Source: Gemmatimonadota bacterium | GTDB taxonomy: Bacteria > Gemmatimonadota > Gemmatimonadetes > Longimicrobiales > Gaopeijiaceae | Assembly: GCA_016209885.1 (NCBI GenBank) | Contig: JACQVF010000115.1 | Span: 31,472-95,471, forward strand | DNA length: 64,000 nucleotides | Reading direction: 5' to 3' | Shown here: positions 1-64,000 of the stretch, one piece after another | Numbering within the stretch: position 1 is the first letter of the stretch | Layout of the letters: each line of letters begins with the position of its first letter | Translations under genes and position numbers: made by a program | Notes under the pieces: model-generated | What the model was told of the DNA's origin: nothing | The model's database searches: none | Seen by the model: the letters and a program-made list of their open reading frames with translations, nothing else

Positions 1-1367
1 CCGAGCGATTCGGGCTCGGCTTCGCGCCGGCCGAGTGGAGTGCTCTGCGGAACGCGGCGGCGAAGCACGGCCTCGATGAAGCGCTCCTCCTGCGGGCCGG
101 CCTGCTCAAGGAGAGCGAGCGTGCGCAGGAGCCGTACGATCGCTTCCGTGACCGGCTGATGTTCCCGATCGAGGACGGGATGGGACGCGTGGTCGCCTTC
201 GGCGGGCGCGTCATCGGCCCCGCGGATGAGGGAGTGCCCAAGTACCTGAATTCCCCCGAGACCCCGATCTACCGCAAGGGCACGGTGCTCTACGGTCTCT
301 CGTGGGCCAAGGTCGCGATCCGGCGCGAAAGCGCAGCGCTCGTGGTGGAAGGCTACATGGACCTGGTCTCGCTCGCGGCTCGCGGCATCGAGCCCGTGGT
401 GGCGACGCTCGGGACTGCGATGACCGACGAGCATGCCCGGCTCGTCGCCCGCTACTGCAGCCGCGCCTTGCTCCTCTACGACAGCGATCTCGCCGGCCTG
501 CGGGCGACGTTTCGTGCGGGCGATGCGCTGCTCGCCGCAGGGGTTCATCCCTCTGTGGTGACGCTGCCGGCCGGCGACGATCCGGACTCGGTCGTGCGTC
601 GCCACGGCGTCGACGCGCTGCGGCGCTATCTCGCGGAGGCGGTCGACGTCCTGGACCGCAAGCTGCAGATTCTGGAGGAGCGTGGCGCGTTCACGACCAT
701 CGAGGGGACTCGGGATGCGCTGGATCGGCTGCTCCCCACGATCCGCTGTACCAAGGACGCGGCGCTGCGGGACATCTATGCGGCGAGAGTGGCAGAGCGC
801 ACCGGCGTACGGCGCGAAACGATCGAGGCGGAGCTCCTGCGGGGCGTGGCAGCGGGATCGCGCGGGGGCGGTCGTCCGGCTGCGGCGCCGCGGGGCAGAA
901 TCGGTCCGCTGCCTAGACTCGGCCCGGAGCGCAAGCTCCTGCTGCTCCTCGTGAAGGCGCGCGACTGGATTGACCGTGCGGTCGAGCGCCTCCACCCGGA
1001 GCAGTTCGGCGATCCAGCGCTGCGCGAGATCTTCGAGGCGCTGGTGGCAGACCCGGAGCTCAAGCACCCGCCGCCAGGGATGAGCCCGGGGGCGGCGACG
1101 CGGTTTGAGGAGCTCACGGGCGACCCCGAGATCCTGGCGCAGGCCGACCGCATCTTCGACGACTCGGTCAGGAAGATCTTGGTCCGGGATATCGACGCAC
1201 GCATCGCCGATGTCGACCGGCGCCTCGCGGAGGCCGCAGAATCTGAGCATTCGCGCCTGGTGCTCGAGAAGCAGGACCTCGCGCGGGCACATCGGGAACT
1301 TGATGAAGATTGGCGGCCCACGGCTCGCCGCTACGCGCAGACTGGGCTGCCCCGGCTCCAGCCGTAG
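1..1367 (+). CDS. dnaG: DNA primase DnaG, C-terminal portion (5' end cut by window edge)
   Basis: Frame continuous from position 1. Translation has TOPRIM-region motifs (LMFPIEDGMGRVVAFGGRVIG, KYLNSPETPIYRKG, EGYMDLVSLAARGI) typical of bacterial primase, plus the C-terminal helicase-interaction region. Confidence 0.85.
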   Translation, partial: ERFGLGFAPAEWSALRNAAAKHGLDEALLLRAGLLKESERAQEPYDRFRDRLMFPIEDGMGRVVAFGGRVIGPADEGVPKYLNSPETPIYRKGTVLYGLSWAKVAIRRESAALVVEGYMDLVSLAARGIEPVVATLGTAMTDEHARLVARYCSRALLLYDSDLAGLRATFRAGDALLAAGVHPSVVTLPAGDDPDSVVRRHGVDALRRYLAEAVDVLDRKLQILEERGAFTTIEGTRDALDRLLPTIRCTKDAALRDIYAARVAERTGVRRETIEAELLRGVAAGSRGGGRPAAAPRGRIGPLPRLGPERKLLLLLVKARDWIDRAVERLHPEQFGDPALREIFEALVADPELKHPPPGMSPGAATRFEELTGDPEILAQADRIFDDSVRKILVRDIDARIADVDRRLAEAAESEHSRLVLEKQDLARAHRELDEDWRPTARRYAQTGLPRLQP

Positions 1368-1379
1368 CCAGGCATACCA

Positions 1380-1403
1380 GGTCGCTGAAGCTCTTCAGCG
1401 ACC
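1380..1403 (+). terminator. Post-stop palindromic hairpin GGTCGCTGAAG-CT-CTTCAGCGACC (no U-tract); member of a repeated motif
   Basis: Perfect 11-bp inverted repeat starting 13 nt after the dnaG TAG. The same 11-mer recurs after the rex and recJ stop codons. Confidence 0.4.
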
Positions 1404-1530
1404 GGCCAGGACGGGACGGGCGGTGCGGGCGCGGGCGAGGCGAAGGCGATGGGTGGAGGGCACGGAGCGAAGAGGATGGAGCCGGATTGAACGGAGCGCG
1501 AGCCTGGCATCGCGACGGGGCGCGGAGGAT

Positions 1531-2256
1531 GTGCGCACGGACATTTCCGAGACTCTGGAATCGCTGAAGGCGCTGCAGAGGCTGGACGCGGAGATCGCCG
1601 ACGCGGAGCGGCGCGTGGAAGACATTGAGCCGCGGCTCGCCGAGCTGGAGGCGCCCGCTCACGCGCTGGAGGTCGAGGCGGAGGCCGCGCGCACGCGCAT
1701 CCGGGAGATGCGGATGGACGAGCGCCGCCTCGAGCGCGTGGCCGACGAGAAGCGCCAGCGGCTCCGCCAGCTCGAGGAGCGCCTCAACCTGGTGCGCAAC
1801 GTGCGGGAGGAAGCGGCGGTGCGTGCAGAGATCGACCTGGTGCGCCGCGCCGCGGAGACGGATGAGCAGGAGGCCCTCGAGCTGCTCGACCAGATTCGCC
1901 GTACCGAGGTGCGCCTGCAGGAGCTGGAAGGGAAACTGGAGTCCGCTCGGGGGGAGATCGGGCCGCAACGCCAGGCGTTCCTGGAAGTGCAGCGGACCGC
2001 CCAGGAGCAGTTGGCGATCCTCCGGGACCGGCGGGCGAACCACGCGGTTCGCATCGGCGCCGCGGCGCGCGAGGCGTACGAGCGTGTGCGCTCGGGACGC
2101 ACGCGGATGGCGGTGGCGGTACTCACGGAGGACGGTGCCTGCGGCCATTGCTTCAGCGTCGTCCCGCTCCAGCGGCAGTGGGAGATCCGGCGCGGTGCTG
2201 CACTGATTCACTGTGAGGCCTGTGGCGTGATCCTCGCGCCCCCCGATTCGCCGTAG
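1531..2256 (+). CDS. Zinc-ribbon domain protein (COG1579-like coiled-coil protein with C-terminal CxxC...CxxC)
   Basis: In-frame GTG at 1531. Long charged coiled-coil region followed by CGHCFSVVP...CEACGVIL C4 zinc ribbon. Length ~241 aa fits this family. Confidence 0.6.
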   Translation: MRTDISETLESLKALQRLDAEIADAERRVEDIEPRLAELEAPAHALEVEAEAARTRIREMRMDERRLERVADEKRQRLRQLEERLNLVRNVREEAAVRAEIDLVRRAAETDEQEALELLDQIRRTEVRLQELEGKLESARGEIGPQRQAFLEVQRTAQEQLAILRDRRANHAVRIGAAAREAYERVRSGRTRMAVAVLTEDGACGHCFSVVPLQRQWEIRRGAALIHCEACGVILAPPDSP

Positions 2257-2261
2257 GATCC

Positions 2262-4010
2262 GTGACCGTGGCCACTCTGGTCTCGGCGCCGAAGCCCCGC
2301 TGGTCCGTTGCAGCGCCCCCGGACCCGGAGGTCGTGCGGCGGCTGGTGGGGGAGCTCCACCTTCCTGAGCCCATGTGCGCGCTCCTCGCTGTCCGGGGCT
2401 ACGGCGATCCCGAGGCCGCGAAGGCGTTCCTGCGGCCGCGGCTCGACCATCTGCATCCACCGGAGCTCCTGACGGACGCGGAACGCGCGGTGACGCGGAT
2501 CGCACGGGCCGTGGAGCAGGGTGAGAAGATCCTGGTCCATGGCGACTACGACGTGGATGGTGCGTGCGGGACGGCGCTGCTCACGCGGTGGCTCCGCGAG
2601 CTAGGCGGCCGGACGGTGCCGTTCGCGCCGCACCGGCTGCGCGACGGCTACGATTTCGGGGAGGCGGGACTGGCCGCGGCGGCGGCAGCGGGCGCCACGC
2701 TGGTGGTGACTGTGGACTGCGGGGTCACGGCGGGGGACGCCATCGCCAGGGCGGCGAGCCTCGGCATCGACGTGATCGTCACGGACCATCATCGCCCCGG
2801 GGAGCAGCTTCCCCCGGCTGCCGCGGTGGTGAACCCGAACCGCGAGGACTGCGGCTACCCGGAGAAGGGCCTCTGCGGCACGGGTGTCGCATTCAAGTTG
2901 TGCCAGGCGCTGGCGCGCCGCTTCGATCGGCCCGACAGCGAGCTGTATGCACACCTGGACCTGGTTGCCCTCGCCACCGTGGCAGACCTGGTCCCGCTCA
3001 CCGGCGAGAACCGTGTGCTGACGCGCTTCGGCCTCCGGGTCCTGGAGCGCACGCGCAAGCCCGGGCTGCGTGCGCTCCTCCGGGTCACGGGACTGCAGAA
3101 CCACCGGCTGGACGCCGGCCACGCGGCCTTCGTGCTCGCCCCGCGGATCAACGCAGTCGGGCGACTCGCGAATGCGCGGACCGCGGTCAAGCTTCTGCTG
3201 ACGGACGACGATGCGGAGGCCGAGGCGCTGGCCGCCACGCTGGACGCCTGGAATCGAAGCCGGCAGGACGAGGACCGCCGGACCCTCGACGACGCGCTCG
3301 AGCTCCTGGCCGGGGACTTCGATGCAGAGTCGCATTTCGGGATCGTGCTGGCCTCCGAGCGGTGGCACCCGGGGGTCATCGGGATCGTCGCGTCGCGCGT
3401 GGTGGAGCGGGTCCACCGGCCGACGGTTCTGGTGGCGCTCTCGGGCGAACGCGGCCGCGGAAGCGCTCGCTCGATTCCGGGCTTCCACCTCTACGAGGCG
3501 CTGGTGGCCTGCCGCCGATACCTGTTGCGGTTCGGCGGTCACCGCTACGCGGCAGGGATGGACGTGCGGCGGCGTGAGCTGCCGGCGTTCCGGGAAGCGT
3601 TCAACCGCGAGGCCGCGGAGCGCCTGCGGGGCTTCGACCTGCGCCCGGAGATCGCGGGCGACTTGGAGATCATCCTGGGCGACCTCACGGAGGATCTGCA
3701 CCACTATCTTCACTACATGGGCCCCTTCGGGCTGGGGAATCCGCGGCCGGTCTTCATCTCGAGGGCCGTGGAGGTGGCGGTGCCGCCGCGGGTCGTCGGC
3801 CGCGGCCACCTCAAGCTCGAGCTCGCGCAGGACGATCGCCGCATGGACGCGATCGGGTTTCGTCTCGCGGATCGGCTCGGCATGACGGCCGCGGCGGCGG
3901 GCAGAGCCGTGGACGTCGTGTTCCATTTGCACGAGAACCGACACCGCGGCGCGCGGACCCTCCAGGCGAAGCTTCTCGACCTCCAGCCTCCAGGCCGCGG
4001 GCCAACCTGA
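2262..4010 (+). CDS. recJ: Single-stranded-DNA-specific exonuclease RecJ
   Basis: DHH motifs (ILVHGDYDVDGACGTALL, DVIVTDHH) and DHHA1-like region; ~580 aa. Confidence 0.9.
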   Translation: MTVATLVSAPKPRWSVAAPPDPEVVRRLVGELHLPEPMCALLAVRGYGDPEAAKAFLRPRLDHLHPPELLTDAERAVTRIARAVEQGEKILVHGDYDVDGACGTALLTRWLRELGGRTVPFAPHRLRDGYDFGEAGLAAAAAAGATLVVTVDCGVTAGDAIARAASLGIDVIVTDHHRPGEQLPPAAAVVNPNREDCGYPEKGLCGTGVAFKLCQALARRFDRPDSELYAHLDLVALATVADLVPLTGENRVLTRFGLRVLERTRKPGLRALLRVTGLQNHRLDAGHAAFVLAPRINAVGRLANARTAVKLLLTDDDAEAEALAATLDAWNRSRQDEDRRTLDDALELLAGDFDAESHFGIVLASERWHPGVIGIVASRVVERVHRPTVLVALSGERGRGSARSIPGFHLYEALVACRRYLLRFGGHRYAAGMDVRRRELPAFREAFNREAAERLRGFDLRPEIAGDLEIILGDLTEDLHHYLHYMGPFGLGNPRPVFISRAVEVAVPPRVVGRGHLKLELAQDDRRMDAIGFRLADRLGMTAAAAGRAVDVVFHLHENRHRGARTLQAKLLDLQPPGRGPT

Positions 4011-4057
4011 CGGGTCGCTGAAGAACTCCGGCGAGCTGCCAAGGGGAATGGGGCGGC

Positions 4058-4585
4058 GTGCGGATCATCGCGGGACGCTGGCGCGGACGGAGGCTGAGGG
4101 TCCCGAAGGGGCGAGGGGTCCGGCCGACGGCCGACCGTGTGCGCGAGGCGTGGATGGCTGCGCTCGGCGCGCGCCTCGAGGGTGCGCGCGTGCTGGACCT
4201 CTTCGCGGGCTCCGGTGCCCTCGGCCTCGAGGCGCTGTCCCGGGGGGCGGCCAACGTGACGTTCGTGGAGAGCGACGGCGCCGCGCTCCGCGTGCTGGCG
4301 GAGAACGTGGCGCTCCTGGGGGCTGGCGGCCTGGTCCGGGTGGTCCGCCGCGATGCGCTGCGGTATGTTTCGCGCCTCGAACCGCTGGCCTTCGACATCG
4401 CCTTGGCGGACCCGCCGTACGAACGGGGACTCGCCGCCCGGCTCATCACGGCGTACCTGGCGCACCCGTTTGCGCACGAGCTGTGGGTCGAGCACCGCGC
4501 GTCGGAGCCGGTGCCGGGGGGCGCGCGTACGAGCCAGCGCCGCTACGGAGACACCATCCTCACCTTCGTCACGGCACGCGAATGA
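4058..4585 (+). CDS. rsmD: 16S rRNA (guanine966-N2)-methyltransferase RsmD
   Basis: GTG start. MRIIAGRWRGRRL N-terminus, LDLFAGSGALGLEALSRGA SAM motif, DPPY motif. Confidence 0.8.
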   Translation: MRIIAGRWRGRRLRVPKGRGVRPTADRVREAWMAALGARLEGARVLDLFAGSGALGLEALSRGAANVTFVESDGAALRVLAENVALLGAGGLVRVVRRDALRYVSRLEPLAFDIALADPPYERGLAARLITAYLAHPFAHELWVEHRASEPVPGGARTSQRRYGDTILTFVTARE

Positions 4586-5082
4586 ACTCTGAGCAAGCTC
4601 TGATCGCGATCTATCCCGGGTCGTTCGATCCCCTCACGGTGGGGCACGAGGATCTTGCGAGGCGCACCCTGATCTTCGCTGACCGCGTCATTGTGGCCGT
4701 GGCGCGGCGGGCCACCCATCAGAAGATGCTGCTCTTCAGCGTGGAGGAGCGGCTGGAGATGCTGCGGGAGGTGTTCGCGGGCGAGGACCGGATCGAGTGC
4801 GACACCTTCGATGGGTTGCTCGTGGATTTCGCTCGAGCACGGGGCGCACGCTTCGTGATCCGCGGACTGCGCGCTGTCTCGGACTTCGAATACGAGTTCC
4901 AGATGGCGCAGATGAACCGGGAGCTGTCGAACCAGATCGAGACGCTGTTCCTGATTCCCGATCTGGCGTACTCGTTCCTGTCCGCCTCACTGGTGCGCGA
5001 GGTGGCGAGTCTCGGCGGCGATGTGTCGCGCTTTGTGTCCGCGCCAGTGCTTCGACGGCTGAACGAACGATTCAGGCGTTGA
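4582..5082 (+). CDS. coaD: Phosphopantetheine adenylyltransferase
   Basis: ATG overlaps the rsmD stop (ATGA). [18 protein letters not shown] HxGH-type nucleotidyltransferase motif; 166 aa. Confidence 0.9.
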
Positions 5083-6107
5083 GCTTCCTGGTCGACTTGC
5101 ACGCCCGGGCGCGGGCACGGAGCGCCCGCATCGCGTTTCCCGAGGCGCTGGATACGCGCACCCTCGACGCGGTACGCCGGCTGGCGCGCGGGAGGCTGGC
5201 GCGACCCGTGCTCGTGGGCCCGCGGGACGCGGTGTCCCGCGCGCTCGCGGAGCGCGGGATCGCCGACGCGGGGATCGAGATCGTCGACCCCGCCAGCGAC
5301 GCGCGCGCTCCGCAGCTTGCCGCCGAGCTGCATGCCGTCCGCCGGGACAGGGCGATGACGCTGGAGGAGGCGCAGCTCCGTGCGCGCGAGCCCCTCTTCT
5401 TCGCGGCGCTGCTGCTCGGGACCGGCGCCGTCGACGGCTGCGTCGCGGGCGCGACGCACACCTCGTCGGATGTGCTGCGGGCTGGACTCTGGTGCGTGCG
5501 CGCTGCCGCCGGGATTCGCACCGTTTCGGCGTCCTTCTACATGGTCGTCCGCGACTTCCGCGGCTCTGCCGAGGAGGTGCTGAGCTTCACCGATGCGGGC
5601 GTGGTCCCGGACCCGGACGCCGAGCAGCTTGCCGAGATCGCGGCGGCTGCGGCCGATGCGCGGCGGCTCGTCGTGGGCGACGCGCCGGCCGTCGCGTTCC
5701 TCTCCTATTCCACGAAAGGGAGTGCGGAAGGGCCCAGTGTCTCGCGCGTGCGCGAGGCGTTGGCCCGCTTCCGCGTGCTGCGGCCCGATGTGCCCGCCGA
5801 CGGCGAGCTCCAGGCGGATGCGGCGCTCGTCCTCGCCGTGGCCGCCCGCAAGGCGCCAGGTTCGCCGGTGAGCGGCCGCGCGAACGTGCTCGTCTTCCCG
5901 AACCTCGACGCTGCGAACATCGCCTACAAGCTGGTGGAGCGGCTGGCCGGGGCCATTGCGCTGGGACCCATCGTCCAGGGGCTCGTGCGCCCGCTGAACG
6001 ACCTGTCCCGGGGCGCGAGCGCGGACGACATCGTCCATGTCGCGTGCATTACGGCGGTGATGGCGGCGGGCCAGCGGCGGGCCAGCGGCGGGCCAGCAGC
6101 GGGCTAG
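5079..6107 (+). CDS. pta: Phosphate acetyltransferase / phosphotransacylase (start codon uncertain, probably TTG 5079)
   Basis: Pta/PtaB-type motifs ([36 protein letters not shown]); ~340 aa. The stop codon lies inside an 11-bp tandem repeat. Confidence 0.75.
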
Positions 6108-6140
6108 CAGCGGGCTAGCAGCGGGCTAGCAGCGGGCCGG
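6068..6140. repeat. Tandem repeat, 11-bp unit GGGC(C/T)AGC(G/A)GC, about 6.5 copies
   Basis: Directly visible: gggccagcggc x2, gggccagcagc x1, gggctagcagc x3, then a partial unit. Overlaps the last codons and the TAG stop of pta. Confidence 0.85.
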
Positions 6141-6242
6141 CTTGCCACCCCGCAGGATCGGCGACATTATTCCACAATTCCCGCCGCGCTTCGGGCGCAG
6201 GGCGGCGGGTCCGTGCGGCGCGGAGACCAGGCTGGAGGAACG

Positions 6243-6575
6243 ATGGGGTTCGAGGTCGACAAGTTCGGCGACGTGACCGTGGTGGACGTCCACGGGCAGC
6301 TTATCGTAGGGAACCGCCAGGAGCTCAAGCAGCGGGTGCTCCAGGAGCTCGAGCGCGGCGCACGCAAGTTCGTAATCGATTTTGGGAACACGGGGTATAT
6401 CGACTCCTCAGGGCTCGGCGTGCTGGTCAGTCTGTCCAAGAAGATCCGCGAGCACGGCGGTGAGCTGCGGCTCTCGGGCCTGAACGAAGACCTGCGCACA
6501 CTCTTCGAGCTCACGAAGCTCGATACGCTCTTCGAGATCTCAGACAGCCGCGAGGGGGCACTGCAAGGCTTCTAG
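6243..6575 (+). CDS. STAS-domain anti-sigma-factor antagonist (SpoIIAA/RsbV-like)
   Basis: GGAGG 5 nt upstream of the ATG. DSSGLGVLV motif carrying the conserved phosphorylatable Ser; 110 aa. Confidence 0.8.
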   Translation: MGFEVDKFGDVTVVDVHGQLIVGNRQELKQRVLQELERGARKFVIDFGNTGYIDSSGLGVLVSLSKKIREHGGELRLSGLNEDLRTLFELTKLDTLFEISDSREGALQGF

Positions 6576-6694
6576 CGCGACGCCGCGGCGCTGCTGGCGG
6601 GAGCCGGGGCGCAGAGCCGCTGGCGCGTCGGAGCGTCACGGCCGTCGCTGGCGGCGCTCCGCCGGTGCGACCGCGACAGGGCCGGGAGAGAATC

Positions 6695-7138
6695 ATGGAG
6701 CCGGAGCTCGTTCTCGAGCTACCCAACGATTTGCGTGCCATCGGGCGCGCCGTGGAGTTCGTGGTGCAGCGGTGTCGGGGGATCCCGACGGATGAGCGCA
6801 AGCTGCGGCTGAACCTGCGGGTGGGCCTCACGGAAGCGCTTTCCAACGCCATGCTCTACGGCAACGGTCGCGACCCCGCGAAGCGAGTGCTGGTCGAGTT
6901 CTCCTGCGTCAGCGGCTGCGTGGTGACCCGGGTGACGGACGAGGGGCCCGGCTTCGACCCCGTGCGCGTGCCCGATCCCACGGCGCCGGCGAACATCACG
7001 AAGGTCGGGGGCCGCGGGCTCTTCCTCATGCGGGCGCTCATGGATGAGGTGCAGTTCAACCCGGCGGGCAACTCCGTGACCCTGGTGCTACGCTTCTCGC
7101 CCCTGGATCCGTCGGCATCGGCGGGAGCCCATGCATGA
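6695..7138 (+). CDS. Anti-sigma regulatory factor Ser/Thr kinase (RsbW/SpoIIAB-like, HATPase_c)
   Basis: EALSNAMLYG N-box, DEGPGFDP G1 box, GGRGLFLMRALMDEV G2 box; ~147 aa. Confidence 0.75.
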   Translation: MEPELVLELPNDLRAIGRAVEFVVQRCRGIPTDERKLRLNLRVGLTEALSNAMLYGNGRDPAKRVLVEFSCVSGCVVTRVTDEGPGFDPVRVPDPTAPANITKVGGRGLFLMRALMDEVQFNPAGNSVTLVLRFSPLDPSASAGAHA

Positions 7139-8769
7139 GGCGGGAGGCGGTCCCGGGCTGGACGCTCCCGGAGGCGGTCCGGGAGGCGCTGGACGATTTT
7201 CGGCGCGAGTTCGGCTGGGACGTCCATATCTGGGCCGCGCCGAACGGCGCTCGGCGCGTTCACCTCTACCCACGCGATGCGGCGGCGGGCGACATGCGCC
7301 CGGACAGCCTGGTGCGGGCCGTCTCGCCGCGGGACGGCCCGCCCCTTGAGATCGAGCTGCGCGCACCGTCCCCCCTCGCCCCCCAAGTCCTCGCTTTCCT
7401 AGCCGCCACCGTAGATCGGATCCTGGCGTTCGACCGCGAGGTTCGTTTTTTCACTCGCGAGCTCGTGGAGCGGTACGAGGAGATCAATCTGCTGTACTCG
7501 ATCAGCGAGACGCTGGGCTCGATCCTGACGTTGAAGGACGCGGCGCGTGCCATCCTGGGCGAGGTGAGCGACGTGATGGGGGCCCGCCGTGCCGCGCTCT
7601 GGGTGTACGAGCCCGAGGACGCACATCTGCATCTCGTGGCCGCGGTGGGAGAGGAAGGTCTGCAGGGACCGCTTGCCGCGGACGATGCGCAGGCGGTCAC
7701 GGCGCGCGTCTTTCGGGAGCGCACGCCGCTCATCCTGGACCGGGAGCCGGTCCCGGAGTACGCGGGCGCCGATGAGGGAGGGGCGCAGCCGAAGGCCGGG
7801 CGCAAGGGCCCGCGGCGCGCGCCGCGGCGGACGCGCACGCGTGAGTCCGATTCGTTCCTCTCGGTGCCCATCCGCTACTCACCGCCGCAGGGCGAGCCAC
7901 GCACCGTGGGGGTCGTGAACCTCATCGGGCGGCGGAACGGCGGTCGCTTCACCCCGGCCGACCAGAAGCTGTTGTCGGCGATTGCCAGCCAGATCGGGGC
8001 GGCCATCGAAAACAGCCGGCTGGTGCGGGAGAGTCTGCGCCGGGAGCGCATCTCCCGCGAGATGGAGCTGGCCCACGACCTCCAGATGAAGCTGCTTCCG
8101 TCTCTGGAGCACATCGGGGGCGCGGAGATCGCGGCCCGCTGCGAGCCCGCGGAGCTGGTAGGCGGCGACTTCTACCAGCTCTTCCGGCTGGCGGGTGGAC
8201 GCATCGGCGTAATGATCGGCGACGTCTCGACTCACGGGTTCGGCGCCGCCCTCATCATGGCGCTGGCCACCAGCGCGGCGGGCATCTACGCCCACAGTGA
8301 CGCCACGCCGGCCGAGGTCCTGAGCCACATGCACGCCGCGCTCATCGACGAGCTGGAAAGCACGGAGATGTACCTCACGCTCTTCTACGGCGTGCTGGAT
8401 CCCGCGGCCGGCGAGCTGGTCTACGCGAACGCGGGGCACCCGCACGCGTTCCGTGTGCGCCGCGGCGGACCGGCGGTGCGGCTCGCGGCCGCGGACCCGC
8501 CCTTTGCGATCACGAGCGAGCGGGAGTACCACCAGGCGCGTACGACCTGGGCCGCGGGAGAGGATATGCTGCTCCTCTTCACGGACGGGCTCTCCGACGC
8601 GCTGGCCACCGAGGGCCGGAATCAGGGCGAGCGCCGCGTGCTCGATGAGGTCCGCCGGACGGACGACGCGCCGCTCCGCGCCATCGTCGACCGGCTCTTC
8701 GCCCTGGCTGCCGAGGTGGGGAGGGAGGTCCGCGGCGACGACCGTACGGCGATCCTGATCCGCACGTGA
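7135..8769 (+). CDS. GAF-domain PP2C-family phosphatase (SpoIIE/RsbU-like)
   Basis: ATG overlaps the upstream stop. N-terminal GAF-like region, C-terminal PP2C region (GGDFY, IGDVSTHGFGAALIMA, FTDGLSDA); 544 aa. Confidence 0.8.
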   Translation: MRREAVPGWTLPEAVREALDDFRREFGWDVHIWAAPNGARRVHLYPRDAAAGDMRPDSLVRAVSPRDGPPLEIELRAPSPLAPQVLAFLAATVDRILAFDREVRFFTRELVERYEEINLLYSISETLGSILTLKDAARAILGEVSDVMGARRAALWVYEPEDAHLHLVAAVGEEGLQGPLAADDAQAVTARVFRERTPLILDREPVPEYAGADEGGAQPKAGRKGPRRAPRRTRTRESDSFLSVPIRYSPPQGEPRTVGVVNLIGRRNGGRFTPADQKLLSAIASQIGAAIENSRLVRESLRRERISREMELAHDLQMKLLPSLEHIGGAEIAARCEPAELVGGDFYQLFRLAGGRIGVMIGDVSTHGFGAALIMALATSAAGIYAHSDATPAEVLSHMHAALIDELESTEMYLTLFYGVLDPAAGELVYANAGHPHAFRVRRGGPAVRLAAADPPFAITSEREYHQARTTWAAGEDMLLLFTDGLSDALATEGRNQGERRVLDEVRRTDDAPLRAIVDRLFALAAEVGREVRGDDRTAILIRT

Positions 8770-8781
8770 CGGGATCGGCCC

Positions 8782-9609
8782 ATGCCCGCGAAGCGCTCGC
8801 TGGGCCAGAACTTCCTGGTCAACAGCAACCTGCAGCGGAAGATCGTGGACGCCTTGGGCACGGGGCCTGAGGACGAGGTGCTCGAGATCGGCCCCGGCCA
8901 CGGCGAGCTCACGCAGCACCTCGCCGGCAGCGTTCGGCGGCTCACGCTCGTCGAGCTCGACGATCAGCTCGCCGGCGCACTCGCGGAACGCTACCACGGA
9001 CGCGAGGACGTGGTGGTCCTTCATGGCGACATCCTGGACATCCCGCTCGCGGCGGTCAGCGCGAAGCCGCAGCGGCTGAAGGTTCTGGGTAACATCCCCT
9101 ACAACCGTACCACGCCGATCCTCTTCAAGCTGCTGGAGCGCTCGCGCCCGGCCGAGATCGTCGTGATGGTGCAGAGGGAGGTCGCCGATCGCATCCTTTC
9201 CCCGCCCGGGTGCCGCACGTACGGCGCGCTGAGCGTCGGACTGCGCAGCGTTGCGCGGGTGGAGCGCCTGCTCAACATTCCCCGCGGCGCGTTCCGACCG
9301 GCGCCGACCGTGGACTCCACCGTGATCCGCATCCGGCCCTATGAGCCCGCCCCCCTCACGCCCGCGGAGGAACACGACCTGCGGCGGCTGACCCGTGCCG
9401 CCTTCCGCTTGAGACGAAAGCAGTTGCAGAAGATCCTCCGCAGCTCCGGCGAGTACGAGCTGGACGCCGATGACGTCGAGGCGCTGGCCCGCGAGACCGG
9501 CTTCAACCTGAGCCAGCGCCCGGAACAGCTCTCCCCCGAGGAACTCATCCAGCTTGCGCGCGCCATCACACGGCACGAGGCGCGGAAGCGGGAACTGCGA
9601 AAGGCGTAA
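8782..9609 (+). CDS. rsmA: 16S rRNA (adenine1518/1519-N6)-dimethyltransferase
   Basis: LGQNFLVN, VLEIGPGHGELT and NIPYN motifs of KsgA. Confidence 0.9.
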   Translation: MPAKRSLGQNFLVNSNLQRKIVDALGTGPEDEVLEIGPGHGELTQHLAGSVRRLTLVELDDQLAGALAERYHGREDVVVLHGDILDIPLAAVSAKPQRLKVLGNIPYNRTTPILFKLLERSRPAEIVVMVQREVADRILSPPGCRTYGALSVGLRSVARVERLLNIPRGAFRPAPTVDSTVIRIRPYEPAPLTPAEEHDLRRLTRAAFRLRRKQLQKILRSSGEYELDADDVEALARETGFNLSQRPEQLSPEELIQLARAITRHEARKRELRKA

Positions 9610-9637
9610 TGGAAGGCGTGGGCGCCGGCGTGAGACC

Positions 9638-11023
9638 ATGAGCGAGGTGGGAATCCGGACCGACGGCGCGGCGGGCGAACACCCGCGGCTGCGGGCGCTC
9701 GGGCTGCATCGTCGCGAGCTCCGCGCCTGGGCGATGTACGACTGGGCGAACTCCGCCTTCGCGACCACGGTCATGGCCGCGGTGCTGCCCATCTACTACG
9801 TCCGAGTGGCCGCCGCAGACCGACCCCCCAACGTCGCGCTGGCGTACTGGAGCTACACCGCATCCGTCAGCCTGCTGCTCATCGCCATCGCGTCCCCCGT
9901 GCTGGGGGCAATGGCCGATTACCTGGGGGCCAAGAAGCGGTTCCTGGCCGGGTTCGTGGGGCTCGGCGTCGTCGGTACCGCCTGCCTCTACTTCGTGAGC
10001 CGCGGGGACTGGCTCCTCGCCTCCATCTGCTTCCTCGTGGGGAACGCCGGGTTCGCCGGATCCATCATCTTCTCGGACGGCCTATTGCCCCACATCGCCC
10101 GCGCCGACGAGATCGACCGCGTATCGGCCGGCGGCTGGGCCCTGGGCTACGTGGGGGGCGGACTCCTCCTGCTCATCAACCTGATCATGATCCAGCGGCC
10201 GGGGCTCTTCGGCTTCGCCGATGCCGCCGCGGCTACCCGTGCGGCCTTCGTCACCGTCGCGGTCTGGTGGGCGGCCTTCTCCGTTCCCATCCTGCGCTCC
10301 GTCCCCGAGCCGCCGCGGCGGTTGCAGGCCGCCGAAGCCCTCCACGCGAACGCGATCCGCGTGGCGTTCCGCCGCCTCCATGAGACCGTCGGCGAGATTC
10401 GCGAGTACCGCGAGGTCGTCACGATGCTGGTCGCATTCTGGTTCTACTCGGACGGCATCGGCACCATCATCAAGGTCGCAGCCGCCTATGCCACCTCCAT
10501 CGGCATCATCGGCGAGGCGTCGCTCCTGGGCGCGCTCCTCTTCGTCCAGCTCGTGGGCATACCGTTCACCTTCCTCTTCGGCACGCTCGGCGACCGCATC
10601 GGCGCAAAGAGCGGGATCTACCTGGCCCTGGGCATCTACGTGCTCATCGCGATGCTGGGATACTTCATGACCCGGGCCTGGCACGTCTGGGCGCTCGCCT
10701 TCGGGATCGGCATGGTCCAGGGTGGCGCACAGGCCCTCAGCCGCTCCCTCTACGCCACCATGATTCCGCGCACGAGATCGGCAGAGTTCTTCGGGTTCTT
10801 CAGCGTCTTCGAAAAGTTCGCCGGAATCGCCGGACCCGCATTGTTCGGACTCGTCAGCCAACTGACCGGCACCGGACGCCTCGGCATCCTCTCGCTGCTC
10901 GTCTTCTTCCTCGGCGGAATCCTCCTCCTCACTCGCGTGGATGTGAAGGAGGGAAGGCGAGTCGCCCGTCTCGAGAACGCCAAGCTCGCACCCGCCTCAA
11001 CCCCGAGCCCGCCGATCCTCTAA
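9638..11023 (+). CDS. MFS transporter (UMF1/MFS_1-like)
   Basis: ATG at 9638 inside the longer ORF. About 12 predicted hydrophobic segments; 461 aa. Confidence 0.7.
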   Translation: MSEVGIRTDGAAGEHPRLRALGLHRRELRAWAMYDWANSAFATTVMAAVLPIYYVRVAAADRPPNVALAYWSYTASVSLLLIAIASPVLGAMADYLGAKKRFLAGFVGLGVVGTACLYFVSRGDWLLASICFLVGNAGFAGSIIFSDGLLPHIARADEIDRVSAGGWALGYVGGGLLLLINLIMIQRPGLFGFADAAAATRAAFVTVAVWWAAFSVPILRSVPEPPRRLQAAEALHANAIRVAFRRLHETVGEIREYREVVTMLVAFWFYSDGIGTIIKVAAAYATSIGIIGEASLLGALLFVQLVGIPFTFLFGTLGDRIGAKSGIYLALGIYVLIAMLGYFMTRAWHVWALAFGIGMVQGGAQALSRSLYATMIPRTRSAEFFGFFSVFEKFAGIAGPALFGLVSQLTGTGRLGILSLLVFFLGGILLLTRVDVKEGRRVARLENAKLAPASTPSPPIL

Positions 11024-11096
11024 CCGCGGCAAGAGCGCCGGATCCCGCGGGCCCGGCCGTGTTCCGGGGCACCGCCGGAGCCGCGCCGGCCTCGCG

Positions 11097-11125
11097 TTGA
11101 CGCTTCCCCGCCCGCTCCCTAGCTT
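11097..11125 (+). promoter_or_regulatory. Candidate sigma70-type promoter of rex (TTGACG-17 nt-TAGCTT)
   Basis: Hexamers with 17-nt spacing located just upstream of the Rex box. Confidence 0.3.
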
Positions 11126-11129
11126 GTGT

Positions 11130-11147
11130 TTGTGAACTCTTTCACAA
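11130..11147. promoter_or_regulatory. Rex operator TTGTGAA-CTCT-TTCACAA (autoregulatory site)
   Basis: Perfect match to the canonical Rex box TTGTGAA-N4-TTCACAA, 13 bp upstream of the rex start; a rare AT-rich palindrome in GC-rich sequence. Confidence 0.65.
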
Positions 11148-11159
11148 GCACCCCGGGGC

Positions 11160-11804
11160 GTGGTGAGGGCTGCGGTCGTGCGGAAGATCTCGGATTCTGC
11201 GGTACGTCGGCTGACCCTGTATCTCCGGTGCCTGGAGGAGCTCGAGGGTCAGGGTGCGGAGACGGTATCGAGCGCGGATCTGGCGCGTCGCGGGGGTGTA
11301 ATGCCGGCGCAGATTCGCAAGGATCTTTCGTTGTTCGGGAGCTTTGGCACGCGGGGGCGTGGCTACTCCGTGTCGGGGCTGGCGTGCCGGCTGCGGGAGA
11401 TTCTGGGGCTTTCGCGGGCGTGGCGTCTGGCGCTGGTGGGTGCGGGCCGTCTGGGCTCGGCGCTGTTTGCGTACGACGGGTTTCGGCGTCGGGGCTTCGA
11501 GATCGTTGCGGTCCTGGACGGTGATCCGGCGAAGGTAGGCCGGACATGGAACGGCGTAGTGATCCAGGCGGTGACGGAGCTCGAGCGTGTGGTGAGGGAG
11601 CGGGCGATCGATATCGTAGTGCTGGCGGTGCCTGCGGAGCCGGTGGAGTGGCTGGTGGACCAGGCGGTGCGTGCGGGGGTCCGCGGGGTCCTGAACTTCG
11701 CGCCGACGCGGGTGGATGTGCCGGAGCACGTTACGCTGAGAGACGTGGATCTGGTACTCGAGCTGGAGGCGTTGTCCTTTGGGCTCATGCGGGAGCGGGC
11801 GTAG
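11160..11804 (+). CDS. rex: Redox-sensing transcriptional repressor Rex
   Basis: N-terminal winged-helix region (RRLTLYLRCLEEL), Rossmann NADH-binding GxGxxG (LVGAGRLGSALFAY). Confidence 0.85.
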   Translation: MVRAAVVRKISDSAVRRLTLYLRCLEELEGQGAETVSSADLARRGGVMPAQIRKDLSLFGSFGTRGRGYSVSGLACRLREILGLSRAWRLALVGAGRLGSALFAYDGFRRRGFEIVAVLDGDPAKVGRTWNGVVIQAVTELERVVRERAIDIVVLAVPAEPVEWLVDQAVRAGVRGVLNFAPTRVDVPEHVTLRDVDLVLELEALSFGLMRERA

Positions 11805-11806
11805 CA

Positions 11807-11830
11807 GGTCGCTGTAGCTCTTCAGCGACC
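11807..11830 (+). terminator. Post-stop hairpin GGTCGCTGtAG-CT-CTTCAGCGACC (second copy of the motif)
   Basis: Begins 3 nt after the rex TAG; one mismatch relative to the copy at 1380. Confidence 0.4.
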
Positions 11831-11834
11831 TGCT

Positions 11835-12035
11835 CGTGTCCCGTCCCGGAAGTTCTTTCTGCACCGAGAGCGCCGATGCATCCCGCAGCGCAAGGCGCGA
11901 CCGGGGTCCCCACGCAACGAAGGTTGCGTGGGGTGAGGGCGACGAAGGAATCGCAGCGCTATTTCGAGGAGGAGCAACCGAGCGATGCGGGATGCAGCGC
12001 CGATCGAATGCCAAGGCATGTCTGGGACGGGACAC
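11835..12035. repeat. ~200-bp intergenic element made of nested inverted repeats (possible MITE or structured RNA)
   Basis: Outer 12-bp inverted repeat GTGTCCCGTCCC / GGGACGGGACAC, an inner 11-bp pair TGCATCCCGCA / TGCGGGATGCA, and a central 11-bp hairpin CCCCACGCAAC-gaagg-GTTGCGTGGGG. Confidence 0.45.
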
Positions 12036-12038
12036 TAG

Positions 12039-12839
12039 GTGTTGTTGCTGGAGCGTGCGGTTGAGGTGCTCCACGCGGGGCCCGCATCGACGGCGGAGCT
12101 GGCGTCCAGGGTACTGGGTCTCACGGGGCATCCGGGTGCTGCGGCCAGCGCGGTCTTCGCGTTGCTGGGTGCGGACCCCCGTTTTCAGGTGGACGGGAAC
12201 GGGGTGTGGAGCCTTCGGGTGGGTCCCGGGTCGGCCGCCCGTCTCGAGCAGCTGGAGTACGCGGTGGTGGACGTGGAGACCACCGGCGGCTCTGCGGCGC
12301 GCGGGCATCGCATCACCGAGGTCGCGGTGATCGAGCTCTCGGGCGGCGAGGTCTTGGGGGCGTACCGGACGCTGGTGAATCCCGGTCGGCCGATTCCCCG
12401 ATGGGTCACGCGGCTTACCGGGATCACGGATGACATGGTGCGGAACGCGCCCCCGTTCGAGGCGATCGCGCGCGACGTGTACGGCCGGATGGCGGGGCGT
12501 GTCTTCGTGGCACACAACGCGGCGTTCGACTGGCGCTTTGTCACGGCACAGCTCTCTGTGGGGCTGGGTGCAGTTCCGAACGCTCCGGTACTCTGCACGG
12601 TGCGCATGGCCCGGCGCCTGCTCCCTGAGCTGCGGCGCAGGAACCTGGATGCCCTTGCGGCGCACTTCGGGGTGGAGATCCACGAGCGCCATCGCGCCTA
12701 CGGGGACGCGTTGGCGACGGCCCGTGTGTTCGTGAAGATGCTGGCCCGGGCGCGGGCCGTGGGCATCGGGAGCTGGGGCGACCTCGAGCGCCTGCTTTCC
12801 GGCCGGCTGAGCGCCCCGTCGACCGCCGGGGCGCGATGA
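12039..12839 (+). CDS. DEDDh 3'-5' exonuclease (DNA polymerase III epsilon-like)
   Basis: Exo I-III motifs (AVVDVETTG, VAHNAAFDW, HRAYGDALATARVF) after an N-terminal extension. Confidence 0.7.
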   Translation: MLLLERAVEVLHAGPASTAELASRVLGLTGHPGAAASAVFALLGADPRFQVDGNGVWSLRVGPGSAARLEQLEYAVVDVETTGGSAARGHRITEVAVIELSGGEVLGAYRTLVNPGRPIPRWVTRLTGITDDMVRNAPPFEAIARDVYGRMAGRVFVAHNAAFDWRFVTAQLSVGLGAVPNAPVLCTVRMARRLLPELRRRNLDALAAHFGVEIHERHRAYGDALATARVFVKMLARARAVGIGSWGDLERLLSGRLSAPSTAGAR

Positions 12840-13723
12840 TCGCCCAGCGAGCCGCGGATCTGCCCCTGGTGCGCTCCCGGCGCGTGGGGTCGCTGCCCGT
12901 ACACGTACTGGAAGCGGGGCTCCAGCGCCTGGACGGCGGTGCCATGTTCGGGGTCGTACCGAAGCCGTTGTGGGAGCGGCGGATCCCCCCGGATGAGCGG
13001 AACCGCATCCCCCTCGCGCTGCGCTGCCTGCTCGTGGAGGCGCCGGGCGCGCTGGTGCTCGTGGATACGGGGATCGGGAACAAAGAGGACGAAAAGTTCC
13101 GGGACATCTACGGCGTGGACAACGCGGGGTTGCCCACGCGACTGGAGGACGGTCTCCGGGCGGTCGGGTTCGCGCCCGAAAGCGTGGACATCGTGGTGAA
13201 CACGCACCTCCATTTCGATCACGCCGGCGGCAATACGTGGCGGGCGGAGCATAGTGAGTTGCTCCCCTCGTTCTCAAGGGCGCGCCACTACGTGCAGCGG
13301 GGCGAGTGGGATTTCGCGCATCGGCTCAACGAGCGGACGCAGGCCAGTTATCTCCCGGACAACTTCGATCCCTTGGAGGCGGAGCGTTGGGCCCTGGTGG
13401 AAGGTGAGGTGCTGGTGACGGAGGGGGTCAGGGCGTTTCCGACACCCGGGCACACGCCGCACCATCAGTCTGTGCTGGTGGCGAGCGACGGGGAGGCGGC
13501 GTGCTACCTGGCGGATATCTGCCCCACGAGCGCCCATCTCCCGCTGCCGTGGATCATGGGGTATGACGTGGAGCCGCTGGTCACGCTGGAGACGAAGCGG
13601 CGCGTGCTGGGGCGGGCGCGGCGGGAAGATTGGCTTCTCATCTTCGAGCATGATCCAGAGGTGCCCTGGGGCCGGCTGGATCCCGAATCGGATCGTTACC
13701 AGTTGAGGGCGGAGGAGGCGTAG
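12836..13723 (+). CDS. MBL-fold metallo-hydrolase
   Basis: HxHxDH motif (THLHFDHAGGN) and a downstream His (PGHTPHH). Confidence 0.75.
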   Translation: MIAQRAADLPLVRSRRVGSLPVHVLEAGLQRLDGGAMFGVVPKPLWERRIPPDERNRIPLALRCLLVEAPGALVLVDTGIGNKEDEKFRDIYGVDNAGLPTRLEDGLRAVGFAPESVDIVVNTHLHFDHAGGNTWRAEHSELLPSFSRARHYVQRGEWDFAHRLNERTQASYLPDNFDPLEAERWALVEGEVLVTEGVRAFPTPGHTPHHQSVLVASDGEAACYLADICPTSAHLPLPWIMGYDVEPLVTLETKRRVLGRARREDWLLIFEHDPEVPWGRLDPESDRYQLRAEEA

Positions 13724-13806
13724 GTCTATCTTACGGTGCTCGGCCGTCGGGCGAGCGCGTGGGCCGTGGCGGAGGGGTGGCGACTTCGGGGGCACGAGGA
13801 GGAACC

Positions 13807-15018
13807 ATGAACGAATCATCGCGGACACCGGTGCTGGTGAGCGGGGCCCGCACGCCGATCGGGCGGTATCTGGGCGGGCTCGCCCCGCTCAGCGCCACGG
13901 AGCTTGGGGCTGTTGCGGTGCGAGCGGCCGTCGCGCGCGCCGGGATCGATGTGGCGGACATCGATGAGGTGATCCTGGGGAACGTCGTCTCCGCCGGGCT
14001 GGGCCAGGCGCCGGCGCGGCAGGCGGCGATCCGGGGCGGCGTGCCCGAGACGGTGCCTTCGGTCACGGTGAACAAGGTATGCGGCTCGGGGCTCAAGGCC
14101 GTGATGCTGGCGGCCCAGGCGGTCCGGGCGGGCGACGCACGCGTCATGGTGGCAGGCGGTTTCGAGTCCATGTCCAACGTGCCGTACTACGTCCGCGGGT
14201 TCCGCCAGGGCGTAAAGTTCGGGGATCAGCCGCTGCAGGACGGGCTCGTCTACGACGGGCTGTGGTGCTCGTTCGGCCAGTGCCACATGGGCGGCCATGC
14301 CGAGTACACGGCGGCGAAGGCGGGGATCAGTCGCCGCGAGGCGGATGAATACGCGCTGCGCTCCCACGAGAAGGCGCTTGCCGCCATCGCTGGGTGCAAG
14401 TTCAAGGCGGAGATCGTCCCGGTGGAGGTGCCGGGCCGCAGGGCGGTGACCGTGGTGGACACGGACGAAGGTCCGCGACGCGACACGTCGCTCGAGGCCC
14501 TGGCGAAGTTGGGGCCTGCGTTCGCGAAGGACGCTCCGGAGGGGATCAAGGAGCTGGTCGTGACCGCGGGGAACGCGCCGGGGCTCAACGATGGCGCGGC
14601 GGCGCTGGTGGTCGCGTCCCTCGAGTATGCCAGGGCACACGGGCTGCCCGTGCTGGCCCGAATCAGCGCGTACACGGCAGGCGCGACGGCGCCCCGGGAC
14701 CTCTTCTTCGCGCCGGGCGCGGCCGTGCGGAAGCTAATGGCGCTGGAGCGGAAGTCCATTGGCGACTACGAGCTCATCGAGGTGAACGAGGCGTTCGCGG
14801 TGCAGGTGCTGGCGAACGGTGGCGAGCTCGCCTGGGACTGGGCGCGCGTGAACGTACACGGGGGTGCGGTAGCGCTGGGTCACCCCATCGGCGCCTCGGG
14901 CGCACGGGTGCTCGTGACGCTCCTGCATGCCATGCGCGACCGGGATGTGCACTCCGGGCTGGCCACCCTGTGCCTCGGCGGCGGCAACGCCGTGGCCATG
15001 TCGGTGGAGCGGATCTGA
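13807..15018 (+). CDS. Acetyl-CoA C-acetyltransferase (thiolase II)
   Basis: GGAGG RBS before the ATG at 13807. [11 protein letters not shown] active-site Cys region, C-terminal [11 protein letters not shown] and CLGGGNAVA motifs. Confidence 0.9.
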
Positions 15019-15141
15019 GACGCGCCTTCGCGGGTCAAGCACCGGCGCCGGTGGTACGCGGGGAGCCCAGTTGACAGGCCAGTGGGGCGAGGGCGCCGGG
15101 AATCCCTCACCATTCCCATCGGGGGCATCGGGAGAGGAAGC

Positions 15142-15735
15142 ATGGCACTGCACGATCGTTTGAGAACGCACGCCCCCTCCTGGGCGGCACGGGAGATGGT
15201 CACCGGGCGGGGGGCGCGGATCGCCATCGCTGTGGCAGCCTTCGTTCTGGCCACGACGTTCGGTGCCTACGTGGCGATCCCGCTTCCGTGGACTCCGGTG
15301 CCTATGACGCTTCAGCCGCTCTTCGTGGTGCTGGCGGGTGCGCTGCTGGGTCCGCGGCTGGGCGCTGCCGCGATGATGTCGTACCTGGCGCTCGGGCTCG
15401 CGGGCGTCCCGGTCTTCTCGGCGGGCCGGGCGGGGCTCGCCCACGTTCTGGGCCCCACAGGCGGGTATCTGCTGGCGTATCCGCCGGCGGCGTTCGCGGT
15501 GGGCTGGCTGGCCGGCGGACGGAAGAGCGGGACTCTCAGGCTGGCAGCGGCGCTCCTGGTGGGGCTCGGCGTCATCTACGCGGGAGGCGTCGCGCAGTTG
15601 GGTGCGCTCGCGGGCGGGCCGCTCGAGCGGATCGTGGCCCTCGGGGTCGCGCCCTTCGTGGCGGGCGATCTCATCGAGATGCTCGTCGCGCTCGTTGTAG
15701 CGAAGCAGGTGCGGTCCAGAACCCTCGGGTTGTAA
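15142..15735 (+). CDS. bioY: Biotin transporter BioY
   Basis: ATG at 15142. Six hydrophobic segments and a BioY-like pattern ([20 protein letters not shown]); 197 aa. Confidence 0.8.
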
Positions 15736-15894
15736 AGAGCCCGGGGGTTCTTCACTTGGGGGTGACGCGGTCGGGACGTTGGGGGCTGCCGTTCGGGAAG
15801 CACAGCGGCCTGTCAGGCGCGCTGCTCGTCCTGGCGTTCCCGGCGCCGGGAACGTCGCCGGTGTTCTCAGCGCTCCAGCTGGCGAATCCTCACG

Positions 15895-16272
15895 ATGAGC
15901 GGACGCACGCACTTCTGGGTCACCGCCCTCGCCGCCGCGGCCGTGGTGGCCGGCGGGACGGCGGCGGGAGTGCCGTTGCTCGTGAGCCTCGAGCTGCGGG
16001 ATCCCGCGCTCGTGTGGCTGCTCCCCGCGCACGAGATCTGGCTCCTGGCCGTGTTCACGGAGGGCGCACTCGCGGTGCTTCTGGGCGGTGCGGCCCTGGG
16101 CGGATGGCTGGTCCGTGCGCCCGGCGTGCGGGATGCGCTGGAGGCGCGGGCGGGTGGGCTGCGGGCCGGTCCGGAAGAGTCGGGTGCGCGGCCTGCCCTT
16201 TGGGTGGCGGCCGTGGGGGGATGCCTCCTCGGCATCTACTTGGTGGGGTGGCTTCTGCTGCGAGAGCTATGA
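15895..16272 (+). CDS. Hypothetical small membrane protein (weak call)
   Basis: Fills a 530-bp gap. Ala/Leu-rich with 3 hydrophobic segments; no recognisable family, could be a GC artefact. Confidence 0.3.
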   Translation: MSGRTHFWVTALAAAAVVAGGTAAGVPLLVSLELRDPALVWLLPAHEIWLLAVFTEGALAVLLGGAALGGWLVRAPGVRDALEARAGGLRAGPEESGARPALWVAAVGGCLLGIYLVGWLLLREL

Positions 16273-17144
16273 GCACGGAACGGACGGCTTCGATCGAGCC
16301 GACACGGGTCGCCGTGGTAGGCGGCGGCACCATGGGGAACGGGATCGCGCACGTCTGCGCGCAGCATGGGCTCTCCGTGACGCTGATCGACGTGTCTGAG
16401 GAGCGGGTGCGGGCCGCGCTTGCCACCGTCGCGCGGAACCTGGAGCGTCAGGTGCGGAAGGGGGCTCTCGACGAGGCGGGGAAGGAAGCGGCCCTCGCCC
16501 GAATCACGGCGGCGACGTCGCTCGAGGCGGCCGCGCAAGCCGATTTCGTGATCGAGGCGGCGCCGGAGGACCAGGCCCTCAAGTTCGACGTCTTCCGGCG
16601 GCTCGACGGCATTGCGCCGCCTGCCGCGCTCCTGGCGAGCAACACGTCGTCCATCTCCATCACGGCGATGGCCGCCCAGACAACGCGACCGGAGAAGGTG
16701 ATCGGGATGCACTTCATGAACCCGGTTCCGGTCATGGAGCTGGTCGAGGTCGTGCGGGGGCTCGCCACCGCTGACGCCACCCGAGACGCGGTCATAACCC
16801 TGGCGCGCCGCCTCGGGAAGACGCCGGTGGAGGTGAAGGATTCGCCCGGCTTCGTTTCGAATCGGATCCTCGCGCCCATGATCAACGAGGCGGTGTACTG
16901 CCTCATGGAGGGGATCGCCGAGCCCGAAGCCATCGACACGGTCATGCGCCTCGGGATGAACCACCCCATGGGTCCACTGGCGCTCGCGGACCTGGTGGGG
17001 CTGGACACCTGCCTCGCGATCCTCCAGGTGCTGCACCGGGATCTGGGCGACGACAAGTACCGCCCGTGCCCGCTCCTCAGACAGTACGTGGCCGCCGGGT
17101 GGCTCGGCCGGAAGAGCGGGCGCGGGTTCCACCGCTATGAGTGA
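16269..17144 (+). CDS. hbd: 3-hydroxybutyryl-CoA dehydrogenase
   Basis: VAVVGGGTMGNGIA Rossmann motif, HFMNPVPVMELVEV and GFVSNRIL motifs of the 3HCDH family. Confidence 0.9.
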   Translation: MSTERTASIEPTRVAVVGGGTMGNGIAHVCAQHGLSVTLIDVSEERVRAALATVARNLERQVRKGALDEAGKEAALARITAATSLEAAAQADFVIEAAPEDQALKFDVFRRLDGIAPPAALLASNTSSISITAMAAQTTRPEKVIGMHFMNPVPVMELVEVVRGLATADATRDAVITLARRLGKTPVEVKDSPGFVSNRILAPMINEAVYCLMEGIAEPEAIDTVMRLGMNHPMGPLALADLVGLDTCLAILQVLHRDLGDDKYRPCPLLRQYVAAGWLGRKSGRGFHRYE

Positions 17145-17147
17145 CGG

Positions 17148-18350
17148 GTGGGCGTGATTCCGAGCGCGGAGCAGCAGGAGATCCGTGCGCTGGCGCGGGA
17201 GTTCGCCGCCAACGAGATCCGGCCATTCGCCGCCGAGTGGGACGCGCGGCGCGAGCTGGATTCCGGCATCTTCCGCAAGCTCGCCGACCTGGGGTTTCTC
17301 GGGATGCTGATCCCGGAAGAGTACGGCGGACTCGGCCTCGACCCGGGCACCTATCTCCTGGCGCTCGAGGAGCTGGCGTGGGGGGATGCCAGCGTGGCCC
17401 TGGGGGTCGCGATCCACAACGGGCCGGTGGCACACCTCCTCGTCTCCGTCGGGACGGAGGAGCAGAAACGGGAGTGGCTCCCTCGCCTTGCGAGCGGCGA
17501 GTTGCTCACGGCCTTCGCCCTCTCGGAGGCGCAGGCCGGGAGCGACCTGGCCGCGATCGCGACGCGGGCCGAACGCACCGGCGATGGCTGGCGGATCACC
17601 GGCCGGAAAAAGTGGGTGACGAACGGCGCGCGGGCGGCTGCGAGCATCGTCTTCGCGCGGCCGGGAGAGGCCGCAGGCCATCGGGGGATTGCCGCCTTCC
17701 TCGTGGAAACCGACGCGGAAGGATACCGCCCTGTGCGCCGGGAGCGCACCCTCGGGCTCCGTGCGTCCGAGACCGTCGAGGTGGAGCTCGAGGGCGTACT
17801 CGTCCCGGACCGTGCGCTCCTCGGCCGCCCGGACGAGGGGTTCTACCACGCCTTGCGTGCCCTGGACGTGGCCCGGCTCGGAATCGCGGCCTTGGCCGTC
17901 GGGATCGCACAGGCGGCCCTCGAACACGCCGTCGATTACGCGGGTCAGCGGGAGCAGTTCGGGCGACGGATCGCCGAGTTCCAGGCGATTCAGTTCAAAG
18001 TTGCGGACATGGCTTCCCGCATCGCGGCCGCGCGGGCCCTCGCCCGCGAGGCCGCGCGCGCGGTACCGAGGCCCGCGGGGGCGGTGGAAGCGGTGGAGGC
18101 CCCCGGCTCGGTGCGCGGCCCCTCGGAACTGACCCTCACCGCCGCGCTCGCGAAGCTGGCGGCCAGCGAGGCCGCCATGTGGGTCACGATCCAGGCGGTG
18201 CAGATCTTTGGCGGCTACGGCTACATGCGGGACTATCCCGTGGAGAAGCTCATGCGGGACGCGAAGGGCACCGAGATCTGCGAGGGGACCAGCGAGATCC
18301 TGCGCACCGTCATCGCCCGCGAGGTGCTGCGGGCGCGCGCGAACCCGTAG
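17148..18350 (+). CDS. Acyl-CoA dehydrogenase
   Basis: GTG start 3 nt after the hbd stop. ACAD N-terminal, middle and C-terminal motifs (LSEAQAGSD, QIFGGYGY, catalytic E in TSEILR). Confidence 0.9.
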   Translation: MGVIPSAEQQEIRALAREFAANEIRPFAAEWDARRELDSGIFRKLADLGFLGMLIPEEYGGLGLDPGTYLLALEELAWGDASVALGVAIHNGPVAHLLVSVGTEEQKREWLPRLASGELLTAFALSEAQAGSDLAAIATRAERTGDGWRITGRKKWVTNGARAAASIVFARPGEAAGHRGIAAFLVETDAEGYRPVRRERTLGLRASETVEVELEGVLVPDRALLGRPDEGFYHALRALDVARLGIAALAVGIAQAALEHAVDYAGQREQFGRRIAEFQAIQFKVADMASRIAAARALAREAARAVPRPAGAVEAVEAPGSVRGPSELTLTAALAKLAASEAAMWVTIQAVQIFGGYGYMRDYPVEKLMRDAKGTEICEGTSEILRTVIAREVLRARANP

Positions 18351-18388
18351 CGCGAGAGAACCTCTTTCCCGAGAACGGAGCGACCGGC

Positions 18389-19444
18389 ATGCAGATCTTC
18401 GAGATGATGGCGCAGGGCGAGCACGAGCAGGTGGTCTTCTGCTACGAGCCGACGTGCAGCTACCGGGGCATCATCGCGATCCACAATACGACCCTGGGTC
18501 CAGCGCTGGGCGGCACGCGCTTCTGGAGCTACCACAGCGGCGAGGAGGCGCTCATCGACGCGCTCCGCCTGTCGAAAGCCATGACGTACAAAGCGGCGGT
18601 GGCGGGCCTCAACCTCGGAGGCGGCAAGGCAGTGATCATCGGGGATCCGAAGACGACGCGTCGCGAGATGATTTTTCGTGCTCACGGGCGCTTCATCGAG
18701 TCACTGAAGGGACGCTACATCACGGCGGAGGACGTGGGCACCTCCGTGGACGACATGGATTACGTGCACATGGAGACGAAGTACGTCTCGGGCATCCACG
18801 GCAAGTCCGGCGACCCCTCGCCCGTGACCGCGTTCGGCGTATACCGCGGGATGAAGGCGTGCGTGAAGGAGCGCTGCGGCAGCGATTCGCTGGAGCGCAT
18901 GCATGTGGCGGTGCAGGGGGTGGGCCACGTGGGCTACCACCTGTGCGAGTACCTACACGCCGAGGGCGCGTGCCTCAGCGTCAGCGACATCGACGACGAG
19001 AGGGTGAAACGCGTGGTCCGGGACTTCGGTGCGACGGCGGTGGTGCCGGACGCGATCTACGCGGTCGACGCGCAGATCTTCGCGCCCTGCGCCCTCGGCT
19101 CCGTGGTGAACGACGAAACCATCGGGCAGTTCAAGTTCGAGATCGTTGCCGGCGGTGCGAACAACCAGCTCGCCGAGCCGCGCCACGGCGACGCGCTCCA
19201 CGAGCGCGGCATCCTCTACGCTCCCGACTACGTCATCAACGCCGGCGGTCTGATCAACGTCTATGGCGAGCTGAGCGACTGGACGGCCGAGCGCGCGCAG
19301 CGGAAGGCGGGCGAGATCTACGACACGCTTCTCCATCTCTTCGAGATCTCTCGAGAGGAGCGCGTGCCCACGTACGTGGCCGCGGACCGACTGGCGGAGC
19401 GGCGGATCGCGCAGGTGGCGCGGATCAAGCGGACCTGGGTGTGA
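18389..19444 (+). CDS. Leucine (Glu/Leu/Phe/Val family) dehydrogenase
   Basis: GLNLGGGKAVI catalytic-Lys region and VQGVGHVGYHL NAD-binding motif; 351 aa. Confidence 0.85.
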   Translation: MQIFEMMAQGEHEQVVFCYEPTCSYRGIIAIHNTTLGPALGGTRFWSYHSGEEALIDALRLSKAMTYKAAVAGLNLGGGKAVIIGDPKTTRREMIFRAHGRFIESLKGRYITAEDVGTSVDDMDYVHMETKYVSGIHGKSGDPSPVTAFGVYRGMKACVKERCGSDSLERMHVAVQGVGHVGYHLCEYLHAEGACLSVSDIDDERVKRVVRDFGATAVVPDAIYAVDAQIFAPCALGSVVNDETIGQFKFEIVAGGANNQLAEPRHGDALHERGILYAPDYVINAGGLINVYGELSDWTAERAQRKAGEIYDTLLHLFEISREERVPTYVAADRLAERRIAQVARIKRTWV

Positions 19445-19447
19445 CCC

Positions 19448-22135
19448 CTACGACCCGATCCAGTAGTTGAGCTTCACGAGCAGCACGTTTGCGCTGGCGC
19501 TGCCGAAGAGGCGGTCCACATCGCGGTCGAAGTCGAAGGAGCCGTCACGGTCGAAGGCGGTGCGCCCCTGGCTCCACACGACGAAGAGCGTCGAGCCGGG
19601 CCGGTACTCCCAGCGCAGCACCAGGTTCGAGCGGAACTGCTTGAAGTTGAAGTCCGGATCCTTGAAGGTGAACGCCGTGCTGCCGTCCGGCCGCCGTACC
19701 TGATACCGCTCGCCAGAGGGATCGTACCCGAGCTCGCCTGCGCCGTATTCGCGGAAGCGGTCGGCGAAGCGGGTGGCGCGTGGGTTGCGAATCTCGCGGA
19801 AACGGGTGTAGTCGCCGGCGCTGATGAACGGCTGGGCGTAGAGCTGGAGCGACAGGTTCGGCGTCAGCGTGTAGTTCAGCCGGGTCGTGAGCGAGACGGT
19901 GGTTTGCTCGAGCCGCCCGAACACGTAGCGCGGCTGGATGCCGTCCTCTCGATCTGCTACGTACTGCCACGGGTTGCGGTTCCAGGAGACGGATGGATGC
20001 ACGGATAGCTGGGCCCGGGTCGAAGGCCGGAGGGTGAGCTCAGGCCGTAGCGCGAGCTGCCCGCCGCCCGTCTCGTCTTCGAACGAGACGTTGCCGTTCA
20101 GCTCGGCGCTGACGGGCCGGCGGCGGTCCGTATAGAGGCCGAACCAGCCCTGCGTGCGCGGCGGCTGGACGATGGCCGGGCCGCCCCGCAGCGCCCACGG
20201 GGACAGCGCCTCGAGCTGGCGGCCGACGCCGGCGTAGCCGCCCCAGAAGTTCACCAGCTCGAACCCGCCATTCACGTTCCCGCCGCCCTCGACGCGCTCG
20301 CCGCCGAAGCTCCAGACGTTCCACTGGTTCAGGTTCACGTTCCAGCGCCGAAAGAGGGTGCCGGCGCGGAACTCGTCGTATCCGACGAAGGCGAACTGTG
20401 CACCGAAGTCCGCAGCCTGCTGGAAGCCCAGGTCGTTCACTTCGAACCCCGGCGAGCGGGCGAGGCCTCCGGCGGCCCAGCGCCAGTGGCCGCCGCCCAT
20501 CTTGGAGAGCATCAGGTTCGCCGCGTAGCCGCTCAGGGAGGTGCGCGTGGGATCAAAGGTCAGGTGGTCGGCATCGGGCCGCTGGAAGTAGTGCCCCGCG
20601 GCGCGCTGCACGCGCTCGATCGCATCCGCGTTCCCCCGGAGGTGGCTGCCCAGGAGCCAACCCTGAAGCTCGTAGTTCCCGCCTCCGAAGCGGTGGCGGA
20701 CGTCGATGCCGCCCGCGTAGGCCGCGCTGCGCAGGGAGCGGAGGTCCTCGCCCAGGTCACGATGAACCACCGTGACGATGGCCCCCAGGCCGCTGTGTCC
20801 CTGGCGGAAATCTTTCATGATCCGCGCCACGGCGTAGTTCGTGAGCGGCTCGACCTGCACGCGGTGCTCAGTCCCGCGCTGGTCCACGTAGCGCGCGTGC
20901 TCCGGCGCCGTGAGCGCATTCAGGGCCCCGATGGACCAGCCGTTCGCCGTCTTCCCGGACAGCTTCGCCGCGCCCAGGATCGTGCTCGCCTCCGGGACCT
21001 CGGCGTGCTCCGCCTCGTCGGGCAGCTCGCCCTGCGGGGAGCGCCCGATCCGGCGCGAGTAGAAGAGTAGCTCCTCCTGATCGCCCGGCTCCACGGAGAA
21101 GCGGAAGATCTCGCTCCCCTCGACGAAAAACGGGCGCCGCTCCCCGAAGAACGTCTCGAACGCCGTGAGGTTCACCACGGAGGGATCCGCCTCGACCTGT
21201 CCAAAGTCGGGATTGAACGTGGAGGTGACCGTAAGGCTCGAGCCGAGCCCGTATTTCACGTCCGCGCCCAGGGTGCCCGCCAGATCGGTGGGCTTGTAGA
21301 ACGGATCGCCGTCCGCTGCGGGCGCCCGTGTCGCGCTCGCAACGGAGTACGGCAGGATCTCCAGGCGGCGCGGCGGCGTGAGCCCCTGGAGTCCGCGCAG
21401 GTCGCCGAAGAGCGATACGAGGCCCGGCGAGTTCGGGAAGACCGGCGCCCACAACGACTCTTCGCCCCTGCGCGCGATGTCGCGCTTGAAGTTGATCCCC
21501 CAGATCCGGCCGCCCCGGGGCTCGTCGCTGCCGTGGCTGAAGCGGAGCTGGGAGAGCGGGATGCGGAGCTCGGCGGTCCAGCCCAGGGAGTCGATGGCGG
21601 CGGCGGCGTCCCAGACGGCGTCCCAGCTCAAGTCGTCCTGGCTGTCGTTGAAGAGGATGAGGTCCTGGCGCGCGCCCCGTGGATTCACTCCAAAAACGAA
21701 CGCGGTCCGGCGATCGTAATAACTGTCAATGCCCACGTGGAACCAATCCGAGTAGACGTCGTCGTCGCGGCGTGCGAGGCGCGCGACAATGGAGTCTGGC
21801 GCCGAGTCGTACAGACGGGCGCCCACGTAGAGCGCCTCGTCGTCGTAAAGGACGCGGACCTCCGTGCGCTCCGTGGCCGGGCTGCCGGCCTGCGGCTGGA
21901 TCTGGATGAAGTCGCTGGCCACGGGCGCCTGGGCCCACAACGCCTCGTCCAGGCGGCCGTCGATGGTGAGTCTTGCTCCCGCCGCGCGCGTAGCCTCGAG
22001 GACCCGCGGCCCGCTGGCCTGGGGCTCTGGGCCGCGGGTGGCGGTGGCGACGGTGTCCACGCGAACCATCTGCTGGGTCTGGGTGCCGACGCTGAGCAGC
22101 ACGCCGGCCAGCGGGATCAGGAGCCCCGCCGTCAT
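19448..22135 (-). CDS. DUF5916/CBM9-like large secreted outer-membrane hydrolase-like protein
   Basis: Signal peptide (MTAGLLIPLAGVLLSVG), N-terminal CBM9-like region, long beta-rich body ending ...LVKLNYWIGS (barrel-like terminus); ~895 aa. The ATG at 22135 was chosen over the longer ORF start. Confidence 0.7.
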   Translation of the reverse strand: MTAGLLIPLAGVLLSVGTQTQQMVRVDTVATATRGPEPQASGPRVLEATRAAGARLTIDGRLDEALWAQAPVASDFIQIQPQAGSPATERTEVRVLYDDEALYVGARLYDSAPDSIVARLARRDDDVYSDWFHVGIDSYYDRRTAFVFGVNPRGARQDLILFNDSQDDLSWDAVWDAAAAIDSLGWTAELRIPLSQLRFSHGSDEPRGGRIWGINFKRDIARRGEESLWAPVFPNSPGLVSLFGDLRGLQGLTPPRRLEILPYSVASATRAPAADGDPFYKPTDLAGTLGADVKYGLGSSLTVTSTFNPDFGQVEADPSVVNLTAFETFFGERRPFFVEGSEIFRFSVEPGDQEELLFYSRRIGRSPQGELPDEAEHAEVPEASTILGAAKLSGKTANGWSIGALNALTAPEHARYVDQRGTEHRVQVEPLTNYAVARIMKDFRQGHSGLGAIVTVVHRDLGEDLRSLRSAAYAGGIDVRHRFGGGNYELQGWLLGSHLRGNADAIERVQRAAGHYFQRPDADHLTFDPTRTSLSGYAANLMLSKMGGGHWRWAAGGLARSPGFEVNDLGFQQAADFGAQFAFVGYDEFRAGTLFRRWNVNLNQWNVWSFGGERVEGGGNVNGGFELVNFWGGYAGVGRQLEALSPWALRGGPAIVQPPRTQGWFGLYTDRRRPVSAELNGNVSFEDETGGGQLALRPELTLRPSTRAQLSVHPSVSWNRNPWQYVADREDGIQPRYVFGRLEQTTVSLTTRLNYTLTPNLSLQLYAQPFISAGDYTRFREIRNPRATRFADRFREYGAGELGYDPSGERYQVRRPDGSTAFTFKDPDFNFKQFRSNLVLRWEYRPGSTLFVVWSQGRTAFDRDGSFDFDRDVDRLFGSASANVLLVKLNYWIGS

Positions 22136-22491
22136 GGCTGGCACTTCGTTCTCCCTCAAAGGGTTGCGCTTGCCGCCCCGGGGCGCCGGCCTGCCCGCCG
22201 AAGCGGCCGCTCCACCGCCCTACGAAGGCGGTGGCCCCCGGGTTTCGCGGGCCGTCGAGGGTCTCGCGTGCGGCCGGGCGTACTTCGGAACGATGGGCCG
22301 CAGCGCCATCGGGGCGGGTGTGACATTTTGACGACCGGCCCGCAGGTTTCGGGGCGTCTCGCCCGCCCCAGGCGCGGGCTCGCGAGGGGCTCCCGAGGCA
22401 CCACCCTCGACGCTGCCGGGTCGGACGGTTAAGATTTTGTGAACGGGCCTGCCATCGGGGGCTGTGCCCGGTGAGGAGGAACGGACGTCGC

Positions 22492-23745
22492 ATGAGCGCG
22501 CTGTTCGAGACGGACCGCGACATCTACGAGGCGATCCAGGCCGAGATCCGCAGGCAGGCGACACAGCTCGAGCTGATCGCCAGCGAGAACTTCGTGTCCC
22601 GAGCCGTATTGGAGGCCATGGGCTCGGTGATGACGAACAAGTACGCCGAGGGGCTGCCGGCGAAGCGCTACTACGGGGGGTGCGAGTTCGTGGACGTCGC
22701 CGAGAGCCTGGCCCGCGAGCGGGCCTGCCAGCTCTTTGGCGCGCAGCACGCCAACGTCCAGCCCCACTCGGGCGCTCAGGCCAACATGGCTGCGTACTTC
22801 GCGTTCCTGAACCCGGGCGACAAGATCCTGGGCATGAACCTGAGCCACGGCGGCCACCTGACCCACGGCTCACCCGTAAACTTCAGCGGCCGGTTCTTCA
22901 ACGTGGTGCCGTATGGCGTGCGCGAGGAGGACGGTCACATCGCCTACGAGGCGCTGAGAGAGCTGGCGCAGCGCGAGCGGCCGCGGATGATCATCGCTGG
23001 CGCCAGCGCCTACCCCCGTATCATCGACTTCGAGGTCATGGCCGAGATCGCGCGGGAGGTCGAGGCGATCTTCCTGGTGGACATGGCGCATATCGCCGGG
23101 CTTGTGGCCACGGACGTGCACCCGAGCCCGATCCCGCATGCGGATGTGGTGACGACCACGACCCACAAGACGCTGCGCGGTCCGCGCGGCGGGATGATCC
23201 TGTGCCCGGAGATCCATGGGAAGGCCATCGACAAGACGGTGTTCCCGGGGATGCAGGGCGGGCCGCTCATGCATGTGATCGCCGCGAAAGCCGTGGCGCT
23301 GAAGGAGGCCATGACGCCGGAGTTCAGGACGTACGCGCGCCAGATCGTAGCGAACGCGCAGGCGCTGGCGGAGCGTCTGGTCGAGCACGGGTTCGAGCTG
23401 GTAAGCGGTGGCACGGACAACCACCTCCTTTTGGTGGACTTGCGGCGGCGCGACATCACCGGCAAGGATGCGGAGGCCGCGCTGGAACGGGCGGGTATCA
23501 CGGTGAACAAGAACACCGTGCCGGGCGAGACCCGCTCGCCCTTCGTGACCTCCGGGCTGCGGATCGGCACGCCCGCGGTGACCACTCGCGGGCTGGCGGA
23601 GCCCGAGATGCGGCAGATCGGCGATTGGATCGCCGAGGTGCTGGCCGCCCCCAGCGACGAGTCGGTGACCCGTCGCGTGCGGACGGAAGTTGCGGAGCTG
23701 TGTGCTGCGTTCCCGCTCTACGAGGAGCTGGTGGCCATGGCGTAG
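22492..23745 (+). CDS. glyA: Serine hydroxymethyltransferase
   Basis: Strong RBS GGAGG. Canonical SHMT motifs ([22 protein letters not shown]). Confidence 0.95.
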
Positions 23746-23806
23746 ACGCGGGCGAGCGAGCGCCGCGCGGTGCGGCGCCGTGGATCCGCGTGAAACTGAT
23801 TGCTCG

Positions 23807-24187
23807 ATGACCGAATTGCAGTTGGCGGAGGAAGTGCTCGCGGGGCTTCGGGAGCGATACCCGCGCTACCACGAGAAGGCGTATGTTTTCGTGCTGGCCG
23901 CGCTCCAGTACGTGATGGAGCGGCTCGAGGAGCCGCGCCATATCTCGGGCGCCGAATTGGCTTATGGCGCGCGGGCGCTGGCGATCGACCACTTCGGGCC
24001 GCTGGCGCGCACCGTTCTGGAGCACTGGGGTATTCATCGAACGGAGGACCTGGGCGAGATCGTCTTCGCCCTGGTCGAGTGTGGGATCCTGATCAAAGAG
24101 GAAACCGACCGCTTGGACGACTTTCGCGAGGTCTACGACTTCGAGGAAGCGTTCGAGCATGAATACCCTTGGGGGGCGGGGTTGTAG
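23807..24187 (+). CDS. Conserved hypothetical protein (acidic, ~126 aa)
   Basis: Clean ORF in the glyA-nnr gap; no domain recognised. Confidence 0.55.
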   Translation: MTELQLAEEVLAGLRERYPRYHEKAYVFVLAALQYVMERLEEPRHISGAELAYGARALAIDHFGPLARTVLEHWGIHRTEDLGEIVFALVECGILIKEETDRLDDFREVYDFEEAFEHEYPWGAGL

Positions 24188-24378
24188 CCGCGGTCCGGTC
24201 TCACCGGGTTATTCGGTTCTCTCCGTCGCACTGGCGCGCCGCGGCGCGGGCCTCGATTCGACGAGGTACTTCGTGTCCTCACCCCTGTTGCCGGTTCGGG
24301 GCCGGCGGTCTGCAGCTTTGCCCGAGCGGCGGAGGTTGGCGCGGTTTGAAGCTTCCACGATGACGGGAGGGGTTGATT

Positions 24379-24576
24379 ATGGCGGACGAAGCTGAATTCC
24401 CCAAGTGCCTGAAGTGCGAACGCGGCCAGCTGCTGCCGTTCTCCGACTACGGTCGTGAAGGGGCGCCCATTCGCTACAAAGCCTGGGTCTGCTCGAATCC
24501 CGATTGCGGATTCAACATCCGGATCGACAATGGGGAGATCACCTTCGGGCGGACGATCGGTCAGAGCTACAAGTAG
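24379..24576 (+). CDS. Small C4 zinc-ribbon protein (66 aa)
   Basis: GGGAGGGG RBS 6 nt upstream. CLKC ... CSNPDC zinc-ribbon spacing. Confidence 0.5.
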   Translation: MADEAEFPKCLKCERGQLLPFSDYGREGAPIRYKAWVCSNPDCGFNIRIDNGEITFGRTIGQSYK

Positions 24577-24732
24577 CCGGGCGCGCACGACGCCCGAGGT
24601 AACCACCGTTTCCATTCCACCGGTACTGAGTGAGATGCCCGGGACCCGCCCCGAGGGCAAGGGTTCCGCCATCGTGATGCGCCGGTCGTATATGTCGCGC
24701 GGCCCGCGGGATCGGCCGCGCGGCTCCCGCTC

Positions 24733-26337
24733 ATGAGAGGCAGAAGCGTCTTCGGTCGCGAGGATGTGGGTGCGCCGACCTCCGCGGAGGCTGCGGCGTT
24801 CGATCGTCACGCGGCGCAATCGCTGGGCGTTCCCGAGCCCACGCTGATGGAGAACGCGGGGCGCGGTGCCGCCCAGGTCCTCGAGCGGCTGTACCCTCGT
24901 GGCCGGGTGCTCGGCGTCGTCGGGCCCGGCAACAACGGCGGTGACGCGCTGGTGCTCCTGCGCACGCTGGCGGCCTGGGGCCGGCCGGTCGCCGCGCTGC
25001 CGGCGGCGAAGCGAGGACCCGACACGCTGCTCCACGGCTGGCCGCTCGAGGGGTGGTGTGCCGAGGGCGTCGAACCGGCGGCGGAAGACCGAGCGGCGCG
25101 GGCGCTGGCGGACGCAGATGTCATCGTGGACGGCATCCTGGGCACGGGGGCGCACGGTGCGCCACGGGAGCCGCAGGCGCGGTTCATTCGCGCGATAACG
25201 GGGACAGGTCGGACGGGTCGGCCCGTCGTCGCCCTGGACATTCCGTCCGGCGTGGATGCGACCACGGGCGAAGCGCGGGGAGAGGCGGTGACGGCGGAGG
25301 TCACCATCGCCTTCGGCTGGCCGAAGCGGGGGACGCTCCTCCAACCCGGGCGCTCGCACGCCGGACGCATCGTGGCCGTGGAGATCGGATTTCCAGCGCC
25401 GGGCGAGCGGGCCTTCGCCGCGCGCCTGCTCACCCCCGGATGGGCGTCCGCACGGCGGCCCCGGCGGCCGCCGGACGCCCACAAGGGCTCTGTGGGGCAG
25501 GTGCTCATCGTGGCGGGCCGCGTGGGGATGGCGGGAGCCGCCGCCATGGCGGGGGCCGCGGCCGTGGCCGCGCGGAGCGCGCTGCGGGCAGGCCTCGGGT
25601 TGCTCCGTATCGCGTCGATGCCGGAGAACCGCGAGATCCTTCAGACGCTGGTCCCGGAGGCGATCTTCATCGATCGGCGGCAGGGCGAGGAACTCGAGGC
25701 GGCCATCTCTGTGTCCGACGCTATAGCCATCGGGCCCGGAATGGGCGTGGACGACGATGCGGCGCGCCTCCTGGAGCTCGTGGTGGCCCGGAGCGAACCG
25801 CGTCCGCTCCTCCTCGATGCCGACGCGCTGACCCTCGTGGGTCAAGGGGTCCTGCACCCGTTCCGAGAGGTGGGGGCGCGGCGGCCCGTGCTTCTGACGC
25901 CACACCCTGGCGAGCTGGAACGAATCTGCGGGCGGGCTCGCCACGAGATTCTGGGGGCCCGCGTGGAAGCGGCGGCCGAGGCCGCCAGCACCCTGCGGGC
26001 CACCGTGCTGCTCAAAGGGTTGCCGTCCATCGTGGTGAGCCCGGACGGCGCCGCCTGGATCAACACGGTGGGCAGCTCGGACCTCGCCACCGGCGGGATG
26101 GGCGATGTGCTCACCGGGGCGGCCGCCACGTTTGTCGCCCAGGGCGCCTCTGCCGCGGAGGCGGCCGGCCTGGCGCTGTACTACACGGGCCGGGCCGCCG
26201 ACCTGGCCGACCGGGGCGTATCGCTCCTCCCCTTCGACCTGACGGAGCGGCTCCCCGATGCCCTCGCGGAAGAGGGCCCCGGCGAGAACCCGCTCGGCCT
26301 CCCGTTCGTGGTCTTCGACCAGGAGCCGCCGCACTAG
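24733..26337 (+). CDS. nnr: Bifunctional NAD(P)H-hydrate epimerase/dehydratase
   Basis: YjeF-N region (VVGPGNNGGDALVL) followed by a carbohydrate-kinase-like region (TPHPGEL, GGMGDVLTG). Confidence 0.85.
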   Translation: MRGRSVFGREDVGAPTSAEAAAFDRHAAQSLGVPEPTLMENAGRGAAQVLERLYPRGRVLGVVGPGNNGGDALVLLRTLAAWGRPVAALPAAKRGPDTLLHGWPLEGWCAEGVEPAAEDRAARALADADVIVDGILGTGAHGAPREPQARFIRAITGTGRTGRPVVALDIPSGVDATTGEARGEAVTAEVTIAFGWPKRGTLLQPGRSHAGRIVAVEIGFPAPGERAFAARLLTPGWASARRPRRPPDAHKGSVGQVLIVAGRVGMAGAAAMAGAAAVAARSALRAGLGLLRIASMPENREILQTLVPEAIFIDRRQGEELEAAISVSDAIAIGPGMGVDDDAARLLELVVARSEPRPLLLDADALTLVGQGVLHPFREVGARRPVLLTPHPGELERICGRARHEILGARVEAAAEAASTLRATVLLKGLPSIVVSPDGAAWINTVGSSDLATGGMGDVLTGAAATFVAQGASAAEAAGLALYYTGRAADLADRGVSLLPFDLTERLPDALAEEGPGENPLGLPFVVFDQEPPH

Positions 26338-27965
26338 TGAACGCGTGTGTGCGCGCCCCGAGGTTCTGGACCGCCGCGCTCGCGTGGCTGCTGGCGGGCG
26401 CGGCTTCCCTGCCAGCTCAGGAGCGGGCGTTCTGGCGTCCCGAGGACCGCGCCGTGCTTACGGCGTTCCACGAGATCGAGGCGCTAGCCCGTGACGAGCG
26501 AAGGATCTACGCCGCGACGCCGCGCGGGCTCGCCATCTACGACTTCGTGGCGGCGCGCTGGGAGTTGCCATCCACGGAGGAGGATGGCTACCCGGTAGGC
26601 CAGATCCCCACAGCTACGGCGTTCGACCCGGCCAGCCGCGCCGTATGGCTGGCCACGGCGGACGGCGCCCTCTTCTCCTTTCAGGCCGACCTGCAGCGCT
26701 GGGATGCGTGGGGTCCGGCCGCCACGGGCCCGATCCTGCGGATCGTGCCCGCGTCAGGTCTCCCCGCGGCGTGGGGCGAAAGTGGGCTGTATGTCCTGAC
26801 GCGGGCGGGGTGGTATCGCGTAGCACGGTTCGGCGGCCCCGCCGAGCCGGTGCCCGCCGGGCGGCTGCCGCCGGAGCTCGTTCGCGCGGCCGAGTCCGTC
26901 GAGGCGCGAATCTCGGGCGCCGACCCGTTCTTCGCCGCGGTGCGTGGTACGCTCGCCCTGGACGCCATGCTCCGCAGGTGGCCGATCACGGACTACGTGG
27001 CGGACGATCGGCCCAACCGGTACTGGATCGCAACGCGTGGCGGGCATCTCCTGCACTACGATAGTCGGTTCATGCGCGCCGAGCCGCGCCCGTTCGGGTT
27101 GCTCACCGTCGGTGTGCAGTCTCTGGCTGCTGACGGCGCTGGGGGCATCTGGTTCGGAGGCGATGGCCGCGGGACGAGGCGCGGCGTGACCTGGGGCTCC
27201 GATCGCATGCAGGCGTGGCGATACTACGAGGCGGGGATCACGGGCGCGCCAGCAGGTCCAGTGTTCGACATGGTGGGCTCGGGCGCGGCGACCTGGTTCG
27301 CCGCGCCAGACGGACTCCACCGCCTCGACCTCGAGACGCAGCGCTGGCGGCGCTGGACCGAAGCCGACGGGCTGCCGTCGGCGACGGCGTACGCGCTGGA
27401 ACCGGCGCCCGACGGTGGCGTGTGGGTCGGCACGGCGGCAGGGCCGGCACGGGTGACCGCGGACGGGACGGTAGCCGCTGTATCGCTGGGTGCCCGCCAG
27501 CCGGCACGCGCGCTGCTGCTCCTCCGGGATACCCTCTGGGTCGGCGGCGATCTGGGAGTCTTCTGGCTGCTCGCCGACGGAGTCGCCTACCCGGCCACGG
27601 ACGGGGCCGGAGCAGCGCCGCCCGCACCGGTGCTGGATCTGGCGGTGACAGCGGGCGCAGTGTGGGCGCTGGCGTCAGATGCGCTTTGGCGGTGGGACGG
27701 CCAGCACTGGGACGGCCCGCAGCGTGAGGTCGCGCTCGAGGGCCTGGGTCGGCTCGCACGCCTGCGCGTCGATGGACCGGTTGTGTGGGTGGCCGGAAGC
27801 GGTGGGATCGCGCACCGCGACGCCGGGACCGGAACCTGGCGAATCTACCGCGTGGGCGCCACCATTCCCCGGGGTCCCGTGACCGACGTGCTGCCGGAGC
27901 GAGAGGTCGTGTATGCTGCGACGCCGGCCGGAGCCGTGAGGATCGCATGGACGCGCCTTCCCTGA
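26337..27965 (+). CDS. Secreted beta-propeller protein (Reg_prop-like two-component-regulator propeller repeats)
   Basis: GTG overlaps the nnr stop. Signal peptide, then repeated W..GT..GL blades (VWLATADGAL, IWFGGDGRG, VWVGTAAGPA, LWVGGDLGVF, VWVAGSGGIA). Confidence 0.65.
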   Translation: MNACVRAPRFWTAALAWLLAGAASLPAQERAFWRPEDRAVLTAFHEIEALARDERRIYAATPRGLAIYDFVAARWELPSTEEDGYPVGQIPTATAFDPASRAVWLATADGALFSFQADLQRWDAWGPAATGPILRIVPASGLPAAWGESGLYVLTRAGWYRVARFGGPAEPVPAGRLPPELVRAAESVEARISGADPFFAAVRGTLALDAMLRRWPITDYVADDRPNRYWIATRGGHLLHYDSRFMRAEPRPFGLLTVGVQSLAADGAGGIWFGGDGRGTRRGVTWGSDRMQAWRYYEAGITGAPAGPVFDMVGSGAATWFAAPDGLHRLDLETQRWRRWTEADGLPSATAYALEPAPDGGVWVGTAAGPARVTADGTVAAVSLGARQPARALLLLRDTLWVGGDLGVFWLLADGVAYPATDGAGAAPPAPVLDLAVTAGAVWALASDALWRWDGQHWDGPQREVALEGLGRLARLRVDGPVVWVAGSGGIAHRDAGTGTWRIYRVGATIPRGPVTDVLPEREVVYAATPAGAVRIAWTRLP

Positions 27966-28029
27966 GCACGAGCGGCGCTTCTCAGCGCGGCGGGCACTCT
28001 CGGCGCCGGTCGCGAAGCGGAGGCGGCCG

Positions 28030-29054
28030 GTGAGCGGGCCCGGGTCCGGCGGCGCGCGGACGGTGCGCCTGGGACCGGGGGCAGAGTTCGACCTGATCCG
28101 CCGTATCCTCGGCCGCTCCGAGCCGCCAGCCCTCGGTGCCGTGCGCGTGGGGCCCGGCGACGACTGTGCGGTCGTCCAGGGAGATGGGATCGCGATCTCG
28201 TGCGACCTCAGCGTCGAGGATGTCCATTTCCGGCGCGCCTGGCTGGAGCCCGAGGAGATCGGCTACCGCGCCGCTGCGGCGGCGCTGAGCGACCTGGCGG
28301 CGGTGGCGGCGGCGCCCATCGGGATCCTGGCGGCGATGGCGATCCCCGCGCGCGACGGCGAAGCCGTCGGGTTGCAGGTTGCCGAGGGGATCACTGCCGC
28401 GGCCCGGGACGTGGGCGCCGCGCTCCTGGGCGGGGACGTTTCCCGGTCGCCGGGACCCCTGGTCATCGACGTCATCGCGGTGGGAGAGGCACCGAATCCG
28501 ATCCTGCGCAGCGGCGCGAGGCCGCAGGATGAGCTCTGGGTCACCGGCGAGCTGGGGTGTAGTGCCGCGGTGGTGCGCCAGCTTCAGGTGCAGGGAACGC
28601 CGGGCGCGGAGGCCCGCCAGCGTTTCGCCCGGCCCCGCCCCCGCACCACCGAGGCACGCTGGCTGGCCGCGCACGTGGAGCTCCATGCCATGATCGATCT
28701 CTCCGACGGGCTCGCCGGCGACGCGGGGCACATCGCGGCCGCCAGCGGGGTCGCGGTCGTCCTGGACCTGGAGGGCATTCCGATTCACGCGGCGGCGCGT
28801 GAGGTGGCGGCCACCCACGAGGACGCGCTGCGGCTCGCTCTTGCGGGTGGCGAGGACTACGAGCTCTGCTTCGCGGCGCCCGCGGGTGCCGTGGAGCCGG
28901 TGCGCGAGGCGTTCAGGGAGCGATTCGGGATCGCGCTCACCCGGGCGGGCCGCGTCACGGAGGGGGAGGGGGTGTGGGTCGAGGATCCCGTTGGCGGCCG
29001 ACCCCGGCCGACTCCCTTCCGCGGCTTCGACCATTTCCGCGGCGGAGTGTCCGC

Positions 29055-29058
<4 letters not shown>
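28030..29058 (+). CDS. thiL: Thiamine-monophosphate kinase
   Basis: AIR-synthase-related fold motifs (GPGDDCAVV, EDVHF, LGGDVSRSP). Confidence 0.8.
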
Positions 29059-31491
<2,433 letters not shown>

Positions 31492-31523
31492 AAAGCGGTA
31501 AGAAGCGGTAAGAAGCGGGGATC

Positions 31524-32477
31524 CTAGCGCCGGCCGCCTGCGTCGTCGCCGGAAGCTTCCGCCTCACGGACCGCCGCCGTGTCCCGCGCCCGGCTCGCGA
31601 TGGCCAGGACCTGGCGCGCGGCCTCGACCAGTTCGGCGTCGGCGCCCTCCACCCGCCGCGGGGCGTCGTCGCCCGCCGGCAGGGATGCCCGGGCGCGCTC
31701 GGGAGCCGCAGCCGTAGCGCCGCCGGACGGCGCCTGGAGAAAGGGACGGAGCAGGTCGATGGGGAGGGGGAAGAGCGTGGTCGAGTTCTTCTCGGCCGCC
31801 ACCTCCACGGCGGTCTGCAGGAAGCGGAGTTGCAGCGCGATAGGTTCCTGGGCGATGATCCGGGCTGCCTGCGCCAGCTTCTGGGACGCCTGGTACTCGC
31901 CTTCCGCCCCGATCACCTTGGCGCGCCGCTCCCGCTCCGCCTCCGCCTGCTTCGCCATGGCGCGCTTCATCTCCTGAGGAAGATCGATGTCCTTGATCTC
32001 CACCGCCGTGACCTCGAGCCCCCAGGGATCGGTGCCCTCGTCGATGATGTCGCGGATCACCTCGTTGATCTGCTCCCGCTTGGCCAGCACCTCATCCAGT
32101 TCCGACTGGCCGATCACGCTGCGCAGGGTGGTCTGGGCGAGCTGGCTGACGGCGAAGTGGTAGTCCTCAATCTCCACCACCGCCTTCACCGGGTCCATCA
32201 CCCGGTAATACACGACCGCATTGATCTTCACGCTCACGTTGTCCCGGGTGATCGTGTCCTGCGGCGCGATGTCCAGGGTACGAATCCGCAGGTCGACCCG
32301 CCGCATCCGCTCCACGAAGAACGGAACCAGGAAGAGGAGCCCTGGACCCTTCGACCCCGTCAGCTTGCCTAGCCGGAACACCACTGCACGCTCGTATTGC
32401 CAGAGGATCCGAAGGCTCGTAAGGATCGCGGCTCCGGAGAAGATTGCAGTGGGAACCCAGATCGAGCTCAGGTCCAT
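31524..32477 (-). CDS. SPFH/Band-7 (stomatin-like) membrane protein
   Basis: N-terminal TM, SPFH core ([11 protein letters not shown] ... [14 protein letters not shown]), Ala/Glu-rich coiled tail. The ATG at 32477 was chosen inside the longer ORF. Confidence 0.8.
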
Positions 32478-32820
32478 GATAACCCCACGCGGCGAGGGAA
32501 CGAGGGGCGACCTGCGCCGCCCCCTGCTCGAAGGGTCGCTCGCCCCGCCCAGGGATGCAAGGGCGATGAACAGCGCTGAACGCCATGAACTCCGGCGAAC
32601 TCCGATGAACTCCGACCCGAATGGCGGCCGTCCGCCCGGCGAACCGCCCCTCTGCCGGTCCCGCCGTTCCTCGCCGCCGGAACCCCGAGCCGCGTCCGCC
32701 GCCCGCCACCGAACCGCAACGCTCCTTGGGCGGCGGAGAACGGCTTGTGCGGCCTGATGTGCGGCCGCGACCGGGGTTGACACCGTAGGAGAGCCGGGAC
32801 AGGTTTTCCTTGCACATCGG

Positions 32821-32893
32821 GGCGGCGTAGCTCAGCTGGTAGAGCAGCGGAATCATAATCCGTGGGTCGGGGGTTCGAATCCCTCCGCCGCTA
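32821..32893 (+). tRNA. tRNA with CAT anticodon (elongator Met or lysidine-modified Ile2; not initiator-like)
   Basis: Manual cloverleaf: acceptor GGCGGCG/CGCCGCT, D-arm GCTC-AGCTGGTA-GAGC, anticodon stem GCGGA/TCCGT, loop ATCATAA (CAT), T-arm GGGGG-TTCGAAT-CCCTC, discriminator A. No encoded CCA. The anticodon stem lacks the three G-C pairs of initiator tRNA. Confidence 0.8.
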
Positions 32894-33002
32894 CTTGTCC
32901 TACTTTGGACAGGCCAGCGACTTCGGTTGTTGGCCTGTTCGCGTTCTCCGGCCTTGACCCTGTACCTGAGTATAGAGTGCAGATTCCGCCGAGGTGAAGA
33001 AC

Positions 33003-33440
33003 ATGACGAGCCACGAACGCCTGCGCATCGGCACGGTTGCCGCCCGAGCCGGGGTGAACGTGCAGACGCTCCGGTACTACGAGCGGCGCGGGCTCCTCGC
33101 GAGACCGGAGCGCTCGCCGTCCGGCTATCGCGAATACGGACCGGAGACGGTGCGGATCATTCGCTTCATCAAGCGCGCCCAGGAGCTCGGCTTCACGCTG
33201 CGCGAGATCCAGGATCTGTTGCGCCTGCGCGAGGCGGGCGGCCGGAACCGCCGCCGGGCGCGACAACTCGCCGGTGCGAAGATCCAGGACGTCGATCAGA
33301 AGATCTGGCGGCTTCAGTCCATCAAGCGGGCGCTGGTGACGCTCGTCGAGTCGTGCGCGTGCGCCGGTTCCGAGCCCGAGTGCCCGATCCTCGAGGCGCT
33401 GGATGACGACGCTGTGGAACGGAACGGAGGGGCGCGATGA
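33003..33440 (+). CDS. MerR-family metal-responsive transcriptional regulator
   Basis: N-terminal HTH (RIGTVAARAGVNVQTLRYYERRGLL), coiled-coil dimerisation region, C-terminal Cys cluster CACAGSEPEC typical of metal-sensing MerR/ZntR/CueR-type proteins. Confidence 0.8.
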   Translation: MTSHERLRIGTVAARAGVNVQTLRYYERRGLLARPERSPSGYREYGPETVRIIRFIKRAQELGFTLREIQDLLRLREAGGRNRRRARQLAGAKIQDVDQKIWRLQSIKRALVTLVESCACAGSEPECPILEALDDDAVERNGGAR

Positions 33441-33721
33441 CGCTCGGAACCCGGCCGTGGCGGCTTCCGGCGTATGCATCGCTCTTCGCCTCCTTCGCCA
33501 CCCTGGCGTGCTGCGCGCTGCCCTCGCTCCTCGTTCTGCTGGGCTTTGGGGCAAGCGTCGCGTCCTTTCTCTCCGCAGCTCCCTGGTTGGTTGTCCTGTC
33601 CCGCCACAAGGACTGGGTGTTTGCCGTTGCCGGGCTCCTGATCGCATTCAACGCCTATTGCGTGTACGGGCTGGTGCCTCGCACGGCGGGGCGAGGCCTG
33701 CGGTGTACGGCGGACGAGTAG
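33437..33721 (+). CDS. MerT-like mercuric/heavy-metal transport protein, interrupted by an in-frame TAG (same frame continues to 33844)
   Basis: ATG overlaps the merR stop. First TM carries the MerT Cys-Cys pair (TLACCALPSLLVLLGFG). After the TAG at 33719-33721 the same frame encodes QAC...GLYALGFFVAYLLGPIL, resembling MerT loop Cys plus TM3. Could be a pseudogene, a MerF-like 2-TM variant, or a sequencing error. Confidence 0.5.
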   Translation: MTLGTRPWRLPAYASLFASFATLACCALPSLLVLLGFGASVASFLSAAPWLVVLSRHKDWVFAVAGLLIAFNAYCVYGLVPRTAGRGLRCTADE

Positions 33722-33840
33722 CAGGCGTGCGAGGCCGCGGGCCGCTTCAGCCGACTGCTGCTCTGGGGGTCCGTGGGTCTGTACGCCCTCGGCTTCTTCG
33801 TTGCATACCTTCTGGGTCCGATCCTCTGGAGGCTCGACGC

Positions 33841-34695
33841 ATGAAGCTCCGGGTGCTCGGACTGCTGCTCTTCGCCTTCTCGCCACTCCTCGCGTCGAGC
33901 GCGGCGGCTCAGGGCCACGGGCCAGCGTACGGGCTCTCCACGCCCACGCTGGGCAAGGGCGGCTGGAGTGTGGACGTGGCCGTGATGAGCAGGCTGGTCG
34001 GCAGCACCGAGATGGCGATGATGCGCCCGATGATCACCTACGGGATCACGGAAGACGTTCAGGTGTCGGTCTCGCTGCCGATGTCGCTCTACGTGCCACA
34101 AGGCTTGCCGGCGGCGCACTCGATGGCCAGAATGCCGACGAGTCCCGATATCGAGGCGCTGCTGGGCTGGCGGTTCCATCGCGAAGGGACAGCCGTCGGC
34201 TCCCGCCTGGAGTCGACCGCGTACGTGGGCTTCGACTATCCGACGGACCCGGTGCGTGGGGGTGCGCGCACCGCGCCCGGCCTCTACGGAGCGGTGGTCA
34301 CGGGCTACGCGTCCCGGACCATCTATGGATGGGTGGGAGGGCTCTACCGGCGCTACATGACCCCGATCGGTGATACGGCCGATCATCCCGCCGATGTCGC
34401 GATGTACAGTGTCGTGCTCGGATACCGTCCACCGCCCTTCCGGAAGGACTACCCGCACCCCGACTGGCGCGTGTTTGTCGAAGCGGTCGGGGAGCACCTC
34501 GCGAGAGATGTCGTCGTCGGCGTACCCCGCGCCGACACGGGCGGCCACCAGATCTTCGTGGGACCGACGCTCCTCGGGCTCTACGGCTCGTGGGGCGTGT
34601 CGGGTGGCCCGGTGTTCCCCGTCTACCGCCGGGTGAACGGCTCGCAGCTCCGGGAACGGATGCGGTTCGTCGTGAACACCACTTTCTGGTTCTGA
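33841..34695 (+). CDS. Outer-membrane beta-barrel protein (signal peptide, C-terminal ...TTFWF)
   Basis: Cleavable signal peptide MKLRVLGLLLFAFSPLLASSAAAQ, alternating beta-strand pattern, C-terminal aromatic residue typical of OMPs; 284 aa. Confidence 0.5.
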   Translation: MKLRVLGLLLFAFSPLLASSAAAQGHGPAYGLSTPTLGKGGWSVDVAVMSRLVGSTEMAMMRPMITYGITEDVQVSVSLPMSLYVPQGLPAAHSMARMPTSPDIEALLGWRFHREGTAVGSRLESTAYVGFDYPTDPVRGGARTAPGLYGAVVTGYASRTIYGWVGGLYRRYMTPIGDTADHPADVAMYSVVLGYRPPPFRKDYPHPDWRVFVEAVGEHLARDVVVGVPRADTGGHQIFVGPTLLGLYGSWGVSGGPVFPVYRRVNGSQLRERMRFVVNTTFWF

Positions 34696-34707
34696 CGAGG
34701 AGCAGGT

Positions 34708-35229
34708 ATGAAGCGCGCGGCGTTGTGGGTCGCCTTCCTGGTTGCGCTCGCTCCCGGCAGCGCCCCGGCTCAGCTCGAGGAGATGCATCAGACCATCTTC
34801 GGGATGGACTGAGCGGTCTGTGCCCACGCCGTGCGCGTGGCCGTGCAGAAGCTCGAGGGCGTGGAAGCCATCGAGGTCAGCCTGAACCGGGGACTTGCCG
34901 TGATCAGGTTCAGGCCCGACAACGCCCTGACCGTGGATCAGGTGCGCCAGGTGATCCAGCAGAGCGGGTTCACGCCCAAGGAGGCCGAGGTTCGCATCGC
35001 CGGCAGGCTGACCGAGCAGCAGGGCCGGCTCATCTTGCCCGTGGGCGACCGGGACCGCGGCTATGTGCTGCGGGAACGGCCCGGATTCGATGGAGTGCTC
35101 GCGAAGCTCAGGGCGGCGGCACTCGACCGCGAGGTGGTCGTTGAAGGGCTGGTGCCCGAACCCGGCGACCGCGGGGAGGGCTCCTGGACGCTGGAAGTGC
35201 GCCGGTTCTCCGCGACCTCCGGAACCTGA
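34708..35229 (+). CDS. Periplasmic heavy-metal-associated (MerP-like) protein, candidate selenoprotein: in-frame TGA (34810-34812) at the first Cys of the GMxCxxC motif
   Basis: AGGAG RBS 7 nt upstream. Signal peptide, then TIFGMD-[TGA]-AVCAHAV aligning residue-for-residue with the HMA/MerP GMTCAAC metal-binding loop. The frame stays open and the downstream sequence fits the HMA ferredoxin-like fold (VQKLEGVEAIEVSL...), with a ~100-aa C-terminal extension. Confidence 0.6.
34824..34840 (+). promoter_or_regulatory. Candidate bacterial SECIS hairpin for the HMA TGA (stem CCACGC/GCGTGG, loop CGUGC)
   Basis: Hairpin begins 11 nt after the TGA, the spacing seen for the E. coli fdhF SECIS. Only 6 bp, so it could arise by chance in GC-rich DNA. 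Confidence 0.3.
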
Positions 35230-35411
35230 CAGGAGGGCCGGGAAGGTACCTGGGGTGCTCGGGTTTCCTCGAACGCCCCGGTTCGGTCTGTCCCTGGTTC
35301 GATCCTTTCCCGCCGATCCGTCCCCCTTGCCCGTCCCCGCGCTGCGCGGAAGATTCCCCGGCATCCGGCGACCCGCGCCGGTTCTTCGCGCCCCAGGTGC
35401 TGGAGGCACCG

Positions 35412-36887
35412 ATGAAGCCCATTCGTTTCTCGGCGCGCCGCCTTCTCGTCGCACTCGCTCTCGTCTTCGGCGCTGGGCCGTACGCGGTGGGAGCCGCGGG
35501 GCAGGAAGCCGCCCGGCCCCTCGCCTTCACGAACGTGAACGTGGTGCCCATGGACCGGGAGCGGATCCTGGAGAACCAGACGGTCGTGGTGCAGGGCGAC
35601 AGGATCGGCGCGGTAGGTGGCGCAGCCTCGATTCCCGTGCCCGCGGACGCGCGCCGGATCGACGGCCGCGGGAAGTATCTGATGCCGGGCCTGGCGGAGA
35701 TGCATGCCCACATCCCGCCGCCGCAGGCAGAGGAGGCGTACGGGGCGGGGTATGTGGAGAACGTGCTCTTCCTCTACGTGGCCAGCGGCATCACCACCGT
35801 ACGCGGCATGCTCGGGCACCCGGCGCACCTCGAGCTCCGGCGGCGGGTCGTGGCCGGGGAGATCATCGGCCCGACGATCTACACGGCGGGACCGTCGTTC
35901 AGCGGGAGCAGCGTCCCCACCGTGGAGGTCGCCCGCCGCATGGTCACGGAGCAGAAGGCGGCCGGGTACGACTTCCTGAAGATCCATCCCGGGCTCAGCC
36001 GCGAGGTCTTCGACACGATGGTGGCGGTGGCGAGCCGGGTTGGGATCCATTTCGCAGGCCATGTGCCCGCAGCCGTGGGGCTCCGCCGCGCGCTCGAAGC
36101 GCGCTACGCCTCCATCGACCACCTGGATGGCTACCTGGAGATGCTGGTCGCGGACGGCGCAAGCCCGAACCTGTCCCGTGCGGGGTTCTTCGGGTCGAAC
36201 CTCGTCCGCTACGTCGATGAGGAGAAGATCGCCGGCCTCGCGTCGGCGACGCGCGACGCCGGGGTCTGGCTGATACCGACTCAGGTGCTCATCGAGAACT
36301 TCGCCACCCCGGAGGATCCCGAGTCCTTGGCCCGCAGGCCGGAGATGCGGTACGTGCCGGCGGCCATGCTCCGGGATTGGGTGCGGCGGAAAGCAGAGTT
36401 TATGGGTGATCCGGGCTATTCGCCCGAGACAGGCCGGCGGTTCATCGAGATCCGGGCGAAGCTGATCAAGGCGCTGCACGACGCGCGCGTTCCGCTCGCC
36501 CTGGGGTCCGACGCGCCCCAGGTGTTCAACGTGCCCGGCTTCTCCGCGCTACGGGAGTTGCGTGCCATGGTGGCGGCGGGGCTCACGCCGTACCAGGCGC
36601 TCGCTATGGGGACCCGGAACGTGGCGGTCTACTTCAACGCCCTCGACCGCGCGGGTACCGTGGAGGCAGGGAAGGTGGCGGATCTTCTTCTCGTGGATGG
36701 AAACCCGATCGCGGACGTTGGGAACGTCGAGCGGCGCGCGGGGGTTATGCTGCGCGGGCGCTGGCTGCCGGACGCGGAGATCCGCAGCCGCCTCGAGGCC
36801 ATGGCCGCGGGGTACCGCACGGGCGCGGCGCGCGAAGAGCCGCGGCCGGCGCACGCGATGGGCCGCTCAGCCCGCGCGGCGCGGTGA
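35412..36887 (+). CDS. Periplasmic amidohydrolase-family metal-dependent hydrolase
   Basis: GGAGG RBS. Signal peptide, HxH motif (AEMHAHIPP), amidohydrolase_1-like distal motifs (LALGSDAP, HLDG). Confidence 0.8.
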   Translation: MKPIRFSARRLLVALALVFGAGPYAVGAAGQEAARPLAFTNVNVVPMDRERILENQTVVVQGDRIGAVGGAASIPVPADARRIDGRGKYLMPGLAEMHAHIPPPQAEEAYGAGYVENVLFLYVASGITTVRGMLGHPAHLELRRRVVAGEIIGPTIYTAGPSFSGSSVPTVEVARRMVTEQKAAGYDFLKIHPGLSREVFDTMVAVASRVGIHFAGHVPAAVGLRRALEARYASIDHLDGYLEMLVADGASPNLSRAGFFGSNLVRYVDEEKIAGLASATRDAGVWLIPTQVLIENFATPEDPESLARRPEMRYVPAAMLRDWVRRKAEFMGDPGYSPETGRRFIEIRAKLIKALHDARVPLALGSDAPQVFNVPGFSALRELRAMVAAGLTPYQALAMGTRNVAVYFNALDRAGTVEAGKVADLLLVDGNPIADVGNVERRAGVMLRGRWLPDAEIRSRLEAMAAGYRTGAAREEPRPAHAMGRSARAAR

Positions 36888-36958
36888 GCGCAGCTTCGCC
36901 GGCCGGCCGTCTCTGCAGGCTCGCTTGAGAACCAGCTCTCGAACTCGTGGAGGCCGGG

Positions 36959-37429
36959 ATGGCAGACGTCGTCTACACCTCGGAGGTACGCATCGAGCGG
37001 GTGGGAGGGCCGCTGCGCCGGGCCTACCTGCCCGCCGAGGAGCAGCCGGTGCACTTCGGGATGCACGGCGCCCTCGCCCAGCACTACAAGGTCGATCCGG
37101 CGGCCCTCAAGCCACATGCGGCCACGTTGGATTACGTGGTCGCCGCGGCCGCCGGGTGACTGACCGGCACCCTGGGGGGCGCGCTGGAGGCGCGCGGGAT
37201 TGCGGCGGGGGACGGCCGACTCTGGGCCGAGGGGCGCGGCGAGATCGAGACCGATGAGGGCGTGCTCGTCATCCGTCGCATCTTCGTGTGCTACCACTTG
37301 CGGGCGAGCGCGTCACAGCGCGAGGCGGCGGAGCGGGCTCATTCCGTCCACCACGGGAAGTGCCCCGTCTACCGCACGATCCACCGCTGCGTGGACATCA
37401 CGACGGAGCTCGTGCTCGAGGAGGATTGA
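36959..37429 (+). CDS. OsmC/Ohr-family peroxiredoxin-like protein, candidate selenoprotein: in-frame TGA (37157-37159) at the peroxidatic Cys
   Basis: GGAGG 5 nt before the ATG at 36959. ...ATLDYVVAAAAG-[TGA]-LTGTL matches the OsmC first-Cys motif (P.ELLLAALAGC). The frame stays open to 37429 and contains the second OsmC motif HHGKCPVYRTI (CPVS-like resolving Cys). 156 codons, normal for the family. Confidence 0.65.
37179..37195 (+). promoter_or_regulatory. Candidate SECIS hairpin for the OsmC TGA (stem GCGCGC/GCGCGC, loop UGGAG)
   Basis: Stem starts 19 nt after the TGA; the apical loop with GG lies ~28 nt from the UGA, within the typical bacterial SECIS range. Confidence 0.3.
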
Positions 37430-37465
37430 GAAGGGCGCCGGGGCGGGAGGCGCCGCCGCCACCCC

Positions 37466-38655
37466 TCACGTGGAGTAGTACGCGGCGTTCTCGTCGATAT
37501 AGCCGTGGGTCAGGTCACAGCCGAAGGCTGTGGCCTCGCCCGCGCCGACCCCCAGGCTCACCTGGATCGTGACCGGGTCGCCGCCGAGCAACGCGCGCAC
37601 CTTCCCTTCGTCGGCCATCGCTCGCTCGCCGCCCCGCGCCACCAGCTCCCCACACAGGCGCACCTCGCTTTGCTCCGGCACGATCTCGCAGTCCACGCAC
37701 TTTCCCACCGCCATGAGAATGCGCCCGATATTGGGGTCGGCGCCGAAGATCATCGTTTTCACGAGCGGCGAGTTCGCGATAGACCTCGCGATCGTCCGCG
37801 CCTCGTCTTTACTCCGGGCTCCCGTCACCGTAGCCCGGAGGAGCTTGGTGGCCCCTTCGCCGTCGCGGGCGAGGATCTCCGCCATGCGGATGCAGGCGGC
37901 CAGGAGCGCCGGGAAGAACTCCACCTCCGGAACGGGACCGGCGAGCCCGTTCGCGAGGATCGCACAGGTGTCCGAGGTGCTCGTGTCCGAATCCACGGAG
38001 AGCATGTTGAACGAATCGGCCACGGCGGACCGGAGCATGCGGTCCAGCGGCTCGGCGTCGATCTCCGCGTCCGTGAAGACATAGGTGAGCATCGTGGCCA
38101 GGTTGGGAGCGATCATCCCGGAGCCCTTCGCCACGATGGTGAGCACAGCCGGGCCCACCGAGAGGGAAAGTGCCTTCGGGTGGGTGTCCGTGGTCATGAT
38201 GGCCCGAGCGCCCACGAGAGGGTCGTCCTGCAGCTCGGCGGCGATCCCCGCCAGCGCCTCCTCGATTCGCTCGATGGGGAGATGCCGGCCGATGACCCCG
38301 GTGGAGCTCATGAGAACCTCGTCCGCGGGGACGCCCAGAGCCCGTGCCGCCGCCTCGCCCATCCGCCGGGAGTTCCGGATTCCCTCTTCCCCCGTGGCCA
38401 CGTTCGCGTTCTTGCTGTTCGCCACGATGGCCCGCAACTGCCGCCGCCGGATGATCTCACGGCCCACGATGATGGGCGCGCCCGGGAACTTGTTGCGCGT
38501 GAAGACGGCGGCTGCCCGGGCGCGTACCTCCGAGTAAAAGACCGCCAGGTCTGTCTTTCCCAGCTCCTTGAGCCCGCAGTTACGGCCGGCACAGCGGAAG
38601 CCCCGCGGGAAGCGGGTCTTGGCGTGGAATTCGAACTCCGGCGTCAACGAGCTCA
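37466..38655 (-). CDS. argJ: Bifunctional glutamate N-acetyltransferase / amino-acid acetyltransferase
   Basis: ArgJ motifs (MLTYVFTDA, autoproteolytic ATML site, NIGRI); the internal ATG at 38655 gives ~396 aa. Confidence 0.9.
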
Positions 38656-38899
38656 TTCCGTGCCGCCTCCACCTCCGTTCGCGGCCGCCGCGCGAAGCAC
38701 GTTTACGTTCTCGACTGGTAGATACGGGATCTTTGTACCGAACGGGCGCGACAGCACGAGCACGCTCAAGAATCGCCTGACGCCGCCGCGGCCGCAAGGC
38801 GCCAGTGGCGTGCCTGGCGCGCCGACGGCGTTTGCCGGGCTTGGGCTACGCAGGTATCTTTGCCACGGACCCGGCCCGGGACGCGAAGGGACGCAAGAG

Positions 38900-39433
38900 A
38901 TGACTCGAGGTTCGAAAGACGCGCCGGCTTCCGTACTGGCTGAGCGGCGAGTCCATCTCCAGCGGGTGCTGGGGCGCGCGCTCGCGCCCCGTGACGCTGC
39001 GTCGACGGAGCGGCTCCCCGAGCACATCCGCCGCCACCTCGTGGAGGAGGCGGAGGACCTCTACTGGAACGAGCTCGAGTGGGAGAACGTCACGGCGGAG
39101 GAGGCGCTGGACGAAGGGAGCCTCACCGAGCTGGCGTTTCCGGCGTTTCTGGCCTTCGTCGACGCGCTCCTCGTAACCGATCCTATCAGCGATCTGCCCG
39201 TCGAGCCGGTCCCGCGTGTGGACGTCGTTGGTGACATCCTGCGCTTCCTGGCCGACCGCGTACTGGAGCTGCGCCCTCAGCGCGAGCCGGGGCCGGACGG
39301 CGACCGCGAGGCGCGTGCAGAGCTGGCCATGGCCACGCGGCTCATCGATCTGGTCCTCTACCGGCTCTACGGGCTTACATCCGAGGAGATCGAGCAGGTG
39401 GAGGCGTCCGGGGCGTCCGATGACGGGCGCTGA
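38900..39433 (+). CDS. Hypothetical protein (177 aa)
   Basis: ATG at 38900 in a long open frame, divergent from argJ. No recognised domain; acidic. Confidence 0.45.
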   Translation: MTRGSKDAPASVLAERRVHLQRVLGRALAPRDAASTERLPEHIRRHLVEEAEDLYWNELEWENVTAEEALDEGSLTELAFPAFLAFVDALLVTDPISDLPVEPVPRVDVVGDILRFLADRVLELRPQREPGPDGDREARAELAMATRLIDLVLYRLYGLTSEEIEQVEASGASDDGR

Positions 39434-40823
39434 GGTCCCGGCCAAGCACCCGTTGCGCCCCTCGCTCCCCGAGCGTTTCGTCGCCCACGTGCGGCGGCGC
39501 CGCCTCTGGAGCACGGGCGATCGCGTCGTCGTGGCGGTGTCCGGCGGGCTCGACTCGCTGGTGCTCCTTCACCTGCTGCGTTTCACGGCGGAGGACCTGG
39601 CCCCGTACCTACACGTGGCCCACTTCGACCACCGCATGCGGCCCGGGAGCCGCATCGACGCCCGCTGGGTCCAGGGCGTCGCCGCCGCCTGGGAGTTGCC
39701 CGTCACCGTGGGAGCCGCCGACGAGCCGCTCGCCTCGGAGGCGGAGGCGCGCGAGCGCCGCTACGTGTTCCTGGAGGAGGTACGCTGCCAGGTGGACGCC
39801 CGCGTGGTGGCCACCGCGCACCACGCGGACGACCAGGCCGAGACGGTGCTCTTCCGCGTTCTTCGCGGCAGCGGGATCGGCGGGCTCGTCGGCATCGCCG
39901 AACGGCGCCCTCCCGGCATCGTGCGGCCGCTGCTCCCCTTCTTCCGCGCTGAGCTGGAGGCCTACGCCCGCGGGGCTCGTATCGGGCACCTGAAAGACCC
40001 CACCAACCAGCTTGTGACCTACGCCCGCAACTGGATCCGCCACGAGCTCCTGCCGAGCGTCGAAGGCGCGATCGCGCCCGGCGCCCGCCGCGCTCTGGTG
40101 CGCCTCGCACGCCTGGCTGGCGAGGCCGAGGCCGCCTGGCAAAGCCTGCTGCCGGCGCTCCTCGCGGACGTCGAGGCTCACGCCCAGGAGGACCGAATCG
40201 TCCTTGCCCGAAGCCGCTTTCTGAAACATCATGGCGATGTGCAGGCACGCATCCTGCGTGAAGCGCTGCGCCGCTTCGGGACCACGCTCGATCAATCGGG
40301 AACCCGGGCGGCGTTGGAGTTTATTATGTCCGGGGAAAGCGGCCGCACGATGACGATGGCTCGCGGCATCCGGATCCGGCGCGACTTCGATCGCATCGCC
40401 GTGATGCGGGAGTCGGATGAGCGGATCAGCGACCGGCCGCTCCGAATCGAGAGCCTCGGTCCGGGATCCGGAGAGCTCGTTGTGGCAGGGCGGCGCATGC
40501 GGGCGACCTGGTCGCCTGACGCGCCACCCGCGGGCCAGTGGTGCGAGGCATTCGCCCCGGAGGCCGTTGAACCACCGCTCACTCTCCGTGCCTGGCGTCC
40601 GGGCGACCGGCTCCGGCTGCCGTACGGATCGAAGAAGCTGAAGAAACTGCTGGCCGAACGGCGTATTCCTGCGGAGGACCGGTCCCGACTCCCGGTACTG
40701 GTGGACCGCCGCGGGACGGTGCTGTGGGTGCCGGGCATCGCGCGAAGCGTCGATGCCCTCGTGGACGCATCCGCGGCCCGGTTCTTCATCGCCCTGTCCG
40801 ATGCCCGCAACGATGCACGCTGA
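39420..40823 (+). CDS. tilS: tRNA(Ile)-lysidine synthetase
   Basis: PP-loop SGGLDS (VVVAVSGGLDSLVLLHLL), TilS substrate-binding and C-terminal domains; 467 aa. Confidence 0.8.
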   Translation: MTGAEVPAKHPLRPSLPERFVAHVRRRRLWSTGDRVVVAVSGGLDSLVLLHLLRFTAEDLAPYLHVAHFDHRMRPGSRIDARWVQGVAAAWELPVTVGAADEPLASEAEARERRYVFLEEVRCQVDARVVATAHHADDQAETVLFRVLRGSGIGGLVGIAERRPPGIVRPLLPFFRAELEAYARGARIGHLKDPTNQLVTYARNWIRHELLPSVEGAIAPGARRALVRLARLAGEAEAAWQSLLPALLADVEAHAQEDRIVLARSRFLKHHGDVQARILREALRRFGTTLDQSGTRAALEFIMSGESGRTMTMARGIRIRRDFDRIAVMRESDERISDRPLRIESLGPGSGELVVAGRRMRATWSPDAPPAGQWCEAFAPEAVEPPLTLRAWRPGDRLRLPYGSKKLKKLLAERRIPAEDRSRLPVLVDRRGTVLWVPGIARSVDALVDASAARFFIALSDARNDAR

Positions 40824-41361
40824 GACCGTAGCTCGTACGGGTGGACGCGAGCTCAAGCGAATCGTGTTCACCGAGCAGCGGATCCGGGAGCGCGTCCGGC
40901 AGATGGGCGAAGAGATCGCCGCCGCCTACCCGCCCGACGAAGAGCTTCTGGTGCTCGGACTGCTCAAGGGCTCGTTCATCTTTCTCGCGGATCTGGTCCG
41001 GCAGATCCGGCGGCCGCTCCAGGTGGATTTCCTGTCGGCGGCCAGCTATGGAGGTGCAACCGTCTCGAGCGGCGATGTGCGGCTGCTCTACGATCCGGAG
41101 GCGTCGCTGCAAGGGAGGCACGTAGTTCTGGCGGAAGACATCGTCGATAGCGGCAACACCATCAATCGGCTGGTGCCACTCCTCCAGGCGCGGAGTCCGT
41201 GCAGCCTGGAGATCTGCGCGCTGCTCCACAAGCGATTGACGACGCACCTGGCAAGGGAGCCGCGCTGGGTCGGGTTCGAGGCGCCCCGGGAGTTCCTGGT
41301 CGGCTACGGGCTCGACTTCAGCGAGAACTTCCGGCACCTCCCGTTCATCGCGAGCCTGTAG
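40813..41361 (+). CDS. hpt: Hypoxanthine phosphoribosyltransferase
   Basis: PRPP-binding motif [13 protein letters not shown] and type-I PRTase fold features; overlaps the tilS end. Confidence 0.85.
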
Positions 41362-41387
41362 GGGCGGCCGCATCACGTTGGGGAAAG

Positions 41388-43447
<2,060 letters not shown>

Positions 43448-43448
<1 letters not shown>

Positions 43449-44356
43449 TGACTGTGGGTTCGGGCGCGCCCGCCGGCGCGTCGGGGATCGGTCCGTGGCT
43501 CGGGGCCGATCCCCGTTTTGCTGGCTATTGGCAGGCGGGTGGCCGGCACATCCCTCTCGGCCGCCCCGTGATCCTGGGGGTCCTCAACCTGACGCCCGAC
43601 TCGTTTTCCGACGGGGGCGAGTTCACGACGGTTGACGCGGCGCTGCGGCGCGCCGAGACGCTACTCACGCAAGGGGCGGATATCCTGGATGTGGGCGGTG
43701 AGTCCACGCGCCCGGGTGCGGCGTCCGTCCCAGAGGGCGAAGAGCGGCGGCGAGTCGTCCCGTTCCTGGAGGCGGTGGCCCGCCGGTTCGACGTGCCTCT
43801 CTCCGTGGACACGCGGAAGGCCAGTGTGGCCAGGGCGGCCCTGGATGCGGGTGCCATCATCGTGAACGACGTCTCGGGCTTGGCCGCCGACCCGGCGATG
43901 GCGCCTCTCCTCGCGGAGCGCGGCGCCGGGGTTGTCCTCATGCACATGCGGGGCGAGCCCGCGACCATGCAGCAGCTTGCCACCTACAGGGACGTGGCGG
44001 GTGAAGTGGCGGCGGAGCTGGGGACGGCGGTGGATCGCGCCATCGCAGTGGGGATCCCCCGGGATGCCATCGTCGTGGACCCGGGGATCGGGTTCGCGAA
44101 GACCGCAGAGCAGAACTTCGTGCTGCTGCGCGAGCTCGGACGGATCGTCACGCTCGGGTACCCGGTGCTCGTGGGCCCCAGTCGCAAGAGCTTCATCGGG
44201 CGCATCCTGGGACTGCCGCCCAGGGAGCGGGTGGAGGGGACGATCGCCGCCTGCGTCCTGGCGCACGCCGCAGGCGCCCGGCTGTTCCGCGTCCACGACG
44301 TAGGAGCCGCACGCCGTGCGCTGACCGTGAGCCATTGGGTCCTGACGCACCCGTGA
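43448..44356 (+). CDS. folP: Dihydropteroate synthase
   Basis: Pterin-binding motifs (LGVLNLTPDSFSDGG, ADILDVGGESTRPGA). Confidence 0.9.
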
Positions 44357-45156
44357 ACGCGTTCGCCGACCAGATCGCCTTCCTGAGACCCGGCTGGACG
44401 GATCTCATCGAGATCCTGATCGTCGCCTTCCTCTTCTATCGCCTGCTGCTCCTGCTCCAGCGCACGCGAGCCATGCAGATGTTGCTGGGGCTGCTCCTGC
44501 TGGCGGGCACCTACTTCGGCGCGCGCATCCTCGGCTTCGAGCTCATCCGCTACCTGCTCGAGAACCTGTTCCAGTACGGTGCCATCGCGGCGCTCGTGGT
44601 CTTCCAGCCGGAGTTGCGGGCCGCGCTGGCCAGGCTGGGGCAGAGCCGCATGATGCGCCTGTTCACCCGGCGGCAGGAGAGCGAGGTTGTCGACGAGGTC
44701 GTGGAGGCCGTCGACCAGCTGTCGCGCTCGAACATCGGGGCGATCATCGCCATCGAGCGGGAGATCGCGCTGGACGAATACGCGCAGACCGGGAGTCCGT
44801 TGAACGCCCGGGTCAGCTCCGAGATGCTGCTCACCATCTTCACCCCCTACTCGCCGCTTCACGATGGCGCGGTGATCATCTCGGGGAACGTCGTCAAGGC
44901 GGCAGGCGTGATCCTGCCGCTCACCCAGTTCCCGGTTCACGACAAGACGTTGGGCACCCGACATCGCGCCGCCCTCGGGCTCAGTGAGGAGACCGATGCG
45001 CTGGTCGTGGTGGTGAGCGAGGAGACCTCCCGCGTCTCCGTGGCACAGCGGGGGCGGCTGGATGCGGGGGTCGAGCCCCAGCGGCTGCGCGAGATCCTCG
45101 CAGGCACCTTCGAGGGCCGCAGCGGCGTGGTCCGGCGCCCTGCGCCCGTGGGCTGA
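44353..45156 (+). CDS. cdaA: Diadenylate cyclase CdaA (DisA_N domain)
   Basis: GTG overlaps the folP stop. N-terminal TM helices, DAC motifs (GAIIAIERE, LHDGAVIISG, RHRAALG); folP-cdaA adjacency is common. Confidence 0.8.
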   Translation: MNAFADQIAFLRPGWTDLIEILIVAFLFYRLLLLLQRTRAMQMLLGLLLLAGTYFGARILGFELIRYLLENLFQYGAIAALVVFQPELRAALARLGQSRMMRLFTRRQESEVVDEVVEAVDQLSRSNIGAIIAIEREIALDEYAQTGSPLNARVSSEMLLTIFTPYSPLHDGAVIISGNVVKAAGVILPLTQFPVHDKTLGTRHRAALGLSEETDALVVVVSEETSRVSVAQRGRLDAGVEPQRLREILAGTFEGRSGVVRRPAPVG

Positions 45157-45221
45157 GGGCGGTGCGGCATCGCGGGAGGAAGGGTCTCGGGAGGCGCCTA
45201 AACGCCCCTCCGCCCGTCACA

Positions 45222-45250
45222 TTGACAGCGCGGAGGCTGCCCCGTACATT
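45222..45250 (+). promoter_or_regulatory. Sigma70-like promoter TTGACA-17 nt-TACATT upstream of exbB
   Basis: Near-consensus hexamers with 17-nt spacer in the cdaA-exbB gap, followed by an AT-rich imperfect dyad around TTTACAGTTCTACCCGGTATACAT. Confidence 0.4.
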
Positions 45251-45376
45251 CTCGCGCATCTCGCCGGACGTGGATACCTTTTTACAGTTCTACCCGGTAT
45301 ACATGGGGGCCGGGTCAGCGCCGCATGCGGTACACCTGGGCTGGGCGGCGCGGTCGACGGTCGAAAGGAGACAGGC

Positions 45377-46054
45377 TTGCAAGACGAGGGCGTACGCTAC
45401 CAGCTACTGACGCTCTTTGCGGACGGCGGGTTCATGATGTACCCGCTCGTCCTATGCTCGCTGCTGGCGCTGGGCGTGATCATCGCGAAGGCCTGGGCCC
45501 TCTGGACTGCGCATCGGCACACCGGCAGGGTGCTCGGCGAGGTGGGCGAGCTGGCGGGCAGCGGTAAGCTGGCTGAGGCGATTCGGGTGGCGGGCGACAC
45601 GCCAGGTCCGGTGGCGGCGATCCTTCTGGCGGGCCTTCGGCGTATTCAGGAGCGGCGGATCGGGCGCGAGATGGAGCAGGCGATCACGACCACGGGCACC
45701 ATCGAGCTCGGCTTCCTCGAGCGCGGGCTCGTGGTGCTGGCGACCGTGTCGAACGTGGCGCCGCTCATGGGCTTCCTCGGTACGGTCATCGGGATGATCA
45801 TCGCGTTCGGCGCCATCGAGGTGGCGGGCCAGGTGGAGCCGGCGCTCGTGGCGGGGGGCATCAAGATTGCGTTGCTGACCACGGCGGCCGGCCTGATCAT
45901 TGCGATTCCCGTGAACATCGCCTACAACTACTTCGTCACCCGGGTGGACAAGCTGATCCTGGAGATGGAGGAGGGCACCCAGCAGGTGCTCGACCTGGCC
46001 TGGGACCTGGAGAAGTCGGGAGTGCTGGACAGGGTGACTGCGGCCGCCTCGTAG
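45377..46054 (+). CDS. exbB: MotA/TolQ/ExbB proton-channel protein
   Basis: TTG start with AGGAG 8 nt upstream. Three TM helices, conserved GFLGTVIGMI region. Confidence 0.75.
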   Translation: MQDEGVRYQLLTLFADGGFMMYPLVLCSLLALGVIIAKAWALWTAHRHTGRVLGEVGELAGSGKLAEAIRVAGDTPGPVAAILLAGLRRIQERRIGREMEQAITTTGTIELGFLERGLVVLATVSNVAPLMGFLGTVIGMIIAFGAIEVAGQVEPALVAGGIKIALLTTAAGLIIAIPVNIAYNYFVTRVDKLILEMEEGTQQVLDLAWDLEKSGVLDRVTAAAS

Positions 46055-46139
46055 GCGGGACCGGGGTGGGCGAACCGGCCCGGAACCAGGGCGGAACGTC
46101 CTGAGTAGTATGTTAGGGATGAGTCAGGAGGATTTGGTC

Positions 46140-46565
46140 ATGGCCATGCTGCAACCCAGGTCGAAGGTGAGCTCGGATATCCCCTCCGCCTCCATGGCGG
46201 ACATCGCCTTCCTGCTGCTGATCTTCTTCCTGTCCTCCACGGTGTTCAACGAGGAGCAAGGGCTGCCGATTGTGCTGCCCGAGGCCGCGGAGGAGGTGGC
46301 GGTCGCGCAGAAGAACATCCTGCACCTCATCGTGCAGCCGAACGGGCTCGTGGAAGTCAAGCGCGGCGAGAGCGTGCAGACGCAGCAGGTCAGTCCCGAT
46401 GATCTGGAAGCGATCTGGCGCCAGGAGGTTGCGGCGAATCCCAATCTGATCGCGGCCGTCAAGACGCACCCGGACGCTTCCTATCGGTTCATGGTGGATG
46501 TGCTCGACGCGCTGCAGTCCGCGAGTGCGGAGCGGATCTCTCTTCAGTTGCTTGAGGGCAGGTAG
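46140..46565 (+). CDS. exbD: ExbD/TolR biopolymer transport protein (copy 1)
   Basis: AGGAGG RBS. ADIAFLLLIFFL TM helix. Confidence 0.75.
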   Translation: MAMLQPRSKVSSDIPSASMADIAFLLLIFFLSSTVFNEEQGLPIVLPEAAEEVAVAQKNILHLIVQPNGLVEVKRGESVQTQQVSPDDLEAIWRQEVAANPNLIAAVKTHPDASYRFMVDVLDALQSASAERISLQLLEGR

Positions 46566-46567
46566 CC

Positions 46568-47017
46568 ATGGCGATCAGGGGCGCAGGATTCAAGCGGAAA
46601 TCGAAGGCGGCGAGCGCGATCCCGACGTGTTCGATGGCTGATATCGCGTTCTTGCTCTTGATCTTCTTCATGGCCTCGACGACGTTCCGGGCGGAGCAGG
46701 TGCGGCAGATCGCCTGGCCGACGGCCGAGGCGACGCAGAAGATCGACGAGAAGAGGAAGAACGTGCTGCACGTCTGGGTGGAGCAGGACGGGGGTATCTG
46801 GATTAACGACCAGCGTCTGCCCACGGAGCAGGTCTCCACCGTGGTGGCGCCCCTCTACGTGGAGACGGAGCGCCGGCTGGTCGTGGCGATCCGCGGGGAC
46901 CAGGAGGTCCCGTACCGGATCATGGACTCGCTTCAGAAGGAGCTCCAGGAGGCGGGCGCGGTGCGGGTCACGTTCGCCACGCGCCTGGAGAAGCGCAGAA
47001 CGAGGGAAGAGCGATGA
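46568..47017 (+). CDS. exbD: ExbD/TolR biopolymer transport protein (copy 2)
   Basis: Paralogous ADIAFLLLIFFM helix; ~149 aa. Confidence 0.75.
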   Translation: MAIRGAGFKRKSKAASAIPTCSMADIAFLLLIFFMASTTFRAEQVRQIAWPTAEATQKIDEKRKNVLHVWVEQDGGIWINDQRLPTEQVSTVVAPLYVETERRLVVAIRGDQEVPYRIMDSLQKELQEAGAVRVTFATRLEKRRTREER

Positions 47018-47727
47018 GCGCAGCGGCGGATAGCACGGTTACCACGCCTTCTCAGGGGCTGGAGGCGCGATTCGAGACGGCGAACGACCGGTTCAAGAAG
47101 TCGTTCGGTGCGTGGTTTGCGGGTTCGATCATCTTGGCGAGCTTGTTCCACTTCGCGCTGTTCAACTACTGGCCAGCGATGACCGCCCAAGACATCTCGT
47201 TCACGGCGGAGGAGTTGGAGGCCGTCGAGCTCCCGCCCGAGATCGAGATCCCGCCCCCACCTCAAGCGATCGCGCGTCCGGGGACGCCGGTGGTGGCCGA
47301 GACCGCGGTGGAGGAGGACATCACCATCGCGCCGACCACGTTCTCGGAGAACCCGGTGGAGAACCTGCCCCCTCCGCCCTCGCAGCGTGGAGGGGGCGAG
47401 GACGAGGAGCTGGCGGCGGCCCCGCGCTTCACGCCCATGACCGTGCGGCCGGACATCCTGAACCGGGATGAGGTCGGGCGGGCGCTCGAGCGCGAGTATC
47501 CGCCGTTGCTCCGCGATGCCGGGATCGGCGGCACGGTGGTCGTATGGTTCTTCATCGACGAGGAAGGCAGGGTGCAGAGGACCCAGGTCGCGAAGTCGTC
47601 CGGGCACAAGGCGCTCGACGAGGCGGCGATCCGCGTGGCCGATCTCTACCGCTTCTCGCCGGCCATGAACCGCGACAAGAAGGTGAAGGTTTGGGTCCAG
47701 ATCCCCGTCACGTTCAAGACGCGCTGA
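47014..47727 (+). CDS. tonB: Energy transducer TonB
   Basis: N-terminal TM, Pro-rich spacer (PPEIEIPPPP), C-terminal TonB domain (GIGGTVVVWFFIDEEGRV ... VPVTFK). Confidence 0.7.
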   Translation: MSAAADSTVTTPSQGLEARFETANDRFKKSFGAWFAGSIILASLFHFALFNYWPAMTAQDISFTAEELEAVELPPEIEIPPPPQAIARPGTPVVAETAVEEDITIAPTTFSENPVENLPPPPSQRGGGEDEELAAAPRFTPMTVRPDILNRDEVGRALEREYPPLLRDAGIGGTVVVWFFIDEEGRVQRTQVAKSSGHKALDEAAIRVADLYRFSPAMNRDKKVKVWVQIPVTFKTR

Positions 47728-47753
47728 CGACGGCACGGCCGCTTCGCGGAAGG

Positions 47754-47785
47754 AACCCCGCCGGTCGAGCCGGCGGGGTTTTTTC
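47754..47785 (+). terminator. Rho-independent terminator AACCCCGCCGG-tcgag-CCGGCGGGGTT followed by TTTTTT
   Basis: 11-bp GC stem, 5-nt loop and a 7-T run, 27 nt after the tonB stop. Confidence 0.8.
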
Positions 47786-47864
47786 GTGACCGTCCCTTGG
47801 GGCCCGCGGAGCCGACGCGCCGCGGCGTTGTAGGCCTCCGGAGCGTCGGCTAACATATAGGCTC

Positions 47865-48560
47865 ATGTATCTCTCGAGGATCCGGGAAGCGCTGCCGAGG
47901 GTTCGCGACAACATCGCCCGTGCAGCCGTGCGCGCTGGTGGCCGTGAGGAGGACGTTACGATCGTCGCGGTCACGAAGGGACACCCCCGGGATGCGGTGG
48001 ACGCCGCGCTCGCTGTGGGACTCCGCGACATCGGCGAGAACCGGGTGCACGAGCTGGAGGCACGCGTGACGGCGGTGAGCCGTGAAGCGGCAATCTGGCA
48101 TATGATCGGGCACCTCCAGCGCAACAAGGTGCCGCGGGCCGTGGGCCTGTTCGACCTGCTCCACTCGCTCGATTCGCTTCGGCTGGCCGAGCGACTTTCC
48201 CGGGAGGCGGTGGAGCGGGACCTCACGCTCCGCGTGCTCGTACAGGTGAAGACGTCGGGCGAGGAGGCGAAGAGCGGCTTTTCGGCGCTGGAAGCGCCGG
48301 ACGCGTTGGGCCGGATGCTCGCGCTCCCGGGACTTCGGGTCTGCGGAGTCATGGCCATGGCACCCCTGACGCAGGACGAGCACGTACTTCGAAGCTCGTT
48401 TCGCCGTGCGCGGGAGATCTTCGAGCAGGCCCGCCACCAGGCGGGGTTCGAGCCCTGTCACCTGTCCATGGGGATGACGAACGATTATGAGATCGCCGTG
48501 GAGGAGGGTAGCACCATGGTGCGCCTCGGCACGGCGTTGCTCGGGGAGCGCGCGGGATGA
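47865..48560 (+). CDS. yggS: YggS-family pyridoxal-phosphate homeostasis protein
   Basis: VTKGHP PLP-Lys motif; ~231 aa. Confidence 0.85.
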   Translation: MYLSRIREALPRVRDNIARAAVRAGGREEDVTIVAVTKGHPRDAVDAALAVGLRDIGENRVHELEARVTAVSREAAIWHMIGHLQRNKVPRAVGLFDLLHSLDSLRLAERLSREAVERDLTLRVLVQVKTSGEEAKSGFSALEAPDALGRMLALPGLRVCGVMAMAPLTQDEHVLRSSFRRAREIFEQARHQAGFEPCHLSMGMTNDYEIAVEEGSTMVRLGTALLGERAG

Positions 48561-49369
48561 TCGATCTCACACCGCTGGATGTGCGCAAGAAGCGTGGCGA
48601 TTTCGGCCGCGCGTTTCGAGGATACACTCGGGAGGAAGTCGACGGCTACCTCGAACTTGTGGCCGAGCGGCTCGAGGAGCTCGTGCGCGATAACCTGACG
48701 CTGCGCGAGCGCGGGGAGCGGCTGGCGGAGCAGGTCGCGGCGTTCCAGGAGCGCGAACGCGCAGTGCAGGACGCCATCGTCACCGCCGAGAAGCTGAGAG
48801 ACGAGATCCGGACGCATGCGCTGCGGGAGGCCGAGCTCTTGCGCCGGGAGGCGGAGGCCGAGCTCGAGAGCGCACGCGCGGCAACCGAGCGGCTGGTGGC
48901 AGAGCGCCGTGCCGTGCTCGCGGATCTGGGACACAGGCGCATGCGCTTCCTTCACCAGTGGCGCGCGTTCCTTGAGCGGGAGATGGATGAGCTGGAGCTC
49001 GAGGAGGCGCGCATGCGCCTGGCCGGGGAGACGGCGCTCGAAGACATGGGGCGGCGGCCGGCGACGGCGCGTGGAGGTGAAGTCTCTGTGCCCCCGGACG
49101 GCGCCGCGCCGCCCGAGGTGGCGCCCGCGGGCACCCTCCCGGCGAGCGACTCCCCGGAGATGGCGGCGGCCCGTATGGCCTCGGGCACGGCGGAGGAGGA
49201 GGCCCGCCGTGAGGAGGCGGCTGAGACGGCTGCCGCGGCGCAGATCGTCCCGCGGTCGGGGCCGGAGGAGCGCGCCTCGGACGCGGCGGCGCAGGGGGAG
49301 GATGCGACGGAAGCGGGTGAACCGCTGTGGCTCTCCTCGATCTTGGACGAGGAGGAACAGCAGCGGTGA
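48557..49369 (+). CDS. DivIVA-domain cell-division protein
   Basis: N-terminal DivIVA motif (LTPLDVRKKRGDFGRAFRGY), long coiled coil, acidic tail. Confidence 0.7.
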   Translation: MIDLTPLDVRKKRGDFGRAFRGYTREEVDGYLELVAERLEELVRDNLTLRERGERLAEQVAAFQERERAVQDAIVTAEKLRDEIRTHALREAELLRREAEAELESARAATERLVAERRAVLADLGHRRMRFLHQWRAFLEREMDELELEEARMRLAGETALEDMGRRPATARGGEVSVPPDGAAPPEVAPAGTLPASDSPEMAAARMASGTAEEEARREEAAETAAAAQIVPRSGPEERASDAAAQGEDATEAGEPLWLSSILDEEEQQR

Positions 49370-50199
49370 GCGGGACGGCGGCCGCGTCGATGGCACGGCT
49401 GCGTGAAGCGGCGGACGCCGTACGGTCCCGGACCCCCCTCGTGCCGGAGCTCGCCATCATCCTGGGCACGGGCCTCGGGCGCCTGGCCGAGGACATCGAG
49501 GACGCGGTTTCCGTGCCGTACGAGGCCATCCCCCACTTCGCCCTCTCTACCGTGGAAACACACACGGGGCGTCTCATCCTGGGAGTCCTCGAAGGGAAGC
49601 GAGTCGCCGCCATGCAGGGCCGCTTCCACCGGTACGAGGGCTATGCGCTCGAGCAGGTGACGTTCCCGGTGCGGGTGATGAAGCTCCTGGGCGCGCGCGT
49701 GCTCATCGTGTCGAGCGCGTGCGGGGGAATGAATCCGTTGTGGTACCCGGGGGACCTGGTCCTCCTGGACGACCATATCAACCTTCTGGGCGACAATCCG
49801 CTCATCGGGCCGAACCTGGACGAGCTGGGGCCGCGCTTCCCCGACCTGTCAGAGCCGTACGACCGGGAGCTGCAGCGCCTCGCCCAGGAGGTGGCGCTCG
49901 AGCTGAAGATCCCGCTCCGCCGCGGTGTGTACGTGGCCGTCACGGGGCCGAACCTGGAGACGCGCGCCGAGTACCGGATGCTCCGGGCGCTGGGGGCGGA
50001 TGTCGTCGGAATGTCCACGGTTCCGGAAGTCATCGTGGCGCGACACATGGGAATGCGGACTGTCGGGATCAGCATCATCACGGACGCGTGCTTCCCCGAC
50101 GCCCTCGAGCCCGCGGACGTGGAGGAGATTATCCGCACGGCGATGAGCGCGGAGCCGAAGCTCACGGTGCTGATTCGGGGCGTAGTGCGCCGGATCTGA
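49366..50199 (+). CDS. punA: Purine nucleoside phosphorylase (PunA/PNP-I type)
   Basis: GTG overlaps the divIVA stop. PNP motifs (GTGLG, GRFHRYEGY, VGMSTVPEVIVARH). Confidence 0.85.
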   Translation: MSGTAAASMARLREAADAVRSRTPLVPELAIILGTGLGRLAEDIEDAVSVPYEAIPHFALSTVETHTGRLILGVLEGKRVAAMQGRFHRYEGYALEQVTFPVRVMKLLGARVLIVSSACGGMNPLWYPGDLVLLDDHINLLGDNPLIGPNLDELGPRFPDLSEPYDRELQRLAQEVALELKIPLRRGVYVAVTGPNLETRAEYRMLRALGADVVGMSTVPEVIVARHMGMRTVGISIITDACFPDALEPADVEEIIRTAMSAEPKLTVLIRGVVRRI

Positions 50200-50292
50200 T
50201 TGGTTTGGCGATTCGCGGTTCGCGCTCCGTGGTCTCGTGATCAAGCACCTCATGTGCGGTTGCGGGTCCGTCGCAGGGCAAGGAATGAACCC

Positions 50293-50326
50293 ATCGCGAA
50301 TCGCTGATCGCGAATCGCTGATCGCA
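50293..50326. repeat. 14-bp direct repeat ATCGCGAATCGCTG x2 plus a partial copy in the ileS leader
   Basis: Directly visible, 9-42 nt upstream of the ileS ATG. Confidence 0.6.
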
Positions 50327-50334
50327 CGAAACCC

Positions 50335-53300
50335 ATGGCCGAGCGTGTGAAACGATACCCGGAGCTGCCCGTCTCAAGGATCGCGCTGGAGGAGGGAATC
50401 CTTGAGCGCTGGCGCGCGGAGGACCTGTTCCGGCGATCCCTCGAGGCGACCGCCGGGGGCGAGCCGTTCGTCTTCTACGAGGGTCCGCCCACGGCGAACG
50501 GACGGCCCGGCCTCCATCACATCATCAGCCGGACGATCAAAGATCTGGTGTGCCGACAGCGCACGATGCTGGGCCGGAGCGTCACGCGCATCGCCGGGTG
50601 GGACACCCACGGGCTGCCGGTCGAGATCGAGGCCGAGAAAGAGCTGGGCATCTCTGGGAAGTTGGAGATCGAGAGCTACGGCGTCGCGCGGTTCAATCAG
50701 CTCTGCCGCGAGTCCGTCTTCCGGTACAAGGAGGATTGGGAGCGGCTCTCGGAGCGGATCGGCTACTGGCTAGATTACTCGCGTCCGTACGTCACGTTCT
50801 CGCGCGACTACATCGAGACCGTCTGGTGGGTGGTCGCCACGATCGCGAGGAAGGGGCTCCTCTATCGCGGGCACAAGATCGTGCCCTCCTGCCCGCGCTG
50901 CGGCACCGGGCTCTCCTCCCATGAGGTCGCCCAGGGCTACCAGGACGTGGCGGACCCTTCCCTCTACATCGAGCTTGAGCTGCTGGACGGGAGCGCCCGC
51001 AAGCTGCTGGTGTGGACGACCACACCGTGGACGCTGGTCTCGAACGTGGCGCTGGCGGTCAATCCCGCGCTCCCGTACGTGGAGCTCGAGCACCGGGGCC
51101 GGCGTCTCCTCGTGGCGGCCCGCCGTGTGGAGCCGCTGTTCGGCGAGGAAGCTGCGGTCGTGGAGCCCGTGGATTCCCGCACGCTCGTGGGGCGCCGCTA
51201 CCGCCGCCCTTTCGATCTGCTCCCGGACTCCGACGTCGGGGGCGACGCCGGGCGGATCGTCCCGGGGGCCTTCGTCTCCGATGAGGAGGGCTCCGGGATC
51301 GTCCACCTAGCACCAGCCTTCGGGGCCGACGACTACGCGGCCGGGCAGGAGTTCGGGCTGCCGGTGCTCATGCCGGTGGGCGATGACGGCCGCTTCCGGG
51401 AGGATCTCCCGCTCGTGGGCGGGCGGTTTGTGAAGGACGCCGACGAAGCGCTCATCGCGGATCTCAAGAGGCGCGGACTCGTGTTCCGCGCGGGCCGGGA
51501 GGTCCACAGCTACCCGCACTGCTGGCGCTGCGAGTCGCCGCTGCTCTACATGGCGCGGGACTCGTGGTTCGCGGCCACGTCGCGGATCAAGGAGATGATG
51601 CTGGCGAACAACGCGCAGGTGCGCTGGGTACCGCCCGAGGTCGGGGAGGGACGCTTCGGTGAATGGCTGGCGGGCAACGTGGACTGGGCGCTCAGCCGTG
51701 ACCGCTACTGGGGTACGCCGCTCCCGGTCTGGGTCTGCGAGGCGAATCCCGACCACGCGGAGTGGGTCGGGAGCTACGCGGAGCTGGAGCGCCACGTCGG
51801 CCCCCTTCCCACCGAGTTCGATCCCCACAAGCCGTGGATCGACGCGTTGACCTGGCCCTGCCCGGAATGCGGCGCCACTCTGCGGCGGGCGCCGGAAGTC
51901 ATCGACGTGTGGTTCGACTCCGGCTGCATGCCCTACGGCCAGTGGCACTACCCGTTCGCCAACCGCAGCGAGTGGCAGCGCCACTTCCCTGCGGACTTCA
52001 TCTGTGAGGGCGTAGACCAGACGCGCGGCTGGTTCTACTCGCTCATGGCGATCAGCTCGATGCTCGACCTGGGCCCTGCCTACCGCGCCGTAGTCGTGAA
52101 CGACCTCATTCTGGACGCGGAAGGCCAGAAGATGTCGAAGTCCCGCGGAAACGTGGTGGACCCCTGGGATGCCATCGCCGAGCACGGCGCGGATGCGATC
52201 CGCTGGTACCTGGTGACCGTGAGCCAGCCGTGGGTGCCGAAGCGCTACGATCCCCGCGGGATCCGCGAGTCCGCGCGCAAGCATTTCGACACGCTCCGGA
52301 ACACCTATCACTTCTTCGCCCTCTACGCGAACGTGGAGGGATGGGCGCCGTCGGTGGCCGATCCGGCGCCGGCCGAGCGCTCGCTCCTCGATCGCTGGCT
52401 CCTTTCGCGGCTCCACGGGCTTGTGGCCCAGGTGCGAGAGGACATGGAGAGCTACCAGATCACGCGGGCCGGCCGCGCGAGCGGAGACTTCGTGCTCGAA
52501 GATCTGTCGAACTGGTATGTGCGCCGCAGCCGCTCGCGTTTCTGGGGGAATACGGACGTGGCGGACAGCCGAGCGGCGTTCCGTACGCTGCACGAGGCGC
52601 TGGCGGCCGTGGCGCTGCTCACGGCGCCCATCACGCCGTTTGTGTCGGACTGGCTCTACCGTGCGCTTACGGCTGAGAGCGCGCACCTGGCCCGGTTCCC
52701 GGAGGCGGACCCGGCGCTGCGGGCGCCGGCGCTCGAGGCGCAGATGGATGCCGTCCGCCGCCTCGTCTCCCTGGGGCGCGCGGCGCGGGAGGCGGTGCAG
52801 ATCCGCGTGCGGCAGCCGCTGCGGCGCATGTATGCGGTCGTCCCGCACGGCCTCACGCTGGAGGGCGAGCTCCTGGGCCTGCTCCGCGACGAGCTGAACG
52901 TGAAGGAGATCGAGTTCCTGGGTACGGGGAAGGGGCTTGTTCGCATATACGCGCGGCCGAGCTACGCGGCGCTGGGACCCCGGTTCCAGGCCCGCACGGA
53001 AGCCGTGGCTCGAGCGATCCGCGGGCTCCCGGCAGAGCGCCTGGAGGCCATCCGGCGGGGCGAAGCCGCGGCCGTAGAGGTGAACGGCGCGGAAGTGGCC
53101 CTGGAAGCCGGCGACTTCGAGATCGTGGAGGAGGCGGAGGCCGGCCGCGTGGTGAAGAGCGAGGGCGGCTTCATCGTAGCGCTCGACCCCAGCGTGGACC
53201 GCGACCTGCGGGAGGAAGGGCTGGCCCGCGAGCTGGTGAACCGGATCCAGCGGTTGCGCCGCGACGCAGGCCTCGAGGTGACGGATCGGATCCGGCTCGC

Positions 53301-53517
53301 CATCGTCGGGCCGGATGAGCTCGTCACCGCGGCGAGCCGTTTCCGGGAGTTCATCGCCGGCGAGACGCTGGCCACCGAGGTCCGGGCCGTGACGGAGCGC
53401 GCCGCCGCCGCCGGCGGGCCCGATGGCCCCGATGGCTATGAGATCGTGCGTGCCGTGGACATGGACGGGCTCGAGGCGAAGATCGGCGTGAGCGTCCAGC
53501 CCCGGGTGACGCCGTGA
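50335..53517 (+). CDS. ileS: Isoleucine--tRNA ligase (type 2, ~1060 aa)
   Basis: HIGH (PTANGRPGLHH), KMSKS (KMSKSRGN), CP1 editing domain, Zn-binding C-terminal region. Confidence 0.95.
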   Translation: MAERVKRYPELPVSRIALEEGILERWRAEDLFRRSLEATAGGEPFVFYEGPPTANGRPGLHHIISRTIKDLVCRQRTMLGRSVTRIAGWDTHGLPVEIEAEKELGISGKLEIESYGVARFNQLCRESVFRYKEDWERLSERIGYWLDYSRPYVTFSRDYIETVWWVVATIARKGLLYRGHKIVPSCPRCGTGLSSHEVAQGYQDVADPSLYIELELLDGSARKLLVWTTTPWTLVSNVALAVNPALPYVELEHRGRRLLVAARRVEPLFGEEAAVVEPVDSRTLVGRRYRRPFDLLPDSDVGGDAGRIVPGAFVSDEEGSGIVHLAPAFGADDYAAGQEFGLPVLMPVGDDGRFREDLPLVGGRFVKDADEALIADLKRRGLVFRAGREVHSYPHCWRCESPLLYMARDSWFAATSRIKEMMLANNAQVRWVPPEVGEGRFGEWLAGNVDWALSRDRYWGTPLPVWVCEANPDHAEWVGSYAELERHVGPLPTEFDPHKPWIDALTWPCPECGATLRRAPEVIDVWFDSGCMPYGQWHYPFANRSEWQRHFPADFICEGVDQTRGWFYSLMAISSMLDLGPAYRAVVVNDLILDAEGQKMSKSRGNVVDPWDAIAEHGADAIRWYLVTVSQPWVPKRYDPRGIRESARKHFDTLRNTYHFFALYANVEGWAPSVADPAPAERSLLDRWLLSRLHGLVAQVREDMESYQITRAGRASGDFVLEDLSNWYVRRSRSRFWGNTDVADSRAAFRTLHEALAAVALLTAPITPFVSDWLYRALTAESAHLARFPEADPALRAPALEAQMDAVRRLVSLGRAAREAVQIRVRQPLRRMYAVVPHGLTLEGELLGLLRDELNVKEIEFLGTGKGLVRIYARPSYAALGPRFQARTEAVARAIRGLPAERLEAIRRGEAAAVEVNGAEVALEAGDFEIVEEAEAGRVVKSEGGFIVALDPSVDRDLREEGLARELVNRIQRLRRDAGLEVTDRIRLAIVGPDELVTAASRFREFIAGETLATEVRAVTERAAAAGGPDGPDGYEIVRAVDMDGLEAKIGVSVQPRVTP

Positions 53518-54089
53518 GGCGGCGGGCCCCAGGTCACCAGCGGCACAGCATGAGAGCGGAGGGGAGGGGGCTGGTGCTCGGCAGGACCGGGGCCAAGGGC
53601 ATTTCTCTGGCACGCCTCCGCATGCTCGCGGCGGTTGTGACCGGCGTCGTCGTCGTGGACCTGATCACGAAGTTCGTCGTCCAGCGTACCTTTTACCCTG
53701 GGCACTCCATCCGCGTGATCGGCGACTTCTTCCGGCTCACGTACATCATGAACCCCGGCGCCGCGTTCGGCATCCATTTCGGCGAGTACTCGCGCCCTGT
53801 GTTCCTCGTGCTGGCGATTCTGGCCCTCTTAGTCCTGGGAGCCATGTACCTGGCAACGCCGGCGACCGACCGCTTGCGCCTCTACGCCATCGCCTCCATC
53901 TGCGGCGGCGCGCTCGGCAACCTCATTGACCGCATCCGCTCTCCGCGCGGCGTGGTGGATTTCCTCGACTTCGGCCTCGGCGATCTGCGCTGGCCGATCT
54001 TCAACGCCGCCGACATCGCGGTGACCATAGGCGCCGTGCTCCTGGCCGTCTCGCTTTGGTTCGAGGAGCGCGAGCATGCCGGAGGGTGA
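53514..54089 (+). CDS. lspA: Lipoprotein signal peptidase II
   Basis: Classical ileS-lspA linkage. Four TM helices, motifs FNAADIAV and GNLIDR. Confidence 0.85.
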   Translation: MRRRAPGHQRHSMRAEGRGLVLGRTGAKGISLARLRMLAAVVTGVVVVDLITKFVVQRTFYPGHSIRVIGDFFRLTYIMNPGAAFGIHFGEYSRPVFLVLAILALLVLGAMYLATPATDRLRLYAIASICGGALGNLIDRIRSPRGVVDFLDFGLGDLRWPIFNAADIAVTIGAVLLAVSLWFEEREHAGG

Positions 54090-55047
54090 GGGCCGCACGG
54101 AGAATCTGGAGGTCCGGGAGACCGCGCCCGAGCGGCTCGACGTCTACCTGGCCCGCCACCTCTCCCTCTCCCGCAGCCGCGCCGCCGCGCTGATCGAGGA
54201 GGGATGCGTCACCGTGGACGGGCGCACGCCACGTAAGTCGGACGTCGTGCAGCCGGGGCAACGCATCACCGTGGCGATCCCGTCGCCCCAACCTGCCACG
54301 GCCACCGCGGAGCCGATCCCGCTGGACATCCGCTACGAGGACGAGGCGCTCCTGGTCGTGAACAAGCCCACCGGTATGGTCGTCCACCCGGCACCGGGCC
54401 ACCTGACGGGCACCCTCGTCAACGCCCTCCTCCACGCCGTCAGCGACCTGTCGGGGATCGGCGGCGTGCTCCGGCCCGGCATCGTGCATCGCCTCGACCG
54501 CGATACCTCGGGGCTCATTCTCGTCGCGAAGACGGAACACGCGCAGCGGAAGCTGAGCGATGCCTTCAAGCACCGGCAGATCCGACGGCGCTACGTCACC
54601 ATGACCTGGGGGCACCTGCCCCAGCAGTCACTCACAGTCGATGCGCCCATCGGCCGCCACCCCAAGGACCGCAAGCGGATGGCAGTCGTGCCCCTCGGGC
54701 GCCGAGCGGTGACCCGGCTGCGCGTCCGCGAAAGCTGGCTGGCCGCCGAGCTCCTGGAGGTCAGGCTCGAGACCGGACGCACCCACCAGATTCGCGTGCA
54801 CCTCGCCCACATCGGCCACCCTGTAGTCGGCGACCGCGTCTACGGCGCCGGCTGGGAGCGAGGAATGAGCGGGCCCGGCCATCGCTGGGCACTCGAGCTC
54901 GCCAGCCGCATCCCGCGGCAGTTCTTGCACGCGTGGGAACTCGTGTTTCCACACCCCACCACCGGACTCGAGGTCCGCTGCCGCGCGCCGCTTGCCCATG
55001 ACCTGATCCCCGCGCTCGAATGGGCGCGAAGCCACGCGGCGTCGTGA
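54076..55047 (+). CDS. rluD: 23S rRNA pseudouridine synthase, RluA/RluD family
   Basis: S4 domain, catalytic HRLDRDTSGL motif. Confidence 0.85.
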   Translation: MPEGEGRTENLEVRETAPERLDVYLARHLSLSRSRAAALIEEGCVTVDGRTPRKSDVVQPGQRITVAIPSPQPATATAEPIPLDIRYEDEALLVVNKPTGMVVHPAPGHLTGTLVNALLHAVSDLSGIGGVLRPGIVHRLDRDTSGLILVAKTEHAQRKLSDAFKHRQIRRRYVTMTWGHLPQQSLTVDAPIGRHPKDRKRMAVVPLGRRAVTRLRVRESWLAAELLEVRLETGRTHQIRVHLAHIGHPVVGDRVYGAGWERGMSGPGHRWALELASRIPRQFLHAWELVFPHPTTGLEVRCRAPLAHDLIPALEWARSHAAS

Positions 55048-55056
55048 GCGGCGCTG

Positions 55057-55070
55057 AAAACACATGTTTT
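55057..55070. promoter_or_regulatory. AT-rich palindrome AAAACA-CA-TGTTTT in the rluD-cheW gap, followed by hairpin GCCGTAG-acgtg-CTACGGC (55088-55106)
   Basis: Perfect 6-bp arms with a 2-nt centre, embedded in strongly GC-rich flanks; candidate regulator-binding site. Confidence 0.3.
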
Positions 55071-55164
55071 TGCCGCCGGCGCCGCGCGCCGTAGACGTGC
55101 TACGGCGGCGGATTCGGAAAACTTTCTCGACCGCCCGGAGTTGCGTAGCTTACACTTAACAAGA

Positions 55165-55647
55165 ATGCCCGAGTCCGTGGGTTACGCCGACATCGGCCTG
55201 GCCGCGCCCTCCGGCGCTTCGAAGCATCTCCTCCTGCGGGCAGGGGATCGCTTCTTCGCCGTCCCGATTCTTGAGGTCAGGGAGGTTCTGCCGCGCCAGG
55301 ACTACGTGCGCCTGCCCGGGGCGGGACCGGCGGTTTGCGGGCTTATAAGCGTGCGGAGCCGCGTGCTCACGGTGCTCGACTTCGCGGCCGCGGTGGGTTT
55401 AGGGCGGAGCAGCGCCGGGGCCGATCACCGAGTGGTCGTGCTGGAGCACGGGGAGCGGAGTGTCGGGCTGGCGGTCGACGCCGTGGTCGAGATTGCCGAA
55501 CTCGTGCCGGAAGCGTTAAGCGCGTCCGGGGAGAAGCCAGTCGAGGGGGATCCGGAGGCGCCCTATCTGGTGGCGGTCGGCGAAGCGGCGGGGTTCCGCT
55601 TCGCGGTGATCGGCGTGTCGGAGCTTGTGGCCGCCTGGCTCGCGTGA
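55165..55647 (+). CDS. cheW: Chemotaxis coupling protein CheW
   Basis: CheW fold pattern (FAVPILEVREVL, VVVLEHGERSVGLAVDAVVEI). Confidence 0.8.
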   Translation: MPESVGYADIGLAAPSGASKHLLLRAGDRFFAVPILEVREVLPRQDYVRLPGAGPAVCGLISVRSRVLTVLDFAAAVGLGRSSAGADHRVVVLEHGERSVGLAVDAVVEIAELVPEALSASGEKPVEGDPEAPYLVAVGEAAGFRFAVIGVSELVAAWLA

Positions 55648-55719
55648 CGCGCGGCGTCCGCAACGGAAGCAACCAAAGCAACGGAAGCAGCGAAGCAAAG
55701 TGAACGTGGTGGAGGGACG

Positions 55720-56082
55720 ATGGCGCACACTGTGTTGATCTGCGACGATGCGCTCTTCATGCGCACCATGATCGCCAACATTTTGAAGGAAGCGGGGTTC
55801 GAGGTGGTGGGCGAGGCAGCGACGGGCTCGGAGGCGATCGACAGGTACCGGCAGCTCATGCCCGACCTCGTGACCATGGACATCGTGATGCCGGACATGG
55901 GCGGGATCGACGCGGTGCGGGCGATCATGAAGGAGTTCCCGCATGCCCGCATCCTCATGTGCAGCGCCATGGGACAGCAGGCCCTGGTGATGGAAGCCAT
56001 CCAGGCGGGTGCCCGCGACTTCGTCGTGAAGCCGTTCCAGCCTTCTCGCGTGCTGGAGGCGGTACAGCGCGTGTTGAAGTAG
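55720..56082 (+). CDS. cheY: CheY-like single-domain response regulator
   Basis: Acidic pocket DD (LICDDALFMR), phospho-accepting Asp (TMDIVMPDMGG), conserved T and K (CSAMG...KPF). Confidence 0.85.
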   Translation: MAHTVLICDDALFMRTMIANILKEAGFEVVGEAATGSEAIDRYRQLMPDLVTMDIVMPDMGGIDAVRAIMKEFPHARILMCSAMGQQALVMEAIQAGARDFVVKPFQPSRVLEAVQRVLK

Positions 56083-56268
56083 CCAGCGGGTGAGTGGGTG
56101 ACCAGTTGTTCGCGATTAGTGAATCAGTGAATCAGCCGTTGACGATCAGCAATCGGTAGTCGGTGCCTGGCGATGGTCGGGTGAACCCTCGCCCCGAGGT
56201 GTCGCGAGCAATCGCTGAGGACTGACGGCCGATCGCCAGGCGCGGGGGCGCCGTAAGGCTGGAGAGCC

Positions 56269-58170
56269 ATGGAGCTCGAGCGGTACGCCGAGTTGTTCTT
56301 CGCCGAGAGCCGGGAGCACCTATCGGCCATGAGCCAGCTCATTCTCGAGCTGGAGGCGCGGCCGGGCGATCTCGAGGCCGTGCACGGCCTGTTTCGCGCT
56401 GTCCATACGATCAAGGGGATGGCGGCGTCGATGGGCTACGGTGCGGTGAGCGCGCTGGCGCACGAAGTCGAGAACCTGCTCGACGCGCTGCGCTCCGGTC
56501 GGCGGCGCGCAGAGCCCGCGTTGGTGGACGTGCTGCTCGAGGGTGCCGACGCCCTGGAGCTCGCCGTGGCGCATGTGGCCGGAGAGCGCCCGGAGCCGTA
56601 CGACCCTGGGCCGTACCTGGCGCGGCTGCGGGCGTTCGTGGGCGGCGGTGCGGCGGCGGGTGCCGCGGCTCGGCGCCGGGATACGGGGCCGCCGGCAGTG
56701 CCGGGGCTGTGGGCGCGGGTCCAGCTCGCGGAAGACGCGCCGCTCAAGGGCGCGCGGGCGTTTCTGGTGGTGCGCGCCGCGGAAGAGACGGGGCGGCTCG
56801 CCGAATGCCATCCGCCCGTCGCGTCGTTCCAGGAGCCGGAGTTCGACGGGTGGTTCTTCCTACGTTTCGATCCTGCCATAGACCGGCAGGCGACCCGCGC
56901 ATTGCTGACGCGGATGGGAGACGGAGCGGCGGTGGACTTCGTGGAGGTGGCGGAGGAGACGGTGGCCATGGAGGGCGAGGCGGCGTCTCAGGCCCGTACG
57001 CACCGGCCGCGCCCGAACTCTCTGCGCGTGGACATCTCTCGGCTCGATGCGCTTCAGGACCAGATCGGCGAGCTTGTGGTGCTGCGCAGTTCGCTGCGCC
57101 GCGCGGCGCGGGAACACCCCACGGGCGAGTTGCTCCAGCTGAGCGCCAGGGCCTACCGCCTCATCAGCGCACTGCAGGACGAGATCATGAAGGCGCGCAT
57201 GGTCCCGGTGTGGCAGGTGTTCGATCGCTTCCCGCGGCTGGTCCGGGACGCGGGGCGCACCCTGGGCAAGGAGGTCGAGTTCATCGTGGAGGGCCAGGAG
57301 ATCGGGCTCGACCGTTCCGTGCTGGACGAGATTGTGGACCCCCTCGTCCATCTGCTGCGAAACGCCGTGGACCACGGGATCGAGAGCCCGGAGGAGCGCG
57401 AGGGGCTGGGGAAGCCGAGGATCGGGCGCATCGTTCTGTCGGCGGCGAGGGAGGGCGCCAGTGTCGTGATCACGGTCCAGGATGACGGCAGGGGGATCGC
57501 TCGCGCGCGCGTCATCGCGAAAGCGCTTGGGGCCGGGCTCATCAGCGAGGCGGAGTCAGGGACCCTGGAGGATGAGGACATCATCCGCCTTGTTCTCCGC
57601 ACCGGCTTCTCCACAGCCGAGCGCATCACCGGGATCTCGGGGCGCGGCGTCGGCATGGACGTGGTGGCGAACAAGGTGCGGGCGCTCGGCGGCAACTTCG
57701 AGATTCGGAGCGTCGAGGGGAAAGGAACGCGCATTGCGATCCGGCTGCCGCTGACCCTGGCCATCTCGAGGGTCCTGCTCGTGCGGGTGGCCGGCGAGGT
57801 CTATGCGATCCCCCGGATGCTGGTGCGCGAAACGTTGGAGGTCGGGCGGGACGCCTGGTCCCGGGCCGACGGCTCGGAGCTGCTGATCGGGGTGGGCGAG
57901 AAGCCGGTTGCGGTCCTGCGTCTGCGCCGGATCCTGGAATGCCCGGCGCGGCCGGAGCCCGCGCGCGCCGTGGCCGCCGTCACGGACCTGGGAGACAGCC
58001 GCGTGGCGTTCTTGGTGGATGAGGTCGTGGAGGAACAGGAGATCGTCGTGAAGTCGTTCGAGCCGACGAAAGAGACGCCGCCGTTCTTCTCCGGTGCCAC
58101 GATCCTGGCCGATGGCCGGCCGACGTTGATCCTGGATCCGGCGGGCCTCGTGGCGGCCGCCTCGCCCTGA
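56269..58170 (+). CDS. cheA: Chemotaxis histidine kinase CheA
   Basis: P1 HPt (HTIKGMAASMG), dimerisation region, HATPase boxes (HLLRNAVDHGIE, DDGRGI, GISGRGVGMDVV), C-terminal CheW-like domain. Confidence 0.9.
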   Translation: MELERYAELFFAESREHLSAMSQLILELEARPGDLEAVHGLFRAVHTIKGMAASMGYGAVSALAHEVENLLDALRSGRRRAEPALVDVLLEGADALELAVAHVAGERPEPYDPGPYLARLRAFVGGGAAAGAAARRRDTGPPAVPGLWARVQLAEDAPLKGARAFLVVRAAEETGRLAECHPPVASFQEPEFDGWFFLRFDPAIDRQATRALLTRMGDGAAVDFVEVAEETVAMEGEAASQARTHRPRPNSLRVDISRLDALQDQIGELVVLRSSLRRAAREHPTGELLQLSARAYRLISALQDEIMKARMVPVWQVFDRFPRLVRDAGRTLGKEVEFIVEGQEIGLDRSVLDEIVDPLVHLLRNAVDHGIESPEEREGLGKPRIGRIVLSAAREGASVVITVQDDGRGIARARVIAKALGAGLISEAESGTLEDEDIIRLVLRTGFSTAERITGISGRGVGMDVVANKVRALGGNFEIRSVEGKGTRIAIRLPLTLAISRVLLVRVAGEVYAIPRMLVRETLEVGRDAWSRADGSELLIGVGEKPVAVLRLRRILECPARPEPARAVAAVTDLGDSRVAFLVDEVVEEQEIVVKSFEPTKETPPFFSGATILADGRPTLILDPAGLVAAASP

Positions 58171-58202
58171 AGGGTGCGAGAACCGAAAGAGAGTGGAGCG
58201 GT

Positions 58203-58820
58203 ATGGGACAGAGCCGGGAGTTGAAGGCGCTGGAGCTGGACGCGCTGCGCGAGGTGGCGAACATCGGGGCGGGACACGCGGCGACAGCGTTGTCGCAACT
58301 GACGCGGCGCCGTGTGATGATCAACGTGCCCGAGATCCGCCTCGGTCCGTTCCAGGACATCCCGGGGCTCGTCGATGCCGGCGAGGTGACGGTGGCGGTG
58401 GTGATGAAGGTGTTCGGCGACCTCACCGGCCGGGTGCTCCTGGCGTTCGGCCGCGGCACGGTCATGAGGCTCGTGGACTGCTTCATGGGACTGGAGCCCG
58501 GCAGGACGCAGACCCTCGCGGAGATGGAGCAGTCGGCGATCAAGGAGGCGGGCAACATCCTCGGGGGCGCCTATCTGAATGCGCTCTCCGAGTTCCTTGG
58601 AATGATCCTCCTGCCGTCTGTGCCGGCGCTCACCCTGGATCTGGCCAGCGCGGTCACCGCGCCCGGAGAGTTCGATGTGCCGGACGGCAACCGGCTCGTG
58701 TTCTGCATCGAGAACCTGTTCCAGGTCAACGCGAGCCAGGGGAACCTCAGGGGCCAGTTTCTCTTTCTCCCGGATGAGCCGGCAGTGCAGGCGATCCTTC
58801 AGGCGATTCGCGTCGGGTGA
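58203..58820 (+). CDS. cheC: CheC-family CheY-P phosphatase
   Basis: Two CheC repeats carrying the E-x3-N-x22-P signature (LDALREVANIGAG, EQSAIKEAGNILGG). Confidence 0.75.
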   Translation: MGQSRELKALELDALREVANIGAGHAATALSQLTRRRVMINVPEIRLGPFQDIPGLVDAGEVTVAVVMKVFGDLTGRVLLAFGRGTVMRLVDCFMGLEPGRTQTLAEMEQSAIKEAGNILGGAYLNALSEFLGMILLPSVPALTLDLASAVTAPGEFDVPDGNRLVFCIENLFQVNASQGNLRGQFLFLPDEPAVQAILQAIRVG

Positions 58821-61567
58821 GTGAGCAGCTGACTGAGCGGCCCAGGGGCGGGGGCGCCCCGCACTCCGAGCGCGACCTCGAGATCTTGCGCGGGCTCGCG
58901 CGGCGCATCGATCCGGGCGATTCCGGCGCCCACAACAACCTCGGGGTCCTCTACTTCAACAAGAGCCTCTACGCCGAGGCGATTGCCGAGTTCGAGAGCG
59001 CTCTCGAGATCGACCCGCGCATGCAGGTGGCGCGCAGGAACCTCGAGATCGCCTACTTCCACACGGGCTACTACCGGCAGATCATCGCGCGGCTGGAGGC
59101 ACGGCTCGCCCAGGACCCCGACGACGTCCAGGCCCGCCGCCGCCTCGCCCAGGTCCACCTGCGCACAGGAGACGCGAACCGTGCCGCTACGGAGTTCGCT
59201 CGTATCCTCGAGCGGAAGCCGGACGACCTCGAGACGCTGCTCCTTCTGGGAGAGGCGGAGCGCGAGCGCGGGGACTTGGACGCGGCGCTACGCTGCTTCG
59301 AGCGCGCACGCGAGTTCGATCGCGACAGTGCGGTCATCCACTTCTACATCGGCGAGCTGCTCTACAACCGCGGGCTCAGCCGCGATGCCCTTGCCGCGCT
59401 CGAGCGCGCGCTCGAGCTGAATCCCGAGCTCGCGGACGCCCACTACCTCATCGGCTTCGTCCACGGCGACCTCGGCGAGCACGAGAAGGGCATGGAGGCG
59501 ACTCGCCGGGCCGCTGAGCTGAACCCGAACCTGGCTCGCGCCGAGGCGGCCCTTTCGCTGGACCGCTACAGTGCGGCCCGTTACCGCGAGCTCGTGGGCG
59601 AGCAGAAGAAGGCACCGGAGGTCGACCGTTCGCGGCCGTTCGCCCACTACAACCTGGGGCTCGCCTTCCGCCAGCGCGGCCTCTACGACGAGGCCCTACG
59701 CGAGTTCGAGTTCGCGGCTGGGCACGGCGAGGACCCGGAGCTCGTACGGCAGGCGGTGGCAGAGACGTACCTGTTGCAAGGGAAGAGCCGCGAGGCGAGC
59801 GAGCTGTACCGCGGCCTCGTGGCGGAGCTAGGCGACAGCCCGAAGCTGTGGAACGAGTTGGGGATCGCCCTGCAACAGCTTGGCCAGACGGGCGAGGCGG
59901 AGCGGTGCTATCAGCAGGCGCTGAACCTCGATTCTGGTTACGCGCTGGCGCTCAACAATCTGGGCGTTGCCCGGGTCCACGCCGGCGATCTGGCGGGCGC
60001 GCAACAGGCCTTCCGGCGGTCCGTCGAGCAGAGCCCAGGGGTCCCCGAGCCGCACCTCAACCTGGCGCTGCTCCACCTGCGGGCGCGTCGCTACATCGAG
60101 GCGCTGGAGAGCTACCGCCACGCGCTGGACGCCGCACGCGCTGCGGACGCCGCGTGGAACGGGGTGGGCATGGTGCTCATGGACTTGGGGCGGTTCGAGG
60201 AGGCGAGGAACGCGTTCGCGCGCGCCGTCGAGGCGAACCCGGAGCTCGCCGCCGCGCGGTACAATCTGTCGTTCGCGCTCTCCCATCTGGGCGATCACGA
60301 GGGGGCGCTGCGGGAGACGAAGACCGCCCTGGGGCTTTCCCCGCGCTACGAGACGCCTCGTTTCCGGCTCACTATCGATGTGCAGTTCGAGCACGGCGAT
60401 GTCCTGGCGCCGGAGCTCGACCGCGGGGTCGACGTGCACGAGGAGGGCGTGGACGCCTTCGACTTCGACAGTACGCAACTCGATTCCGTGTTCGCGCAGT
60501 TCCGCACGGTCGAGCAAGTGCGGCGCGCGAAGCCGGTGGGCGAGCGCGGCGATCCCCTGGCCCTCGCGCGCGACTACTTCACGAAGGGCCTCCTGGAGCG
60601 CGCGACCGCCGAGGTGCGTCGGGTCGTCGCGGCGGGCGCGGACCCCGTGGAATCCGCGCTCCTCTTGGGCGAGATCTTTCTGGCCCAGGGGCTCGCGGGC
60701 GAGGCGCTCGAGCGGTTCGAGGCGGCGCTCGCGCGTCTGGACGGGAGAGACGACGATACGCGGGCGCGCGGGGCGTACCACGGCCGGGCGCGGGCGCTCC
60801 TGGCCCTCGGCCGCCTGGGGGAGGCGCACGCCGCCGTCCACGACATCCTCCGGGGGGAGCCTCGCACCGAGGAGCTCATGACGGCGAGCGAGATTCTGTC
60901 TCGTGCCGGAGCGGTGGCCGAGGCACTGGCGGCGCTGGCTCGCGCCCAGCGGTTGGAGCCGAAGAACCCCGCGGTGCTGCGGCAGCTTGGCCGCGTGGCC
61001 AACGGTGCGGGCGAGTTTCAGGCGGCCGAACGCGCGTTGCGCAAGGCGCTCGCGGAGGATCCCGGACACCCGGGGGCGCACCTGGACCTGGGCCGCGCGC
61101 TGGGTGGGCTGGGTCGGTTCGAGGAAGCCGTGCGCGAGTGTACCGCCGCTGTGGAGCTGCTTCCCACGTTCTCGGAGGCGGTGCTCGAGCTGGCGGATCT
61201 ACACCTTCGTTGCGCACGGCCGATCCAGGCTATTGGCGTGCTGGCGGACCTCCTGGAGTTGGATCCCTACGATCTGCCTGCGCTTGTGCGGCTCGGCGAG
61301 ATCCTGCTGGACGCCGGTCGCGCAGCGGACGGGGAGCGGGCGTTCCGCCGGGTCCTGCGCTTCGACGCCCGGCGGGTCACCGCGCTCTTCGGGCTCGGCA
61401 ACACCCTTGCCGCCCAGAAGCGGTTTCGCGAGGGACTGGATCTGTGGAAGTCGGTGGTGGAGCTGGAGCCGGACGGCGAGCTCGCGCTCCACGCCCGCGA
61501 GCGCATGGAGGCCGCGCTCGAGCTGAGCCGCGTCTTCGGGTTGGGTGGCGTCGCGGGGGCGACCTAG
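58817..61567 (+). CDS. Large tetratricopeptide-repeat (TPR) protein
   Basis: GTG start overlapping the cheC stop. More than 15 TPR units (AHNNLGVLYF, AEAIAEFESALEIDP ...); 916 aa. Confidence 0.7.
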   Translation: MSEQLTERPRGGGAPHSERDLEILRGLARRIDPGDSGAHNNLGVLYFNKSLYAEAIAEFESALEIDPRMQVARRNLEIAYFHTGYYRQIIARLEARLAQDPDDVQARRRLAQVHLRTGDANRAATEFARILERKPDDLETLLLLGEAERERGDLDAALRCFERAREFDRDSAVIHFYIGELLYNRGLSRDALAALERALELNPELADAHYLIGFVHGDLGEHEKGMEATRRAAELNPNLARAEAALSLDRYSAARYRELVGEQKKAPEVDRSRPFAHYNLGLAFRQRGLYDEALREFEFAAGHGEDPELVRQAVAETYLLQGKSREASELYRGLVAELGDSPKLWNELGIALQQLGQTGEAERCYQQALNLDSGYALALNNLGVARVHAGDLAGAQQAFRRSVEQSPGVPEPHLNLALLHLRARRYIEALESYRHALDAARAADAAWNGVGMVLMDLGRFEEARNAFARAVEANPELAAARYNLSFALSHLGDHEGALRETKTALGLSPRYETPRFRLTIDVQFEHGDVLAPELDRGVDVHEEGVDAFDFDSTQLDSVFAQFRTVEQVRRAKPVGERGDPLALARDYFTKGLLERATAEVRRVVAAGADPVESALLLGEIFLAQGLAGEALERFEAALARLDGRDDDTRARGAYHGRARALLALGRLGEAHAAVHDILRGEPRTEELMTASEILSRAGAVAEALAALARAQRLEPKNPAVLRQLGRVANGAGEFQAAERALRKALAEDPGHPGAHLDLGRALGGLGRFEEAVRECTAAVELLPTFSEAVLELADLHLRCARPIQAIGVLADLLELDPYDLPALVRLGEILLDAGRAADGERAFRRVLRFDARRVTALFGLGNTLAAQKRFREGLDLWKSVVELEPDGELALHARERMEAALELSRVFGLGGVAGAT

Positions 61568-61589
61568 GAGTCGTAGGGGATGAGCGGAT

Positions 61590-62765
61590 GTGCGCGCCTC
61601 GGGAGACAAGACGGTGGCGATCGAAGGGCCGCTCTCAGAGCTGAGCGTCCACGACGTCTTCCAGCTCCTTGACCTGTCCCGCAAGACCGGGATCTTGACG
61701 CTCACCTCGAACCGGGCGGGCGAGTCGGGGGTCGTCCACTTCGATCGCGGGCAGGTCATCGGCGCATCGAAGAAGGGCGAGGATGCCACCCCGCGCGTCG
61801 GCAATATCCTGCTGAGGGCGGGGAAAGTCACGGAAGGCGAGCTCCGGCGCGCCCGGGAAATCCAGCTCGAGCAGCCGGACCGTAGGTTCGGCGAGATCCT
61901 TGTCGAGATGGGAAGCATTCGGCCGGAGGACCTCAGGGAGGCCCTGCGCTTCCAGATCGAGGAGACCGTGCACGCCCTCCTCAAGTGGGAGGAAGGCTAC
62001 TTCTCCTTCGTCGAGCTGGAGGACAGCCCGGACCCGGGCCGTCTCGTCCGCATCCGCGCCGAGTCGCTCCTCATGGAGTCGGCGCGCCGGGTCGACGAGT
62101 GGACGACGATCGCCCAGAAGGTGCCCGACGCCCGGGTGATCCCGGCGCTGGCGCCGCTGGATGAGAGTCGTGGTGCACCGGTCGTCGATTTGCGGCCCGA
62201 GGAATGGGAGGTGCTGGCCGAGATCGACGGCCGGCGCAACCTGACGGAGATCGCTACGACCCTGGGCGTCAGCGAGTTCGACGTAGCGAAAACGGTGTTC
62301 GGGCTGGTGACCACCGGCATCGTCGAGGTCGTGGACGCACCCAGCCGGGGGGAGGTCTCTCGGGCCGGGCACGAGCTCACGCTGACGGAGGCGCATCGCC
62401 TGCTGGAAGATGGACAAGCGGCGCGCGCTCGGGTCCTCTTGGACGAGCTCGAGCGCGACGCCCCCCAGGTGCCGCAGGTCTTCCTTCTTTCCGGGCGCGT
62501 CTACATGGCGCAGCGTCGCTATCGTGCGGCCCTGGAGGCGTTCAGCCGTGCCGTGGAGCTCGACCCGCTCTCGGCCCAGGCGCAGCGTTGCCTCGGCTTC
62601 GCGGCAGTTCACGCGGGGGACCTCGATCGCGCTATCGAGGCGTGGATGAACTGCCTGCGTCTATCGGGCAGTGCGGCCACGGCGGATGCGCGAGTCGCGC
62701 GCGTGTTGGCGGCCGCCCGCGTCCTTCAGGTGGAGCTGGCACGGGAGGAGCAGGTCCTCACATGA
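61590..62765 (+). CDS. DUF4388 (PATAN-like) domain protein with C-terminal TPRs
   Basis: N-terminal LSELSVHDVFQLLDLSRKTGILTL block typical of DUF4388/PATAN, central GEILVEMG-type region, C-terminal TPR-like helices. Confidence 0.55.
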   Translation: MRASGDKTVAIEGPLSELSVHDVFQLLDLSRKTGILTLTSNRAGESGVVHFDRGQVIGASKKGEDATPRVGNILLRAGKVTEGELRRAREIQLEQPDRRFGEILVEMGSIRPEDLREALRFQIEETVHALLKWEEGYFSFVELEDSPDPGRLVRIRAESLLMESARRVDEWTTIAQKVPDARVIPALAPLDESRGAPVVDLRPEEWEVLAEIDGRRNLTEIATTLGVSEFDVAKTVFGLVTTGIVEVVDAPSRGEVSRAGHELTLTEAHRLLEDGQAARARVLLDELERDAPQVPQVFLLSGRVYMAQRRYRAALEAFSRAVELDPLSAQAQRCLGFAAVHAGDLDRAIEAWMNCLRLSGSAATADARVARVLAAARVLQVELAREEQVLT

Positions 62766-63724
62766 AGCAGCCATCGGCCGACGATCTTCGGCGCTGGAGC
62801 GAGGAGTTCGCGCGCAACCCCGATACCCTCGCCTTCATTCCGCTCGCCGAGGCGTATCGGCGCCAGGGGCGGCAGGATGATGCGCTGCGGATCTGCCTCC
62901 GCGGCCTGGAGCGCCACCCTTCGAATGTCGAGGCGCACGCGGTGCTCGCGCGCATCTATCTGGCGCGGAGCGACAAGGACAAGGCGTTCGACGAGTGGCT
63001 GCTCATCAGCAAGCTCGATCCCGAGCATTTCGAGACGCGGCGCGGACTGGGGTTCGGCTACCTGGAGCGCGGGAACATGGAGCAGGCGGTGTGGCACCTG
63101 ACGAAGGCCGCCGAGCTCCGCCCCGACGATGAGACGGTGCGGGAAGCGCTTGCCTTCGCCCGACAGCAGCTCGAGTCCGCAGGGGCCTCTGAGGCCCAGG
63201 CCACCGAAGCAGCGGCCCACCGCGCTGCAGGTGCGGCGGGGACGCGCACCGAGGCCGAGCGGACGCCGGTCGGGGGGGCGCGGCCCGCGACGTCGAGCGG
63301 GCCGGCCGGCGGGAGCGCCGAACCCATCGCCCCTACGGGCTCCAGCGCGGCGGCGCTGTCACCCGACCGGCTGTTCGCCGGACTCCTGGCATCGCCGGTC
63401 CTCCTGGGGATCGTGCTCCTGGACGCAGACGGACTTCTCCTGGCCGGCGGCATGCGGGACGTGGGTCCGGATGGCGCAGAAGCGGTGGCATCCGTTCTGA
63501 GCGGCACCATCGACGAGGCCACGCGCACGGTCGAGCACTTGGGCCTCGGCGCGTGGGAGGGGATCCTCCTGGAGACCGAGGAAGCGAAGGCGTATCTCCA
63601 ACCGGTGGGCGACGCGCTGCTCCTGGTGGCTGGCCAGGCGCGGGCACCCGCCGGCTGGCTCAAGCGCGTGGCCGGCGAGGCGCGGGAGGTGGCTGCAGCG
63701 TTTCTCGGAGGAGGGAACGGCTGA
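62762..63724 (+). CDS. TPR plus Roadblock/LC7 (MglB-like) domain protein
   Basis: ATG overlaps the upstream stop. N-terminal TPRs, low-complexity linker, C-terminal Roadblock pattern (GIVLLDADGLLLAGG ... GILLETEEAKAYLQPVGDALLLV). Confidence 0.6.
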   Translation: MKQPSADDLRRWSEEFARNPDTLAFIPLAEAYRRQGRQDDALRICLRGLERHPSNVEAHAVLARIYLARSDKDKAFDEWLLISKLDPEHFETRRGLGFGYLERGNMEQAVWHLTKAAELRPDDETVREALAFARQQLESAGASEAQATEAAAHRAAGAAGTRTEAERTPVGGARPATSSGPAGGSAEPIAPTGSSAAALSPDRLFAGLLASPVLLGIVLLDADGLLLAGGMRDVGPDGAEAVASVLSGTIDEATRTVEHLGLGAWEGILLETEEAKAYLQPVGDALLLVAGQARAPAGWLKRVAGEAREVAAAFLGGGNG

Positions 63725-63726
63725 AC

Positions 63727-64000
63727 GTGGATCTCCGGGAAGCGATGGGCCGCTTGAATGGCATTCCGGGGGTGCAGGGTGCCATCATTGTGGACGGGGA
63801 GGACGGGATCCCCGTGGAAGCGGACGTCATGGAGCACATCCGGGCGCCCGTGGTGGCGGCCCTCGCGGCCCAGCTCTTCCGGCGCGCCGCGCGCTCGGCC
63901 CAGGCCGCACAGTTCCACGAGCTGCGGTCGCTCCAGCTCGAGGCCGAGCTCGGAAACGTGTTCGTCGCAGCCGCGGGCCCGCTGCTGGTGGTTGTGGTCT
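63727..64000 (+). CDS. Roadblock/LC7 (MglB-like) domain protein, 3' end cut by window edge
   Basis: GTG start. LNGIPGVQGAIIVDGEDGIPV ... Roadblock signature; frame open to the end of the window. Confidence 0.5.
   Translation, partial: MDLREAMGRLNGIPGVQGAIIVDGEDGIPVEADVMEHIRAPVVAALAAQLFRRAARSAQAAQFHELRSLQLEAELGNVFVAAAGPLLVVVV

Follow-up and report, generated by a model that had tools for sequence, protein, structure and literature searches.

A probable IS630-type MITE with a conserved, strand-specific fold between rex and an exonuclease gene in a Gemmatimonadota genome

The rex-exonuclease junction and its inverted repeats

The DNA analysed here (referred to as the window) is a 64,000-nucleotide stretch of contig JACQVF010000115.1 from a Gemmatimonadota bacterium, with a GC content of 70%. 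Within it, the gene for the redox-sensing repressor Rex (11160-11804, + strand; Pfam PF06971 and PF02629) is followed on the same strand by a gene for a DnaQ/RNase T-type 3'-5' exonuclease (12039-12839; PF00929), and next by a gene with a metallo-beta-lactamase fold. The encoded exonuclease has a counterpart of 100% identity in a Gemmatimonadota MAG. The spacer between rex and the exonuclease gene measures 234 bp and contains a 200-bp element at 11836-12035, whose + strand corresponds to the "sense" strand of the family described below. Its boundaries were set by an end-to-end match to a covariance model of that family (R1) and by the recurrence of its ends elsewhere; the GTG start codon of the exonuclease gene lies 3 nt downstream of the right boundary. 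A 15-bp hairpin found by inverted-repeat detection (11803-11834, + strand) overlaps the rex stop codon and lies outside the element. It has no U-tract after it, and it resembles a sequence at 1375-1406 and, weakly, one at 4013-4039. A search between positions 11000 and 13000 revealed neither a sigma-70-like promoter nor an intrinsic terminator.

A preliminary description of this spacer had reported three nested inverted-repeat pairs, and all three are present in the sequence. The outer arms, GTGTCCCGTCCC and GGGACGGGACAC, are perfect 12-bp reverse complements as described (12/12), with the right arm at 12024-12035 and the left arm at 11836-11847, one base to the right of the start originally given; they reach 18 nt with two mismatches (16/18; 11833-11850 and 12021-12038). 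Inverted-repeat detection combined with the family alignment gives a left terminal inverted repeat GTGTCCCGTCCCGG at 11836-11849 (+), and combined with the autonomous copies presented below, a right terminal inverted repeat CTGGGACGGGACAC at 12022-12035 (+). The middle pair, also as reported, joins TGCATCCCGCA (11876-11886) to TGCGGGATGCA (11987-11997) and is part of longer, 24-nt arms with 83% complementarity (11868-11891 and 11982-12005). For the innermost pair, the 11-bp perfect duplex stood, CCCCACGCAAC (11908-11918) pairing with GTTGCGTGGGG (11923-11933), but its loop is 4 nt long (GAAG) rather than 5, and it does not sit at the centre. The outer and middle pairs are concentric around position ~11936, whereas this hairpin is centred at 11920.5, and in the predicted fold the tip of a long rod splits into two branches, of which this hairpin is one.

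The rod is predicted for the interval 11800-12045, with energies of -133 and -127 kcal/mol on the two strands. The fold energy has a z-score of -7.6 on either strand, and none of 200 dinucleotide shuffles folded as stably. The original judgement that such pairing would be improbable by chance was therefore upheld, both by these shuffles and by the match to model R1 (E=3.8e-16).

Dispersed copies and a transposase-bearing partner

Genomes were scanned, at one genome per species, with the two-ended pattern GTGTCCCGTCCC-N161-191-GGGACGGGACAC, for which we estimate a chance expectation of ~0.1-0.3 matches. Eleven genome records matched; the source MAG of the window was not among them. Rod-like elements of 185-205 nt account for ten of the 11 matches, while the remaining one (L007, Polyangiaceae) is a chance match in an AMP-binding enzyme gene without TA flanks and was rejected. 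The ten copies carry the labels Acidobacteriota (four), Myxococcota (two), Dormibacterota, Spirochaetales, Thiobacillus and Casimicrobiaceae, all of which are labels of MAG bins that could include mis-binned contigs. A one-ended pattern (CTAG + end + RG) matched at least 120 metagenome contigs. Among the metagenome matches listed there are ~35 short elements, mostly of 159-162 nt, with others of 185-205, ~235 and 268 nt, so that the family as a whole ranges in length from 159 to 270 bp. The genes that neighbour the copies elsewhere are unrelated, for example ndk in L008. A collection of plasmids yielded no match to the family, and a collection of viral contigs yielded one short, unrelated-looking match. 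Neither blastn nor model R1 found a second copy within the 64-kb window, where an end-like near-match at 58266 lies within coding sequence and where GGACGGGAC is not enriched.

The behaviour of the ends in assemblies is that of a repeat. Two ends or copies share a contig in several cases, 32 of the 144 exact ends (22%) are cut off at a contig boundary, and a read-assembly contig of the window's own organism begins inside the element. Because assemblers break at repeats, these contig breaks support a dispersed repeat.

Members of the IS630/Tc1-mariner superfamily leave a characteristic 2-bp TA duplication, set within CTAG. In the genome-scan set, where flanks played no part in the selection, 18 of the 22 ends have TA next to them, usually in the form C-TA / TA-G. 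By our own count of the metagenome matches listed, it is present on both sides of ~30 of 35 complete copies. At the window copy the right-hand duplication is TA (12036-12037), which reads TAG with G12038, while the left-hand position (11834-11835) is occupied by TC in place of TA, a difference that would require one substitution. The TA duplication is consequently seen at the level of the family and only half of it in the window copy. In the small genome set, one of the two sides also seemed to have the more constant CTA flank.

The same ends also occur 1142-1191 bp apart, flanked by CTA and TAG, in six loci among the matches listed (L031, L032, L036, L070, L086 and L122), and differ from those of the window copy by 0-1 mismatch in 12 at both ends. 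Translation of L070, L086 and L122 gave proteins of 359-375 amino acids that match the NCBIfam model NF033545, "IS630 family transposase", at 259-275 bits (cut-off 100); two of these (L086 and L122) also match Pfam DDE_3 (1.8e-20) together with HTH_32, HTH_23 and HTH_29. Transposase genes of this type, at 50-95% identity, were present on ~30 of the fetched loci, and more than 8000 relatives were found in the protein collection (E<=1e-30), mostly on contigs of 1.1-2 kb. With two of the transposases as tblastn queries, no transposase was detected in the 64-kb window.

In intact autonomous copies the transposase frame reads through the right end, where GGG ACG GGA CAC encodes the last four residues, G-T-G-H. 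The reading frame itself lacks a stop codon, and translation ends at a TAG or TAA formed by the target duplication, a borrowing of the stop codon that merits the attention of specialists, as does the strand-specific fold described below. The right end is presumably both coding sequence and transposase binding site, a dual role that could account for the identity of 12 nt in different phyla. Between the window copy and five autonomous copies there is no similarity beyond the terminal 12-14 nt, so the link to a parent element rests on the ends together with the TA signature. One subfamily of short elements (L043, L012 and L029) resembles the last ~30 nt of the autonomous copy L031, on both arms. 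No consistent orientation of the short elements relative to the transposase gene emerged.

Family architecture and a fold maintained on one strand

When copies are oriented by their inner motifs, the sense strand follows a common plan. A terminal repeat with a variable extension (stem P1) leads through an internal loop into a variable stem P2, which is followed by the core GCAAGGCGCGACGACGAAG, a short variable apical hairpin, the second core half CGAGGAGGAGCAACGC, and return strands bearing the motifs GGATGCA and GAATGC. The terminal 12 nt are nearly invariant over 37 aligned copies, and the core is likewise nearly invariant amid surrounding stems that vary (alignments A2 and A3); the size classes arise by insertions at a few internal points. 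All of these parts can be placed on the + strand of the window copy. The 5' arm of P2, which includes TGCATCCCGCA, spans 11870-11891 (from the predicted fold and the family stems), and its 3' arm, which includes TGCGGGATGCA and the family motif GGATGCA, spans 11982-12001 (from the repeats and the alignment). The 5' core motif GCAAGGCGCGAC occupies 11890-11901, and the second half of the conserved core occupies 11939-11979, consisting of GCGACGAAGG, the variable apical hairpin (11949-11963) and TCGAGGAGGAGCAACC.

The interval 11902-11938 is taken up by an additional 37-nt hairpin, recognised from the family alignments and from model R1, which includes the 11-bp hairpin. The window copy is thus the 163-nt plan plus this hairpin, which is lacking in the 159-162-nt majority class and is present in the window copy and a few others; three Acidobacteriota copies have a similar hairpin elsewhere in their interior. 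The three inverted-repeat pairs noticed at the outset are accordingly of different kinds: the first is the transposon ends, the second a covarying stem found across the family, and the third an extra hairpin limited to certain copies.

Model R1 was built from 24 copies of the 160-nt class, with the window copy left out. It matches 11836-12035 from end to end with 83.8 bits (E=3.8e-16) on the + strand, compared with 34.4 bits on the - strand, and it accommodates the 37-nt hairpin within a 59-nt segment standing in for 19 apical positions of the model. In the fetched loci, R1 picked up additional complete copies, together with others truncated at contig ends. A candidate small peptide in frame with G-T-G-H, starting in the window at an ATG 10 nt after GGAGGAG, was also considered. 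It was not upheld by L022, in which, judged by eye, the conserved ATG of GGATGCA lies in another frame and ~21-25 nt from the purine run.

Folding combined with a covariation check had been proposed in the preliminary description, and this analysis, run on the family copies, indicates that the fold is kept by compensatory changes. In a MAFFT alignment that was not fitted to structure, 24 of the 41 predicted pairs retain pairing through changes on both sides, although the aligned copies are related by descent and such counts are not independent events. Paired cells make up 93.5% of the total. The shuffles give 75.5%, with none of 500 as high as the real alignment, and displacing the partners by 1-3 columns lowers the figure to 31-46%. 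Family stems matching P2 (helices 2 and 3 of A3) carry compensatory changes in 12 of 13 pairs.

Several comparisons separate the two strands. The sense strand has the lower fold energy in 37 of 39 copies, a difference to which the shared core contributes part. The ratio of distinct G.U to A.C states per pair is 30:9 for the sense strand; for the antisense strand, whose structure was predicted separately, it is 11:23. R1 scores for sense are ~2-3 times those for antisense. Both strands of the core are purine-rich and can be represented as an alternation of C-G pairs with three tandem G.A/A.G mismatches, an arrangement which by our reading of A3 is possible only on the sense strand. Together these observations suggest selection on a single-stranded form, most simply RNA. 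Cut-and-paste transposition of double-stranded DNA does not require a strand-specific fold with a conserved core. Given this conserved, covarying and strand-specific interior, a description of the element as just a miniature inverted-repeat transposable element (MITE) may be incomplete.

One reading that would add to, rather than replace, a MITE is that the element also carries a functional single-stranded module, probably RNA, in which the rod and its purine-rich core (GCAAGGCGCGACGACGAAG ... CGAGGAGGAGCAACGC) are selected on the sense strand. We regard this as a possibility, less likely than not. The maintained pairing, the strand comparisons and the near-invariance of the core amid varying stems all argue for it, and there is precedent for effects of transcribed MITE hairpins on adjacent mRNAs, as in the case of Correia/NEMIS (PMC2229807). 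Such a module might serve the processing or stability of host transcripts, bind a host factor, or assist the element or its transposase; at the window locus it would act on the rex-exonuclease transcript. On the other side, there is no preference in orientation with respect to neighbouring genes, 19 copies being co-directional and 22 antisense at gene 3' ends by a crude GC3-based ORF heuristic, and no sigma-70-like promoter or intrinsic terminator was detected at or around the window copy. A palindromic DNA element can also owe the continued match of its halves to processes acting at the DNA level, a point that, like the shared descent of the copies and the contribution of the shared core to the energy difference, weighs against the module.

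Insertion at the exonuclease gene and relation to known elements

Relatives of the exonuclease gene provide a view of the site without the element. In the closest relative in the databases (L002, exonuclease 76% identical), the gene order is the same as in the window, namely rex, exonuclease and beta-lactamase-fold gene, with a rex-exonuclease spacer of only 18 bp. Three others, more distant at ~60% identity, have the exonuclease gene next to ksgA, which it overlaps by 4 nt in two cases and follows by 87 nt in one. The element is lacking at the exonuclease gene in all four. A comparison of N-termini aligns the GTG of the window gene with the ATG start in L002, which places the insertion point 1 nt upstream of the start codon. 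These empty sites identify the element as an insertion in this lineage and not as the gene's own leader.

The preliminary description had offered a long structured 5' UTR or non-coding RNA as one option, that is, a vertically inherited, riboswitch-like leader or a small-RNA gene controlling the exonuclease. The position of the element directly upstream of the start codon and on the same strand would suit such a leader, as would its very stable fold, conserved and strand-specific across the family. We nevertheless consider it very improbable in view of the empty sites, of the unrelated genes beside which copies lie in either orientation elsewhere, and of the TA duplications that flank the element. 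Furthermore, a search of Rfam 15 returned nothing relevant around the element at E<=10 or in the window at gathering score, nor was there a match at E<=1 in ten other loci with copies; signals for a promoter or terminator were also not found at the junction. Annotators should be warned that the structure between rex and the exonuclease gene is that of a transposon and not of a riboswitch.

A recombination site had also been proposed, and other palindromic mobile or recombination sites, such as REPINs mobilised by an IS200/IS605-like RAYT transposase, IS200/IS605-type elements associated with palindromes, or integron attC-like sites, which recombine in folded single-stranded form, are to be considered here. 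Conserved ends, a variable interior and a strand-specific, maintained palindromic fold resemble both REPINs and attC sites, and the seemingly greater constancy of the CTA flank on one side in the small genome set would be in keeping with them. However, none of these types makes TA duplications, and TA is present on both sides of most copies. REPIN/RAYT and IS200/IS605-type elements would instead lie next to a fixed short target and be linked to a Y1 (HUH) transposase. Moreover, ends identical to those of the short elements bound elements with an IS630-family DDE transposase, and these transposase-bearing parents, taken with the TA duplications, indicate transposition instead. No Y1 transposase, RAYT or integrase was noticed beside those copies whose surroundings were read, in a non-systematic survey. 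The core sites of attC, R'' and R', have the form RYYYAAC ... GTTRRRY, and a gene cassette or integrase would be expected beside them. The ends GTGTCCC...GGGACAC match neither the GTTRRRY core nor the GTAG head of REP sequences, and the neighbours in the window are conserved housekeeping genes. We consider an origin of this kind very improbable. Finally, chance palindromes can be dismissed as having a negligible probability, for although short GC-rich inverted repeats are common in sequence of 70% GC, the z-score of -7.6, the R1 E-value and the identical 12-nt ends on dozens of unrelated contigs all stand against them.

With a probability of roughly 93%, we conclude that 11836-12035 is a non-autonomous MITE with IS630-family ends and no gene of its own. 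This was among the options first put forward, and it is favoured by the ends shared with autonomous IS630 elements, the TA duplications, the dispersed copies and the empty site in the closest relative. The MITE accounts for the unusual 234-bp spacing in an operon whose genes are otherwise closely packed.

The ends correspond to the terminal inverted repeats carried by a group of insertion sequences of the IS630 family (Tc1/mariner superfamily). By the precedent of IS630 and Tc1/mariner elements, a transposase from an autonomous copy elsewhere would bind both of them in trans. The transposase would excise the element and paste it into a TA, preferably within CTAG, leaving the TA duplicated on each side. 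The window copy is proposed to have inserted at a TA located 1 nt upstream of the exonuclease start, in what was previously a very short junction. The ancestral junction would then have read ...CCTGC-TA-G-GTG..., with the left TA later mutated to TC, and the exonuclease gene would have lost its native upstream sequence through the insertion. If it is transcribed from upstream, the exonuclease mRNA would now carry a very stable rod of 200 nt. The only Shine-Dalgarno-like sequence, GGGA at 12029-12032, lies within the right arm, which the predicted rod joins to the left arm by pairing; translation could thus be reduced or made dependent on RNA processing, by analogy with what is reported for transcribed Correia elements (PMC2229807). 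An effect of the element on the exonuclease gene is, on this structural model, plausible.

Among known elements, the closest in kind is RUP of Streptococcus pneumoniae, a MITE proposed to be mobilised by IS630-Spn1 (PMC2229807). RUP is likewise small, non-coding, dispersed and mostly intergenic, with IS630-like ends, insertion at TA and a presumed mobilisation in trans. Compared by description, RUP measures 107 bp and is found in one species group, whereas the window family is GC-rich, measures 159-270 bp, occurs in MAGs of six phyla, and differs by a covarying rod-like fold with a conserved purine-rich core. IS630 targets TA within CTAG. The autonomous copies resemble IS630, ISY100 and Tc1/mariner elements in their match to NF033545, their DDE_3 and HTH domains, their length of 1.14-1.19 kb and their insertion at TA within CTAG. 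Unlike IS630 insertion sequences, the window element is without a transposase; eukaryotic Tc1/mariner elements have MITEs of their own, of the Stowaway type. For ISY100, a preference for TA is described (PMC2170065, PMC6400869).

With respect to how a transcribed rod could act, the closest elements are Correia/NEMIS and ERIC. Correia/NEMIS elements of Neisseria are MITEs of ~105-155 bp whose transcribed hairpin is reported to be cut by RNase III and to alter the expression of neighbours (PMC2229807). They are similar in size to the window family and by analogy provide a plausible model for the action of the window copy on the rex-exonuclease transcript. Correia elements are not known to have an autonomous partner, unlike the family described here, for which one was found. 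ERIC/IRU sequences are intergenic, ~127 bp in length with longer variants, and are transcribed as long imperfect hairpins, with size classes made by insertions at fixed internal points. The window family is like ERIC in being an intergenic imperfect palindrome with size classes that derive from internal insertions. ERIC is not known to have a transposase partner or a clear target duplication, and is known only from enterobacteria and vibrios.

In the searchable part of the literature, nothing relevant was found on the end sequence or on IS630 MITEs in these phyla, and the family is thus provisionally regarded as undescribed. The element itself belongs to a well-known kind, the MITE, but its family is large, spans several phyla and keeps a folded core that is unusually conserved. 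What lifts it above the routine is the spread across phyla, the strand-specific fold with its purine-rich core, and the borrowed stop codon of the partner transposase gene. In soil and sediment metagenomes the family occurs in abundance and breaks assemblies, and a model of it would help to mask or annotate it in MAGs. It may, more speculatively, represent a strand-specific module, of RNA or single-stranded DNA, that has been spread by transposition over at least six bacterial phyla. If that were true, each insertion, including the one at the exonuclease gene, would deliver a ready-made structured element into host transcripts.

Genomic setting of the element

The MITE (11836-12035, + strand) lies between rex (11160-11804, +) and a DnaQ/RNase T-type exonuclease gene (12039-12839, +). 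In three relatives at ~60% identity (L135, L137 and L138) the gene order is ksgA, exonuclease gene, metallo-beta-lactamase-fold gene and thiolase gene; two of the three show a 4-nt overlap between ksgA and the exonuclease gene. In the corresponding region of the window (8782-12839) and in the closest relative of the source MAG, by comparison, the ksgA and exonuclease genes are separated by an inserted ATG22-like MFS transporter gene (window 9554-11023) and rex.

A 15-bp hairpin, AGCAGGTCGCTGTAGCTCTTCAGCGACCTGCT, overlaps the rex stop codon (11803-11834) and is missing from that closest relative (L002). The window holds two look-alikes of this hairpin: one of 90% similarity at 1375-1406, 11 nt past the stop of an ORF at 159-1367, and a weaker one at 4013-4039, past the stop of an ORF at 2262-4010. 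None of the three is accompanied by a U-tract. They may constitute a small repeated family of post-stop hairpins, either REP-like or an unconventional terminator, that is distinct from the MITE. The sole Rfam match at gathering score within the 64-kb window was a tRNA gene at 32821-32893 (+).

Structural variation among copies

In the family alignment (A2), the window copy carries an extra hairpin at 11902-11938 (GGGGTCCCCACGC...GCGTGGGGTGAGG) that is similar to an extra hairpin (GGGGTCCCCAACGCG...CGCGTTGGGGTGGG) in three Acidobacteriota copies (L003, L009 and L012), and lies on the opposite side of the apical hairpin, the short variable tip of the family fold. Possible origins include a module that moved, a module that arose twice, or recombination between copies.

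Solo terminal-repeat stubs of ~28-40 nt, each without a partner end, were found immediately upstream of gene starts at L008 3107-3134 (upstream of ndk, and adjoining a complete MITE copy) and L009 285-~325. They probably remain from either an excision event or a second insertion that has degraded. Nested or tandem arrangements are represented by a 125-nt element-like piece at L122 1564-1688, which starts 2 nt past a full IS630 copy, and by L116 393-567, where one end is duplicated (GTGTCCCGTCCCACTGGTGTCCCGTCCCAG). The read-assembly contig L001 (Logan SRR12113390_3955507), which carries an identical exonuclease gene, starts at MITE position 135 (L001 1-66); this assembly break within the MITE hints at further copies in the sample.

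Stop codons at the insertion junctions

Family-wide, the first base of the MITE is G and the last is C, so that each junction with the duplicated TA re-forms TAG (CTA on the opposite strand). By a crude ORF heuristic, approximately 12 of 39 MITE copies adjoin a long open frame, at distances of -1 to 4 from its end (e.g. L024 618-779, L065 1394-1555, L097 3001-3160 and L011 752-943), as would be expected if insertion at a TAG stop preserves the stop and is hence tolerated.

The autonomous IS630 copies examined (L031 69-1259, L032 517-1658, L070 644-1813, L086 6772-7932 and L122 400-1561) do not themselves supply a stop codon. Their transposase frame finishes ...G-T-G-H within the right terminal repeat (G-T-A-H in L032), and the stop, TAG or TAA, arises from the duplicated target TA together with the base that follows it. 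Insertion at a TA followed by C or T would result in a longer transposase protein.

Follow-up and report, generated by a model that had tools for sequence, protein, structure and literature searches.

Two predicted selenoprotein genes, a conserved envelope triad and its neighbours in a Gemmatimonadota genome

A run of six co-directional genes, two of them interrupted by an in-frame TGA codon, raises the question of whether the genes form one functional unit. They lie in a metagenome-assembled genome (MAG) of Gemmatimonadota, and the window analyzed here is a 64-kb stretch of that assembly. An earlier note, made from the sequence alone, had listed the six genes and both TGA codons, all of which were found where it had placed them (Table 1), and had read them as a single candidate module, perhaps acquired at a tRNA gene. 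We think it reasonably probable that the interval instead holds three juxtaposed things, namely a four-gene metal operon, an amidohydrolase gene, and a stand-alone gene for an OsmC-like selenoprotein, OsmC(Sec). To judge from sequence comparison, the conserved unit within the first four genes is one for heavy-metal handling, centred on HMA(Sec), a metal-binding protein of the periplasm that contains selenium.

Table 1. Features of the interval, in window coordinates.
Feature	Coordinates	Strand	Evidence or remark
tRNA-Met (anticodon CAT)	32821..32894	+	ARAGORN; Rfam tRNA 68.4 bits
Predicted MerR-type promoter/operator	32954..32985	+	Sequence reading; predicted function
MerR-family metal-sensing regulator	33003..33440	+	Pfam MerR_1, MerR, MerR-DNA-bind
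MerT-like 3-TM inner-membrane protein	33437..33844	+	Translation, orthologue alignment
Premature in-frame TAG in MerT-like gene	33719..33721	+	Translation, orthologue alignment
Outer-membrane 12-strand beta-barrel channel (OMP), unnamed family	33841..34695	+	AlphaFold model
Periplasmic selenoprotein, HMA + OB-fold-like barrel	34708..35229	+	Pfam HMA, E 3e-12
UGA, probably read as selenocysteine (HMA)	34810..34812	+	Replaces first Cys of HMA CxxC
SECIS-like hairpin after HMA UGA	34817..34849	+	MFE -30 kcal/mol, z -1.9
Secreted amidohydrolase, prolidase / Cc2672-carboxypeptidase type	35412..36887	+	Pfam Amidohydro_1
OsmC-like selenoprotein	36959..37429	+	Pfam OsmC 43.8 bits (cutoff 27.5)
UGA, probably read as selenocysteine (OsmC)	37157..37159	+	TGA conserved in relatives
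Candidate SECIS hairpin of OsmC	37179..37195	+	GCGCGC-UGGAG-GCGCGC

Setting of the interval

The tRNA-Met gene is the upstream neighbour of the module. The proposal of horizontal acquisition at this site is not borne out: the 3' end of the tRNA is not repeated (as att) anywhere in the window, no integrase or other recombinase-type family was found among the ORFs scanned (those neither small nor low in GC3), and the nine further module loci scanned for it (L001-L003, L008-L013) have no tRNA next to the module. GC and GC3 of the block are like those of its housekeeping neighbours, a native composition, and there are no signs of a genomic island. At the other end, argJ had been thought to begin where the block stops; it is convergent, and its 3' end (stop 37466) abuts the block.

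Probable selenocysteine in two genes

The HMA(Sec) protein consists of a signal peptide, an HMA domain with the motif GMD-U-AVC, and a C-terminal domain modeled as an OB-fold-like barrel (pLDDT 84, with OB-fold matches). Our comparison set comprises 13 other loci carrying the OMP and HMA(Sec) genes, designated by L numbers. The TGA is kept in 13 of 13 (L001-3, L008-13, L019/21/22), a Vicinamibacteria MAG being among them. Of the ten homologues from databases, nine are ORFs beginning immediately downstream of the TGA. A profile was also searched against 1.8 billion representatives, and the best 150 matches comprise 119 N-terminally truncated sequences, 29 full-length Cys forms (GMDCAPC), and two with 'W' at the Sec residue. 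In the OsmC-like protein the TGA falls at the first catalytic (peroxidatic) Cys position, AAAG-U-LTGT, and the second Cys is intact (KCPVY). The same column holds Cys in 57 and 'W' in 44 of 120 aligned homologues, while ten are truncated there; the TGA itself recurs in four further lineages (L004, L005/6, L007, L015).

A hairpin follows each TGA. That of the HMA gene has an upper stem CCACGC/GCGUGG (34824-34840) and a loop, CGUGC, located 21-25 nt from the U of the UGA; codon third positions in the region are near-invariant across ten loci, 89% of cells are paired, and a single compensatory change, G-C to A-U, occurs in L008. The OsmC hairpin, 23-39 nt from the U, is kept in all five Sec forms, but is non-discriminating because the Cys-form gene L018 can fold nearly the same helix. 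Covariation statistics are weak for both hairpins because both hardly vary.

Each of the two in-frame TGAs very probably specifies selenocysteine, so that the two calls of the earlier note hold on comparative evidence. Adjacent genes use TGA as an ordinary stop codon, and a reassigned genetic code is therefore not the explanation. The opposing view, in which both TGAs are nonsense mutations or sequencing errors and both genes pseudogenes, is exceedingly improbable, and the comparison of homologous sequences effectively refutes it: the TGA stands at the identical codon in independent assemblies from different phyla, always where a catalytic or metal-binding Cys belongs, with protein-level conservation on either side and a conserved hairpin behind it. 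These features outweigh a premature TAG in the same operon, the NCBI annotation of both genes as truncated proteins, and the fact that no Sec machinery (selA/B/C/D) was found within the 64-kb window. This genome very probably uses Sec, with HMA(Sec) and OsmC(Sec) as two selenoprotein genes independent of each other.

A conserved triad in metal-resistance neighbourhoods

The conserved unit, as delimited by sequence comparison, is a triad made up of the MerT-like 3-TM 'CC' protein, the OMP barrel, and the HMA(Sec)-OB protein. The three genes are adjacent and co-directional at each locus complete enough to judge; no 3-TM gene was detected in L003. In the window the junctions from regulator through 3-TM and OMP to HMA gene measure -4, -4, and +12 nt.

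The OMP, whose gene has an ATGA overlap with the MerT-like gene, has a signal peptide at one end and ...TTFWF at the other. It has no match in Pfam or NCBIfam, and every one of its 421 homologues for which a source is named comes from a Gemmatimonadota MAG and is described as 'hypothetical'. AlphaFold confidently models a 12-strand barrel (pLDDT 88, pTM 0.82), in line with the earlier description of a signal-peptide beta-barrel. The best PDB matches are FapF, the COG4313 channel 4rl8, and NanC, and PcoB is also found among the barrel matches.

Genes of the merRT(P)A(B) type adjoin the triad in five of the 13 other loci (L002, L009, L010, L011, L019), in L011 as a single string merR-merT-merA-3TM-OMP-HMA, and a merC homologue lies within the triad operon in L001 and L002. 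P1B-ATPases adjoin it in three of 13 (L012, L021, L022) and RND efflux genes flank it in four of 13 (L001, L002, L012, L022). In L022 the triad has CusCBA-like genes on one side and, on the other, a P1B-ATPase gene with its start overlapping the HMA gene; in L012 a CopZ-like HMA protein and a P1B-ATPase come after it. Regulators linked to the triad elsewhere are CueR-like (L008) or ZntR/CadR-like (L009, L012, L021).

Regulator, predicted promoter, and an interrupted inner-membrane component

The regulator, for which an alternative GTG start exists at 32994, does have the C-terminal Cys cluster attributed to it, a CxC-x6-C arrangement reading CAC-x6-C. Aligned with what we take to be the Tn501 MerR and CueR sequences, it is without a Cys at the helix position of Hg(II) and divalent-metal sensors. 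MerR is its best NCBIfam match at 126 bits (cutoff 150.85) and CueR is second at 109; the score is under every NCBIfam equivalog cutoff. A search for an operator around 32950-33000, suggested in the earlier note, revealed a predicted MerR-type element with a -35 of TTGACC (32954-32959), a weak -10 (GCAGAT or CAGATT), and an over-long spacer of 19-20 bp that contains the imperfect dyad CTGTAC-CTGA-GTATAG (32960-32975). An equivalent layout, TTGACC-CTATAG-N4-CTATAG, precedes the orthologous regulators of L001 and L002. The window operator also resembles that of the classical merR in L002, where the classical mer genes adjoin the triad. The block was correctly said not to be a classical mer operon, but its co-directional merR is no oddity, since classical merR-T-P-A strings are also merR-first in L002, L009, L011, and L019.

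The MerT-like ORF begins within the regulator's end by the ATGA overlap previously described, and encodes vicinal cysteines (CC) in TM1 and a further Cys pair in the loop between TM2 and TM3. Orthologues are 130-135 aa long and intact in 12 loci; in the L013 copy, an in-frame TGA takes the place of the second Cys of the CC motif and is followed by an L013-specific hairpin. The gene is thus present with its overlapping start, as had been claimed, but is interrupted in the window by a TAG that aligns with a variable loop residue of the orthologues (Q/A/P/S). The reading frame beyond it is conserved to 33844. The TAG may be a nonsense mutation or else an error in the consensus of the MAG.

The amidohydrolase and OsmC(Sec)

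A signal peptide supports the description of the amidohydrolase as secreted. Among solved structures it is closest to 2p9b, 3mtw, and 2qs8, and the best explanation is an ordinary secreted amidohydrolase/peptidase. OsmC(Sec) is best explained as a stand-alone OsmC-like hydroperoxide reductase in which Sec would be peroxidatic and the Cys of the CPV motif resolving. OsmC-like selenoproteins of the COG1765 type have been published already and known since 2005 (PMC1088965, PMC2398784).

In the earlier model these two genes belong to one selenium-dependent metal/oxidant detoxification operon of six genes, in which the amidohydrolase would have an organometal or adduct as its substrate and OsmC(Sec) would remove peroxides that arise from metal stress. 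All six genes are indeed co-directional, and read-through transcription of the whole set is possible because the stretch from the HMA gene to the amidohydrolase showed no intrinsic terminator. The two selenoproteins both belong among thiol/selenol stress proteins, L002 has a degraded OsmC-like remnant on the opposite strand about 4 kb from its triad and near mer genes, and the OsmC(Sec) gene of L004 has a different amidohydrolase at a distance of 1.4 kb. We nevertheless regard the model as improbable. At the 13 other loci the triad is never accompanied by the amidohydrolase or by an intact OsmC gene, OsmC(Sec) orthologues have unrelated neighbourhoods without MerR, HMA, or OMP genes, and the gaps of 182 nt (HMA to amidohydrolase) and 71 nt (amidohydrolase to OsmC) stand against overlapping junctions upstream. 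The amidohydrolase's relatives, moreover, are prolidase/carboxypeptidase-type enzymes. The argument that two TGA codons 2.3 kb apart mark one unit fails because synteny separates OsmC(Sec) from the triad. Both genes appear to be unrelated neighbours of the conserved module, and the proposed MerR-controlled metal module stands for the first four genes and falls for the last two.

Discussion

Gene content, the conserved TGA codons and hairpins, synteny, and predicted folds are established for this locus, and it is the metal, the direction of transport, the regulation, and the transcript boundaries that we infer. Positions 32954-35229 would be transcribed as a tight four-gene operon consisting of a MerR-type promoter, a MerR-family sensor, and the envelope triad. 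A thiophilic metal ion, most likely Hg(II) and possibly Cu(I)/Ag(I) or Cd/Pb, may enter the periplasm through the OMP barrel and be captured by the Se/S pair of HMA(Sec) with very high affinity and quick exchange. The MerT-like protein would then take over the ion at its vicinal Cys pair and pass it to the cytoplasm, import being suggested by analogy, where a MerA or efflux ATPase encoded elsewhere in the genome could deal with it. The metal-bound regulator would switch on the promoter by the usual MerR DNA distortion. In this genome the relay may be crippled by the TAG in its inner-membrane component, unless that codon is an assembly error.

It is possible, though we think it somewhat unlikely, that the metal of the triad is not mercury but Cu(I)/Ag(I) or Cd/Pb/Zn, and that it is sequestered or exported rather than imported, with HMA(Sec)-OB serving as a CusF/CopZ-like periplasmic chaperone alongside a PcoB/CopB-like barrel and efflux pumps. 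The CueR-like and ZntR/CadR-like regulators (best matches CueR in L008, ZntR/CadR in L021 and L012), together with the Cus-type RND and P1B-ATPase partners in L022 and L012, make Cu, Ag, or Cd as arguable as Hg. The window's own regulator adds a CueR-like C-terminal loop, the missing divalent-type helix Cys, and a second-best match to CueR, and the OB-like barrel and the PcoB match fit as well. Mercury is favoured by the merA operons at five of 13 loci, one of them a single co-directional string, by merC inside two of the operons, by the MerT-like Cys architecture of the inner-membrane partner, and by the likeness of the window operator to a classical mer operator. Slightly less likely still is that the module is decaying here, the TAG killing the relay and the other genes being relics without present function. 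The TAG does delete a third TM helix that is intact in 12 orthologues, the operon is without the merC of L001 and L002, and merA is absent from the 64 kb; yet the well-conserved frame 3' of the TAG suggests that the event is recent or the codon an error, consensus errors are common in MAGs, and no damage is seen in the genes for the OMP, HMA(Sec), and the regulator, the SECIS being kept.

The four-gene operon, read as a metal relay, can be compared with mercury transport. HMA(Sec) would be an analogue of MerP with UxxC in place of CxxC. The 3-TM protein shares with MerT the number of TM segments, the CC pair of the first, and the Cys pair of the loop between the second and third, although similarity in sequence is marginal (E about 1e-3 against merT_RC607, 0.59 against Pfam MerT). 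The HMA(Sec) triad appears to be a variant of MerP/MerT-type systems that has apparently gone unannotated so far.

Selenocysteine at the two in-frame TGA codons

Comparative sequence evidence gives good support to reading both in-frame TGA codons of the block, one in the HMA protein and one in the OsmC-like protein, as selenocysteine (Sec, U), as an earlier note on this DNA had called them. In the HMA protein the TGA takes the place of the first Cys of GMxCxxC: where the window has GMD-U-AVC, Cys-form homologues (P0007 and 28 other Cys-form representatives) read GMDCAPC. TGA occurs at exactly the same codon in 13 of 13 other loci, drawn from Gemmatimonadota and one Vicinamibacteria MAG, and the protein is conserved on both sides of it. 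The 21 nt 3' of the TGA, GCCCACGCCGUGCGCGUGGCC, are nearly invariant, codon third positions included, whereas flanking third positions vary. A SECIS-like hairpin at 34817-34849 presents a CGUGC loop 21-25 nt from the UGA (-30 kcal/mol, z -1.9). The corresponding hairpin in L008, another triad locus, shows a compensatory change from G-C to A-U, the only such change seen; shuffle statistics for covariation are not significant, and the helices hardly vary.

Nine of ten database homologues of the HMA protein are ORFs beginning just past the TGA (MCAHAV...), the tenth being a full-length Cys form with GMDCAPC. A profile search against 1.84 billion representatives returned 723 clusters at E <= 1e-10, and the best 150 of these comprise 119 that are N-terminally truncated, 29 Cys forms, and 2 with 'W' at the site. 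The family, which we call HMA-OB for its C-terminal domain, amounts to hundreds of sequence clusters with roughly four probable Sec forms for every Cys form. The window protein is itself annotated at NCBI as a truncated, 132-aa HMA protein, and the Sec family as a whole is mis-annotated as truncated 'HMA domain proteins' and 34-aa fragments, which is fixable.

The OsmC-like protein (Pfam PF02566, 43.8 bits against a cutoff of 27.5) has U at its first catalytic Cys position, in the context AAAG-U-LTGT. At this column 57 of 120 homologues have Cys, 44 have 'W', and 10 are truncated; the second Cys (CPV) is invariant in all 113 aligned sequences. The TGA was verified in L004 (Gemmatimonadota), in L005/L006 and L007 (Promineifilaceae), and in L015. 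The last encodes P0014, the one 'W' entry checked in DNA (TGA at L015:1972-1974), and the 44 'W' calls, which fall within P0011-P0113, are most likely JGI gene calls that translate TGA as Trp. Storage of many OsmC selenoproteins with Trp at the Sec position is another database error that can be fixed. The 'G' of homologue P0116 at this column is a real GGA codon. A candidate SECIS hairpin, GCGCGC-UGGAG-GCGCGC (37179-37195), is found in all OsmC Sec forms, but it does not discriminate between Sec and Cys forms, since an almost identical helix is possible in the Cys-form gene of L018; its fold z-score is not significant, and shuffle controls are uninformative for a helix that hardly varies. A query of solved structures with this protein found no relative by sequence.

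A reassigned genetic code can be excluded as the explanation for either codon, because TGA is the usual stop codon of block genes and neighbours, and ends them normally. Genes for the Sec machinery (selA, selB, selC, selD) were not found within the 64-kb window, whose sole tRNA is that for Met, and a Pfam scan of 30 window ORFs for Sec-machinery and mobile-element genes recovered only housekeeping genes. One candidate for selD, an AIRS-family gene at 28030-29058, 4 kb upstream, was rejected as thiL (TIGR01379, 259.8 bits, above cutoff).

Extent of the conserved module

The genes of the block are listed in the table below. The earlier description of them is right at these coordinates, but it missed an in-frame TAG at 33719-33721 in the 3-TM gene. 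The premature stop falls at a variable loop residue, and the sequence past it is still conserved in frame, so that it represents either a nonsense mutation of recent date or an error in the MAG consensus. If real, it would remove the third TM helix of the proposed importer in this genome. The surroundings are housekeeping genes: dnaG, recJ, ksgA, glyA, thiL, and eno upstream, along with the stomatin-like gene that flanks the block, and argJ, tilS, hpt, ftsH, folP, and ileS downstream. As had been described, argJ abuts the block, but it does so with its 3' end, being convergent, and not with its start.

Genes of the block, in window positions
Feature	Position	Remarks
tRNA-Met(CAT)	32821-32894	
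MerR-family regulator	33003-33440	
3-TM 'CC' protein	33437-33844	ATGA overlap with regulator
Signal-peptide OMP	33841-34695	ATGA overlap with 3-TM gene
HMA protein	34708-35229	12-nt gap before; TGA at 34810
Secreted amidohydrolase	35412-36887	182-nt gap before
OsmC-like protein	36959-37429	71-nt gap before; TGA at 37157

It had been suggested that the six protein-coding genes form one functional unit, acquired horizontally at the tRNA. Comparison with other loci gives the single unit no support. The genes for the 3-TM protein, the outer-membrane barrel protein (OMP), and HMA(Sec), here termed the triad, lie side by side on one strand in L001, L002, L008-L013, L019/L020, L021, and L022; L003 has OMP and HMA only. 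The window amidohydrolase, which belongs to the prolidase / Cc2672-carboxypeptidase branch and has no visible metal link, is absent from all other triad loci examined, and so is an intact OsmC gene. Orthologues of OsmC(Sec) adjoin unrelated genes, among them those for a polymerase, a sigma-54 activator, SDR, MFS, AhpC, and a citrate transporter. Spacing agrees with separate units: junctions from MerR through 3-TM and OMP to HMA overlap or are 12 nt long, and wider gaps follow. On this evidence from gene order, the block is best described as a four-gene module with two unrelated neighbours. Read-through transcription across all six genes may nevertheless occur, as no terminator was detected in a scan of 32400-37700 (0, against 1.9 expected in shuffles); the hairpin that follows the stop codon of the HMA gene does not reach significance (z = -0.7).

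Horizontal acquisition fares no better. No direct repeat of the tRNA 3' end occurs in the window, and no recombinase-type family was found among the ORFs scanned, a set that left out small and low-GC3 ORFs. All six genes have GC of 0.67-0.71 and GC3 of 0.81-0.89, the same as their neighbours, in a window of about 70% GC, and no tRNA lies beside the triad in nine other loci scanned. For these reasons the tRNA adjacency looks incidental.

A single trace of OsmC appears among the other triad loci. At the end of the L002 contig, downstream of merB, lies a frameshifted OsmC-like remnant on the opposite strand (L002:10094-10560, minus strand; ...FCPVYRSLHTAIAITAELVF), the sole hint of an association between OsmC and metal clusters.

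Components of the triad

The OMP matches no Pfam or NCBIfam model, even at E = 1. It has 421 homologues, and those with a source name are all 'hypothetical proteins' of Gemmatimonadota MAGs; a scan of genome contigs with it found 7 loci. An AlphaFold model built on a 55-sequence alignment is a confident 12-strand barrel (pLDDT 88, pTM 0.82); among solved structures, FapF, the COG4313 channel 4rl8, and NanC come closest to it. The HMA protein has a signal peptide, an HMA domain, and a C-terminal domain modeled as an OB-like barrel (pLDDT 84). Similarity of the 3-TM protein to MerT is marginal by score (Pfam MerT, E 0.59; merT_RC607, 19.5 bits versus a cutoff of 130). With three TM segments, a CC pair in TM1, and a further pair of Cys in the loop joining TM2 to TM3, it has the architecture of MerT.

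A further in-frame TGA was observed in the triad of a Vicinamibacteria MAG (L013, contig CAWDZE010000008.1). At L013:7627-7629 it replaces the second Cys of the TM1 CC motif of the 3-TM protein (LVC-U-TLP), and it is followed by a perfect hairpin, GAGCCUAG-GU-CUAGGCUC, that is absent from Cys-form genes. Because its CC motif also carries TGA, this triad has two selenoproteins, CU and UxxC, and the CC pair is thereby confirmed as a chalcogen metal site.

Regulator and promoter

A search for a MerR-type operator, proposed in the earlier note, was productive. The predicted site, 32954-32985, has TTGACC (32954-32959), a spacer of 19-20 bp containing CTGTAC-CTGA-GTATAG, and a weak -10. It is conserved in L001 and L002, which have TTGACC-CTATAG-N4-CTATAG in the same place, and the promoter of the classical mer operon in L002 is very similar. 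A long spacer with a dyad is a hallmark of MerR-family promoter architecture. A sigma-70-like match on the minus strand (TTCACC-18-TATACT, 32969-32998) lies inside the operator dyad; the palindrome itself, and not a divergent promoter, probably accounts for it.

The regulator has CxC-x6-C in its loop only, and Arg at the helix position where sensors of Hg(II) and divalent ions have Cys. It scores below every NCBIfam equivalog cutoff, with MerR TIGR02051 best (126 bits, cutoff 150.85) and CueR next (109 bits), and the regulators that accompany the triad in other genomes are CueR-like or ZntR/CadR-like. Mercury is favored as the metal by linkage, and Cu/Ag or Cd/Pb are possible.

Neighbors of the triad in other genomes

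Gene sets of the form merR-merT-(merP)-merA(-merB) adjoin the triad in L002, L009, L010, L011, and L019, and in L011 both are joined in one string, merR-merT-merA-3TM-OMP-HMA. The operons of L001 and L002 also include a homologue of merC. Genes for P1B-type ATPases come after or beside the triad in L012, L021, and L022, and RND/Czc/Cus genes flank it in L001, L002, L012, and L022.

Three loci have features of their own. On the 1.55-Mb JGI contig of L019, merR-T-P-A is separated from the triad by a riboflavin operon, ribD/E/BA/H (L019:11-8380). An overlap between the end of ribH and the 3-TM gene points to co-transcription with this operon. In L021 a 60-aa Cys-rich ORF (LCPACSECP...; L021:6433-6615), absent from the window, lies between a ZntR/CadR-like regulator and the 3-TM gene. 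We considered L003 as a case of tandem OMP-HMA pairs and rejected this, since the first 'pair' consists of a membrane protein, a Cys-type HMA protein, and a COG4313 OMP. This stretch, L003:608-2924, directly upstream of OMP-HMA(Sec), encodes a Cys-rich membrane protein, a periplasmic HMA protein of Cys type (CPFC), and an OMP of the COG4313/Phenol_MetA_deg type, and is a Cys-based counterpart of the pairing of HMA protein with barrel.

A possible selenium-dependent metal relay

In the mechanism we propose, a soft metal ion would enter the periplasm through the barrel and be captured by the Se/S site of the HMA-OB protein, a role that suits a selenol, with its low pKa and very high affinity for Hg. 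The CC site of the MerT-like protein would then take over the ion and deliver it to the cytoplasm, where MerA would reduce it or efflux systems would deal with it. Metal-bound regulator would switch on the operon. Hg-Se interactions are among the tightest known between metal and ligand, which could allow Sec in the periplasm to scavenge Hg(II) at concentrations far below those served by a Cys-based MerP.

We regard it as a real possibility, if somewhat short of an even one, that the triad is a previously undescribed, envelope-spanning, Se-dependent relay for soft metals in Gemmatimonadota and Acidobacteriota, composed of a dedicated pore, a mostly-Sec HMA-OB chaperone, and a MerT-like importer that is a CU selenoprotein in some lineages, and that Se availability directly tunes resistance to mercury or heavy metals. 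Were that so, the tuning would operate in soil and groundwater bacteria. A triad working as proposed would extend the textbook mercury uptake relay from MerP to MerT by a selenium ligand and a step at the outer membrane, and would link selenium supply to heavy-metal tolerance in abundant, poorly studied soil phyla.

Comparison with known systems

The OsmC(Sec) gene is in itself ordinary. OsmC-like selenoproteins (COG1765/PF02566) were described in the Sargasso Sea work of 2005 and the GOS survey of 2008 (PMC1088965, PMC2398784), and the family is still listed in reviews of 2022 and 2026. Like them, the window protein has an OsmC fold, Sec in place of the first (peroxidatic) Cys, and widespread Cys homologues; it differs in nothing material, being a Gemmatimonadota member of the family, and where the published shorthand for the motif is 'UxxT' it reads U-L-T-G-T.

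Selenoproteins with Sec in a metal site are likewise already known. The GOS survey lists 'MerP', 'putative mercuric transport protein', and 'cation-transporting ATPase UxxC' selenoproteins (PMC2398784), and MerT-family CU selenoproteins are described in a preprint by Haft (10.1101/2022.07.06.499078), whose motif the L013 3-TM protein shares. We found no description of the triad of OMP, HMA-OB(Sec), and 3-TM protein in the literature searched; the two GOS 'MerP' sequences might belong to the HMA-OB family. Common to the window and the known metal-binding selenoproteins are Sec in place of Cys in an HMA- or MerT-type site and a predicted role with mercury or heavy metals. By model score, however, the window HMA protein falls below the cutoffs of the NCBIfam models for such proteins: it reaches 45.6 bits against NF041115 (UxxU_metal_bind, cutoff 95), its motif being UxxC rather than UxxU, and 27 bits against NF045683 (MerT_CopZ_Se, cutoff 375), which is MerT/CopZ fusion-like, whereas the window protein is a secreted protein of two domains. 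The OMP resembles the COG4313, FapF, and NanC channels in its predicted 12-strand barrel and similar size (TM-scores 0.55-0.67), but lacks membership at the sequence level.

The closest parallel is the mer system, although the description of the block as not a classical mer operon is borne out. A tblastn search with the MerA of L002 found no match in the 64-kb window, and the regulator, the 3-TM protein, and the HMA protein all score below the MerR, MerT, and MerP family cutoffs (33 bits for the HMA protein against MerP model TIGR02052, cutoff 92.55). The window regulator also differs from classical MerR in having neither a Cys79/82-type ligand nor the full set of three Hg(II)-ligand Cys residues. 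Shared with mer operons are a MerR-family activator, a promoter whose 19-20 bp spacer holds a dyad, and, often, physical linkage of the triad to merA operons. Shared with the MerP/MerT relay are a periplasmic HMA protein whose metal site has two chalcogens and an inner-membrane 3-TM protein with equivalent Cys pairs. The triad departs from that relay in that the first metal ligand in the window is Sec and not Cys, the HMA protein has an additional OB-like C-terminal domain, and a dedicated outer-membrane barrel is always present.

Follow-up and report, generated by a model that had tools for sequence, protein, structure and literature searches.

Organisation of the locus

The 64-kb stretch of DNA analysed here (the window) carries on its forward strand a gene cassette that consists, in this order, of a MerR-like regulator, a MerT-like membrane protein, a protein of ~285 aa and a gene for a secreted protein in which a heavy-metal-associated (HMA) domain is followed by an OB-fold (the HMA-OB gene). 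The frame of this last gene contains a TGA, here proposed to encode selenocysteine (Sec, U), and a hairpin shortly downstream of it. The features are as follows:

32994-33440, + strand: metal-responsive regulator of the MerR family, encoded by the opening gene of the cassette (Pfam MerR_1, MerR and MerR-DNA-bind)
33437-33844, + strand: gene for a MerT-like small membrane protein (weak match to NCBIfam merT_RC607; homologues)
33841-34695, + strand: conserved secreted protein of ~285 aa and no known family (tblastn conservation)
34698-34702, + strand: Shine-Dalgarno-like AGGAG, read from the sequence, 5 nt 5' of ATG 34708
34708-35229, + strand: complete putative selenoprotein ORF with signal peptide, HMA domain (D-U-x-x-C site) and OB-fold (translation, Pfam, orthologues)
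34708-34770, + strand: predicted Sec-pathway signal peptide MKRAALWVAFLVALAPGSAPA, with cleavage after A-P-A (sequence features)
34795-34971, + strand: HMA ferredoxin-like domain
34810-34812, + strand: in-frame UGA, proposed to encode Sec, where the GM(D)CxxC loop has its first Cys (comparative alignment)
34824-34840, + strand: SECIS-like hairpin with a 6-bp stem CCACGC/GCGUGG and a 5-nt loop CGUGC (conservation, covariation)
34984-35214, + strand: C-terminal OB-fold-like beta-barrel of five strands with a helix between strands 3 and 4

The regulator, whose stop overlaps the start of the MerT-like gene, has its best NCBIfam match in MerR (TIGR02051) at 126 bits, below the cut-off of 150.85, and the CueR, ZntR and CadR models follow close behind. 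It possesses the C-terminal cysteines C-x-C...C-P and lacks a Cys at the position of C82 in Tn501 MerR. Upstream of merR there is a 13-nt inverted repeat (32909-32938); promoter and terminator scans yielded nothing usable.

The MerT-like protein, ~135 aa long in homologues, displays a Cys-Cys pair in its first transmembrane segment (TM1) and a C-x7-C pair in the loop; its match to merT_RC607 is weak (E 5e-4). In the window its gene is interrupted by an in-frame TAG (33719-33721) where 15 homologous loci encode Q (CAG), and the frame then runs to a TGA (33842-33844) that overlaps the ATG of the next gene. Because of this premature TAG the metal pathway may be impaired in this MAG. The ~285-aa protein, which has a signal-like N-terminus and ends in ...TTFWF, found no match in Pfam, NCBIfam or PDB sequence searches and is possibly an outer-membrane beta-barrel. 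By tblastn, nearly all loci have this gene (40-82% identity) immediately 5' of the HMA gene, whether the latter is of the Sec or the Cys form.

Conservation of the cassette extends to about 35 loci, the regulator being located upstream in most related loci and the MerT-like gene adjoining the HMA gene region in most of them. The opposite gene order occurs in locus L001, where a Cys-type HMA gene immediately precedes a PF13557 (Phenol_MetA_deg) gene. No merA was found in the window, nor nearby in most related loci; a canonical merR-T-P-A-B operon stands directly beside the cassette in L002 and L009 and only there, and L002 and L003 also possess a MerC-like gene. A tblastn search of plasmids with the Cys form returned no match.

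The interrupted reading frame and its domains

The HMA-OB gene comprises 173 codons and a stop. Its ATG at 34708 with the preceding AGGAG, the TGA at 34810-34812 and the open frame down to 35229 are all located where the initial annotation had placed them; the TGA is the sole interruption of the frame, which is terminated by a second TGA at 35227-35229. Translation from ATG 34708 yields MKRAALWVAFLVALAPGSAPA followed by QLEE. We take MKRAALWVAFLVALAPGSAPA to be a signal peptide: among orthologues these N-termini diverge in sequence and retain a basic start, a hydrophobic core and an A-x-A ahead of QL. The TGA itself is found in the context ...HQTIFGMD-*-AVCAHAVRVAVQKLEGVEAIEVSLNRGLAVIRF..., and the mature protein, of ~150 residues, would begin near QLEEMHQTIFGMD-U-AVC.

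With U read as C, residues 30-88 match Pfam HMA (PF00403) at E 3.2e-12 and 47.1 bits, against a cut-off of 24.8, and in an alignment with ATP7B, CopZ, MerP and ZntA the first Cys of GMTCxxC falls into the TGA column. The alignment thus bears out the earlier proposal that the UGA falls on the first metal-binding Cys of an HMA domain. Structure models were made of a Cys orthologue (P0007) and of the part of the window protein that follows the UGA. They display the beta-alpha-beta-beta-alpha-beta fold, with the two ligands in the beta1-alpha1 loop and helix, and then a predicted OB-fold (model pLDDT 92), a closed five-stranded beta-barrel with a helix inserted between strands 3 and 4. This C-terminal extension had been described as ~100 aa of no recognisable family. 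Its actual length is ~80 aa, and the lack of a family holds at the level of sequence, as the isolated domain has no match in Pfam, NCBIfam or PDB sequence searches, but not at the level of structure, where the OB-fold is predicted.

Conservation of the in-frame TGA

The in-frame TGA is retained throughout the Sec subgroup, 30 distinct homologous DNA sequences whose proteins share 35-66% identity and whose hosts belong to the Gemmatimonadota and Acidobacteriota, with one deltaproteobacterium. Near-complete MAGs of Longimicrobiales are among the carriers (contigs CBDDJE010000001.1 and CBDFMQ010000002.1). Its flanks read in one frame as ...Q-x-I-[FY]-G-M-D-TGA-[AS]-[VI]-C-A-H-A-V..., and the Q-x-I-F/Y-G-M-D upstream of the TGA is conserved while the signal peptides diverge. 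The residue preceding the U column is Asp in 29 of these sequences and Glu in the remaining one, and the second metal ligand is a Cys encoded by TGT or TGC in every one of them. Because 30 independent sequences carry the same TGA, a sequencing error at 34810-34812 is excluded.

An alternation between Cys and Sec at this column, which the initial annotation had suggested looking for among related genomes, is indeed seen: one scan of species-representative genomes revealed 26 loci with TGA and seven with TGC or TGT at the U column, and metagenomes contain further examples. A Cys codon (TGC/TGT) is present in loci L005, L029, L032, L034-L037, L039 and L044. The Cys-form orthologues are gammaproteobacterial and in some cases acidobacterial, and their genes occupy the same gene neighbourhood as the TGA forms. 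On this comparative evidence, the first metal-binding Cys of a secreted heavy-metal-binding protein has very probably been replaced by Sec.

A conserved hairpin downstream of the UGA

Eleven nucleotides after the UGA, at exactly the spacing noted initially, starts a hairpin composed of CCACGC (34824-34829), the loop CGUGC (34830-34834) and GCGUGG (34835-34840). In the form CCACGC-CGUG(C/A)-GCGUGG it occupies +12 to +28 relative to the UGA in every one of the 30 TGA sequences, and nine Cys forms lack it. Pairing is found in 99.4% of the cells in its alignment columns, a share that drops to 15-61% if the 3' arm is shifted. Compensatory changes affect two pairs (C-G to A-U in L026, and G-C to A-U in L012 and L017), besides which the alignment contains one wobble pair.

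The codons that form the hairpin (+4 to +9) show almost no synonymous variation: codon entropy is ~0 for GCC-CAC-GCC-GTG-(C/A)GC-GTG as compared with 1.1-1.9 bits at the other four-fold degenerate codons of the gene. For example, the Cys form L044 encodes a near-identical peptide, CATCAHGVRVAVQK, with the codons GCG-CAT-GGG-GTT-CGC-GTC and forms no hairpin. Pairing, covariation and the suppression of synonymous change together support the view that the hairpin is under selection as RNA. Single-sequence folding energy was dropped as a line of evidence, the value (z = -1.11) not being significant for such GC-rich DNA, and an Rfam search at a permissive threshold produced chance-level matches only. 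RNAalifold favours a variant of the hairpin with a bulged C at 34824.

In E. coli the fdhF SECIS is likewise a hairpin within the coding sequence, with an upper stem-loop that starts 11 nt after the UGA, a loop containing G-U and a single-base bulge 5' of the upper stem, for which the bulged C may be a counterpart. The window hairpin differs in its short stem of 6 bp (7 bp in the bulged variant) and its 5-nt loop, and no Rfam model exists against which it could be scored. By analogy with fdhF, it may function as a bacterial SECIS that recruits SelB with Sec-tRNA(Sec). If so, this strictly conserved 17-nt hairpin would represent a compact SECIS consensus for Gemmatimonadota and Acidobacteriota, usable to find further selenoprotein genes.

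Proposed recoding of the UGA

UGA is not globally reassigned here, because TGA terminates both the gene upstream (34693-34695) and the HMA-OB gene itself (35227-35229). As to the machinery for Sec insertion, neither tRNA-Sec nor selA, selB or selD turned up in the 64-kb window or in ~350 kb of sequence from 43 related loci, as judged by ARAGORN, by scanning the 20 largest ORFs against Pfam and NCBIfam, and by tblastn with the SelA, SelB and SelD proteins of E. coli. The only AIRS-family ORF found (27940-29058) is ThiL. An OsmC-like gene 2 kb downstream, however, contains a second conserved in-frame TGA (37157-37159) that is aligned with Cys in homologues; in this family, database proteins with W at the matching column were shown to have TGA there. 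The capacity of this genome for Sec is thus supported indirectly, through this second conserved Sec/Cys site in the window. Acidobacteriota are documented users of Sec (PMC12013277).

Were the TGA a true stop, the gene would yield a secreted 34-aa peptide, with or without a truncated cytoplasmic HMA fragment initiated at an internal GTG, unless it were a pseudogene or a sequencing artefact. This corresponds to the way the family is annotated, for NCBI lists only a 132-aa fragment from GTG 34831 (P0001) for the window gene and most homologues are truncated as well; moreover, TGA ends the neighbouring genes in the normal manner. Nevertheless, we regard it as scarcely credible. The frame is kept across the TGA in 30 independent sequences, and the residues on both of its sides contribute beta1 and the metal loop to a single HMA fold, so that a short peptide plus a separately initiated ORF is contradicted by conserved coding sequence 5' of the TGA. 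Gene callers place the start differently from genome to genome, at codon +2 in some and at +7 or later in others. In the window codon +2 is GTC, which is no start codon, and the start at 34831, initially reported as ATG, is a GTG inside the hairpin loop that has no purine run resembling a ribosome-binding site 5' of it. A product initiated downstream would be cut off from its signal peptide and would lack beta1 and one metal ligand, and the synonymous-site constraint and covariation of the hairpin would be left unexplained.

In some bacteria, tRNAs that recode UGA to Cys have been reported. The codon might be read as something other than Sec, either through a UGA-decoding, tRNA-Sec-like tRNA charged with Cys and a SelB-type factor, which would insert Cys, or through near-cognate read-through that the hairpin promotes, which would insert Trp or Cys; the result would be a full-length product without selenium. 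The evidence from sequence does point to recoding at a Cys-equivalent site and does not identify the residue inserted, and the window and related loci searched contain no Sec machinery. Yet a TGA with a constrained hairpin brings no obvious gain if Cys is inserted, because TGC already does so, as in the gammaproteobacterial orthologues, and Trp would destroy the metal-ligand site. The second recoded gene of the window, moreover, belongs to a family already listed as selenoprotein (OsmC-like), and the use of Sec by Acidobacteriota argues in the same direction. We therefore consider insertion of another residue quite improbable. It appears highly probable that the locus contains one gene for a secreted HMA-OB protein, in which UGA 34810-34812 encodes Sec and which would bind a thiophilic metal in the periplasm.

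Relation to known metal-binding proteins and selenoproteins

The HMA-OB protein resembles MerP (TIGR02052; 1afi, 1osd) in that a signal peptide is followed by an HMA fold with the ligands where beta1 ends and alpha1 starts, in a structural match to 1osd and a sequence match to 1afi, and in the position of its gene next to that of a MerT-type membrane protein and under a MerR-type regulator. By contrast, it reaches only 33 bits in the MerP equivalog against a cut-off of 92.55, its site reads GMD-U-x-x-C instead of GMT-C-x-x-C, and it carries an additional OB-fold domain of ~80 aa, while mature MerP is a single domain of ~72 residues. The surroundings also differ from a MerP operon, with the ~285-aa unclassified gene inserted between the MerT-like and HMA-OB genes and no adjacent merA in the window. 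The name MerP-like, given at the outset, is therefore appropriate only in a loose sense. The N-terminal HMA domain of ZntA (GMDCAAC; 1mwz) shares the Asp immediately before the first ligand of D-C-x-x-C, but is cytoplasmic, fused to an ATPase and equipped with Cys instead of Sec. CCS (6fp6, 1qup), likewise an HMA domain followed by a beta-barrel, is the top Foldseek match of the whole-protein model, with a TM-score of ~0.3 that is low enough to make this an analogy only; its second domain is SOD-like, and it is a eukaryotic, cytosolic protein.

Selenoproteins with Sec in an HMA site are already known and include a UxxC P-type ATPase, a UxxU protein and a MerT/CopZ fusion (PMC2398784, PMC13188914). 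As in the HMA-OB protein, Sec replaces a Cys of the CxxC metal motif in proteins that handle heavy metals. By sequence, however, the HMA-OB family fits none of the existing models. Its best NCBIfam match, the UxxU (seleno)protein NF041115, scores 45.6 bits against a threshold of 95 and has two Sec residues (UxxU) where the window protein has one (UxxC). For the MerT/CopZ-fusion selenoprotein NF045683 the score is 27 bits against 375, and the MerT-like protein is a separate gene here; UxxC P-type ATPases differ from the window protein in that the latter is soluble, secreted and devoid of an ATPase. The family is absent from the family table of a 2026 review. A GOS selenoprotein named 'MerP' was rejected as a member, since it reads ...APAGTUCQSG... 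and is unrelated.

Proposed function and the nature of the metal

In the proposed mechanism the HMA-OB protein would capture a soft, thiophilic metal ion in the periplasm by means of a selenolate/thiolate pair preceded by a nearly invariant Asp (D-U-x-x-C), and would pass it on by ligand exchange to the MerT-like inner-membrane protein, with the OB domain as a possible docking module. As compared with Cys, a Sec ligand would be fully ionised, more nucleophilic and of higher affinity. Such a MerP-like role in capture and hand-off is the most likely one, because the gene closes a conserved MerR/MerT-like cassette. Our best guess for the metal is Hg(II), although Cd, Pb, Zn and Cu(I) may also come into question.

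Several observations would instead favour a periplasmic selenoprotein that stands outside a mercury-import relay, such as a buffer or chaperone for Cd/Pb/Zn or for Cu(I)/Ag(I), or a redox (selenylsulfide) protein, in a cassette that would serve sequestration, efflux or metallation instead of MerT-type uptake. Both the MerP and the MerR equivalog thresholds are missed, and merA is lacking in the surroundings described above. The window regulator is without the third Cys typical of Hg(II)-responsive MerR, as are the CueR-type sensors of Cu/Ag/Au. Besides matches to ZntA, there is the Asp before U/C, which corresponds to the ZntA-type D-C-x-x-C site for divalent ions, and the closest PDB sequence matches of the protein are Cu-ATPase domains. 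Against such a role, the membrane partner combines the hallmarks of MerT (TM1 Cys-Cys, loop Cys pair) with a weak match to it, the regulators of Cys-form cassettes carry the three-Cys pattern, and the cassette abuts a canonical merRTPAB operon in L002 and L009, with a MerC-like gene added in L002 and L003. A function apart from mercury import thus seems rather unlikely to us, and MerP-like capture and hand-off is retained as the preferred role.

A family largely truncated in annotation

An exhaustive HMMER search collected 723 cluster representatives at E <= 1e-10. We classified 156 proteins, namely the best 150 of these 723 representatives and six others: 125 start right after the U column, two have W there and 29 are full-length with GMDCxxC. 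About 80% of the best-scoring family representatives are therefore annotated as N-terminally truncated 'heavy-metal-associated domain-containing proteins', which omit the signal peptide and one metal ligand. Judging from these comparisons, the HMA-OB gene is part of a large soil-bacterial family that is routinely annotated as truncated, and annotation pipelines will go on truncating it because no NCBIfam model covers it.

We tentatively suggest, with somewhat less than even confidence, that these proteins form an unrecognised and abundant selenoprotein family of hundreds of 50%-identity clusters, in which the TGA form accounts for about four-fifths of the best-scoring clusters, and that they constitute the periplasmic arm of a non-canonical relay for thiophilic metals in soil Gemmatimonadota and Acidobacteriota. 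The parts of the relay would be the unclassified secreted or outer-membrane protein, the Sec-containing HMA-OB chaperone, the MerT-like membrane protein and the MerR-type sensor. If this is true, the supply of selenium would have a direct influence on how these widespread bacteria deal with Hg(II), or Cd/Pb, and Sec would serve as a metal ligand in a trafficking protein and not as a redox catalyst. The family would thereby link selenium to the handling of mercury and other heavy metals in two dominant and poorly studied soil phyla. Natural Cys orthologues in cultivable Gammaproteobacteria (e.g. Novilysobacter) offer a clean comparison of U and C, which bears on metal affinity, exchange kinetics and resistance to oxidation in the periplasm.

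A conserved in-frame TGA at the metal-binding loop

The HMA-OB gene, which encodes a predicted signal peptide, an HMA domain and a predicted OB-fold, had been described in the initial annotation as a signal-peptide ORF with an AGGAG ribosome-binding motif and an internal TGA, and these elements were all recovered:

34698-34702, plus strand: Shine-Dalgarno-like AGGAG ahead of ATG 34708
34708, plus strand: start ATG of the ORF; N-terminus signal-peptide-like (MKRAALWVAFLVALAPGSAPA followed by QLEE)
34810-34812, plus strand: in-frame TGA, after ...HQTIFGMD and before AVCAHAVRVAVQKLEGVEAIEVSLNRGLAVIRF...
34824-34840, plus strand: hairpin CCACGC / CGUGC / GCGUGG, starting exactly 11 nt past the UGA
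35227-35229, plus strand: terminator TGA, the frame being open up to there

With U read as Cys, the protein matches the Pfam HMA model at 47.1 bits (cut-off 24.8) over residues 30-88, and alignments to the solved HMA domains of ATP7B, CopZ, MerP and ZntA place the UGA column at the first Cys of GMxCxxC, in agreement with the original assignment. The alternative start suggested at ATG 34831 does not exist, the codon being GTG and situated in the hairpin loop. A global reassignment of UGA is rejected, since TGA terminates both the upstream gene and the HMA-OB gene.

Ten homologues were obtained in a first protein search; all the close ones, among them the window's own NCBI entry (P0001, 132 aa), are annotated as starting just past the TGA position. 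The DNA of six homologues displays an identical architecture, in which a signal-peptide ORF of 30-36 codons leads into an in-frame TGA and the HMA body, and one full-length homologue (P0007, at locus L005) carries FGMDCAPCAY. Scanning species-representative genomes yielded 35 loci, of which 26 possess TGA at the metal-loop column (Gemmatimonadales, Longimicrobiales, Vicinamibacteria, Bryobacteraceae, other Acidobacteriota and one 'Deltaproteobacteria' MAG) and seven family members possess TGC or TGT (Steroidobacteraceae, Lysobacterales including the isolate Novilysobacter longmucuonensis, Polycyclovorans, one unclassified gammaproteobacterium and two Acidobacteriota), so that Cys and Sec do alternate at this position. 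Ahead of the TGA, signal-peptide sequences vary freely and Q-x-I-[FY]-G-M-D, i.e. beta1 and the metal loop, is kept, as expected of a single continuous coding sequence. In one Gemmatimonadota MAG (L019, 5956-6100) the end of the preceding gene for a ~285-aa secreted protein is in frame with ...AEMRQTIFGMD-TGA... and no signal peptide intervenes, which looks like a deletion or a fusion unless the assembly is at fault.

The hairpin accompanies the TGA

The single-sequence folding energy of the hairpin is ordinary for such GC-rich DNA (z = -1.11), and the case therefore depends on comparison with other sequences. The hairpin is present in 30/30 distinct TGA sequences, with constant spacing to the UGA and zero indels. 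Across these, 99.4% of cells in the named 6-bp stem are paired, as against 15-61% in a control with the 3' arm slid by 1-3 columns. Compensatory double changes occur at two stem pairs (C-G to A-U in L026; G-C to A-U in L012 and L017); L020 has a wobble change and L031 a broken pair. RNAalifold favours a 7-bp stem with a bulged C at 34824, the two versions being indistinguishable here. Codon choice in the TGA sequences is nearly fixed at positions +4 to +6 (GCC in 28/30, CAC in 29/29, GCC in 28/28) and +7 to +9 (GTG in 30/30, CGC or AGC, GTG in 30/30), with a codon entropy of 1.1-1.9 bits at the alignment's other Ala, Val and Gly positions. In the Cys forms the hairpin is missing. The cleanest control is the Cys-form locus L044, whose peptide CATCAHGVRVAVQK is nearly identical to that of the Sec forms but whose codons, GCG-CAT-GGG-GTT-CGC-GTC, form no stem; the nucleotide constraint thus accompanies the TGA and not the peptide. 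In its 11-nt spacing, loop G-U and possible bulge the hairpin resembles the E. coli fdhF SECIS. No Rfam model scored the hairpin.

With the TGA conserved, Cys orthologues present and the hairpin linked to the TGA, the earlier selenoprotein interpretation is upheld, and we regard the HMA-OB gene as very probably a genuine selenoprotein gene.

A second candidate selenoprotein gene and the Sec machinery

No Sec machinery was found within the 64-kb window or in the related loci compared; an AIRS-family ORF (27940-29058) considered as SelD is ThiL. A second candidate selenoprotein gene lies 2 kb 3' of the HMA-OB gene:

36947-37429: OsmC-like gene with in-frame TGA at 37157-37159 (...VVAAAAG-U-LTGTLGG...)

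Read with U as Cys, it gives a Pfam OsmC match spanning the TGA (E 3.9e-11). The NCBI annotation is confined to the C-terminal 89 aa (P0188). In the 120 top-scoring homologues the U column holds Cys in 46 and 'W' in 41, and at the one locus examined (L045) the 'W' codon is TGA. A GC-rich hairpin, GCGCGCU-GGA-GGCGCGC, starts 19 nt past this UGA. OsmC-like proteins are an established selenoprotein family (PMC2398784, PMC13188914), and the gene would support, indirectly, a Sec capacity of this genome. Acidobacteriota are documented Sec users (PMC12013277); no paper addressing Sec use in Gemmatimonadota was found in open-access text.

Family size, annotation and relation to known selenoproteins

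An exhaustive HMMER search against 1.84 billion cluster representatives matched 2092 proteins at E <= 1e-3, 723 at E <= 1e-10 and 42 at E <= 1e-30. The top 150 matches of this search were classified together with six proteins of the first homologue search, 156 in all. Full-length forms with GMDCxxC number 29; a further 125 start within a few residues past the U column, a hallmark of gene calls cut short at a TGA, and two have W at that column. These two are assumed to represent TGA called as Trp, as was shown for an OsmC-like W at L045. The query profile consisted mostly of Sec forms, which biases the Sec:Cys ratio, yet the TGA form is clearly common. The family is large, taxonomically coherent and systematically mis-annotated. 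W at Sec columns also occurs in some metagenome gene calls, mostly from JGI (P0035, P0118, P0157-P0187 and others), so that a 'W' aligned with Cys in a short metagenomic database protein may flag a hidden Sec codon.

Precedents for Sec at an HMA metal site are UxxC cation-transporting ATPases (PMC1976440, PMC2398784), MerT-like CU selenoproteins (bioRxiv 10.1101/2022.07.06.499078) and the proteins of two NCBIfam models (NF041115, 'UxxU metal-binding (seleno)protein'; NF045683, MerT/CopZ-fusion selenoprotein). The HMA-OB protein scores well under the cut-offs of these models and of MerP, and differs from the known proteins in its secreted HMA-OB architecture and its operon. The GOS reads that bear a 'MerP' selenoprotein label show no sequence relationship and are excluded from the family. 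The family is absent from the family table of a 2026 review of prokaryotic selenoproteomes, and no earlier description was found in open-access text, though one may exist elsewhere. It is a new addition to a known class, Sec-substituted HMA metal-binding proteins: useful for annotation and selenium-metal biochemistry, conceptually unsurprising.

Predicted structure

The structure predicted for the Cys orthologue P0007 (overall pLDDT 67; 64-90 where folded) comprises an HMA domain and a beta-barrel whose matches are OB domains from the tRNA synthetases for Asp, Asn and Lys, with the last HMA strand continuing straight into the first OB strand. The C-terminal extension is present as reported, but with about 80 rather than ~100 residues, and instead of lacking a recognisable family it is predicted to adopt an OB-fold.

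Gene cassette and possible metal substrate

Searches (tblastn) with the neighbouring proteins revealed a cassette conserved across phyla for Sec and Cys forms alike, in which the HMA-OB gene follows:

32994-33440: MerR-family regulator
33437-33844: small MerT-like membrane protein
33841-34695: ~285-aa secreted protein

The membrane protein, a weak MerT match, shares with MerT two adjacent Cys in TM1 and a loop Cys pair (here C-x7-C). Its gene contains an in-frame TAG (33719-33721) where 15 homologues have Gln (CAG), and the frame then runs on for 40 codons to a TGA that overlaps the ATG of the following gene (ATGA). The TAG may be a nonsense mutation, which would remove the predicted last TM helix; otherwise it reflects an error in sequencing or assembly. 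The ~285-aa protein has no family match in Pfam, NCBIfam or PDB; its signal sequence and C-terminal ...TFWF suggest an outer-membrane barrel.

Evidence on the metal is mixed. In a Gemmatimonadales MAG (L002, 4765-8392; contig shared with L009) a canonical merR-T-P-A-B operon (MerR, MerT, HMA/MerP, MerA-like flavoprotein reductase, MerB) lies directly 3' of the Sec-HMA cassette, so that at least one lineage has the two systems in physical linkage. The window's regulator scores highest with the MerR model, below its cut-off and with CueR, ZntR and CadR close behind, and lacks a Cys at the Tn501 MerR C82 position; regulators of gammaproteobacterial Cys-form cassettes have all three Cys. The Asp before U/C, invariant here, is reminiscent of the divalent-ion site D-C-x-x-C of ZntA. 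On this evidence the substrate would be a thiophilic metal, with Hg(II) the likeliest at about an even chance or slightly better, and Cd, Pb, Zn or Cu(I) are retained as alternatives. A plausible role for the HMA-OB protein would be that of a metal chaperone in the periplasm, within a relay linked to the MerT-like protein.

Adjoining the Sec-form cassette at L001 is a second HMA gene of Cys type (1466-2815; ...TGLSCPFCAYGLQKKL...), directly 5' of an outer-membrane-type gene (PF13557, Phenol_MetA_deg); this pair parallels the HMA-OB and ~285-aa genes only loosely, the order being reversed. Many cassettes carry an extra gene between regulator and MerT-like gene, absent from the window, which is MerC-like in L002 (2166-2624) and L003 (2165-2623) and in Novilysobacter (L037, 3930-4700) combines an N-terminal soluble part (...DFIYDPGCPNV...) with a membrane domain containing C-P-V-C. 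A tRNA-Met gene (32821-32894) is located about 100 nt 5' of the MerR-like gene, and between them a 13-nt imperfect inverted repeat (ACAGGCCAGCGAC / GTTGTTGGCCTGT, 32909-32938) might serve as terminator of the tRNA gene or as an operator.

Follow-up and report, generated by a model that had tools for sequence, protein, structure and literature searches.

OsmC-like proteins have been a listed family of prokaryotic selenoproteins since 2005 (Zhang, Fomenko & Gladyshev; PMC1088965). The OsmC-like selenoprotein reported in that year from the Sargasso Sea comprised three sequences, which are COG1765/YhfA-like and carry a UxxT motif (PMC1088965). It was listed with five sequences in GOS 2008, and the family is still included in reviews from 2022 and 2026 (PMC9312934, PMC13188914). 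One marine member, AACY01145085, is 137 aa long, with selenocysteine (Sec, U) in the context ..IVAGIGF-U-LLTQL.. and a second Cys in KQGCFAENL (supplement to the 2005 paper, PMC1088965). Its hairpin, GAAGCG-GUA-CGCUUC, lies 14 nt after the UGA (PMC1088965). Bacterial SECIS elements are stable stem-loops that closely follow the UGA and whose small apical loop contains guanosine (PMC1088965). In the Ohr and OsmC proteins, the first Cys is peroxidatic and the second is resolving, and lipoyl proteins serve as reductants (PMC8945050). A catalytic Arg and Glu occur beside the peroxidatic Cys of Ohr/OsmC, and both are absent in YhfA, which belongs to a third OsmC subfamily of unknown function (PMC8945050).

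We analyzed a gene that occurs within a 64-kb stretch of Gemmatimonadota DNA (64,000 nucleotides, hereafter the window). We conclude, with a probability of roughly 0.87, that window positions 36959-37429 encode one 156-residue protein with the OsmC/Ohr fold, in which codon 67, a UGA, is decoded as selenocysteine. The assignment of the gene as one for an OsmC-fold protein whose first Cys is replaced by Sec is well supported, and proteins of this kind have been known since 2005, so the locus is modestly new. A prior sequence-only reading regarded a Sec-dependent, Ohr-like hydroperoxidase in this lineage as notable; this overstated the novelty, given the 2005 listing of OsmC-like selenoproteins (PMC1088965).

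The window protein and the marine family are alike in several respects. Both match Pfam OsmC, both have a second Cys downstream of the Sec, in both the UGA is closely followed by a short hairpin that contains G, and both are known from sequence only. BLASTP places Sec on the same column in the two (..LDYVVAAAAG[U]L.. in the window protein, ..LAYIVAGIGF[U]L.. in the marine one), and the helix context of the Sec, ..Y[IV]VA.., is common to them. The overall similarity to AACY01145085 is remote, with 28% identity over 39 residues (BLASTP, E = 0.008) and an hhalign probability of 8.5%. Our literature search found no biochemical characterization of either the window subfamily or the marine one.

The features of the window gene are as follows.

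36949-36953, plus strand: Shine-Dalgarno sequence GGAGG, read from the sequence, 5 nt upstream of the ATG at 36959.
36959-37429, plus strand: probable complete selenoprotein gene of the OsmC/Ohr superfamily, translated as 156 residues (U67) plus a TGA stop.
37157-37159, plus strand: in-frame UGA that probably encodes selenocysteine (U67), on the column of the first (peroxidatic) Cys of the OsmC fold.
37179-37195, plus strand: SECIS-like hairpin with stem 37179-37184 / 37190-37195 and apical loop UGGAG at 37185-37189.
37361-37363, plus strand: codon of Cys135, within the CPVYR motif; this presumed resolving residue is invariant in family alignments.
37427-37429, plus strand: true stop codon TGA, from translation of the frame.

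Translation confirmed the proposed gene structure: the ATG and the codons that follow it (66 codons in all, MADVVY...AAAAG) lead to the TGA at 37157-37159, and 90 further codons lead to the TGA stop at 37427-37429. The coding signal is similar on the two sides of the in-frame TGA, with GC3 values of 0.89 before and 0.91 after it and GC2 values of 0.45 and 0.49, respectively. The 69 nt that precede the ATG at 36959 have a GC3 of 0.61. We also scanned the window for further cases of an in-frame TGA flanked on both sides by coding signal; apart from the OsmC-like gene, this returned only ordinary pairs of adjacent genes.

When the TGA is translated as Cys, residues 58-150 of the protein match Pfam OsmC (PF02566; 43.8 bits, cutoff 27.5). 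No NCBIfam model covers the full window protein. For structural comparison, we used an AlphaFold (AF2) model of a Cys-containing ortholog (P0003) that is 60% identical to the window protein; the model has a pLDDT of 96.4. The top 50 Foldseek matches to this model in the PDB are all OsmC, Ohr or OsmC-like proteins, with TM scores of 0.61-0.72 over ~150 columns. Sequence identity to the listed PDB matches is 8-18%; for the OsmC and Ohr entries named below, it is 12-18%. The best of these matches are 1LQL (E = 1.1e-8) and 2ONF (E = 1.3e-8). These matches assign the model to the OsmC fold, which is defined by an N-terminal beta-sheet and a long helix packed on a second sheet, and the N-terminal 66 residues form part of the domain. 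Because the model matches known structures over its full length, a 66-aa fragment or the 89-aa product recorded in GenBank would be an incomplete fold.

A PDB sequence search with a small profile returned nothing at E ≤ 0.01. With a 60-sequence profile, the best PDB match was Thermus thermophilus OsmC (1UKK, E = 6.8e-6). In the HMM alignment to 1UKK, the TGA column falls on the Cys of the 'AGC' motif and CPV falls on the second Cys; in the alignment to E. coli YhfA (1ML8), the TGA column again falls on the first Cys. These alignments bear out the earlier claim that the TGA replaces the first catalytic Cys of the OsmC fold and that the second motif, with Cys135, is intact. The two positions, U67 and C135, have the spacing typical of the fold, with the second residue ~65 residues after the first. 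Polar residues conserved in the family are H36, D58, Y59 and R121. By analogy, the fold and the pair of Cys positions suggest an Ohr-like hydroperoxidase function. Across 81 loci, we found no conserved neighboring gene, hence no pointer to the reductant or substrate. One large 'cluster' of apparent neighbors across these loci proved to be an antisense shadow ORF of the OsmC-like gene itself.

The residue at the UGA column was then compared across relatives. A protein search recovered 241 homologs at E ≤ 0.001, and the full-length ones share 50-69% identity with the window protein. Among the best 120 of the 241, 51 have C at the UGA column, 41 have 'W', and a third group consists of proteins of 87-89 aa that begin just after this column. 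Genomes were scanned using one genome per species (GTDB species representatives). This revealed at least 583 relatives, and all of the best 80, which were inspected, have TGA at the UGA column (80/80). These 80 loci represent at least 10 phyla, have GC contents between 42 and 73%, and all keep the downstream frame. The upstream 66 codons are also kept across the 80 genomes. Identity to the relatives is alike on both sides of the TGA, and the tblastn alignments span residues 1-155.

By record title, 43 of the 80 TGA loci are from Acidobacteriota (mostly Bryobacterales), 12 are from Desulfobacterota/Desulfobacterales or 'delta', 8 are from Chloroflexota and 6 are from Methylomirabilota / Rokubacteria. 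Gemmatimonadota, Nitrospirota and Poribacteria contribute 2 loci each. Single loci come from KSB1, Bacteroidota, Myxococcota (Haliangiales), a MAG labelled Clostridia and an unclassified MAG.

In more distant homologs, the UGA column is occupied by TGC or TGT in all 36 of the Cys-form loci (36/36). Both Cys-containing and TGA-containing homologs thus align at this column, a pattern that the sequence-only reading had proposed to look for. A neighbor-joining tree places the window protein inside a large TGA clade; a second large clade has Cys, and a further one is mixed. Because the tree has TGA, Cys and mixed clades, Sec and Cys were exchanged several times. Ala, Leu and Gly also occur at the UGA column inside the Sec clade. 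Cys135 is invariant in the family alignments.

The hairpin is located exactly where it had been claimed, at 37179-37195, with the sequence GCGCGC-UGGAG-GCGCGC. It sits within the codons for G-A-L-E-A-R and has a predicted free energy of -12.8 kcal/mol. The distance from the TGA to the stem is 19 nt, and that from the U of the UGA to the start of the loop is 28 nt. In E. coli fdhF, the gap between the UGA and the stem is 11 nt, so that of the window gene is longer. Considered by itself, the window sequence gives little indication of unusual structure. The fold of the 60-nt region has a z score of 0.14, not above that of shuffled GC-rich sequence (~70% GC), and the 25-nt hairpin has a z score of -2.46, with 6 of 200 shuffles folding equally well. 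It is the comparison with other genomes, not the window sequence alone, that raises the hairpin beyond chance.

For this comparison, we aligned 79 distinct TGA-form sequences; the alignment of the 60 nt that follow the TGA contains no gaps. Codons +7 to +11 after the TGA are nearly always GGC GCG CTG GAR GCG. The codons at +7, +8, +9 and +11 have an entropy of 0-0.23 bits, compared to ~1.5-1.9 bits at other four-fold codons of the gene. Codon +10, which forms part of the loop, is only ever GAG or GAA among the TGA forms, and codon +12 is either CGC or CGT, which results in G-C or G-U at the closing pair in a ratio of 39:39. The six stem pairs (positions 23-28 / 34-39) are standard in at least 98% of the 79 sequences. 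Two loci (L060 and L069) have a compensatory double change from G-C to A-U that comes at the cost of an Ala-to-Val substitution, and one (L052) has a single stem mismatch. Since the stem is almost constant, strict covariation offers little evidence: a single pair, in two sequences.

The Cys forms provide a control. The motif GCGCGC-UGGAR-GCGCGY occurs in 42 of 45 unique Sec segments, compared to none of 25 unique Cys segments. The median minimum free energy of the 25-nt segment is -12.9 kcal/mol for Sec forms vs. -7.0 kcal/mol for Cys forms (Mann-Whitney p = 3.5e-11), and a few of the Cys forms fold a weaker hairpin at the equivalent spot. In two of the Cys forms the peptide is likewise GALEARG, but the codons differ (GGA GCG CTC GAA GCC CGC and GGT GCT CTT GAA GCC CGC) and there is no hairpin. 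Since Cys forms can encode GALEARG without a hairpin, and the loci range so widely in GC content, conservation of the hairpin nucleotides is tied to the TGA rather than to the peptide or to base composition. At the level of sequence, the argument for a SECIS element rests on the frozen synonymous sites and on the Cys-form control. No Rfam model matches the hairpin. Its loop and position fit the stated features of bacterial SECIS elements, and the hairpin behaves as a conserved SECIS, much as the sequence-only reading had supposed.

So, is the UGA read as selenocysteine in the window organism? Neither selA, selB, selD nor a tRNA-Sec was found within the 64-kb window, where the only tRNA detected is a tRNA-Met, and a Pfam scan of 30 coding-like window ORFs returned nothing related to Sec. 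A SelD candidate at 27940-29055 (AIRS/AIRS_C) is instead ThiL (TIGR01379, 259.8 bits, cutoff 184); the selD model gave a score of 70 against a cutoff of 125, and this is the sole AIR-synthase-like protein in the window. Literature searches returned no account of Sec use in Gemmatimonadota. The machinery is encoded close to the gene in one relative, a Bryobacterales MAG (L024), where selD, selA, selB and tRNA-Sec occur 1.3 kb upstream of the TGA-containing copy. The scores are all above curated cutoffs: 513 bits for selD, 582 bits for selA (TIGR00474), 413 bits for selB (TIGR00475) and, for the tRNA-Sec, which was also identified by ARAGORN, 71.6 bits to Rfam RF01852. Searches by tblastn with the SelA, SelB and SelD of this MAG against the window and the 80 TGA loci (L001-L080) returned only self matches. 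The adjoining machinery indicates that Sec decoding operates on the family in at least one carrier.

The absence of machinery genes from the window is what might be expected of a relic, in an organism that has since lost Sec decoding, makes only the 66-residue fragment and carries a decaying gene. The existence of switches between Sec, Cys and other residues, including the Ala, Leu and Gly found inside the Sec clade, would be compatible with such a history. We consider it improbable. The 90 codons past the TGA are intact, with a GC3 of 0.91 and the invariant C135-P-V, and the hairpin is perfect in the window copy. Decay past the TGA would also be at odds with the similar identity to relatives on either side of it, over tblastn alignments that span residues 1-155. 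Moreover, absence from 64 kb says little for a genome of several Mb. Because the hairpin is perfect, the downstream frame is intact and C135-P-V is invariant, we infer Sec decoding in the window organism as well.

The 41 proteins with 'W' at the UGA column, among the best 120 homologs, raise the question of whether the codon is read as something other than Sec. The TGA might be a sequencing or assembly error for TGC or TGT, it might be read through by near-cognate Trp or Cys tRNAs, or the genetic code might be reassigned. UGA followed by C is a leaky stop context, which counts in favor of read-through. Sequencing error is ruled out because 80 assemblies, independent of one another and drawn from at least 10 phyla, have the same TGA. 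Reassignment conflicts with the use of TGA as an ordinary stop within the window: 18 of the 28 genes with Pfam support end in it, which marks the genetic code as standard. The single 'W' example that was checked at the DNA level (P0004, locus L129) has TGA, and the database sequence is obtained only under code 4, in which TGA is Trp. The remaining 40 'W' proteins are most simply explained in the same way, by TGA in the DNA. Trp at the catalytic Cys site would also be inactive. Finally, the conserved hairpin is specific to the TGA forms and, with the tRNA-Sec, selA and selB that adjoin the L024 copy, points to Sec. Decoding as another amino acid is, in our view, very unlikely.

Public annotation treats the TGA as a stop. 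The window product in GenBank is MBI4541366.1, an 89-aa 'OsmC family protein' that starts at the CTG after the TGA, and PGAP truncated the gene likewise in two relatives, producing fragments of 87-89 aa. That the TGA is a genuine stop, leaving either two small genes or a truncated one with MBI4541366.1 made from the CTG, draws on these three annotations and on the want of an NCBIfam model over the full protein, and is scarcely credible, given that the OsmC fold needs residues 1-156 (the P0003 model aligns over ~154 columns), that the 89-aa piece begins inside the active-site helix, right after the catalytic residue, that the CTG at 37160 has no Shine-Dalgarno sequence in front of it comparable to the strong one before 36959, and that the upstream 66 codons are kept in 80 genomes. 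Pipelines systematically truncate this gene, as in the GenBank fragments, or put Trp at its active site, as in metagenome catalogues. A simple rule, or an HMM combined with the hairpin motif, would correct many records.

If codon 67 is indeed read as Sec, a mechanism can be proposed. The hairpin, with 6-7 bp of G+C pairs and a UGGAG loop 19 nt past the UGA, would act as a bacterial SECIS and bring SelB.GTP.Sec-tRNA(Sec) to the ribosome, so that the UGA is not taken as a stop. Sec67 would then occupy the first (peroxidatic) cysteine position, in the long helix of the OsmC fold, with Cys135 of the CPVYR motif at the resolving position. In analogy to the chemistry of OsmC and Ohr, Sec67 may attack a hydroperoxide or another oxidant through its selenolate. 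Sec67 and Cys135 would then be joined in a selenenylsulfide, which a thiol or lipoyl donor could re-reduce. We infer Sec insertion in the window organism, and likewise the peroxidase chemistry and its reductant, the chemistry by this analogy.

The TGA and the hairpin together constitute a compact marker for the Sec trait in uncultured phyla that have received little study, including Acidobacteriota (Bryobacterales), Methylomirabilota, Chloroflexota and Gemmatimonadota. The near-invariant hairpin, shared across phyla, is a natural test case for SelB recognition outside E. coli, and the loci form a clean natural SECIS data set over many phyla. Comparison of Sec67 and Cys67 forms is predicted to reveal what selenium contributes in a peroxidase that does not have a thioredoxin fold.

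How, then, does the window family relate to known OsmC-like proteins? It shares the fold and the two Cys positions with OsmC (E. coli 1QWI/1NYE, T. thermophilus 1UKK) and Ohr (6EB4, 1ZB9); TM scores of the P0003 model against these are ~0.62-0.72 over ~150 columns, and identity is only 12-18%. OsmC and Ohr are thiol-dependent organic hydroperoxide reductases, and the window protein differs in having Sec in place of their first Cys. The third OsmC subfamily (YhfA 1ML8, Mycoplasma pneumoniae MPN625 1LQL and Ta0195 2ONF) shares the two-Cys pattern with the window family. However, the sequence match to YhfA 1ML8 is weak (E = 0.058), and the window family has an OsmC-like CPV rather than the YhfA-type second motif.

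The comparison with the marine selenoprotein is closest in kind, and the differences are considerable. The window protein has 156 aa, the motifs G-U-L-T-G-T and CPVYR and a hairpin at 19 nt, whereas the marine protein has 137 aa, F-U-L-L-T and a hairpin at 14 nt. The UxxT motif of the marine family (U-L-L-T) does not occur in the window protein, where U-L-T-G-T puts Gly at +3, between Thr residues at +2 and +4. No protein of the 137-aa marine type is present among the best 120 of the 241 homologs at E ≤ 0.001. A literature search found no description of the window clade, although it may already have been catalogued, for instance under the examples that the 2026 and 2022 reviews cite (MCS5647933.1 and MBR72571.1, respectively). 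By its sequences, the window clade looks like a separate and much more widespread subfamily that is remotely similar to the marine one. We tentatively suggest, at somewhat less than even odds, that it is a second Sec-containing OsmC subfamily, either independently evolved or long diverged, never explicitly described, in which Sec is dominant over Cys. The traits of such a subfamily may be a length of ~156 aa, the pattern G-U-L-T-G-T...CPVYR and the near-invariant GCGCGC-UGGAR-GCGCGY SECIS, distributed over at least 10 phyla, Gemmatimonadota among them, mostly in uncultured lineages that are represented only by MAGs. The marine family comprises 3-5 sequences, whereas the window clade occurs in no fewer than 80 species-level genomes, whose labels place them in at least 10 phyla.

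GenBank (PGAP) annotates the OsmC/Ohr-type selenoprotein gene of the window solely as MBI4541366.1, an 89-aa 'OsmC family protein' that spans 37160-37429 and whose annotated start is the CTG directly 3' of the Sec-TGA. The same truncation occurs in the relatives MDH3271973.1 (Gemmatimonadota) and MFZ0548074.1 (Promineifilaceae), and no NCBIfam model matches the full-length window protein. Among the best 120 of 241 homologs in the metagenome protein collection, 41 carry 'W' at the Sec column, including P0001 and P0004. In the one such case checked at the DNA level (P0004, encoded at 1774-2250 of L129, a soil metagenome contig), the codon is TGA, and the translation requires a code in which TGA is Trp. 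The 'W' homologs appear to be artefacts of gene calling on short contigs, with selenoproteins masked as Trp proteins. L129 also encodes a 439-aa AhpC-TSA/Redoxin protein (286-1605, - strand) as the divergent neighbour of its OsmC-like selenoprotein gene, a pairing that is not conserved among the 81 loci compared.

In three full-length database proteins, P0026, P0049 and P0039, the Sec position is occupied by Ala, Leu or Gly. All three fall within the TGA clade of the tree, near the window protein, and may be derivatives that have lost catalytic activity.

A MerR-family regulator and an HMA protein may constitute a metal-responsive module some 2 kb 5' of the selenoprotein gene (window 32821-35229):

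32821-32894, tRNA-Met
32976-33440, MerR-family regulator, following the tRNA-Met
34813-35229, small heavy-metal-associated (HMA) domain protein

Elsewhere in the window, the ORFs at 38849-39568 (-) and 1084-2253 (+) have coding-like GC3 (0.83). Pfam searches returned no match for either, nor did an NCBIfam search for the former; part of the latter lies, in a different frame, over the 3' end of dnaG (3-1367).

An AIR-synthase-family protein at window 27940-29055 (+) was considered as a selD candidate and rejected: it scores 70 bits against the selD cutoff of 125, and is clearly ThiL (TIGR01379, 259.8 bits). A quick scan could misread it as selenophosphate synthetase. Sec machinery adjoins the selenoprotein gene in just one of the 80 best TGA-form loci, L024 (Bryobacterales MAG, CAVPZQ010000013.1), where selD (-), selA, selB and tRNA-Sec lie immediately upstream (region 4044-10462):

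8631-8726, tRNA-Sec
10001-10462, OsmC-like selenoprotein gene

Some Cys-form loci (L108, L101, L104 and L098/L099) still fold a weaker hairpin 19-43 nt past the Cys codon, the position occupied by the SECIS-like hairpin in TGA forms. That of L108 (CGCGCAC-UGCAG-GUGCGUG, -11.8 kcal/mol) resembles the GCGCAC...GUGCGC variant of two TGA-form loci, L060 and L069, and may be a fossil SECIS element that remained after a Sec-to-Cys switch.
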